A model generated the notes under the pieces. The model did no database searches and was not told where the DNA came from. It was given only the letters and a program-made list of their open reading frames with translations. This document shows, piece by piece, positions 1 through 24,000 of a DNA stretch of 24,000 nucleotides. Source of the stretch: an uncultured bacterium (GTDB lineage: Bacteria > Planctomycetota > Phycisphaerae > Phycisphaerales > SM1A02). Where the stretch lies: the NCBI GenBank assembly GCA_903891095.1, contig CAITDI010000057.1:14329-38328 (forward strand), in the 5' to 3' direction. The position numbers were made by a program, and so were the translations under genes. Each line of letters opens with the position of its first letter. The stretch's first letter is position 1.

Positions 1-290
1 ATGCCTTCGAGCGCCTCCTTGAGGGCGAGGCCGTTGATCACGGTTCCGAGCATGCCCATGTAGTCGGCGGTCGACTGATGCACCACGCCGTCCTTGGCCA
101 TGCGCGCGCCGCGGATGATGTTTCCGCCGCCGACGACGACGGCGATCTGGCCGCCGAGTTCGCACGCCGAGGAAATCTCCCCTGCGATCACCTTGAGTTC
201 CTGCGTGTCGATGCCGAGCTGGCCGGCGGGAGAGAGGCTTTCGCCGCTGATCTTGAGAACGAGACGCTGGGAAACCTTGGACGAGGGCAT
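1..290 (-). CDS. pyrH: UMP kinase, N-terminal part (gene continues off the left edge)
   Basis: Not in the ORF track because it runs off the window. My reverse-complement translation from ATG at 290..288 reads MPSSKVSQRLVLKISGESLSPAGQLGIDTQELKVIAGEISSACELGGQIAVVVGGGNIIRGARMAKDGVVHQSTADYMGMLGTVINGLALKEALEGI. This carries UMP-kinase signatures (LKxSGE, VVGGGN, ADYMGML). Confidence 0.85.
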   Translation of the reverse strand, partial: MPSSKVSQRLVLKISGESLSPAGQLGIDTQELKVIAGEISSACELGGQIAVVVGGGNIIRGARMAKDGVVHQSTADYMGMLGTVINGLALKEALEG

Positions 291-413
291 GGGCGCATTC
301 GATCGCCACCGACGCGCGCGGTCAAGGAGGTGCATGCGTTGATTTGCTTGGTTTTCCGCGGTGTTCGTCGAGATTCCGCGCAGCCGCGCACACCTTGTTA
401 CACTTCGCGCCCC

Positions 414-980
414 ATGGACCTCGACACGATTCTTCTCGAGACGGACGAGCGCATGCAGAAGTCGACCGACTACCTGCACCGCGAGCTTCGCGGCATCCGC
501 ACCGGACGCGCCAGCACGGCGCTCCTCGAGTACATCAAGGTCGACTACTACGGCTCGCACACCGACCTGCGCGAGCTGGCGTCGATCACGATCTCCGAAG
601 CCACGCAGCTGGTGGTCAAGCCGTTCGATCCGGGCGCCAAGCACGACATCATCCGCGCGATCGAGACGTCAGGCCTCGGCCTCAATCCGATGGCCGAAGG
701 CAACCTCGTCCGCATCAACGTCCCTGCCCCGTCGGCCGACCGCCGCAAGCAGCTCATGTCGCAGGTCAAGAAGCTCGCCGAGGAGTCGAAGGTCGCCGTC
801 CGCAACGAGCGTCGCGACGGCAACAAGGCGATCGACGCGGCCGTGGCCGACAAGAAGAACGCCATCCCCGAGGACGCCGCCAAGAGCGCGAAGGAAGACC
901 TCGACGAGATGACCAAGAAGTTCTGCGACGCGCTCGACGCGCTTGCGGCGAAGAAGTGCGCGGAGATCGAGGAGATCTAA
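414..980 (+). CDS. frr: ribosome recycling factor
   Basis: Internal ATG (414) of track ORF 78..980. From MDLDTILLETDERMQKSTDYLHRELRGIRTGRAS...LVRINVPAPSADRRKQL...VRNERRDGN the 188-aa product is colinear with RRF. The upstream 112 codons of the track ORF overlap pyrH antisense and are rejected. Confidence 0.95.
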   Translation: MDLDTILLETDERMQKSTDYLHRELRGIRTGRASTALLEYIKVDYYGSHTDLRELASITISEATQLVVKPFDPGAKHDIIRAIETSGLGLNPMAEGNLVRINVPAPSADRRKQLMSQVKKLAEESKVAVRNERRDGNKAIDAAVADKKNAIPEDAAKSAKEDLDEMTKKFCDALDALAAKKCAEIEEI

Positions 981-989
981 GGGCGCGAG

Positions 990-1084
990 TCTTTGAGCGG
1001 TCGCGGCGTCTTTGAGCGGTCGCGGCGTGTTTGAGCGGTCGCGGCGTCTTTGAGCGGTCGCGGCGTCTTTGAGCGGTCGCGGCT
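990..1084. repeat. 19-bp direct tandem repeat, 5 copies (TCTTTGAGCGGTCGCGGCG)
   Basis: Read directly. Units lie at 990-1008, 1009-1027, 1028-1046 (one substitution, TGTTT), 1047-1065 and 1066-1084 (last base differs). The array lies between the convergent stops of frr (980) and nrdR (1158). Confidence 0.9.
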
Positions 1085-1157
1085 GCGGCCGCTTCCTTTG
1101 GTGTGAATTTGGGTTGGCGCGGATTTGACGGGCGTGCTGGCCACGCTTTCGCGCGCG

Positions 1158-1649
1158 TCACTCGAACAGCTGCCGCTGGTCCTTCACGTCCTTCGGGGAC
1201 TCCTGGACCGCCTTCACTTCGGCGGCGATGTCCTCGATCGTGCGGAAATCCTCGTGCTCGCTCGCAAAGCGGATGTAGGCGATGTCGTCGATCGCCCGCA
1301 GCCGCGTGGCCACGCGCCGGCCGATCTCGACCGACGGAACCTCGCGCTCGAACTCGCGGTTGAGCTCGTCCTCGATCTCGCGCACGATCGCGGCCTTGGT
1401 GTCCTCGTCGATCGGCCGCTTGCCGCAGGCCGCGACGATGCCGCGCATGACATTGGCGGGATTGAACGGCACGCGCGTGCCGTCGCGCTTGACCACGACC
1501 AGCTTGTCGGCGCGCTCGAAGCGCTCGTAGGTCGTGAACCGCCGCTTGCACTGGTTGCACTCGCGCCTGCGCCGGACGGCGGCGCCACCGTCGGCCTCGC
1601 GGCTGTCGATCACGCTGTCATCGTCGGCCTTGCAGAATGGGCAAATCAT
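1158..1649 (-). CDS. nrdR: NrdR transcriptional repressor (zinc ribbon + ATP-cone)
   Basis: Track ORF of 163 aa. MICPFCKADDDSVIDSR...RRRRECNQCKRRFTTYE is the NrdR CxxC...CxxC zinc ribbon. It is followed by the ATP-cone (VVKRDGTRVPFNPANVMRGI...IAYIRFASEH). Confidence 0.95.
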   Translation of the reverse strand: MICPFCKADDDSVIDSREADGGAAVRRRRECNQCKRRFTTYERFERADKLVVVKRDGTRVPFNPANVMRGIVAACGKRPIDEDTKAAIVREIEDELNREFEREVPSVEIGRRVATRLRAIDDIAYIRFASEHEDFRTIEDIAAEVKAVQESPKDVKDQRQLFE

Positions 1650-1710
1650 CGCGCGGGTCGAATCCTACCGCGCACCGCCGCCGCCGCGCGGCAGTTACAC
1701 TCGCAAATCT

Positions 1711-3888
1711 ATGGTTCGCATCACCCTGCCTGACGGCTCCGTGAAGGAATTCGCCTCCGCCCCCACCGCCGGAGAGGTCGCAGCGTCGATCGGCGCCGGT
1801 CTCGCCAAGAGCGCGCTCGGCGCCCGTGTTTCCATCGGAGGCGCGAACAGCGAACTCGTCGACCTCGCGCACCGCATCCACTCCGACGCGCAGGTCGCGA
1901 TCGTCACCGCGAAGAACCGCGACGGCACGGTGAGCCCCGACGCGCTCTACCTGCTGCGCCACTCGTGCGCGCACATCATGGCCGAGGCGATCCAGCGGCT
2001 CTACCCGGGCGTGCAGCTCGTGTACGGCCCGCCGCTCGAGACGAACTTCTACTACGACATGCTCTTCCCCGATGGAAAGATCATGTCCGCCGACGACTTC
2101 GAGAAGGTCGAGGCCGAGATGGCCAAGATCGTCGCGGAAAACCGCGCCTTCACGCGCTACGAGCTCCCCGTCGCCGAGGGCATGAAGAAGCTCCAGGGCG
2201 AAGGCTCGAAGTTCAAGCTCGACAACGCGCAGCGCGCCGTCGAGGCCGGCTCCGCGACGCTCTCGTGGTACGCCACCGGCGAACCCGGCAAGAACTGGGA
2301 AGACCTCTGTCGCGGCCCGCATGTCCCCGCGACCGGCAAGGTCGGCGCGTTCAAAGTGCTCTCGCTCGCATCGAGCTACTGGAAGGGCGACGAGAAGCTC
2401 GACCGACTCACGCGCGTCTACGGCACCGCCTTCGCCACCAAGGAAGAGCTCGAGCAGTACACCCGCCTGCAGGAAGAAGCGAAGAAGCGCGACCACCGCA
2501 CGCTCGGCAAGCAGCTGCGCCTGTTCCACATCGACGAGATGGTCGGCCAGGGCCTGATCCTCTGGACGCCCAAGGGCTCGGTCGTCCGCAACGAGCTGCA
2601 GAACTTCATCGGCGCCGAGCTCCGCAAGCAGGGCTACCACCAGGTCTACACGCCGCACATCGGCAAGCTCGACCTGTACAAGACCAGCGGCCACTTCCCG
2701 TACTACAAGGAATCGCAGTTCCCCGCGATCGTCGAGAACGACGAGCTCGCCGAGCTGTGCGTCTCCGGCTGCTCGTGCGCCGAGCTGACCGCGCGCCTGG
2801 ACGGCGTTTCTGCGCAGTTTGCCCGCGATCTCAACGCGCGCACGGGTCGCGAGGTCATCGGCCAGGACAAGGTGATGGACGCCGACAAGCTCGTCGGCGG
2901 CTTCCTCCTCAAGCCGATGAACTGCCCGCACCACGCGAAGATCTTCGCGAGCGAGCCGCACAGCTACCGCGACATGCCCGTGCGCCTCGCCGAGTTCGGC
3001 ACGGTCTACCGCTGGGAGCAGTCGGGCGAGCTCAACGGCATGACGCGCGTGCGCGGATTCACGCAGGACGACGCGCATCTCTTCGTGCGCGAGGACCAGG
3101 TCGCCGAGGAAGTCCTCGGCTGCCTCTCGCTCGTCAAGATCATCTTCGCCACGCTCGGCATGAACGACTACCGCGTGCGCGTCGGCCTGCGTGATCCCGA
3201 CGGCACCAAGTACGTCGGCGATCCCGCCAACTGGGACAAGGCTGAAAGCGCCTGCCGCGACGCGGCCAAGACGCTCGGCGTGCCCTTCAGCGAGGAGCCC
3301 GGCGAAGCAGCGTTCTACGGCCCGAAGATCGACTTCGTCGTCAAGGACGTCATCGGCCGCTCGTGGCAGCTCGGCACCGTGCAGGTCGACTACAACCTGC
3401 CGATCCGCTTCGACCTCTCGTACAACGGGCAGGACAACAAGCAGCACCGCCCCGTGATGATCCACCGCGCGCCGTTCGGCTCGATGGAGCGATTCTGCGG
3501 CGTGCTGATCGAGCACTTCGCGGGCGCGTTCCCCTGCTGGCTCAACCCCGAGCAGGTGCGCGTGCTCCCGATCAGCGAGAAGAGCGCGGGCTACGCCGAC
3601 GAGCTCGTCGGCGCGCTCAAGTCGCGCGGCGTGCGCGCCACCGTCGACCACTCGAACGACCGCGTGCAGGCGAAGATCAAGGTCGCCGCCGAGGAGAAGA
3701 TCCCGTACATGGCGGTCGTCGGACCGCGCGATGCGGAGAACCGCGTCGTCAGCGTGCGCGCGCGCGGCGTCGAGGCGAACCTCGGCGAAATGCCGTTCGA
3801 CGCGTTTGTCTCGGGAATCGCAGCGGAAATCGAGCAGCGGCTGCTTTCGGGCGCGCCGGGGACCGTGCAGGCGAGCTTCGCGAAGTAA
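1711..3888 (+). CDS. thrS: threonine--tRNA ligase
   Basis: Internal ATG (1711) of track ORF 1534..3888. MVRITLPDGSVKEF is the TGS-domain start, followed by HSCAHIMAEA (second additional domain), KPMNCPHH, FTQDDAHLF and HRAPFGSMERF class II motifs, then a C-terminal anticodon-binding domain. The upstream 59 codons overlap nrdR antisense. Confidence 0.95.
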   Translation: MVRITLPDGSVKEFASAPTAGEVAASIGAGLAKSALGARVSIGGANSELVDLAHRIHSDAQVAIVTAKNRDGTVSPDALYLLRHSCAHIMAEAIQRLYPGVQLVYGPPLETNFYYDMLFPDGKIMSADDFEKVEAEMAKIVAENRAFTRYELPVAEGMKKLQGEGSKFKLDNAQRAVEAGSATLSWYATGEPGKNWEDLCRGPHVPATGKVGAFKVLSLASSYWKGDEKLDRLTRVYGTAFATKEELEQYTRLQEEAKKRDHRTLGKQLRLFHIDEMVGQGLILWTPKGSVVRNELQNFIGAELRKQGYHQVYTPHIGKLDLYKTSGHFPYYKESQFPAIVENDELAELCVSGCSCAELTARLDGVSAQFARDLNARTGREVIGQDKVMDADKLVGGFLLKPMNCPHHAKIFASEPHSYRDMPVRLAEFGTVYRWEQSGELNGMTRVRGFTQDDAHLFVREDQVAEEVLGCLSLVKIIFATLGMNDYRVRVGLRDPDGTKYVGDPANWDKAESACRDAAKTLGVPFSEEPGEAAFYGPKIDFVVKDVIGRSWQLGTVQVDYNLPIRFDLSYNGQDNKQHRPVMIHRAPFGSMERFCGVLIEHFAGAFPCWLNPEQVRVLPISEKSAGYADELVGALKSRGVRATVDHSNDRVQAKIKVAAEEKIPYMAVVGPRDAENRVVSVRARGVEANLGEMPFDAFVSGIAAEIEQRLLSGAPGTVQASFAK

Positions 3889-3927
3889 GCGCCGACTTCA
3901 GCACCGAATTCAACATCAGGAGCCTCC

Positions 3928-4518
3928 ATGTCGTTCGCCACAGTGTTTGCCGCCGGACTCTTGATGCAGTCCACCCCGCCCGCACAGGAAACCGCTCCCG
4001 TCGCGCCGCCCGCCGCAACTGCACCTGCACCCGCGACGCCCGCCGACAACACGCCGCCCGAGCTGCGCCGCAAGAGCTTCAACGTCGACAAGGACGGCGT
4101 CGCGCTGCAGGGCTACGACCCGATCTCGTATCTCGACAAGTCGGGCCCGAAGCAAGGCAAGCCAGAGCACGCCTTCGCCTACCGCGGCGTCACGTACCGC
4201 TTCGCCACCGCGGAAAACAAGGCGAAATTCGAGGCCGAGCCCGCGAAGTACGAGCCGCCCTACGGCGGCTGGTGCGCGTGGGCCGTGATCGACGGCGACA
4301 AGGTCGAGATCGACCCGATGAACTACGAGGTCATCGACGGCAAGGTCTACCTCTTCTACAAGGGCTGGCTCGGCAACGCGAAGAAGAAGTGGGACGACAA
4401 GCTCAAGACCGACGGCGCGAAGAAGACCGTGACCGCGGCGGACGGCGGCTGGAGGAAGCTCGCCGAGGCCGACAAGACCGCATTCGACGCCGAGCACAAG
4501 AAGCCCGCGGGACGCTGA
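3928..4518 (+). CDS. secreted YHS-domain protein (Cys form of the YHS-domain (seleno)protein family)
   Basis: AGGAG at 3918-3922, 5 nt before the ATG. Hydrophobic N-terminus, then a Pro/Ala-rich linker. Next comes LQGYDPISYLD...AFAYRGVTYRFATAENKAKFEAEPAKYEPPYGGWCAWAV...DGKVYLF, which I recognise as the YHS-type domain with the GG-x-C motif. Confidence 0.8.
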   Translation: MSFATVFAAGLLMQSTPPAQETAPVAPPAATAPAPATPADNTPPELRRKSFNVDKDGVALQGYDPISYLDKSGPKQGKPEHAFAYRGVTYRFATAENKAKFEAEPAKYEPPYGGWCAWAVIDGDKVEIDPMNYEVIDGKVYLFYKGWLGNAKKKWDDKLKTDGAKKTVTAADGGWRKLAEADKTAFDAEHKKPAGR

Positions 4519-4548
4519 CCTCGCGCGCGGCAACGGCGGAGATCCGCT

Positions 4549-5313
4549 TCATGCAGGCTCGTTCAGCTCGGTCACGCGGATGACCGCGAGACCGTCGACG
4601 ACATCCACGGCGCCGCGCACGCGCACGGGGCGCGCGATCCACGGCGCCAGCACATCGAACGGCAACGGCGCACCGTCCTGCCCCACCACGAGCGCACGCC
4701 GCATCGAGCCATCGGGCGCGCGGCACACGATCGACGGCGGAATGCCGCCGCGGATGCACAGCGTCGCGCAATCGCGGTGCGTCTTGCCGTCGCCCGGCTT
4801 CATCACGCCGAGCCAGCACTTGCTGTCGACGATCTCGCCGACGAGCTCGACGGTGCCGATGCGATCGAACTGCCCCGCTGGCGGAAGCACGCCGCCGACC
4901 GCGATCGGCTCGTCCTCCGAAAGTTCCAGCATGCGCTGCCCGTCGCGCGTGATCAGGTAGCCGCGCGCGCGCACCGCCGTGCGGGTTCCATCGGTCTTCG
5001 CGAACGGCGCGACGCGCGCGTCGGCGCCGTGCTTGCCCATCTCGACCAGCAGCACGCGCTCGGCCGTGCCGTCGCCGCGCGCGACGCGCAGCATCGGGAA
5101 CGGCTTCGCGATCACTTCGCCCTCGAGCGTCACCTCGTGACCCGTGTCCCACACGCCTCGGCCGGTGGCGGGCGCAGCCGCGTTGAAGACGACCGCCGCC
5201 GCGAGCGCCAGGATCACCGTCGCGATCACGAACACGCGCGTCCACCGCACATCGCGCGCGGGCGTCGGCAGGTAGCCGACGAAGAAGTCGCCTGAATCGC
5301 CTTCAGCGCTCAT
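4549..5313 (-). CDS. membrane-anchored extracytoplasmic protein with a four-Cys cluster, function unknown
   Basis: C-terminal 254 codons of track ORF 4549..5874, starting at ATG 5313..5311, which overlaps the upstream stop (ATGA). Basic N-terminus (ARDVRWTR), one TM helix (VFVIATVILALAAAVVF) and a ~210-aa soluble domain containing KCWLGVMKPGDGKTHRDCATLCIRGGIPPSIVC. I could not assign a family. Confidence 0.7.
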   Translation of the reverse strand: MSAEGDSGDFFVGYLPTPARDVRWTRVFVIATVILALAAAVVFNAAAPATGRGVWDTGHEVTLEGEVIAKPFPMLRVARGDGTAERVLLVEMGKHGADARVAPFAKTDGTRTAVRARGYLITRDGQRMLELSEDEPIAVGGVLPPAGQFDRIGTVELVGEIVDSKCWLGVMKPGDGKTHRDCATLCIRGGIPPSIVCRAPDGSMRRALVVGQDGAPLPFDVLAPWIARPVRVRGAVDVVDGLAVIRVTELNEPA

Positions 5314-6359
5314 GCCGCGCCTCCCTCGCCCGCGGCGCATGGCGGCACGGGCGTTCCCGGCGCGTTCGGCGTCGGACTGACGAAGATCGTGCGGCCCTCG
5401 ATGCGCAGTTCGTAGGTCGGAATCCGCTCGGTGAACGGCGGCGGCGATTGCCCGCTCTCGGCGAGGTACTGGTAGCCGTGCCACGGGCAGGTCACGCAGC
5501 CGTCGACGATGCGGCCCTCGGCAAGCGGCCCGCCCTGGTGCGCGCACACGCCGGAAATCGCGCTGAATCCGCGCGCATGGCGGAACACCGCGACCGTGCG
5601 CGCGGGACCGAGCTTGACCGCCTTCGCGCGGCCTTCCTCGATCTCGCCGACTTCGCCAACGCGTACCCAGCCGTCGGCCGCAAGTGCGCGCGCGCGGCGA
5701 TCCACGCGGAACTCCTTCACGCCCGCCGCGAGATGGATGCCCACGATCCAAGCCGTGCCGGCTGCGGTCATCCACGCGTAGCCCGACCAGATCGCATCCT
5801 GCAGCGAACCGAACGCGACATGCGCCACGATCAGCGCGAACGCGAGGTACACGCACAGGTGCAGCGCCTTCCACACGCGCGGCGACAGGTTGCGCAGCCA
5901 GAAGTCGTGGCTGGTCGCGGCCATCGCGAACAGGATCACCAACGCCGCGAGTCCGAGCGGCTGGAACGGGAACTGCGCGGCGCCCTCGAACGGCGTGCTG
6001 CTCGAGAGGATGCTCGTCAGCGGATCAAGCACGCCAAAGCCGTGGTACCAGACGGTCGCCAGCAGCGCGTGCACCAGCGCCATCAGGAACATCGTCACGC
6101 CCAGATGCCTGCGGTTGTAGAGCAGCGGCGCCATGCGCGGCGTGCATCGCGCCAACGGTCCGATCGAGAGGATCAGCACGAGCAGCAGCACCGCGCCGGT
6201 GCCGAACGCGCGCATCACGAGCACGATCGGACTCACCTCGAACGCCGCAGTCGCGGCAAGCACGAAGCCGCCCAGATACACCGCGATCGCGAGCGCAAGC
6301 CGGCGGTCGTAGGCCTTCTTCGCGGCATTCCATTGGACTGCTTGATAGGACACGCTCAT
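5310..6359 (-). CDS. ferric-reductase-like (FRD, putative di-heme b) six-TM domain fused to a C-terminal Rieske [2Fe-2S] domain
   Basis: Internal ATG (6359..6357) of track ORF 5310..6533, product MSVSYQAVQWN.... About six hydrophobic helices, with His pairs HLGVTMFLMALVH and HLCVYLAFALIVAH plus ATSHDFW, typical of FRD/MsrQ-like proteins. The C-terminus carries the Rieske motif CAHQGGPLAEGRIVDGCVTCPWHGYQY (CxH-x16-CxxH). Confidence 0.8.
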   Translation of the reverse strand: MSVSYQAVQWNAAKKAYDRRLALAIAVYLGGFVLAATAAFEVSPIVLVMRAFGTGAVLLLVLILSIGPLARCTPRMAPLLYNRRHLGVTMFLMALVHALLATVWYHGFGVLDPLTSILSSSTPFEGAAQFPFQPLGLAALVILFAMAATSHDFWLRNLSPRVWKALHLCVYLAFALIVAHVAFGSLQDAIWSGYAWMTAAGTAWIVGIHLAAGVKEFRVDRRARALAADGWVRVGEVGEIEEGRAKAVKLGPARTVAVFRHARGFSAISGVCAHQGGPLAEGRIVDGCVTCPWHGYQYLAESGQSPPPFTERIPTYELRIEGRTIFVSPTPNAPGTPVPPCAAGEGGAA

Positions 6360-6781
6360 GGCCGCGCACTCCGCTCCACCGCTGGTTCGGGCAGGCGCCC
6401 CGCATCGCGCGTCTCGGGCAACCGCTCGGCCCGCGAGCGAATCGCGACCAGCAGCACCAGCGCAACCAGCGGTGCCAGCACGATCCACGCAAGGAGCGCG
6501 CGCGAGCGGAGCCGCTCCGACGCGGGCTGCCAACGCTCGGTCCGATCACCAGGGACCTCCGCGGCGTCGCCTGCATCGCGAGCCGCAGCCCGCCACCAGC
6601 GCACCATCAGCAGCGGCCACAGCAACGCCGCGCCCGGCGCCACCAGCAGCCTGAATCCGCGCGTCGCGTGCCGCGCGACCGGATCGACCACGGCCACTCC
6701 GCGCCACGCGAACGCAGCGGCAAACAGCACGCCGATCACGGCGTAGATCATCACGGTCTCGACGATGAACTCGGTCAGCAC
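6356..6781 (-). CDS. small membrane protein (about 3 TM helices), function unknown
   Basis: 3' part of track ORF 6356..6874. The stop overlaps the downstream ATG (ATGA at 6359..6356). The start is uncertain: GTG at 6781..6779 (VLTEFIVETVMIYAVIG) or ATG at 6751..6749 (MIYAVIGVLFAAAFAW). No family recognised. Confidence 0.5.
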   Translation of the reverse strand: MLTEFIVETVMIYAVIGVLFAAAFAWRGVAVVDPVARHATRGFRLLVAPGAALLWPLLMVRWWRAAARDAGDAAEVPGDRTERWQPASERLRSRALLAWIVLAPLVALVLLVAIRSRAERLPETRDAGRLPEPAVERSARP

Positions 6782-6843
6782 GGCGGGAAGATACAGCGAA
6801 CAATCAGGGCAGGATTCCACTATCCTCGCCGAACGGATTGAAC

Positions 6844-7368
6844 ATGACCGCTTCCTCGCCGACATCCGACCCACGCATCGCGCTCGCCAACGCGCTGGAC
6901 GCTCTCGCCACTCTCGCCGCGAAGGCCGACGACGCCGTCTACGCGGGCGGACTGGCCTACGGCTTCCATAGCCCGCTGGGTGCGCACTTCCGCCACTGCA
7001 TCGACCATGTCGACGCGCTGCTCAACGGCGTCGCGTCGGGCGAGATCAGCTACGACCGCCGCGAGCGCGGCACCGCGATCGAGAAGGACCGCGCCGCGGG
7101 ACTCAGCGCCGCCGCCGAACGCGCCGCTCTGGTGCGGGCGATCAGCGACACGATGCTCGACTCGTCGATCTCCGTGGCCGCGATGGTCACGCCCGATGCG
7201 CCCGAGGTCCGCTTCGACTCCACGGTCGCGCGCGAGGTGCTCTACGTGTTCCACCACACCGTCCACCACACCGCGCTGATGTCCGCGCAGGCGACCAACA
7301 TGGGAATCCAAGCCGACCCGAAGGCCGGCCGCGCCCCCGCGACGCTTGCCAACGACGCCCGGCATTGA
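6844..7368 (+). CDS. DinB/YfiT-like four-helix-bundle putative metalloenzyme
   Basis: Track ORF 6838..7368 begins at TTG 6838, and the first ATG is at 6844. His-rich motifs GAHFRHCIDHVD (N-terminal third) and VFHHTVHHTALM (C-terminal) have the spacing of the DinB-superfamily metal triad. The assignment is by eye only. Confidence 0.55.
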   Translation: MTASSPTSDPRIALANALDALATLAAKADDAVYAGGLAYGFHSPLGAHFRHCIDHVDALLNGVASGEISYDRRERGTAIEKDRAAGLSAAAERAALVRAISDTMLDSSISVAAMVTPDAPEVRFDSTVAREVLYVFHHTVHHTALMSAQATNMGIQADPKAGRAPATLANDARH

Positions 7369-7377
7369 CGCGTTGCC

Positions 7378-8121
7378 ATGTGCACCCTTTCGATCATCGC
7401 GCCCGCGCCGCGCAGCTTCGTCCTCGCGTTCAACCGCGATGAGAAGCCCACTCGCGCCGAAACCGATCCGCGCGTGCATACCGGTCGCCGCACCTGGATC
7501 ATGCCGGGCGACACGCAGGCGGGCGGCTCGTGGATCGCGGTCAACGACGCGGGCATCGCGCTCGCGGTCCTCAATCGCAACGACGGTCCGCCGCCCGCCG
7601 ATGCGCCCGCCGATCTGGGCGCGAGCCGCGGGACCCTGGTGCCGGCGCTGGCCGAATGCGGTTCGCTCGACGAGATCCGCTCGGGCGCCGAGCGCATCGC
7701 CGCGGGGATTTCGCGCGCGTTCCGCCTGATCGCGACCGACGGCACGCGCGTGCTTGAGGTGGTCGGCGGGGACCACCGCGCCGACTGCGCGCTCGAGCCG
7801 CTCGTTCGACCGTTCCTGCGCGCGTCGAGCGGACTCGGCGACGCGCTCGTGCGCGAGCCGCGCGGCGAACTCTTCGCGGCGATCGTCGCGCGCGCGCCCG
7901 ACGAGGACCTCGCCGCGGCCCAGCACCACTTCCACCGCCACCGCTGGAACGACCGCCGCCACCTGAGCGTGCTCATGGACCGCGAGGGCGCGCGGACCGT
8001 CAGCATCACCACCATCATCGTCGATGACGCGCGGGTGCAGCTCGTGCACGCGCGGCGCGGCGACGGTGGAGGCCTTCCCGAGAGCCTCCCCGAACTCCGG
8101 CTCGAGCTCGACCGCCGTTGA
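7378..8121 (+). CDS. NRDE-family (TANGO2-like) protein with N-terminal Cys
   Basis: MCTLSIIAPAPRSFVLAFNRDEKPTR carries the Met-Cys start and the eponymous NRDE motif of this family. The gene starts 9 nt after the DinB-like stop. Confidence 0.85.
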   Translation: MCTLSIIAPAPRSFVLAFNRDEKPTRAETDPRVHTGRRTWIMPGDTQAGGSWIAVNDAGIALAVLNRNDGPPPADAPADLGASRGTLVPALAECGSLDEIRSGAERIAAGISRAFRLIATDGTRVLEVVGGDHRADCALEPLVRPFLRASSGLGDALVREPRGELFAAIVARAPDEDLAAAQHHFHRHRWNDRRHLSVLMDREGARTVSITTIIVDDARVQLVHARRGDGGGLPESLPELRLELDRR

Positions 8122-9797
8122 GCGACCCCGCCACCACGCTCCCCGGCGGACTCGAGATCGCCGCCACGATGCCGCCGATCGTGCAGGCGCTCGCGCTGAT
8201 GGTGGGCACATTCATCCTGGAGGACACGACCGCCATCACCGCGGGCCTGCTCGCACACGCCGGCGTCGTGTCGCTTTCCACCGCGATGCTGGGGACGGGA
8301 ATCGGCATCTTTCTCGGCGATCTCGGCCTGTACGCGCTCGGCGCCGCCGCCGCACGCGGCGCGCGCGGGACGGGTTGGGTCCGTCGCAGGCTTCCCGAAG
8401 CGCGGCTGCGCACCGTGGCCGACTGGTTCGGCCGTTCGGGTTGGAAGGCGATCGTCTTCTCGCGATTCGTGTCGGGCTCGCGGCTTCCCATCTATCTCGG
8501 CGCCGGCTTCGTGGGCGCGGGCTTCGCGCGCTTCGCGCTCTGGACCTTCGTGGCCGTGCTGGCGTGGACGCCGCTGGTGGTCGGCGTCACGGCGCTGCTC
8601 GGAAGCTCCGTCTCCAGCATCGCACGCGACCACATCGGCACCAGCCCCGCAGCCTGGATCGCCGTCGCCATCGCGGTGATCGTGCTCATGCAGGGCGCGA
8701 TCCTGGCGGTGGCCCGCCGCCGCGCGATCCTCGTTGCGCTCGATCGCGCGCGTCGATTCGAGTTCTGGCCGAACTGGGCGATCTACGCACCGATGCTCCC
8801 CTGCTTCGCGTGGAATGCCCTGCGTTTCGGCTTCGCGCGCACGCTCACGGTCGTCAATCCGTGCTGGCCCGACTCGGGCGCCGTCGGCGAGAGCAAGCAG
8901 GCGGGCCTCGAGGCCTTCGACAGCGAGTTCGTGTCGCCGAGTTTCCTCCTGGCACCGCCCGAGGGCGGCGCGTTCACGCGCGACCAGATCGACGCCGCCG
9001 TCGCCACGCTCGGGAGCAAGGGGTGGCCCTACCCCGTCATCGTCAAGCCCGATGCGGGACAGCGCGGCCTCGGCGTCAAGCTCGTGCGCGGCGAGCCCGC
9101 GCTGCGCGAGCTCCTCGGGTCGGCACGGGCGCCGGTCATCGTTCAGCGCTTCGAGGCGGGCGCATGCGAGGTCGGACTCTTCTTCATCCGCGATCCGGGC
9201 ACCGACGGCAGGTTGTTCTCGATCTGCGACAAGCGCTTCCCCCACGCCGCGGGTGACGGTCGCTCGACGCTTGCCGAACTCATCGAGCGCGATCCGCGCC
9301 TGCGGCTCCAGGCGCGGGTCTTCCTCGAGCGGTGGGCGGGCCAGCTCGACCGGGTGCTCGCCGCGGGCGAATCACTCCGCCTCGCAAACGCTGGCAACCA
9401 CGCCCAAGGGTGCCTGTTCGTCGACGGCGAGCGCCTTCGAACGCCGAAACTCGAGGCGTGGGTGCGCCGGGCCTGTTCGACCGCGCGCGGCTTCAACTAC
9501 GGCCGACTGGATGTGCGCTTTCCAGACGAGGCGGCATGCCGCCGCGGCGAGGGTGGCGTGATCCTCGAAGCGAACGGCATCACCAGCGAGTCGACCAACA
9601 TGTACGACCCGAAGCTGGGCGCCCTGCGCGCGTGGAAGCTCATGCACGCGCACTGGCGGGCCGCGTTCCGCATCGGCGCGGCGAATCGTGCCAAGGCTGT
9701 TGCAGGAAGCGATCCGGCGGGCATGACGCTGCGCGAGGTGCTCCGCCGTCGGCGGGAATGGCTCGAACGCGCGGACACCCGCGCCATCGCCGACTAG
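8118..9797 (+). CDS. DedA/VTT (SNARE-associated) membrane domain fused to an ATP-grasp ligase domain
   Basis: TTG 8118 overlaps the NRDE stop (TTGA). An alternative ATG is at 8169. The N-terminal ~215 aa are hydrophobic with the DedA motifs ILEDTTAITAGLL and FSRFVSGSRLPIYLGAGF. The C-terminal ~330 aa carry ATP-grasp motifs: PVIVKPDAGQRGLGVKLV, VIVQRFEAGACEVGLFF, GDGRSTLAELIERDPR, GNHAQG and GRLDVRF...VILEANGITSESTNMYDP. Confidence 0.8.
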   Translation: MSDPATTLPGGLEIAATMPPIVQALALMVGTFILEDTTAITAGLLAHAGVVSLSTAMLGTGIGIFLGDLGLYALGAAAARGARGTGWVRRRLPEARLRTVADWFGRSGWKAIVFSRFVSGSRLPIYLGAGFVGAGFARFALWTFVAVLAWTPLVVGVTALLGSSVSSIARDHIGTSPAAWIAVAIAVIVLMQGAILAVARRRAILVALDRARRFEFWPNWAIYAPMLPCFAWNALRFGFARTLTVVNPCWPDSGAVGESKQAGLEAFDSEFVSPSFLLAPPEGGAFTRDQIDAAVATLGSKGWPYPVIVKPDAGQRGLGVKLVRGEPALRELLGSARAPVIVQRFEAGACEVGLFFIRDPGTDGRLFSICDKRFPHAAGDGRSTLAELIERDPRLRLQARVFLERWAGQLDRVLAAGESLRLANAGNHAQGCLFVDGERLRTPKLEAWVRRACSTARGFNYGRLDVRFPDEAACRRGEGGVILEANGITSESTNMYDPKLGALRAWKLMHAHWRAAFRIGAANRAKAVAGSDPAGMTLREVLRRRREWLERADTRAIAD

Positions 9798-9860
9798 ACG
9801 CACGCGGGATGCGACCTCCTGCAAGCCGATCGCGACGCAGCTCGACCATCGCGCCCTCCC

Positions 9861-9990
9861 CGCGACTTCGGTCCGCAACTCGAGGTCGCGACTCGGGGCC
9901 GCGACTCGGGGCCGCGACTCGGGGCCGCGACTCGGGGCCGCATAAGTCGGGGCCGCAAGTCGAGGCCGCAAGTCGGGGCCGCAAGTCCCC
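9861..9990. repeat. 13-bp direct tandem repeat, ~10 copies (consensus CGCGACTCGGGGC)
   Basis: Read directly. There are four perfect copies at 9887-9938. They are flanked by degenerate copies (CGCGACTTCGGTC, CGCAACTCGAGGT, CGCATAAGTCGGGGC, CGCAAGTCGAGGC, CGCAAGTCGGGGC, CGCAAGTCCCCCG). The array starts 64 nt after the stop at 9797. Confidence 0.9.
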
Positions 9991-10367
9991 CGAATGCACG
10001 CCCGCTCTCGCGGGCCCAAACGGAGTCCACAAACCCACGGGTCTGCAGGGATTCTTACTCGGGGCGCACCCCCGATTCGGCGAGCCCGTTGGCTCGATCG
10101 AACGCGGCGGCCCGCTCCCTCTCGCATCCATGCGGCGAAGCCGAGGTCGCAGCCAGTCAAGCAGTTACGCCCGGAGGTCGAACACGGATCACGGGGACTC
10201 TTCATCCGCGCCATTCGAAGGGCAAAGTTCGCGCCGCGATTTGGTTCGTTTTCCATTTGCACTCTCAGGTTCCCGCTGTAACTTTCACCCTGCCGTTGGG
10301 TTTCGAGGCACCGGATACGTTTCCGTTGGTCGAGCCTGAGGACAATTGGACCTTCGAGGAGACTGGC

Positions 10368-12446
10368 ATGGCTCTCAAGAGCACTATCAGCATCGCTTCC
10401 GGCATGACGGCGCTTGGCGCGCTGCTTGTCGCGAACACTGGCGCTTTCGCGCAGTGCACCGTTACCACCGCGACCAACTACACCCAGGTTGACACCGGCT
10501 GCCCCGTCACTGGCGTCACCGACACCAACGGCGGTTGCAACACCACCCCGACTTCGTGGCAGGCCACTGGCACGCTCACCCGCGCCAACCCCAGCTTCAC
10601 GATCTACGGTTCGTGCGGCAGCAACCTCGACGGCACCAGCCGCGACCTCGACTGGTACAGCTTCGACGTCGCTGAGCCGTGCTTCGTCAACGTCAACATC
10701 CAGACCAAGGACCCGGCGACGGGCATCGGCTCGACGAACTTCACCGTGTTCTTCTCGAACACCACCCAGTTCGCCAACTGCGACGCGACCGGCTTCGACT
10801 ACACCGCTTGCCCGATCAACTACGCGGAGCAGGGCGTCAGCGCCGGCACCTGCGGCCTGATCGTCACCACGCCGTTCACCCCGGTCAACAGCTGCAACAC
10901 CGAGTACACGATCACCGTCACGGCTCGCTACTCGACGTTCACCGCCTGCGGTACCCCCGCTGGTGGTGACTGCGGTCACGCCACCCCGGCCGTCGCTGGC
11001 TGCCAGGACGTGACCTGCTGCGACACCATCTGCACGGTCAACCCGCTCTGCTGCGACATCGCGTGGGATCAGTCCTGCGCCGACGCCGCACAGCAGCCGA
11101 CCTCGCTCGGTGGTTGCGGCGTGTTCGTCTACAACTGCACCAACGTTCCGGGCGCCGCGGCCAATGACTGCGCGATCCACGCTCTTTCGACCAACCTCAA
11201 CTCGCTCACCACGTGGAACAACGCCAGCTGCAACACCGACGGCCCGAACAACGGCCAGTGCGGCAGCACCACGCTCCACGACGTGTGGTTCATGACCCTC
11301 GCCCCGTCGAACGGCAACATGACCCTCACCGCGAACTCGCCGACCCAGGACATCGTCCTCTCGGTCTACAACAACGGCACGACTTCGACCGTTGACGGCA
11401 CCCAGCTCGCCAACAACTTCGTCGGCTGCCTTGACAACGCTGGTATCGGTGGCGAAGCCGTCACCCTCACCGGCTGCACGGCTGGCACCTACTACCTCTG
11501 GCGCATCGGCCAGTGGGACCAGGACACCGGCACCGTCGGCGCTGGCGATGTCACCTTCACCTTTGCCCAGGTCGTGTTTGACTCGGGCGTCCACGCTGCG
11601 ATCTGCAGCAACGGCACCGCCACCAACCTCGGTCTCTCCAGCGGCGCCATCGCCGCCGGCAGCCCGCAGCGCTGGCTCGCGGCTCCGTTCACCGTCGCTG
11701 ATCCGGACGGCTCTGGCTCGGGCACCTCGTGGACCGTCAGCCAGGTCATCCCCGAAGGCTTCTACCCGGCCGGCTCCACCAACACCAACATGAACTACAT
11801 CGTGTGGAACCGCAGCGCCACGAACGCTGCTCCGGACTACGCGACCGGTCAGGTTGTGTCGGGTCAGATCGTTGCTCCGGCCACCCTCGGCGGCAACGGC
11901 GAGTGCTACTTCAACACCAACTTCACGCTCGCCAAGGGCGACTACTACCTCACCGTGTTCGCGTCGGCTCCGGGCAACCCCTGCCGCGCCAACGACGGTC
12001 AGGCCGTGCTCTCGAACTACGCGTGGTACGTCGGCGCGCCGACGGGCATCGCGCTCAGCGACGCGACGGGCTTCTACGCCTGGCGTGGCGCGACCCAGCC
12101 CGGCTCTGGTCCGGCCACTGAAGTCGTCATCGCCGGCACGACCACCGCTTGCTCGGGTGGTACGGGTGGCTTCGCGATCTATCGCAGCCTCACCGGTACC
12201 TACGTCAACTGCACCAGCGGCGTGCTCGAAGCCAACGTCTACTCGCCGTCGATGCACATCCTCGGCAGCCCGATCGTTGGCTCCACCTGCCCGACCGACC
12301 TCAACGGTGACAACGCCACCGGCGCGGCCGACCTCTCCATCCTCCTCAGCGGATGGGGTACCGGCTCGCCCGACCTCAACGGCGACGGCGTGGTTGGCTC
12401 TGCCGACCTCTCCATCCTGCTCAACGGTTGGGGCGCCTGCCCGTAA
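10368..12446 (+). CDS. secreted Cys-rich protein with beta-sandwich-like modules and two C-terminal dockerin-type repeats
   Basis: Internal ATG (10368) of track ORF 10089..12446, preceded by GAGGAG. Signal peptide MALKSTISIASGMTALGALLVANTGAFAQ. DLDWYSFDV is a pre-peptidase-C-terminal-like motif. A small disulfide-rich module reads GDCGHATPAVAGCQDVTCCDTICTVNPLCCDIAWDQSCADAA. The C-terminus is DLNGDNATGAADLSILLSGWG / DLNGDGVVGSADLSILLNGWG. Confidence 0.8.
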   Translation: MALKSTISIASGMTALGALLVANTGAFAQCTVTTATNYTQVDTGCPVTGVTDTNGGCNTTPTSWQATGTLTRANPSFTIYGSCGSNLDGTSRDLDWYSFDVAEPCFVNVNIQTKDPATGIGSTNFTVFFSNTTQFANCDATGFDYTACPINYAEQGVSAGTCGLIVTTPFTPVNSCNTEYTITVTARYSTFTACGTPAGGDCGHATPAVAGCQDVTCCDTICTVNPLCCDIAWDQSCADAAQQPTSLGGCGVFVYNCTNVPGAAANDCAIHALSTNLNSLTTWNNASCNTDGPNNGQCGSTTLHDVWFMTLAPSNGNMTLTANSPTQDIVLSVYNNGTTSTVDGTQLANNFVGCLDNAGIGGEAVTLTGCTAGTYYLWRIGQWDQDTGTVGAGDVTFTFAQVVFDSGVHAAICSNGTATNLGLSSGAIAAGSPQRWLAAPFTVADPDGSGSGTSWTVSQVIPEGFYPAGSTNTNMNYIVWNRSATNAAPDYATGQVVSGQIVAPATLGGNGECYFNTNFTLAKGDYYLTVFASAPGNPCRANDGQAVLSNYAWYVGAPTGIALSDATGFYAWRGATQPGSGPATEVVIAGTTTACSGGTGGFAIYRSLTGTYVNCTSGVLEANVYSPSMHILGSPIVGSTCPTDLNGDNATGAADLSILLSGWGTGSPDLNGDGVVGSADLSILLNGWGACP

Positions 12447-12520
12447 GTCGAACCTGATCCGACCCCAAGCGGCGTCCCTCGCGGGACTCCTCTGAAGGAT
12501 CGGTCAAGCAGACAGAATCA

Positions 12521-12558
12521 CGCCCCCCTCGGCTTCGGCCGAGGGGGGCGTTGCTTTT
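12521..12558 (+). terminator. rho-independent terminator
   Basis: Perfect 13-bp stem CGCCCCCCTCGGC / GCCGAGGGGGGCG with a TTCG tetraloop (12534-12537), followed by TTGCTTTT. It lies 75 nt after the stop at 12446. Confidence 0.85.
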
Positions 12559-12706
12559 GGCGAGTGCTCGAGCTTCGCGCGCAACCCTTTGCCATGCTTG
12601 CAGGAATGGAGAAAGATCGTTGGCGAACCGCCGCGTTCGACCGATGATGGTTGACCACCTTCGCTGCGCCCAATCGGGTCGCCGCCAAGTCAGTATCGAG
12701 GACCTC

Positions 12707-15046
12707 ATGCATCACGCCGTGCTCCGCATCCGCTCGCTCGCTTCCGCAGTCGCCTTCGTGTCGATCGCAATGATCGCGCTCGCCTCGCCTGCCGCTCACG
12801 CCCAGCAAGGCAAGGACATCACGCTCCGCCTCGAGCGCGACAACACCGTCGTCGCCGAGAGCTGCACGGTCGAGACTCCCGCGTTCGCCCTCGCCGACGC
12901 CGACGGCAACGGCGTGATCCAGATCAAGGGTCGCGCGGACGGCACGCGCATCGTCGTCGACCTCGGCGGCAACATGCTGCTGGGCGGCGTGGGCACGCCC
13001 GAGCGCCTCACGGGCATCGGCATCGCCATCACAGGCCGCAACGTGACGCTGCGCCACGGTCGCCTCAAGGGCTTCAAGGTCGCCATCAGCGCACAGGACT
13101 GCGACGGTCTCGTGCTCGAGGACCTCGACACCAGCGACAACTACGCGCAGCTCCTGCGCTCCACGCCGTGGGCCGAGGACGAGGCCGACTGGCTCTTCCC
13201 CCACAAGAACGACAACGACGAGTGGGCCAAGCAGCACGGCGCGGGCATCTCGGTCAGCCGCGCCAAGGGCGTGTCGATCCACAACATCTTCACCCGCCAC
13301 ACGCAGAACGGCATCCTGCTCGACCGCGTCACCGACTCGCAGGTCTACGACAACGACTGCTCGTTCCTCTCGGGCTGGGGCCTCGCCATGTGGCGCTCTT
13401 CGGGCAACACGGTCTGCCGCAACAGCTTTGACTTCTGCCTCCGCGGCTACTCGCACGGCAAGTACAACCGCGGCCAGGACTCCGCGGGCATCCTGATGTT
13501 CGAGCAGTGCTCCGACAACATGATCGCGCTCAACAGCGCGACCCACTGCGGCGACGGCATCTTCGGCTTCGCCGGCAACGAGGCGCTCGGCGAGACGCCT
13601 TCGCCGTCGTCCAAGATCGACCTCGACCAGAACGGCAAGGAGAAGGATCCCGGCGCCCGCTACCGCGGCCGCGGCTGCAACGGCAACCGCTTCATCGGCA
13701 ACGACCTCTCGTTCGCCGCGGCGCACGGCCTCGAGATGACGTTCAGCTTTGGCAATGTGATCGCCCGCAACAAGTTCGACTCGAACGCCATCTGCGGCAT
13801 CTGGGGCGGCTACGCCCGCGAGACCGTGATCGTCGGCAACCAGTTCAACAGCAACGGTCGCCTCATGACCGGCTCCGAGCGCGGCGCGATCAACATGGAG
13901 CACGCGCAGCGCTGCGTCGTGGCCAACAACAACTTCAAGCGCGACATCGTGGGCGTCGCGATCTGGAGCGATGAAGACGCGGGCATCGCCAAGCTGCCGT
14001 GGGCCAAGGCCAACGGCATGAACGCGAGCGCCAATCGCATCGTCGGCAATCGCTTGATCGACTGCGACACCGGCATCCTGCTCACCGGCGCAAAGGACAC
14101 GATCCTCGCCGGCAACACGCTCGAGGGCGAGGGCAAGCTGCTCGAGGAGAAGGACACCGCGGGCACCGTCCAGAAGGACGCCGCACCCGAGCGCGACGGA
14201 CCGTCCGACGCCGACTTCGACGCGATGCTCGCCAAGCTGCCCGGCACCCGCAAGGCGGTCGGCGCCCGCGAGAACCTCCGCGGCCGCGACCACAACGTCG
14301 TCCTCAACTACGGGCCGTACGAGTGGCTCAAGCCGATCGTCGTCCGCATCACCCCGAGCCAGCACGAGGGTCGCTTCCAGGCCTACGGCTTCCCGGCCCG
14401 ACTCGACGGCGTCAGCGTCGTGGGCAACGGCCCGATCATGGCGGGCATGGACTTCGGCACGGGCATGTCGATGGTGACCGCCAACATCCGCGGCTACCCC
14501 GCGCCGTACTACCTGCAGGTGCGCGACGTCTTCCACAACGAGGCGCGCGTCCTCGCCATCGCGGCGTCCGCGGACTGGGAGACCAAGGTCTTCGCGCTGG
14601 ATTCCGCCGACAAGAAGCTCGACGCGGTCCCCTCGCTCGAGGCCTTCCACGCCCTCGCCGAGGCCGAGCCGCGCACGTCGGTGGTGTTCGAGATCGACTG
14701 GAACTTCGGCGGCAACGCCCCGCAGGCGACCATCGACCACCCGGATATCAAGCAGATGACGCTCCCCGCCGACCGCTTCGGCATCGTGAGCAAGACCAAG
14801 CTCAACTTCCAGCCCGGCCGCTGGAAGGTCAACATCGAGAGCGACGACGGCGTGCGACTGCTGATCGACGGCAAGGTCGCGATCGACCGCTGGAACATCC
14901 ACAAGCCCACCGTCGACAGCTACGAGTGGGAAGTCACCGAGCGCAAGGACAGCGTCTTTGAGCTCGAGTACTTTGAAAATGTCGGCCCCGCGCGCCTGCG
15001 CGTGTGGTTCGACGCGATCGATCCCAAGGTCCTGGGCGCCAACTGA
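12707..15046 (+). CDS. secreted right-handed parallel beta-helix protein with a C-terminal PA14 domain
   Basis: Internal ATG (12707) of track ORF 12551..15046. Signal peptide MHHAVLRIRSLASAVAFVSIAMIALASPAAHAQ. Repeated beta-helix turns (NRFIGNDLSFAAAHGLE, NVIARNKFDSNAICGIWG, VIVGNQFNSNG, RIVGNRLIDCDTGILL, ILAGNTLEG). The C-terminal PA14-like segment reads GRWKVNIESDDGVRLLIDGKVAIDRW...FELEYFENVGPARLRVWF. Confidence 0.8.
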   Translation: MHHAVLRIRSLASAVAFVSIAMIALASPAAHAQQGKDITLRLERDNTVVAESCTVETPAFALADADGNGVIQIKGRADGTRIVVDLGGNMLLGGVGTPERLTGIGIAITGRNVTLRHGRLKGFKVAISAQDCDGLVLEDLDTSDNYAQLLRSTPWAEDEADWLFPHKNDNDEWAKQHGAGISVSRAKGVSIHNIFTRHTQNGILLDRVTDSQVYDNDCSFLSGWGLAMWRSSGNTVCRNSFDFCLRGYSHGKYNRGQDSAGILMFEQCSDNMIALNSATHCGDGIFGFAGNEALGETPSPSSKIDLDQNGKEKDPGARYRGRGCNGNRFIGNDLSFAAAHGLEMTFSFGNVIARNKFDSNAICGIWGGYARETVIVGNQFNSNGRLMTGSERGAINMEHAQRCVVANNNFKRDIVGVAIWSDEDAGIAKLPWAKANGMNASANRIVGNRLIDCDTGILLTGAKDTILAGNTLEGEGKLLEEKDTAGTVQKDAAPERDGPSDADFDAMLAKLPGTRKAVGARENLRGRDHNVVLNYGPYEWLKPIVVRITPSQHEGRFQAYGFPARLDGVSVVGNGPIMAGMDFGTGMSMVTANIRGYPAPYYLQVRDVFHNEARVLAIAASADWETKVFALDSADKKLDAVPSLEAFHALAEAEPRTSVVFEIDWNFGGNAPQATIDHPDIKQMTLPADRFGIVSKTKLNFQPGRWKVNIESDDGVRLLIDGKVAIDRWNIHKPTVDSYEWEVTERKDSVFELEYFENVGPARLRVWFDAIDPKVLGAN

Positions 15047-15409
15047 GCGCGACCCGCCGCCCAATCTCCGCACATCGGGATCCCGCCCCTTTCCACCCCT
15101 CCCGACCGAGGATTCCATTTCCTTTGGGCGCGGGAGGTGGTATGGTTCAACAATGCTCTCCTCCTCCAACCGCTCCGCATGATGAACGCCTCGACCAGAG
15201 GCCGTTCCGTGTGCATCGGCTTGGAGCGCGCGAGCGTCCCTTCCCTGCTTCTGTCATTGCGCATGTCATCGCTGCGAACGCCCGTCGGTGGCGCGGTCGC
15301 TGCGTCTCACACTTCGATTTCCGCCACCGGACAAAGGAACTGACCCATCTATCCGCCGCGTAGACCATTCGGGGGACCCCCGCGTGACCAGAGGGACTTC
15401 GGTCCCCGC

Positions 15410-16036
15410 ATCAACGACCGCATCCGCATCTCTCCTGTTCGACTCCTCGATCAGGAAGGCGAGATGATCGGAGTCGTCGAGCTCGACGAAGCCAAGCGCC
15501 GCGCGTACGACATCGGCCTCGATCTCGTGGAGATCGCCCCCGACAGCCGTCCGCCCGTGTGCAAGATCATGGACTTCGGCAAGTACAAGTACGAGCAGTC
15601 GAAGAAGGAGAAGGCCAACAAGGCGAAGAGCAAGGCTTCCGAAATGAAGGAAGTCCGCCTCGGCCGCTCCATGAAGATCGACCCGCATGATGTCGACATC
15701 CGCGTCGCGCAGGCCCGCCGCTTCCTCATCGAAGGTCACCGCGTGCAGATCGTCCAGAACTTCCGCGGCCGCGAGATGGCGTTCCGCGAGAAGGGCGACC
15801 GCCGCATGGAGGACATCATCGACCGCCTCGCGGATCTCGCGAAGGTCGAGGTCTCGCCGCGCATGAACGGCCGCCGCATGGGCATGATCCTGGTCCCCGA
15901 GAAGCAGAAGGTCGAGCTCTACAAGCGCAAGATGCTTGCCGAGGGCAAGCCGGTGCTTCCGACCATCCCCGAGCAGCTCGAGGACATGAACGACGATGAT
16001 GACGACGACGACATCATCGAGGGCGGCGAGGAGTGA
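15410..16036 (+). CDS. infC: translation initiation factor IF-3, proposed non-canonical ATC start
   Basis: The track ORF starts at ATG 15464 (MIGVVELDEAKRRAYDIGLDLVEIAPDSRPPVCKIMDFGKYKYEQSKK...). The in-frame upstream codons encode (R)INDRIRISPVRLLDQEGE, the conserved IF-3 N-terminal strand. Between the in-frame stop at 15341 and 15464 there is no ATG, GTG, TTG, CTG or ATT, only ATC at 15347, 15410, 15422 and 15428. The 3' end is secure. The 5' end is uncertain. Confidence 0.8.
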   Translation: MNDRIRISPVRLLDQEGEMIGVVELDEAKRRAYDIGLDLVEIAPDSRPPVCKIMDFGKYKYEQSKKEKANKAKSKASEMKEVRLGRSMKIDPHDVDIRVAQARRFLIEGHRVQIVQNFRGREMAFREKGDRRMEDIIDRLADLAKVEVSPRMNGRRMGMILVPEKQKVELYKRKMLAEGKPVLPTIPEQLEDMNDDDDDDDIIEGGEE

Positions 16037-16108
16037 TGCAGCGGGACGGCCAGGCGTCCGCGCCTCGCCCCCACTGCTGACATCCGCCGACCGCAACCGA
16101 GATTTCCC

Positions 16109-16140
16109 GACGCCGCGCCCCGCGCGGCGTCTTTCTTTTT
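16109..16140 (+). terminator. rho-independent terminator after infC
   Basis: Stem GACGCCGCG (16109-16117) / CGCGGCGTC (16123-16131), followed directly by TTTCTTTTT (16132-16140). Confidence 0.8.
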
Positions 16141-16164
16141 CCAGCCCGCCGCGCGCCGGGAAGT

Positions 16165-16245
16165 CTGTGGAAAACTATCCACAGCCCTTGATTTGTATGC
16201 AGCGTGCTGTATATTTTTCCGTCCCACTGCATTTCCATCCAGTGG
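16165..16245 (+). promoter_or_regulatory. candidate arg-operon promoter flanked by two inverted repeats (possible operators)
   Basis: TTGATT (16188-16193), a 16-nt spacer, then TATATT (16210-16215), in the most AT-rich patch of the window. Inverted repeat CTGTGGA-N6-TCCACAG at 16165-16184, just upstream of the -35. Inverted repeat CCACTG-N10-CAGTGG at 16224-16245, just downstream of the -10. There is no experimental support. Confidence 0.35.
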
Positions 16246-16352
16246 ACCCGCGCACGCCCGCGCGAGTTGGAGTTCGATTGAAGACCGCAACCGCCACCCT
16301 TTCCAGCAACGCCGCGAGCAGCGCCACCACCAGTCTCGCCCGCAACCCCGCC

Positions 16353-16799
16353 ATGAAGTCCCGCCGCCACGCCGCCATCCGCAGCCTGATCTCCTCGAGC
16401 GAGATCTACAGCCAGCACGAGCTGGCGCAGCTGCTCGCGCGCGAAGGCATCGAGGCGACGCAGGCCACGCTCTCGCGCGACCTCTCCGAGCTCGGCGTGC
16501 TCAAGGGCCCCGACGGCTACCAGCTCCCCGGCGCGGCCGTCGCCGCTCCCGCGCCCGACGCGGCGCTCGCGCGCGTCCTTCGCCGCGAGCTCATCTCGAT
16601 CACCATGGGCGGCACGCTCGTCGTGCTCAAGACGCCCACCGGCCACGGCAACGCGCTCGCGATCGAACTCGACCGCATGCGCATGCAGGGCGTCCTCGGC
16701 ACCATCGCCGGCGACGACACCGTGTTCCTCGCCGCAAGCACCCCGCTCGCCGCGCGCCGCATCGTCAAGGAATTGCGCACGCTCGCGCAACTCGCCTGA
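16353..16799 (+). CDS. argR: arginine repressor
   Basis: Internal ATG (16353) of track ORF 15996..16799. MKSRRHAAIRSLISSSEIYSQHELAQLLAREGIEATQATLSRDLSELGVLK is the ArgR winged-helix domain. GTIAGDDTVFL is the C-terminal oligomerisation/arginine-binding motif. Confidence 0.9.
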   Translation: MKSRRHAAIRSLISSSEIYSQHELAQLLAREGIEATQATLSRDLSELGVLKGPDGYQLPGAAVAAPAPDAALARVLRRELISITMGGTLVVLKTPTGHGNALAIELDRMRMQGVLGTIAGDDTVFLAASTPLAARRIVKELRTLAQLA

Positions 16800-16857
16800 T
16801 CCCCAACGCACGACTCGCCGCGGGAGGCCGTCCCCCTCCCGCGCTGGAATCACTTCA

Positions 16858-17946
16858 TTGCAGCAACAAGACTTCTCCTCCACTCTCCGCGTCGCCGTCG
16901 TTGGCGCCAGCGGCTACGCGGGCGCCGAGCTCCTCGCGATCCTCGCCAACCATCCGTCCGCGCGCGTGGTCGCGCTGTTCGGCTCGTCCAAGAAGGCCGA
17001 GGAAGGCGCGCCGACCGCCGCCGATCTCTTCCCGCGCTTCGAGGGCACGGCCATCGGCGCGCTCAAGGTCGAGCCGTTCTCGATCGACGCCGCCAAGGCG
17101 CTCGAGCTCGACGCGATCTTCCTCGCGACGCCGCATGAGCTCTCGCACGAGGTCGCGCAGTCGCTCGTTGACGCGAACATCGTCGTGCTCGATCTCTCCG
17201 CGGCGTTCCGCCTCTCCGACCGCGCGGTGTTCGAGAAGAACTACGGCTTCGCGCACCAGCACGCCGCGCTGCTCGCGGAGGCCGCGTACGGCCTCGCCGA
17301 GTTCAACGCCGACGCCGTCGCCAAGGCGCGCATCGTCGCGGTGCCCGGCTGCTACCCCACCGCGTCGATCCTCGCGATTCGTCCGCTCGTCGAGGCTGGC
17401 CTCGTCGACATGACGCGCCCCGCGATCGTCGACGCCGTCAGCGGCGTGTCGGGCGCCGGCCGCAAGGCCGAAGTCAAGAGCCTGTTCTGCGAGGTCTCGA
17501 TGCAGGCGTACGGCGTGTTCAAGCACCGCCACCGCCCCGAGATCACCGAGCACGCGGGCATCAGCACGATCTTCACGCCGCACCTCGGCTGCTACGAGCG
17601 CGGCATCCTCGCGACCGTGCACCTCGAGCTCAAGCCGGGCACGACCGACGCACAGGTGCGCGCGGCGTACGACGCGGCGTACGCGGGTCGCCCGTTCGTG
17701 CGCGTGCTCAAGGCCGGCCGCTGGCCGAGCGTCGCCGCGGTCGAGCGCACGAACTTCTGCGACATCGGCTTTGCGCTCGAAACCTCGAGCCACGGCACGC
17801 ACCTCATCGTCGAGAGCGCGATCGACAACCTCGTCAAGGGCGCCGCGGGCCAGGCCGTGCAGTGCATGAACCTGCGCTTCGGCTTCGACGAGACCGCGGG
17901 CTTTGCGATGCACAACGGCAACGCGGTCGCGGGAGGTGTGGCGTGA
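16858..17946 (+). CDS. argC: N-acetyl-gamma-glutamyl-phosphate reductase
   Basis: The track ORF starts at TTG 16858, and there is no in-frame ATG before the Rossmann motif. Motifs seen: VAVVGASGYAGAELL, active-site PGCYPTA and NLVKGAAGQAVQ. Confidence 0.9.
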   Translation: MQQQDFSSTLRVAVVGASGYAGAELLAILANHPSARVVALFGSSKKAEEGAPTAADLFPRFEGTAIGALKVEPFSIDAAKALELDAIFLATPHELSHEVAQSLVDANIVVLDLSAAFRLSDRAVFEKNYGFAHQHAALLAEAAYGLAEFNADAVAKARIVAVPGCYPTASILAIRPLVEAGLVDMTRPAIVDAVSGVSGAGRKAEVKSLFCEVSMQAYGVFKHRHRPEITEHAGISTIFTPHLGCYERGILATVHLELKPGTTDAQVRAAYDAAYAGRPFVRVLKAGRWPSVAAVERTNFCDIGFALETSSHGTHLIVESAIDNLVKGAAGQAVQCMNLRFGFDETAGFAMHNGNAVAGGVA

Positions 17947-18782
17947 GCAAGTCCCAGCATCAGCCTCCGCACACCGCACCCCTCGTCGTCAAGATCGGCG
18001 GCGCGCTCCTCGAGAACGCCGACCAGCACGCCGACGCGTTCGCCGGCCTCATCGCGCTCCACCGCGCGCATGCGGGCGGCATCATCCTCGTCCACGGCGG
18101 AGGCGCGCAGGTCGACAAGCAGCTCAAGCTCGTCGGCATCGAGACGCCGCGCATCGAAGGCATCCGCGTCACCACGCGCGAGGCGATCGACCAGGTCGTC
18201 GGCGTGCTCGCGGGCAGCGCGCATGTGCGACTGCTCGGCATCCTCTCCGCGCAAGGCGCGCGCGTCGTCGGCCTCACGCTGTCCGACGGCGGGCTCTGCG
18301 AGTGCCGCCACACGACCAAGTTCGCGTTCGACGCGGGCGAAGTCGGCGAGATCGTCGGCGGCGACGGCGCCGTCGCGCGCACGCTGCTTTCCGCGGGCTT
18401 CATGCCCGTCGTCAACTCGATCGGCCTCTCCGGCAAGGGCGAGCCGCTCAATGTGAACGCCGACGAAGCCGCCTGCGCCATCGCGCGCGTGGTCAACGCC
18501 GCGGGCATCGTGCTCCTCACCGATGTGCCCGGCGTGCTCGACCAGACCAAGCACCTCATCGCCGAGCTCGACGCCGCGCGCATCGATGAACTCATCGCGA
18601 GCGGCACGATCTCGGGCGGCATGATTCCCAAGGTTCGCAACGCGCTCGACGCCGCCGCGCAGGCCGGTTGCCCCGCGACCATCGCGTCGTGGCGCGATCC
18701 CGCCGCGATCGCGAACGGCTCGACCGGCACGCGCATCCTCGCGCCCATTTCCAACGCTTCCGCCCAGCCCTGCCACGCCTGA
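17943..18782 (+). CDS. argB: acetylglutamate kinase
   Basis: GTG 17943 overlaps the argC stop (GTGA). The product reads VSKSQHQPPHTAPLVVKIGGALLEN...ILVHGGGAQV...NVNADEAA...LLTDVPGV...GGMIPK, colinear with ArgB. The earlier part of track ORF 17862..18782 overlaps argC. Confidence 0.9.
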   Translation: MSKSQHQPPHTAPLVVKIGGALLENADQHADAFAGLIALHRAHAGGIILVHGGGAQVDKQLKLVGIETPRIEGIRVTTREAIDQVVGVLAGSAHVRLLGILSAQGARVVGLTLSDGGLCECRHTTKFAFDAGEVGEIVGGDGAVARTLLSAGFMPVVNSIGLSGKGEPLNVNADEAACAIARVVNAAGIVLLTDVPGVLDQTKHLIAELDAARIDELIASGTISGGMIPKVRNALDAAAQAGCPATIASWRDPAAIANGSTGTRILAPISNASAQPCHA

Positions 18783-18815
18783 AGGGGCGCGACCGATCCC
18801 GAGGCCATCGCTCAC

Positions 18816-19823
18816 ATGCATCGCACCGTCGACATCTCCGTTCTCGAAGCGCTCAAGAGCCGCTCGATCCTGCGCCTGACCGACCTCACGGCCGCCGAGA
18901 TCTCCGCGGTCATCGCGCTTGCGCGCACCGTCAAGGCCGACTACTCGGCATTCCGCGGCGTGCTCGCGCAGCGCTCGCTGGTCATGCTCTTCGAGAAGCC
19001 CTCGCTCCGCACGCGCGTCTCGTTCGAGATCGGCTTTCAGAAGCTCGGCGGCTGCGTGTCGTTCCTCGACCACTGCAACGAGCACATCGGTTCGCGCGAG
19101 CCCGTGGGCGACTACGGCCGCATCCTCGAGCGCTGGGCCGATGTCATCGTCGCCCGCGTGTTCAAGCAGGAGACGCTCGCCGCGCTCCGCGACAACTGCA
19201 GCTCGCCGATCGTCAACGCGCTCAGCGACATCGCGCACCCATGCCAGGTCCTCGCCGACGCGCAGACGCTCGTCGAGCACAGCGTCAAGCTCGAGAGCAT
19301 GCACCTCGCGTGGCTCGGCGACGGCAACAACGTCTGCCTCTCGCTCATGGAGCTCGCCGCGATCATGGGCGGCCAGATGACCGTCGTCACGCCCGCCACG
19401 CACAAGCCGTGCGCGACGCTCACCGCGCAGATCCAGTCGATCGCCGCCAAGACCGGCGCGACGATCACGCTCACCGACGATCCCTCCGAGATCGCCGGCG
19501 CGCACGCCGTCTACACCGACGCGTGGATCTCGATGGGCCAGAAGGACTGCCCCGAGAAGATCGCGTCGCTCCGCAAGCTCAGCGTGACGCCCGAGATCAT
19601 GAAGATCGCCGGCCCGCACGCGAAGTTCATGCACTGCCTCCCCGCCCACCGCGGCGAGGAAGTCGCCGGCGCCGTCATCGACGGCCCGCAGTCCGTCATC
19701 TACGACGAAGCCGAGAACCGCATGCACGCGCAGAACGCGCTCATGCTCGCGCTCCTCGGCGTCCTGCCCGCCACGCGCACCGTGCGCGGCGCGCAGGTCG
19801 AGATCCTCGCCAACCGCGGCTGA
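18816..19823 (+). CDS. argF: ornithine carbamoyltransferase
   Basis: Motifs [13 protein letters not shown] (carbamoyl-phosphate binding), [12 protein letters not shown] and [10 protein letters not shown]. The SMG and HCLP motifs favour a canonical OTC over an acetyl- or succinyl-ornithine transcarbamylase. Confidence 0.9.
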
Positions 19824-19887
19824 CCAGCCGCCACACGAACGCCCGCAACATTCAGCCAGCAAGCACCAGAGAAAGCCAGAGCAATCC

Positions 19888-21204
19888 ATGTCGAACACCC
19901 CGTCGAACATCCCGTCGAGCATCCCGTCCAGCATCAAGAAGCCCAAGCGCGTGTGCGTCGCCTACTCCGGCGGCCTCGACACCTCCTGCATCATCCCGTG
20001 GCTCGTCGAGAACTTCGGCTGCGAAGTCATCGCCTGCGTCGCCGACGTCGGACAGGGCGCGCGTGAGCTCGAGGGCATCGAGGCGAAGGCCATCCGCACC
20101 GGCGCCAAGGAATGCCATGTCATCGACCTCAAGAAGCAGTTCATGGAGGAGTTCGTCTTCCCGATGTGCATCTCGGGCTCGGTCTACGAAGGCCGCTACC
20201 TGATGGGTACCTCGATCGCGCGCCCGATCATCGCGCGCGCGCAGGTCGAGGTCGCGCTGCGCACGGGTTGCGACGCGTTCTGCCACGGCTGCACCGGCAA
20301 GGGCAACGACCAGGTCCGCTTCGAGTCGACCTACGCCGCGCTCGCGCCGCAGCTCGCGGTCATCTCGCCCTGGCGCATCTGGGATCTCAAGAGCCGCGAG
20401 CAGATGCTCGGCTACCTCAAGGAGCGCAACATCCCCTGCGCCGCCAGCGCTGAGAAGATCTACTCGCGCGACGCCAACATGTGGCACATCTCCCACGAAG
20501 GCGGCGAGCTCGAGGATCCGTGGAACGCCCCGCCGGAAGACGTGTGGATGATCTCGGTCAGCCCGAAGGACGCGCCCGACGCCCACGAGGACGTCATGCT
20601 CACCTTCTCCAAGGGCCGCCCGACGCACCTCAACGGCAAGGCGATGGATCCCGTCGCGCTGCTCACCGAGCTCAACAAGATCGGCGGACGCAACGGCGTC
20701 GGCCGCGTCGACATCTGCGAGAACCGCCTCGTCGGCATGAAGAGCCGCGGCGTGTACGAGACTCCGGGCGGCACGATCCTGATGGAGGCCGTGCGCGGCC
20801 TCGAGCAGCTCGTGCTCGACCGCGAGACGCTGCACTTCCGCGAGAAGCTCGCGCTTGACTTCGCGAAGATCATCTACAACGGCACGTGGTTCAGCCCGAC
20901 GCGCGAGGCGATGTGGGCCTCGTTCGAGGCGATCGCGCAGTCGCTCGACGGCGATGTCGTCGTGCGCTGCTACAAGGGCCGCGCGGAGGCGTGCAAGCGC
21001 CGCTCGCCGAACTCGCTCTTCCACCACGGCTTCGCCACCTTCGGCGAGGACGAGGTCTACGACCACAAGCACAGCGAAGGCTTCATCCGCCTGTTCAGCC
21101 TGCCGCTGCGCATCCGCGCGCTGCTCGGCCTGAACCCCGAGGCGAAGCAGCTCGCCGCCGCCAACAAGCCCGGCGCGACGAACAGCAGCAAGCAGCACGC
21201 CTGA
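19888..21204 (+). CDS. argG: argininosuccinate synthase
   Basis: [11 protein letters not shown]-loop-like motif, [13 protein letters not shown], and [19 protein letters not shown]. The first 16 codons are a 12-bp tandem repeat. An alternative in-frame GTG start is at 19951. Confidence 0.9.
19891..19938 (+). repeat. 12-bp in-frame tandem repeat, 4 copies, at the 5' end of argG
   Basis: TCGAACACCCCG / TCGAACATCCCG / TCGAGCATCCCG / TCCAGCATCAAG, encoding [16 protein letters not shown] immediately after the ATG at 19888. Confidence 0.85.
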
Positions 21205-21220
21205 TTCGCACCAACCGACC

Positions 21221-21253
21221 GGCGACGCTCCCTTGACGGGGAGCGCCGCCTTT
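21221..21253 (+). other. GC-rich stem-loop between argG and argH (weak terminator or attenuator candidate)
   Basis: GGCGACGCTCCC (21221-21232) pairs with GGGAGCGCCGCC (21339-21250 read as 21239-21250) with one A/C mismatch, around a short loop. It is followed by only TTT, so it is a poor intrinsic terminator. Confidence 0.25.
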
Positions 21254-21291
21254 CCCGCTCCCGACCGCACTCAGACAGAAAGCACACACGG

Positions 21292-23175
<1,884 letters not shown>

Positions 23176-23200
23176 TCGTGCGTGAGCGCGTGCCAGAGAC

Positions 23201-23256
23201 TTGAGACGTCAGACGTGAGATTTGGGCCTTGAGATTTGGGACTTGAGATTTGGGTG
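23201..23256. repeat. 14-bp direct tandem repeat, ~4 copies (TTGAGATTTGGGNN)
   Basis: TTGAGACGTCAGAC (degenerate) / GTGAGATTTGGGCC / TTGAGATTTGGGAC / TTGAGATTTGGGTG, between the argH stop (23175) and the argJ ATG (23262). Confidence 0.8.
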
Positions 23257-23261
23257 ACCCC

Positions 23262-24000
23262 ATGACGACCGCCACCGCACACGCTTCCTCGCCGATCCAC
23301 ACCGCCTCGCTCGATTGGCCGCTCGGCTTCCGCGCCACGGTCGGCGCCGCGGCGATCAAGAAGGCGGGACGCGACGATCTCGCGCTGCTGTCGATCGGCG
23401 CCGGCGCAACGGCCGCGGCGATCTTCACGCGCAATCTCTTCGCAGCGGCGCCGATCGAGGTATCGCGGCGTCACCTGAAGGATTCGCGCGGACACGCGTC
23501 GGCGCTGATCCTGAACTCAGGCTGCGCGAACGCGGCAACGGGTCCGCGCGGGCTTTCGAACGCGCAGGAGACCGTCGATGCGGTGTCGCTCGCGATCGGT
23601 TGCGCGAGCGAGGCCGTGCTTGTGAACTCGACGGGCGTGATCGGCGTGCAGCTGCCGATGGAGCGCATCGTGCCGGAGATCCCGCACATGGTCGCTCGAC
23701 TCGCGAACGCAGTCGACGGCGGTCCGCTCGAGCCGTTCGCGCGCGCGATCATGACCACCGACACGAAGCCGAAGATGTCGTCGCGCACGATCGCGTGCGG
23801 CGGCGGTCGGACGGTGCGCGTCTCGGGCGTCGCGAAGGGCGCGGGCATGATCCGACCCGACATGGCCACGATGATCTCGGTGCTCGCCACCGACGCCGAA
23901 GTCGACGCCAAGACGCTCGACCGCATCCTGCGCCACGCCGCCGACGCGAGCTACCACCGCATCTCGGTCGACGGCGACACCTCGACGAACGACTCGGTGT
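23262..24000 (+). CDS. argJ: glutamate N-acetyltransferase / amino-acid acetyltransferase ArgJ, N-terminal part (continues off the right edge)
   Basis: Not in the ORF track because there is no stop in the window. My translation from ATG 23262 reads MTTATAHASSPIHTASLDWPLGFRATVGAAAIKKAGRDDLALLS...NSGCANAATG...MTTDTKPK...GVAKGAGMIRPDMATMISVLATDA...DGDTSTNDS. This includes the ArgJ self-cleavage region (A-T-M). Confidence 0.9.
   Translation, partial: MTTATAHASSPIHTASLDWPLGFRATVGAAAIKKAGRDDLALLSIGAGATAAAIFTRNLFAAAPIEVSRRHLKDSRGHASALILNSGCANAATGPRGLSNAQETVDAVSLAIGCASEAVLVNSTGVIGVQLPMERIVPEIPHMVARLANAVDGGPLEPFARAIMTTDTKPKMSSRTIACGGGRTVRVSGVAKGAGMIRPDMATMISVLATDAEVDAKTLDRILRHAADASYHRISVDGDTSTNDSV

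Follow-up and report, generated by a model that had tools for sequence, protein, structure and literature searches.

The three adjacent genes at positions 6844-9797 of the window (the whole stretch of DNA analyzed here, 24,000 nucleotides in length) are best read as a conserved accessory module in the metabolism of acyloxyacyl aminolipids of the ornithine-lipid type, a reading to which we assign a probability of about 0.5. Its most likely role is to modify membrane lipids that contain amino acids and to move them. Its action is placed on aminolipids because, in other genomes, it lies adjacent to each of the three known types of ornithine-lipid synthase gene. The first-pass annotation of this DNA had suggested a membrane-associated amide-ligation pathway, and as a general idea this is supported. 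Its statement that the function is entirely hypothetical can now be narrowed, as the ornithine-lipid-type clusters found around the module elsewhere indicate a specific class of lipid substrate. No paper describing the three-gene module was found, and the earlier remark that this gene set belongs to no described pathway still holds for the searchable literature.

All three genes lie on the plus strand and are judged real. They encode a DinB-superfamily protein of 174 aa (6844..7368), an NRDE/TANGO2-family protein of 247 aa with a Cys as its N-terminal nucleophile (7378..8121), and a DedA(VTT)::ATP-grasp fusion protein of 559 aa (8118..9797). The first open reading frame is listed as 6838-7368 from a TTG codon, and the ATG at 6844 gives the 174-aa product; the second begins with Met-Cys, and the third uses TTG as its start codon. 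Read directly from the DNA, the first junction is a 9-nt gap (...CAT TGA cgcgttgcc ATG TGC...), and at the second (...CGC CGT TGA GCG...) the TTG start shares four nucleotides (TTGA) with the TGA stop. Third-position GC is 0.86-0.90 in the three frames, the same as in the other real genes of the window (GC about 69%), and an independent public gene call on an identical contig gives the same trio (174 + 247 + 559 aa). Gene calls and sequence place a divergent intergenic region of 62 bp (6782..6843) between the module and a minus-strand redox operon; neither a sigma-70-like promoter nor an intrinsic terminator was found within 6300-10400. The operon structure claimed in the first-pass annotation is borne out by the gap, the overlap and the adjacency of the same trio elsewhere, and its three domain calls (DinB-like, NRDE and DedA::ATP-grasp) hold in profile and fold searches.

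The comparison set comprised 82 related loci from four phyla, Planctomycetota, Verrucomicrobiota, Acidobacteriota and Gemmatimonadota, some counts being made on 80 loci. The DinB gene adjoins the fusion gene in 65 of the 82, the NRDE gene in 58 and both in 56, always co-directionally; in Verrucomicrobiota the order is rearranged to DinB > fusion > NRDE. Because the same trio is adjacent in most of these loci and in four phyla, its arrangement is far more than chance, and the co-localization of the three families expected earlier is thus observed. Some genomes carry the domains on a single chain. For example, P0268 (1121 aa) consists of an NRDE domain with a Met-Cys start, a membrane helix, an alpha/beta-hydrolase, VTT and ATP-grasp, and P0298 has the same domain chain. 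An alpha/beta-hydrolase is fused N-terminally to the DedA::ATP-grasp protein in about 30 loci, and P0291 joins ATP-grasp to an alpha/beta-hydrolase. For two of the fused alpha/beta-hydrolase domains, OlsI was absent among the best 25 NCBIfam families, and they are not identified as OlsI.

An aminolipid synthase adjoins the module in 40 of the 82 loci. A pair of OlsB-like and OlsA-like genes occurs in 22, directly upstream and co-directional in 19; these neighbors match Pfam PF13444 at 103 bits, and their best NCBIfam matches are OlsB (151 bits) and OlsA (136 bits). An OlsF-like bifunctional synthase lies downstream and convergent in 13 loci, and the four such genes tested (L010, L026, L030 and L036) score 352-403 bits against the OlsF model, covering it at nearly full length in three cases and in two stretches in L010. 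OlsH (GH3) with an OlsI-like alpha/beta-hydrolase, a pair shown by experiment to be an ornithine-lipid pathway (PMC12493201), is found in 5 loci, with OlsH at 683.9 bits in L081, above the NCBI cut-off of 620, and at 357-380 bits in the remaining ones. As these are three non-homologous synthase systems in three different arrangements, they point to independent recruitment of the module. Most OlsB/OlsA/OlsF-like neighbors score below the NCBI equivalog cut-offs, so the lipid head group may be other than ornithine. OlsH/OlsI, OlsBA and OlsF share operons with the module in many genomes and are its genomic partners, without homology to any of the three window genes. No aminolipid synthase is present in the available sequence of the window and its closest relatives (L001-L009), and 18 of the 49 loci with ample flanks have neither synthase nor redox genes.

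It could be argued that the module is itself a self-contained fourth aminolipid synthase, in which ATP-grasp would form the first amide bond, joining a fatty acyl-phosphate to an amino acid to yield an N-acyl amino acid, the alpha/beta-hydrolase would attach a second acyl chain and DedA would export the lipid. The module has no nearby synthase in the window, in Gemmata or in L084, the combination of an ATP-dependent ligase with an alpha/beta-hydrolase mirrors OlsH (ATP-dependent) and OlsI (an alpha/beta-hydrolase), and N-acyl amino acids are among the possible products of ATP-grasp enzymes, for instance the Legionella acyl-histidines cited in PMC11631085. We nevertheless regard this as unlikely. 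A complete synthase stands beside the module in 40 loci, often in the same operon, which fits sequential steps better than redundancy; the window fusion protein has no alpha/beta-hydrolase domain; and the closest relatives of the ligase activate alpha-carboxylates of amino acids or peptides, not fatty acids.

The fusion protein itself is supported by its TTG-started frame, its homologues (n = 549) and an AF2 model with a pLDDT of 91.5. Its membrane half contains a VTT/DedA domain (aa 39-158; 8232..8591, plus strand; Pfam VTT_dom PF09335, 42.7 bits vs 33.9), the helices of which extend on to about aa 199, and E35, D36, D68, R116 and R122 are invariant there. Between the membrane and ligase domains lie linker helices (aa 213-237; 8754..8828, plus strand) with the motif R-x-EFWPxWxxYxP, in which E215, W217, P225 and R236 are invariant and for which the AF2 model shows helices H219-237. 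Used as a search pattern, this motif yielded 583 relatives, in at least 583 species genomes. The best NCBIfam match of the DedA half is the undecaprenyl-phosphate transporter UptA, and D-Ala-D-Ala ligases are among the structural neighbors of the ligase domain. Both would suit a polyprenyl-phosphate-linked role in the cell wall, with an UptA-like flippase and a Ddl/CphA-like ligase that attaches an amino acid to a peptidoglycan or glycan precursor carried on a lipid; yet the UptA score is weak (35.8 bits, far under the cut-off of 250), and it is aminolipid genes that recur nearby, not mur, fem or glycan genes, which makes such a role improbable.

The remainder of the protein is a carboxylate-amine ligase domain of the ATP-grasp type (about aa 250-530; 8865..9707, plus strand) resembling the G domain of cyanophycin synthetase. 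Pfam ATP-grasp models did not match the fusion protein at E<=0.01; by sequence, aa 294-488 match the cyanophycin synthetase G domain (PDB 7txv/7lg5) with E 6.8e-5, and the family profile does so with E 7.1e-7. Foldseek returned cyanophycin synthetase (7wae, 1.5e-8), followed by GshF, D-Ala-D-Ala ligase and RimK. The nearest solved relatives, that is, the cyanophycin synthetase G domain, CphA2, GshF, Ddl and RimK, are all amino-acid or peptide carboxylate-amine ligases. Among them, the G domain, CphA2 and RimK match best in sequence and fold; these extend the free alpha-carboxylate of a peptide and share with the window domain the K, D and E-x-N catalytic set and a 'GDG-ST--ELI' segment, although identity is only about 19-25%. 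The fusion protein differs from them in having a DedA membrane domain and the conserved EFWP linker where such ligases have an N-terminal subdomain; it has neither the N nor the M (Mur-ligase-like) domain of CphA, and it scores 19 bits with the NCBIfam cyanophycin synthetase model, the cut-off of which is 850. K310, D312, R316, Q343, E351, R463, D465, E484 and N486 are invariant, a set that includes the ATP and Mg residues.

As the closest relatives of the ligase extend peptide C-termini, the domain might instead work on peptides in the manner of RimK, tagging or lengthening a small peptide or a membrane protein at its C-terminus, with NRDE being the peptidase that trims it, and the wider cluster does hold small conserved membrane proteins. 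These, however, travel with the Rieske fusion described below rather than with the ligase, no precursor-peptide gene is conserved beside the ligase, and the lipid-enzyme fusions and neighbors would be left unexplained. We give this reading a slim chance.

The NRDE protein is assigned by Pfam TANGO2/NRDE (PF05742, 28.5 bits vs 22.6), by its family profile, which matches structures of TANGO2, a protein linked to human disease (9bwa/8sv7), with E 2.2e-7, and by its AF2 model (pLDDT 94.1), for which Foldseek ranks TANGO2 first (4e-12, TM 0.68), followed by CV2077, isopenicillin-N acyltransferase and bile-salt hydrolases. With TANGO2 and the Cys-Ntn amidases (bile-salt hydrolase, penicillin V acylase, isopenicillin-N acyltransferase, NAAA and acid ceramidase) it has in common the alpha-beta-beta-alpha fold, a Cys right after Met, the N-R-D-E motif and a conserved downstream Asn. 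Identity to TANGO2 is about 16%, and the sequence-level match is limited to the first ~90 to ~125 residues. Cys2 is kept in 55 of 59 orthologues, and C2, R20, D21, E22, R26, W52, N66, R84, S151, R162 and R202 are invariant in the alignment. In both fold and residues the protein corresponds to Cys-Ntn amidases that act on amphipathic N-acyl compounds, and a TANGO2 structure paper (2026) independently inferred a substrate that is amphipathic and probably considerably larger than 500 Da (PMC13044924).

The DinB-like protein matches Pfam DinB_2 at 25.8 bits (cut-off 24.8), as do 41 of 42 orthologues, and its assignment also draws on invariant residues and adjacency to the fusion gene. H51, D54, H138, H141 and H142 are invariant and form a putative metal site, judged from the alignment; R50, R73, R75, R130, E131 and Y70 are further invariant columns. 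Catalytic residues are accordingly invariant in all three families: the His triad in DinB, Cys2 with the NRDE motif, and the Lys, Asp and E-x-N of ATP-grasp. The first-pass annotation had asked for those of ATP-grasp and for Cys2.

That annotation had also taken Met-Cys as the mark of an Ntn-type amidohydrolase as in EgtC. The Ntn part stands, since the model superposes on Cys-Ntn folds and Cys2 is conserved; the kinship to EgtC does not, as EgtC belongs to a class-II glutaminase family outside which NRDE falls. This placement also weighs against a soluble low-molecular-weight-thiol or ergothioneine-like pathway ("ligate, transfer, trim") that would be merely membrane-tethered. The DinB superfamily includes thiol S-transferases, one DinB orthologue weakly matches the mycothiol-S-transferase family, and redox neighbors (DoxX, AhpC/SelL-related, YHS selenoprotein family) are frequent. 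Still, an EgtB-type FGE domain, an EgtD-like methyltransferase and genes for Cys/His-derived building blocks or thiol biosynthesis were seen in none of the loci examined, and the DedA and alpha/beta-hydrolase fusions and aminolipid synthase neighbors point to a lipid substrate. The thiol parallel drawn earlier thus finds no direct support, and we hold it to be quite unlikely.

Divergent from the module, the redox operon begins with a small membrane protein (141 aa; 6356..6781, minus strand), homologues of which adjoin the module in 23/80 loci as part of a wider conserved cluster. It is followed by a 349-aa protein (5310..6359, minus strand) in which a ferric-reductase-type (MsrQ-like, haem b) transmembrane domain is fused to a Rieske [2Fe-2S] domain (Pfam Ferric_reduct 54.9 bits, Rieske 51.8 bits), and by a 254-aa protein (4549..5313, minus strand) with an N-terminal membrane helix and a conserved, Cys-rich C-terminal part (CWLG...C..LC), which has no Pfam, NCBIfam or PDB match and is kept beside the Rieske fusion in 24/80 loci. 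The Rieske fusion adjoins the module in 25/80 loci (27/82 once L081 and L082 are counted), and in seven (L038, L039, L051, L058, L063, L066 and L069) it shares a single co-directional operon with the module and olsB/olsA-like genes. A secreted member of the YHS-domain (seleno)protein family (196 aa; 3928..4518, plus strand; NCBIfam NF041384, 109.8 bits vs 70) is also present, and such a gene lies directly upstream of DoxX/DinB in 20 loci.

A haem-b-type membrane protein so often adjoining the module might mean that the TANGO2 homologue is its haem chaperone and the rest unrelated, since haem trafficking has been proposed for TANGO2, a role mentioned and questioned in PMC13044924. This is very improbable: NRDE occurs in 58 loci against 27 for the Rieske fusion, its fusion partner is the hydrolase-DedA-ligase chain rather than the haem protein, the invariance of Cys2 and of the NRDE catalytic set speaks for an enzyme, and haem binding was nonspecific in the TANGO2 crystal study. 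Frequent partners of the module are the Rieske/ferric-reductase fusion, DoxX, the YHS protein, an AhpC-like protein, ECF sigma factors and a sigma-54 activator, which suggests that it is used under envelope, redox or metal stress.

As an aminolipid-modifying system, the module would work downstream of lipid synthesis or alongside it. The DedA half would serve as inner-membrane anchor and present or flip the lipid. The ATP-grasp half, presumably cytoplasmic, is grouped with the cyanophycin synthetase G domain and RimK in the subfamily that adds to a peptide at its free alpha-carboxylate. On the lipid it would phosphorylate the alpha-carboxylate left free on the N-acylated amino-acid head group and ligate an amine, perhaps an amino acid or a taurine-like compound at a guess, giving a head-group-extended lipid. 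The N-terminal Cys of the NRDE/TANGO2 enzyme would hydrolyze or transfer a lipid amide; it may strip the head-group extension or, in the manner of bile-salt hydrolase, NAAA and acid ceramidase, edit the N-acyl bond. The alpha/beta-hydrolase, fused or adjacent in many genomes, would add or remove an ester-linked acyl chain, and the DinB-like metalloprotein may, as a guess, perform a further unspecified head-group step. Such a layout recalls MprF, an aminoacyl-phosphatidylglycerol synthase fused to a flippase domain, in which a single polypeptide likewise carries both an enzyme that modifies lipid head groups and a membrane domain that translocates the modified lipid. MprF uses aminoacyl-tRNA as donor and makes an ester on a phospholipid, whereas the ATP-grasp ligase, of unrelated fold, would make an amide, presumably on an aminolipid.

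The chemistry expected of an ATP-grasp ligase in an ornithine-lipid cluster is known from cerilipin formation in Gluconobacter/Gluconacetobacter cerinus, where taurine is transferred in an ATP-dependent reaction onto the head-group carboxylate of ornithine lipid, as an amide, by an enzyme partly characterized in the 1970s and without an assigned gene (PMC12971839). The likeness drawn here is one of chemistry, and the four phyla sampled, in which the module was found, do not include the Acetobacteraceae. The module, widespread and so far unstudied, thus provides candidates for the unassigned enzyme of ATP-dependent ornithine-lipid amidation, and a lead on the substrate class of TANGO2.

The three genes lie close together on the plus strand. 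They are a DinB-like gene (6844-7368; 174 aa counted from the ATG, with the ORF list reaching back to a TTG at 6838), an NRDE/TANGO2 gene (7378-8121; 247 aa, with a Met-Cys start) and a DedA::ATP-grasp fusion gene (8118-9797; 559 aa, with a TTG start). The ORF list and direct reading of the sequence bear out the arrangement described in the first-pass annotation: a 9-nt gap separates the first two genes (...CAT TGA cgcgttgcc ATG TGC...), and a 4-nt TTGA start/stop overlap joins the second to the third (...CGC CGT TGA GCG...). Third-position GC in the three frames is 0.86-0.90, like that of the housekeeping genes in this window of about 69% G+C, and the public gene call on the identical contig gives the same three products. 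Scans of 6300-10400 found no sigma-70 promoter and no intrinsic terminator, and no convincing sigma-54 box was seen by eye in the 62-bp divergent intergenic region. The cluster has an ordinary chromosomal context, as the housekeeping genes frr, nrdR and thrS lie upstream of it within 1158-3888. GC ranges from 0.63 to 0.73 across the window, base composition gives no sign of a mobile element, and PADLOC returned no anti-phage defence match for any of six cluster proteins. The module is followed by genes for two large secreted proteins, both on the plus strand. The first (10089-12446; a 785-aa ORF, 692 aa in the public gene call) is Thr/Cys-rich, has no Pfam match and carries a dockerin-like 'DLNGDG...ADLSILL' repeat at its C-terminus; the second (12551-15046) combines a NosD/right-handed beta-helix with a PA14 domain at its C-terminus.

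Each module protein belongs to a known superfamily, and none to a characterised family. The DinB protein exceeds the curated cut-off of Pfam DinB_2 (PF12867) narrowly, with 25.8 bits against 24.8, but the call is solid at family level since 41 of 42 orthologues match this model (28 of the 42 also match DinB). As a single sequence it has no PDB sequence match, and for its family profile the DinB-like protein 3dka is a weak match (E 0.042). H51, D54, H138, H141 and H142 are invariant in the 42 orthologues, as are several arginines, E131 and Y70. From their positions in the sequence, H51, H138 and H142 make up a putative metal triad in the usual layout (helix 1/2 plus H-x3-H). For S-transfer, DinB enzymes draw on bacillithiol or mycothiol as the thiol, and the module had at first been read as a pathway following the logic of ergothioneine and other low-molecular-weight thiols. 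Such a soluble-thiol pathway now appears improbable: thiol-biosynthesis genes occur in no locus examined, the mycothiol-S-transferase (MST) family is matched, weakly, by only one of the 42 orthologues, and the single-domain DinB protein lacks the FGE-sulfatase domain of EgtB.

The NRDE protein matches Pfam TANGO2/NRDE (PF05742) over aa 1-91 with 28.5 bits (cut-off 22.6), and a profile of 48 orthologues matches the human TANGO2 crystal structures 9bwa/8sv7 (E 2.2e-7). Both the DinB and the NRDE assignments of the first-pass annotation thus hold in profile searches. Foldseek comparison of the AF2 model (pLDDT 94.1, pTM 0.92) retrieved TANGO2 (4e-12, TM 0.68) and 3gvz (9e-11, TM 0.71); CV2077 likewise ranks with TANGO2 as closest, and further matches are isopenicillin-N acyltransferase, bile-salt hydrolases and penicillin V acylase. 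The model predicts an alpha-beta-beta-alpha sandwich of the Cys-Ntn hydrolase type. The parallel once drawn with EgtC fails, as this Ntn protein is of the TANGO2 family and not of the class-II glutaminase type. A Met-Cys start is found in 55 of 59 orthologues, and the remaining four are truncated or have a mis-set start. In the orthologue alignment, C2, R20, D21, E22, R26, W52, N66, R84, S151, R162 and R202 are invariant, and N19 of the N-R-D-E motif is at least 90% conserved. Human TANGO2 is mutated in a severe metabolic disease. The structural relatives of the NRDE protein act on bile-salt, penicillin, N-acylethanolamine and ceramide amides, and the NRDE enzyme may likewise hydrolyse or exchange a lipid amide. 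Haem handling, with the TANGO2 homologue as a haem chaperone, seems extremely unlikely. The substrate of human TANGO2 is not known; from a 2026 structure it was argued to be amphipathic and probably well above 500 Da (PMC13044924).

The fusion protein matches VTT/DedA (PF09335) at aa 39-158 with 42.7 bits (cut-off 33.9), and this domain is present in all listed full-length homologues. E35, D36, D68, R116 and R122 are invariant in the DedA half, and the R-x5-R spacing of the two arginines may resemble that of the Arg pair of E. coli YqjA. UptA identity (NCBIfam NF052604) was rejected for this half, which scores 35.8 bits against a cut-off of 250; the same score counts against an UptA-type role, and we hold a function in polyprenyl-phosphate or peptidoglycan metabolism to be very unlikely.

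At E<=0.01, no ATP-grasp Pfam model matches the C-terminal half. It aligns with the G domain of cyanophycin synthetase in the PDB (E 6.8e-5 with the single sequence, 7.1e-7 with the family profile). The AF2 model of the fusion protein (pLDDT 91.5) has 187 PDB matches at E<=0.001, the best 50 of which are all ATP-grasp enzymes, including CphA1, CphA2, GshF, D-Ala-D-Ala ligases (Ddl), CPS and RimK. The model thereby assigns an ATP-grasp fold to this half. K310, D312, R316, Q343, E351, R463, D465, E484 and N486 are invariant in 53 fusion homologues; in alignment they correspond to the CphA1 residues for ATP/Mg (the Lys of K-P-D, the hinge Gln/Glu, an Asp and E-x-N). The catalytic residues that the first-pass annotation had singled out are therefore kept in orthologues, both in the ligase (K310, E484, N486) and in the NRDE protein (Cys2). 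CphA1 identity was rejected: the half scores 19 bits against an NCBIfam cut-off of 850, only the G domain of the three-domain N-G-M architecture is matched, and the Mur-ligase-like domain is missing. RimK-like protein tagging, for which RimK among these neighbours might speak, strikes us as a slim prospect.

The fusion protein has 549 homologues detected by a word-indexed search, and its relatives occur in at least 583 species genomes; the ligase domain alone has 830 representatives at E<=1e-30 among 50%-identity clusters. Gene neighbourhoods were compared in 82 loci, namely the best 80 of the at least 583 relatives plus L081 and L082 by exact protein, from Planctomycetota, Verrucomicrobiota, Acidobacteriota and Gemmatimonadota. 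The proposed co-localisation recurs in these genomes: the fusion gene is adjacent to a DinB gene in 65 of 82 loci, to an NRDE gene in 58 and to both in 56, and the adjacent genes are always co-directional with it. In Verrucomicrobiota the order is DinB > fusion > NRDE, so the association has survived rearrangement. Cultured carriers include Gemmata obscuriglobus (NRDE gene GobsT_10630), Pelagicoccus sp. SDUM812005 (L074) and Phycisphaeraceae D3-23 (L082). A further locus, L085 (4316-6491), has a DedA::ATP-grasp gene without DinB or NRDE; close by, a second VTT-domain gene, a stand-alone one, forms a pair with a pyridine-nucleotide-disulfide oxidoreductase.

The ORFs of the loci were all clustered into families, which were then mapped locus by locus. 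Within the available flanks, 40 of the 82 loci contain an aminolipid synthase, and three types were found. Firstly, an OlsB-like plus OlsA-like pair lies near the module in 22 loci, directly upstream of DinB in 19; the N-acyltransferase scores 103 bits to PF13444 and has OlsB as its best NCBIfam match (151 bits), and the O-acyltransferase has OlsA as its best (136 bits). In seven loci, the module runs co-directionally in a single string with the olsB/olsA-like genes and redox genes. Secondly, 13 loci have an OlsF-like bifunctional synthase, convergent just downstream of the module. Four of these genes were tested and gave 352-403 bits to the OlsF model, covering nearly all of it in three and split into two stretches in L010. 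Thirdly, an OlsH-like GH3 enzyme and an OlsI-like alpha/beta-hydrolase stand beside the module in five loci. OlsH/OlsI constitute a third ornithine-lipid pathway, shown experimentally in 2025 in the planctomycete Singulisphaera, in a paper that makes no mention of module-type neighbours (PMC12493201). In L081 (Pirellulales) the operon reads DinB > NRDE > DedA::ATP-grasp > OlsI > OlsH, with 683.9 bits to OlsH (cut-off 620) and 350.7 bits to OlsI (cut-off 385); the remaining four GH3 genes match only OlsH, with 357-380 bits. Because three non-homologous synthase systems accompany the module in three different arrangements, the association is hard to explain other than by functional coupling. As most synthase neighbours fall short of the equivalog cut-offs, an amino acid other than ornithine may form the head group.

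No homologue of OlsB, OlsA, OlsF, OlsH or OlsI was found among the genes of the 24-kb window, nor any aminolipid synthase in the available flanks of its nearest relatives, and 18 of 49 loci with ample flanks have neither synthase nor redox genes. Here a different reading may be considered, in which the module is an independent fourth aminolipid synthase and the ATP-grasp enzyme itself makes the N-acyl bond; we regard this as unlikely. About 7 kb downstream of the module, an arginine/ornithine biosynthesis cluster occupies 16390-24000 (+), with argC, ornithine carbamoyltransferase, argG, an argH whose C-terminus carries a fused GNAT acetyltransferase domain, and argJ; an arginine repressor and an amino-acid kinase are listed there as well in the public gene call. 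The nearness of the module to these ornithine-supply genes may be a coincidence.

Domain fusions draw the same components together. In about 30 loci an alpha/beta-hydrolase domain is added N-terminally to the fusion protein. The homologue P0268 (1121 aa) carries NRDE (with an MCTVT...NRDE start), a membrane helix, alpha/beta-hydrolase, VTT and ATP-grasp in one chain; P0298 (about 1120 aa) has the same architecture, and P0291 combines the ligase with a C-terminal alpha/beta-hydrolase, without DedA. Such Rosetta-stone chains indicate that NRDE, hydrolase, DedA and ligase belong to a single process at the membrane. In fusions, NRDE occurs only at the extreme N-terminus, as a Cys N-terminal nucleophile requires. 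For the two fused hydrolase domains tested, the best 25 NCBIfam families did not include OlsI. A fusion with OlsA was considered for the long in-frame N-terminal extensions in L062, L066 and L069 and rejected, as the OlsA-like match of L066 lies in another reading frame and the three extensions match only Pfam alpha/beta-hydrolase.

A redox/membrane set forms a divergent operon in the window, its three genes overlapping by 4 nt at each junction. They encode a 141-aa membrane protein (6356-6781, minus strand; public gene call), a fusion of a Rieske domain with a haem-b membrane domain of ferric-reductase type (5310-6359, minus strand) and a membrane-anchored, Cys-rich protein of 254 aa (4549-5313, minus strand), which is of no known family and has no Pfam, NCBIfam or PDB match. 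A gene of the YHS (seleno)protein family lies at 3928-4518 (+). In L013, L018, L025, L030 and others, redox-set genes and DoxX_2 are co-directional and upstream of DinB; L058 and L069 are further examples of the set. The set, putatively one for transmembrane electron transfer, is found with the module in about one locus in three, often together with DoxX_2.

Regulatory genes also adjoin the module. Next to it in Gemmata obscuriglobus (L083; CP042911, 6217-13107), L081 (1023-5385), L022, L024 and L034 are genes for an ECF sigma factor and for a sigma-54 activator that carries GAF/PAS sensor domains; they stand upstream of DoxX-DinB-NRDE-fusion and are divergent from it. In these regulator-bearing loci, an AhpC/redoxin gene (SelL-related) comes after the module or near it. 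The flanked module is likely a dedicated stress regulon in a planctomycete that is in culture and genetically tractable. In L084 (4385-6607), a heavy-metal (HMA domain) CopA-type P-type ATPase is encoded directly upstream of, and co-directional with, DinB-NRDE-fusion; this ATPase and the YHS-domain neighbours elsewhere hint at a copper/metal-stress connection. Together, the regulators and the AhpC/SelL-related, DoxX, YHS and CopA-type ATPase neighbours suggest use under envelope, redox or metal stress.

These redox neighbours also allow the thiol logic of the first-pass annotation to be joined with the lipid context. The module would then make and service a redox thiol or selenol anchored in the membrane: the ATP-grasp ligase would join a cysteine- or cysteamine-like amine to the aminolipid carboxylate, the DinB protein would be an S-transferase using the lipid thiol, and the NRDE Cys-Ntn enzyme would be a conjugate amidase. 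Recycling of the lipid across the membrane would fall to the recurrent neighbours, with Rieske/ferric-reductase as a transmembrane conduit for electrons, together with DoxX, the YHS (seleno)protein and the AhpC/SelL-related protein. If true, this would be a new class of lipid cofactor; as a whole, we consider it a long shot.

On the observed families, residues, adjacency and fusions, we favour the module as an accessory system that modifies an ornithine-lipid-type aminolipid, and put this reading at roughly even odds (about 0.5); the carboxylate-amidation step specifically is perhaps half as likely. All solved relatives of the ligase subfamily activate a free alpha-carboxylate, on an amino acid or a peptide end, by phosphorylation and then add an amine. 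Head-group amidation of the aminolipid is our proposed role for the ATP-grasp half, because its relatives use free alpha-carboxylates and an ornithine-lipid-type head group presents one at the membrane surface. The DinB protein might catalyse a metal-dependent head-group step or a thiol-dependent transfer. DedA/VTT proteins have been proposed to be lipid scramblases or flippases, and the DedA half may recruit or flip the lipid. Ornithine lipids accumulate in the outer membrane, and neither of two aminolipid reviews (PMC12971839 is one) mentions a flippase for them. As a lipid head-group modification system, the module would share with MprF the build of enzyme plus translocator. Our literature search found no link of DedA to ornithine lipids or of TANGO2 to DedA, no relevant link of DedA to ATP-grasp, and none of NRDE/TANGO2 with aminolipid terms.

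The module thus names candidate genes for three open problems: lipid amidation, ornithine-lipid flipping and the TANGO2 substrate. Taurine transfer to the carboxyl group of ornithine lipid is ATP-dependent and has no assigned gene; the fusion family is the first concrete candidate for the enzyme type of ATP-dependent ornithine-lipid head-group amidation, whose gene has gone without assignment since the 1970s (PMC12971839). Its DedA domain, which is joined to an enzyme of the lipid cluster, is a candidate ornithine-lipid flippase. Bacterial TANGO2 homologues in aminolipid operons, and fused to lipid enzymes, suggest that the substrates belong to the N-acyl lipid amides, and these NRDE proteins offer simple bacterial assays for the TANGO2 substrate question. 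As the module is widespread in abundant soil and freshwater phyla, an undescribed head-group-modified lipid may be common in environmental lipidomes.

Follow-up and report, generated by a model that had tools for sequence, protein, structure and literature searches.

A VTT/DedA–ATP-grasp fusion protein tied to aminolipid synthase genes is a candidate head-group ligase of ornithine-type lipids

In the window, the 24,000-nucleotide stretch of planctomycetotal DNA analyzed here, a single intact open reading frame (P0001; 8118–9797, + strand) encodes a protein of 559 residues that joins a VTT/DedA membrane domain to an ATP-grasp core, bearing out a fusion that had been proposed in the original prediction. 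The gene lies in a conserved operon of the order DinB_2–TANGO2/NRDE–VTT::ATP-grasp, and this module is linked to aminolipid synthases both by gene position and by phyletic distribution. On the strength of sequence and genomic context, the fusion could well be an inner-membrane enzyme acting on ornithine-type acyloxyacyl aminolipids, in which an ATP-dependent head-group ligase is combined with a lipid-handling domain, a reading in which we place about even confidence. About half of the bacteria sequenced so far produce ornithine lipids or related aminolipids, and these lipids influence how cells tolerate stress and resist cationic peptides.

The reading frame stays open through all 559 codons. 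Its TTG start overlaps the TGA stop of the TANGO2 gene as TTGA, and the two genes are translationally coupled; an alternative ATG is present at 8169. The GC3 of 0.86 in a window of 68% GC fits a coding sequence. A database protein of the same length (P0002, 559 aa) is 99% identical, and the five motifs quoted in the original prediction were all found in the translation. A consensus scan of 6500–10400 for promoters and terminators found nothing. A frameshift or assembly artefact joining two genes, a risk raised at the outset, has a negligible probability: although the two halves are separate genes in Vibrionaceae, the full-length fusion occurs in hundreds of independent assemblies from several phyla, complete genomes included, and the junction is conserved to the same degree (0.66) as the ATP-grasp core.

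The architecture had been described as unusual, but it is not rare. Homologues fall into 544 database clusters, relatives at E ≤ 1e-30 into 827 clusters at 50% identity, and full-length VTT::ATP-grasp relatives were found in at least 539 species genomes, with carriers in Planctomycetota, Acidobacteriota, Verrucomicrobiota and Gemmatimonadota. An alpha/beta hydrolase precedes the VTT and ATP-grasp domains in 60 of the 150 top clusters (about 40%), and two proteins (P0150 and P0191) have the four-domain arrangement TANGO2, alpha/beta hydrolase, VTT and ATP-grasp; the window protein lacks such a hydrolase. The Vibrionaceae encode the VTT and ATP-grasp parts in two genes, which overlap by 4 nt and keep their partners, so that homologues are not, as might have been feared, always separate and unlinked. 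Salinivibrio has a row of VTT, ATP-grasp, DinB and NRDE genes, and cultured Vibrio aquimaris has one co-directional row of VTT, ATP-grasp, DinB, NRDE, YHS, DoxX_2 and OlsF genes. The fusion gene of Azospirillum stands without the operon partners. Non-pathogenic carriers in culture include Vibrio aquimaris, Salinivibrio kushneri and the isolate Phycisphaeraceae bacterium D3-23. Searches of the literature for DedA or ornithine lipids together with ATP-grasp, or for ornithine lipids together with DedA, found no paper describing the fusion protein.

The membrane half spans residues about 20–200 (8175–8717, + strand), as delimited by Pfam, invariant columns and hydropathy. Residues 39–158 match the Pfam VTT_dom (PF09335; E 9.3e-11, 42.7 bits, cut-off 33.9), and the protein is a member of this DedA/VTT domain family. 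Among 47 homologues, E35, D36, D68, R116 and R122 are invariant and lie within predicted membrane helices, with a spacing of six residues between the two arginines. An essential E/D pair and an arginine pair characterize the DedA protein YqjA of E. coli, and embedded acidic and arginine residues of this kind are present in the fusion, as matched to YqjA by description. Hydropathy analysis located loops rich in Lys and Arg at residues 79–110 and 198–215, and the positive-inside rule predicts that the ATP-grasp half sits in the cytoplasm. UptA was the top NCBIfam match of the membrane half (E 8e-9), with 35.8 bits against an equivalog cut-off of 250, and membership in that family was rejected. 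The DedA-family transporters UptA and PetA, which move undecaprenyl phosphate and phosphatidylethanolamine, respectively, likewise have a VTT domain whose acidic and basic residues are embedded in the membrane; by contrast, the fusion is joined to an enzyme and scores far under the UptA cut-off.

A highly conserved aromatic linker (residues 201–260; 8718–8897, + strand) follows, with the pattern EFWPxW...Y..P...R, then GxVGESK, and a predicted interfacial helix at residues 219–237. Its mean conservation equals that of the ATP-grasp core at 0.66, and that of the VTT domain is lower at 0.55. Because the linker is conserved like the core and stand-alone homologues of ~350 aa start exactly at the WEFWP motif, it was assigned to the ligase module.

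The ATP-grasp catalytic core was assigned to residues about 261–500 (8898–9617, + strand) by profile, model and Foldseek, and is followed by a C-terminal helical extension with the stop codon (residues 501–559; 9618–9797, + strand), modeled as helices at 501–528 and 538–551. Core residues K310, R316, Q343, E351, N427, H428, R463, D465, E484 and N486 are invariant among the 47 homologues. The ATP-binding lysine, the Gly-rich loop and the Mg-binding D/E-x-N are present (K310, R316/G317, D465, E484 and N486), and the invariant ATP/Mg residues align to equivalent positions of CphA1; a loss of nucleotide-binding residues, which would have spoken against the original prediction, was thus not seen. 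Curated families scored below their cut-offs on the C-terminal half (CPSase_L_D2, E 0.012, 15.6 bits versus 19.8; RimK, E 0.019, 15 bits versus 21), and membership in either was rejected; stand-alone relatives had no Pfam match. With a profile built from the 47 homologues, the top match was the ATP-grasp G domain of cyanophycin synthetase (7txv/7lg5, E 4e-7), followed by CphA2, RimK-type and Ddl chains. The AlphaFold (AF2) model of the fusion (pLDDT 90.8, pTM 0.78) was searched with Foldseek; the best match was 7wae (E 2.2e-8, prob 1.00), the top 50 PDB matches were all ATP-grasp enzymes, and the structural neighbors include GshAB and Ddl. As modeled, the C-terminal half has the ATP-grasp fold with its central and C-terminal subdomains. 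The N-terminal pre-ATP-grasp subdomain was not seen in the model, where residues 244–305 form two short helices and one strand; the original description of a complete ATP-grasp ligase is therefore corrected to one with the catalytic subdomains in place and this subdomain missing.

The closest ATP-grasp relatives are the CphA1 G domain and RimK, both in the profile search (E 4e-7) and in fold (E 2e-8), and they have in common with the fusion the motifs K, D, E-x-N and R..N...G. Unlike them, the fusion is membrane-embedded and has no pre-ATP-grasp subdomain. It also differs from cyanophycin synthetase in having neither the M (Mur-ligase) nor the N domain, only the G-domain region aligning, and membership in that family was rejected at 19 bits against an NCBIfam cut-off of 850.

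The first gene of the operon (P0123; 6838–7368, + strand) encodes a DinB_2/YfiT-fold metal-binding protein (Pfam DinB_2, E 1.6e-5). Its AF2 model (pLDDT 91.4) gave only generic DinB/YfiT matches in Foldseek (E ≥ 1e-3), which say little on chemistry, and a PDB sequence search gave no match. The next gene (P0122; 7378–8121, + strand) encodes a TANGO2/NRDE-family Cys-Ntn hydrolase-like protein (Pfam TANGO2, E 2.1e-6, 28.5 bits, cut-off 22.6) that starts MC... and contains the NRDE motif. Across 86 loci, TANGO2 and DinB_2 genes were each adjacent and co-directional in 63; where enough upstream DNA was available, they were so in 58 and 59 of 76 loci, respectively.

In the wider neighborhood, a YHS-domain protein (3928–4518, + strand) recurs in 15 of 86 loci and also lies inside the Vibrio aquimaris cluster. 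A divergent membrane redox module (4549–6533, − strand) is often co-located with the operon; it consists of a ferric-reductase-like heme domain fused to Rieske (FRD-Rieske; 5310–6533, − strand; 25/86 loci) and an anchored Cys-rich protein (about 4549–5310, − strand; 27/86 loci). The frame at 4403–5245 (− strand) had no similarity and was rejected as a neighbor gene, the real gene being the 4549–5874 frame; a neighbor cluster beside GH3 (c23) was rejected as an antisense shadow ORF. Recurrent redox and regulatory neighbors comprise AhpC/TSA-YHS, DoxX_2, DUF1223, FRD-Rieske with the Cys-rich protein, and ECF sigma/anti-sigma.

In unbiased clustering of neighbors across the 86 loci, peptidoglycan or polysaccharide genes were not among the recurrent neighbors, whereas aminolipid genes recurred. 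This bears on the idea that the protein serves undecaprenyl-phosphate-linked wall precursors, with a UptA-like DedA domain recycling or flipping the carrier and a Ddl-like ligase attaching an amino acid to lipid II or to an intermediate akin to it. The UptA match, the D-Ala-D-Ala ligases among the structural neighbors and the RefSeq name of the split Salinivibrio gene ('D-alanine--D-alanine ligase') would agree with it, but given the distance of the UptA score from its cut-off and this neighbor spectrum, we regard it as very improbable. Of the coupling of head-group ligation to translocation suggested originally, genomic context strongly backs the general scheme, with ornithine-type lipids as the lipid class, and gives no support to a polyprenyl carrier.

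Three non-homologous aminolipid synthases, OlsBA, OlsF and OlsH/OlsI, neighbor the fusion in different gene orders. Among the 86 loci, an OlsF-like gene lies convergent and downstream in 14, OlsB-like and OlsA-like genes lie directly upstream in 12–14, and OlsI-like and OlsH-like genes adjoin the fusion in 6–8. Any ornithine-lipid synthase was found nearby in 36 of 86 loci, and in 27 of the 51 well-flanked loci (at least 5 kb on each side of the fusion gene); about half of these 51 have no synthase inside 10 kb. The neighboring OlsH exceeded its NCBIfam cut-off (683.9 bits, cut-off 620), and the best matches to OlsI, OlsF, OlsB and OlsA were below their own. As most OlsF, OlsB and OlsA neighbors are below equivalog cut-offs, it is uncertain which amino acid forms the head group.

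Co-occurrence was analyzed in 401 genomes of the window's own phylum (44 carriers and 357 non-carriers; raw counts, with kinship ignored). An OlsB/OlsF domain was present in 34 of 44 carriers versus 34 of 357 non-carriers, and the 10 carriers without one all had GH3 (10/10); counting any synthase type, the figures were 44/44 and 145/357. The OlsB/F domain was inside about 6 kb of the fusion in 22 of the 44 carriers. The genome of the window has a single OlsF-like gene on another contig (C17, the window being on C57), and the two are hence unlinked here.

These counts also weigh on the notion that the fusion is itself an aminolipid synthase, a fourth route in which the ATP-grasp part, like OlsH, makes an N-acyl amide from a fatty acid and an amino acid and the fused hydrolase, like OlsI, O-acylates it, giving a second aminolipid. 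A pair of an ATP-dependent ligase (the GH3 enzyme OlsH) and an alpha/beta hydrolase (OlsI) does make ornithine lipid (PMC12493201), and about 40% of the top relatives have a fused hydrolase. However, each of the 44 carriers in the phylum sample has, in addition, a gene of OlsB/OlsF or GH3 type, so that nothing is replaced; the fused N-terminal hydrolase was rejected as an OlsI (22% identity, only generic NCBIfam matches); the window protein lacks it; and the nearest ATP-grasp relatives extend amino-acid carboxylates rather than fatty acids. We consider a synthase role distinctly unlikely.

Somewhat easier to entertain, although still unlikely, is a ligase that makes a soluble product, such as a di- or oligopeptide or a low-molecular-weight thiol-type compound, in the manner of glutathione synthetase; the VTT domain would export or anchor it, and the aminolipid link would reflect a shared envelope-stress regulon. 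GshAB and Ddl are structural neighbors, the DinB partner shares its fold with thiol S-transferases (YfiT and the transferases for mycothiol and bacillithiol), and the redox genes listed above recur nearby. Yet the subdomain for a soluble substrate is missing, and in its stead is a conserved aromatic interfacial helix that heads the stand-alone forms too; co-regulation alone hardly explains three non-homologous synthases in varied gene orders; and proteins of the TANGO2 family have large fatty-acid derivatives as their predicted substrates (PMC13044924).

A function on ornithine-type lipids, which we prefer, has parallels in known systems. MprF, an aminoacyl-phosphatidylglycerol synthase and flippase that uses aminoacyl-tRNA and phosphatidylglycerol, likewise unites a head-group-modifying enzyme with a lipid-translocating domain in one membrane protein, with a hydrolase encoded or fused alongside. 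There is no homology, however: Pfam gave no LPG_synthase_TM or DUF2156 match in the fusion, neither Pfam nor NCBIfam showed the LPG_synthase_TM flippase domain or a tRNA-dependent aminoacyl-PG synthase domain, and MprF membership was rejected. The enzyme of the fusion is moreover of the ATP-grasp type, and the lipids linked to it are aminolipids free of phosphorus.

Although the fusion neighbors all three synthase types of the Ols pathways, no known Ols protein, including the tailoring enzymes OlsC, OlsD, OlsE and OlsG, is an ATP-grasp or DedA protein, and the fusion gene is not mentioned in ornithine-lipid reviews or the OlsH paper. ATP-dependent transfer of taurine to the ornithine carboxyl, as in the cerilipin taurine transferase, is biochemically known with no gene assigned, and such amidation is a reaction type of ATP-grasp enzymes (PMC12971839). 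Ser-Gly and Orn-Ser-Gly lipid head groups also exist with no ligase named (PMC12971839), and no gene is assigned to the ligase converting glycine lipid to serine-glycine lipid. A stand-alone homologue on plasmids of Komagataeibacter (Acetobacteraceae) lies beside a SAM methyltransferase, an iron-containing redox enzyme and an IS110 transposase; these are not aminolipid genes, and the homologue was rejected as support for a role in cerilipin formation. In Vibrio cholerae, VCA0646 is a low-salinity OlsF and is described as closing a putative operon of four genes, vca0646-0649 (PMC12186959), and overexpression of vca0646 with vca0647 led to cell death (PMC11573629); the V. cholerae papers contain no domain information on VCA0647-0649. 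OlsF is last in the Vibrio aquimaris row too, the operons being likened by description only, and the Vibrionaceae VTT and ATP-grasp genes are separate, unlike the fusion.

The CphA1 G domain and RimK each add an amino acid to a free C-terminal alpha-carboxylate, and the likeliest substrate of the fusion would accordingly be the free alpha-carboxylate of an N-acylated head group. In the mechanism that we propose, OlsF, OlsBA or OlsH/OlsI would make the lipid substrate; the ATP-grasp part would phosphorylate a carboxylate and join it to an amine, so that the head-group alpha-carboxylate of N-acylated ornithine, or of another amino acid, would gain an amino acid or amine, the product being an aminolipid that is amidated or of the dipeptide type. 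The activated group may be this lipid carboxylate; the sequence would equally fit a soluble carboxylate that the delta-amine of ornithine attacks. The membrane-interfacial helix and VTT domain would replace the missing N-terminal substrate subdomain, presenting the lipid from the bilayer and carrying either substrate or product from one leaflet to the other. The modification might be trimmed or reversed by TANGO2 and, in many relatives, by the fused alpha/beta hydrolase. More speculatively, the whole DinB_2–TANGO2–(alpha/beta hydrolase)–VTT::ATP-grasp system might build, flip and recycle a new peptide-, amine- or thiol-extended ornithine-type lipid, which the redox partners (FRD-Rieske, DoxX and YHS/peroxiredoxin) may service at the outer face of the inner membrane; we put this forward only tentatively.

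The family, which reaches at least four phyla and cultured Vibrionaceae, is a candidate for the movement of aminolipids across or between membranes and for head-group extension (taurine-ornithine, serine-glycine as well as ornithine-serine-glycine). If the proposal is correct, a membrane lipid would for the first time be a substrate of an ATP-grasp ligase, and a DedA domain would for the first time be paired with a named enzyme. Human TANGO2 causes TANGO2 deficiency disorder, and we know of no substrate for it; if the wider scheme holds, the TANGO2 family would have in N-acyl amino-acid lipids its first natural class of substrate. As a constant companion of the fusion, bacterial TANGO2 may offer a genetic handle on the targets of TANGO2-type Cys-Ntn hydrolases.

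The fusion gene (window 8118-9797, + strand) was read through 559 uninterrupted codons in a single frame, with a GC3 of 0.86 in a window of 68% GC, as fits a real gene. Its TTG start shares bases with the TGA stop of the preceding gene (TTGA), an alternative in-frame ATG lies 17 codons downstream, and a database protein with 99% identity is likewise 559 residues long. All motifs quoted in the original prediction were found in the translation, and the DedA/VTT character proposed there for the N-terminal half was borne out by a Pfam VTT_dom match at residues 39-158 (E 9.3e-11), above the curated cut-off. The C-terminal half gave only marginal matches to individual ATP-grasp Pfam families; therefore, we used a profile built from an alignment of 47 homologues, from which invariant residues were also called, together with a confident AlphaFold model (pLDDT 90.8, pTM 0.78). 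With the profile, the best match was the G domain (ATP-grasp) of cyanophycin synthetase (CphA1; E 4e-7); CphA2, RimK-type, glutathione synthetase and Ddl chains ranked below it. All 50 best Foldseek matches of the model in the PDB were ATP-grasp enzymes. K310, R316, D465, E484 and N486 did not vary among the homologues and line up with the ATP/Mg ligands of CphA1. The ATP-grasp domain, described originally as complete, thus has intact catalytic residues, but the N-terminal pre-ATP-grasp subdomain is absent from the model. In its place, residues 201-260 are aromatic and very highly conserved (EFWPxW...), and are predicted to form a membrane-interface helix. The K/R-rich loops at 79-110 and 198-215 are predicted to be cytoplasmic, hence the ATP-grasp part would face the cytoplasm. 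The protein is within the DedA and ATP-grasp superfamilies and outside all of their curated families.

A word-indexed search retrieved 544 clusters related to the fusion protein, nearly all covering both domains, and a genome scan found relatives in at least 539 species-representative genomes. By record title, the carriers include Planctomycetota, Acidobacteriota, Verrucomicrobiota, Gemmatimonadota and a Leptonemataceae. These counts refute an artefactual origin of the fusion, to which we give virtually no credence. When the C-terminal domain alone was used as query, an exhaustive search yielded 827 clusters at E<=1e-30. Among the best 150 of these, 67 had the two-domain length, 60 carried an extra N-terminal alpha/beta hydrolase on VTT and ATP-grasp, 19 were short forms, and 4 exceeded the length of the hydrolase form; 2 of the last 4 are single chains of TANGO2, hydrolase, VTT and ATP-grasp. 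In several short forms, the chain begins precisely with the WEFWP motif; the predicted interfacial helix therefore belongs to the ligase module.

In cultured Salinivibrio and Vibrio, VTT and ATP-grasp are encoded by separate genes that overlap or abut, with their partners retained. RefSeq labels the fusions 'VTT domain-containing protein', and the split ligase is either hypothetical or 'D-alanine--D-alanine ligase' there; annotation thus misses or mislabels the ATP-grasp domain. The split gene of Salinivibrio kushneri (L091 7926-9038), bearing the 'D-alanine--D-alanine ligase' name, has no Pfam match, with a VTT gene on one side and DinB/NRDE genes on the other; this name is therefore probably a misannotation. 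Several Komagataeibacter species also carry stand-alone ligase homologues, on large plasmids. On plasmid pGXY010 of K. medellinensis (L090 7935-9014; ~32% identity over 88% of the domain), the homologue is flanked by genes for a SAM methyltransferase and an iron enzyme (Haem_oxygenas_2) rather than by aminolipid genes. ATP-dependent transfer of taurine to ornithine lipid has been described in the Acetobacteraceae, the family of Komagataeibacter.

In the window, the fusion gene closes a tight operon that opens with DinB_2 (6838-7368) and continues with TANGO2/NRDE (7378-8121, + strand). We fetched 86 loci and clustered all ORFs without prior labels. TANGO2 and DinB_2 were each present in 63 loci, adjacent and on the same strand every time; the order in Verrucomicrobiota is DinB, fusion, TANGO2. 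The window TANGO2 has an MC start and an NRDE motif, matching Cys2, Asn and Asp, for which a catalytic role was proposed on the basis of the human TANGO2 crystal structure (PMC13044924). The relatives P0150 and P0191 are four-domain chains of TANGO2, alpha/beta hydrolase, VTT and ATP-grasp.

Beside the operon and divergent from it (window 4549-6533, - strand) lie a fusion of a ferric-reductase-like heme domain to Rieske and an anchored Cys-rich protein. This pair recurs across phyla, in 25-27 of the 86 loci, so the redox and lipid modules may be functionally connected. Other recurrent neighbours are a YHS-domain protein (window 3928-4518, + strand; L093 9444-10222; 15 loci), a DoxX_2 membrane protein (26 loci), AhpC/TSA-YHS and DUF1223. 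In both Planctomycetota and Acidobacteriota (L003, L005, L020, L038, L041, L046 and L062), the surroundings of the module repeatedly include an ECF sigma factor with a zf-HC2 anti-sigma factor, a glyoxalase-fold protein and an MGH1-like glycoside hydrolase, which hints at envelope-stress control. The redox neighbours and the thiol-transferase fold of the DinB partner would suit a product that is soluble, a peptide or a thiol, with the aminolipid genes only co-regulated; this fits poorly with a membrane-adapted ligase, and we regard it as unlikely. A weak UptA match is the sole pointer to a role in lipid II or undecaprenyl-phosphate metabolism, which is highly improbable given a context devoid of cell-wall genes. 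Two large ORFs (window 9798-15046, + strand), one with a weak dockerin-like match and the other with NosD/beta-helix/PA14 domains, separate the ligase gene from infC; the related locus L001 has infC almost immediately after the ligase, so from gene order the pair looks like an insertion.

Beyond TANGO2 and DinB_2, aminolipid synthases recurred in three unrelated classes: an OlsF-like bifunctional gene, downstream and convergent (14 loci); an OlsB-like gene and a separate OlsA-like gene, immediately upstream and co-directional (12-14 loci); and a GH3 ligase resembling OlsH paired with an OlsI-like alpha/beta hydrolase (6-8 loci), the third ornithine-lipid pathway, reported in 2025 from a planctomycete (PMC12493201). 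The Pirellulales GH3 exceeded the NCBIfam OlsH cut-off (683.9 bits against 620); the other neighbours best matched OlsI, OlsF, OlsB and OlsA, all below equivalog cut-offs, and the head-group amino acid is uncertain for most. A synthase was present in 27 of the 51 loci having at least 5 kb on each side. Among 401 genomes sampled independently from the window's phylum, the OlsB/OlsF domain was found in 34 of 44 ligase carriers versus 34 of 357 non-carriers (uncorrected for relatedness; more than 10 families), lying within ~6 kb of the ligase in 22 carriers; all 10 carriers lacking it had GH3. In the window's own genome, the sole OlsB/OlsF-domain gene is unlinked to the fusion gene, on contig C17 (L008 1033-2898, - strand); this 621-aa OlsF-like ORF aligns with the OlsF model from end to end and scores 350 bits, short of the 620 cut-off. 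The gene row in Vibrio aquimaris is VTT, ATP-grasp, DinB, NRDE, YHS, DoxX_2, OlsF. Vibrio cholerae VCA0646, the low-salinity OlsF, is likewise the final gene of a putative operon (PMC12186959), whose other members have no assigned function (PMC12186959, PMC11573629). All 44 carriers also have a canonical synthase, and the fused hydrolase is not OlsI-like, which makes it quite unlikely that the fusion protein is itself a fourth aminolipid-synthase route.

ATP-grasp enzymes phosphorylate a carboxylate, which is then attacked by an amine; RimK and the CphA1 G domain extend a C-terminal residue at its free alpha-carboxylate. An N-acylated ornithine head group would offer such a carboxylate at the membrane surface, and the interfacial helix and lipid-transporter domain would replace the acceptor-holding subdomain of the soluble enzymes. 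From this chemistry, the kinship to CphA1 and RimK, and the replaced subdomain, we favour amidation or extension of an aminolipid head group. The ligase would act ATP-dependently, the VTT domain would supply substrate or shift product between leaflets, and TANGO2, with the fused hydrolase where present, would trim or reverse the modification; we give this reading about an even chance. It is also possible that the orientation is reversed and the ornithine delta-amine acts as the nucleophile. MprF follows the same logic with no domain in common. Head-group ligation has a place in the literature, as transfer of taurine onto the ornithine carboxyl is ATP-dependent with no gene assigned (PMC12971839); neither that review nor the OlsH paper (PMC12493201) mentions DedA, ATP-grasp, TANGO2, a DinB gene or a flippase, and our literature search found no publication on a VTT::ATP-grasp fusion protein. 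The fusion represents a new ATP-grasp family with a new architecture and, probably, a new substrate class. Through its constant operon partnership with the ligase, and fusion to it in some organisms, the TANGO2 family is linked to N-acyl amino-acid lipids, which may point to the substrate of human TANGO2.
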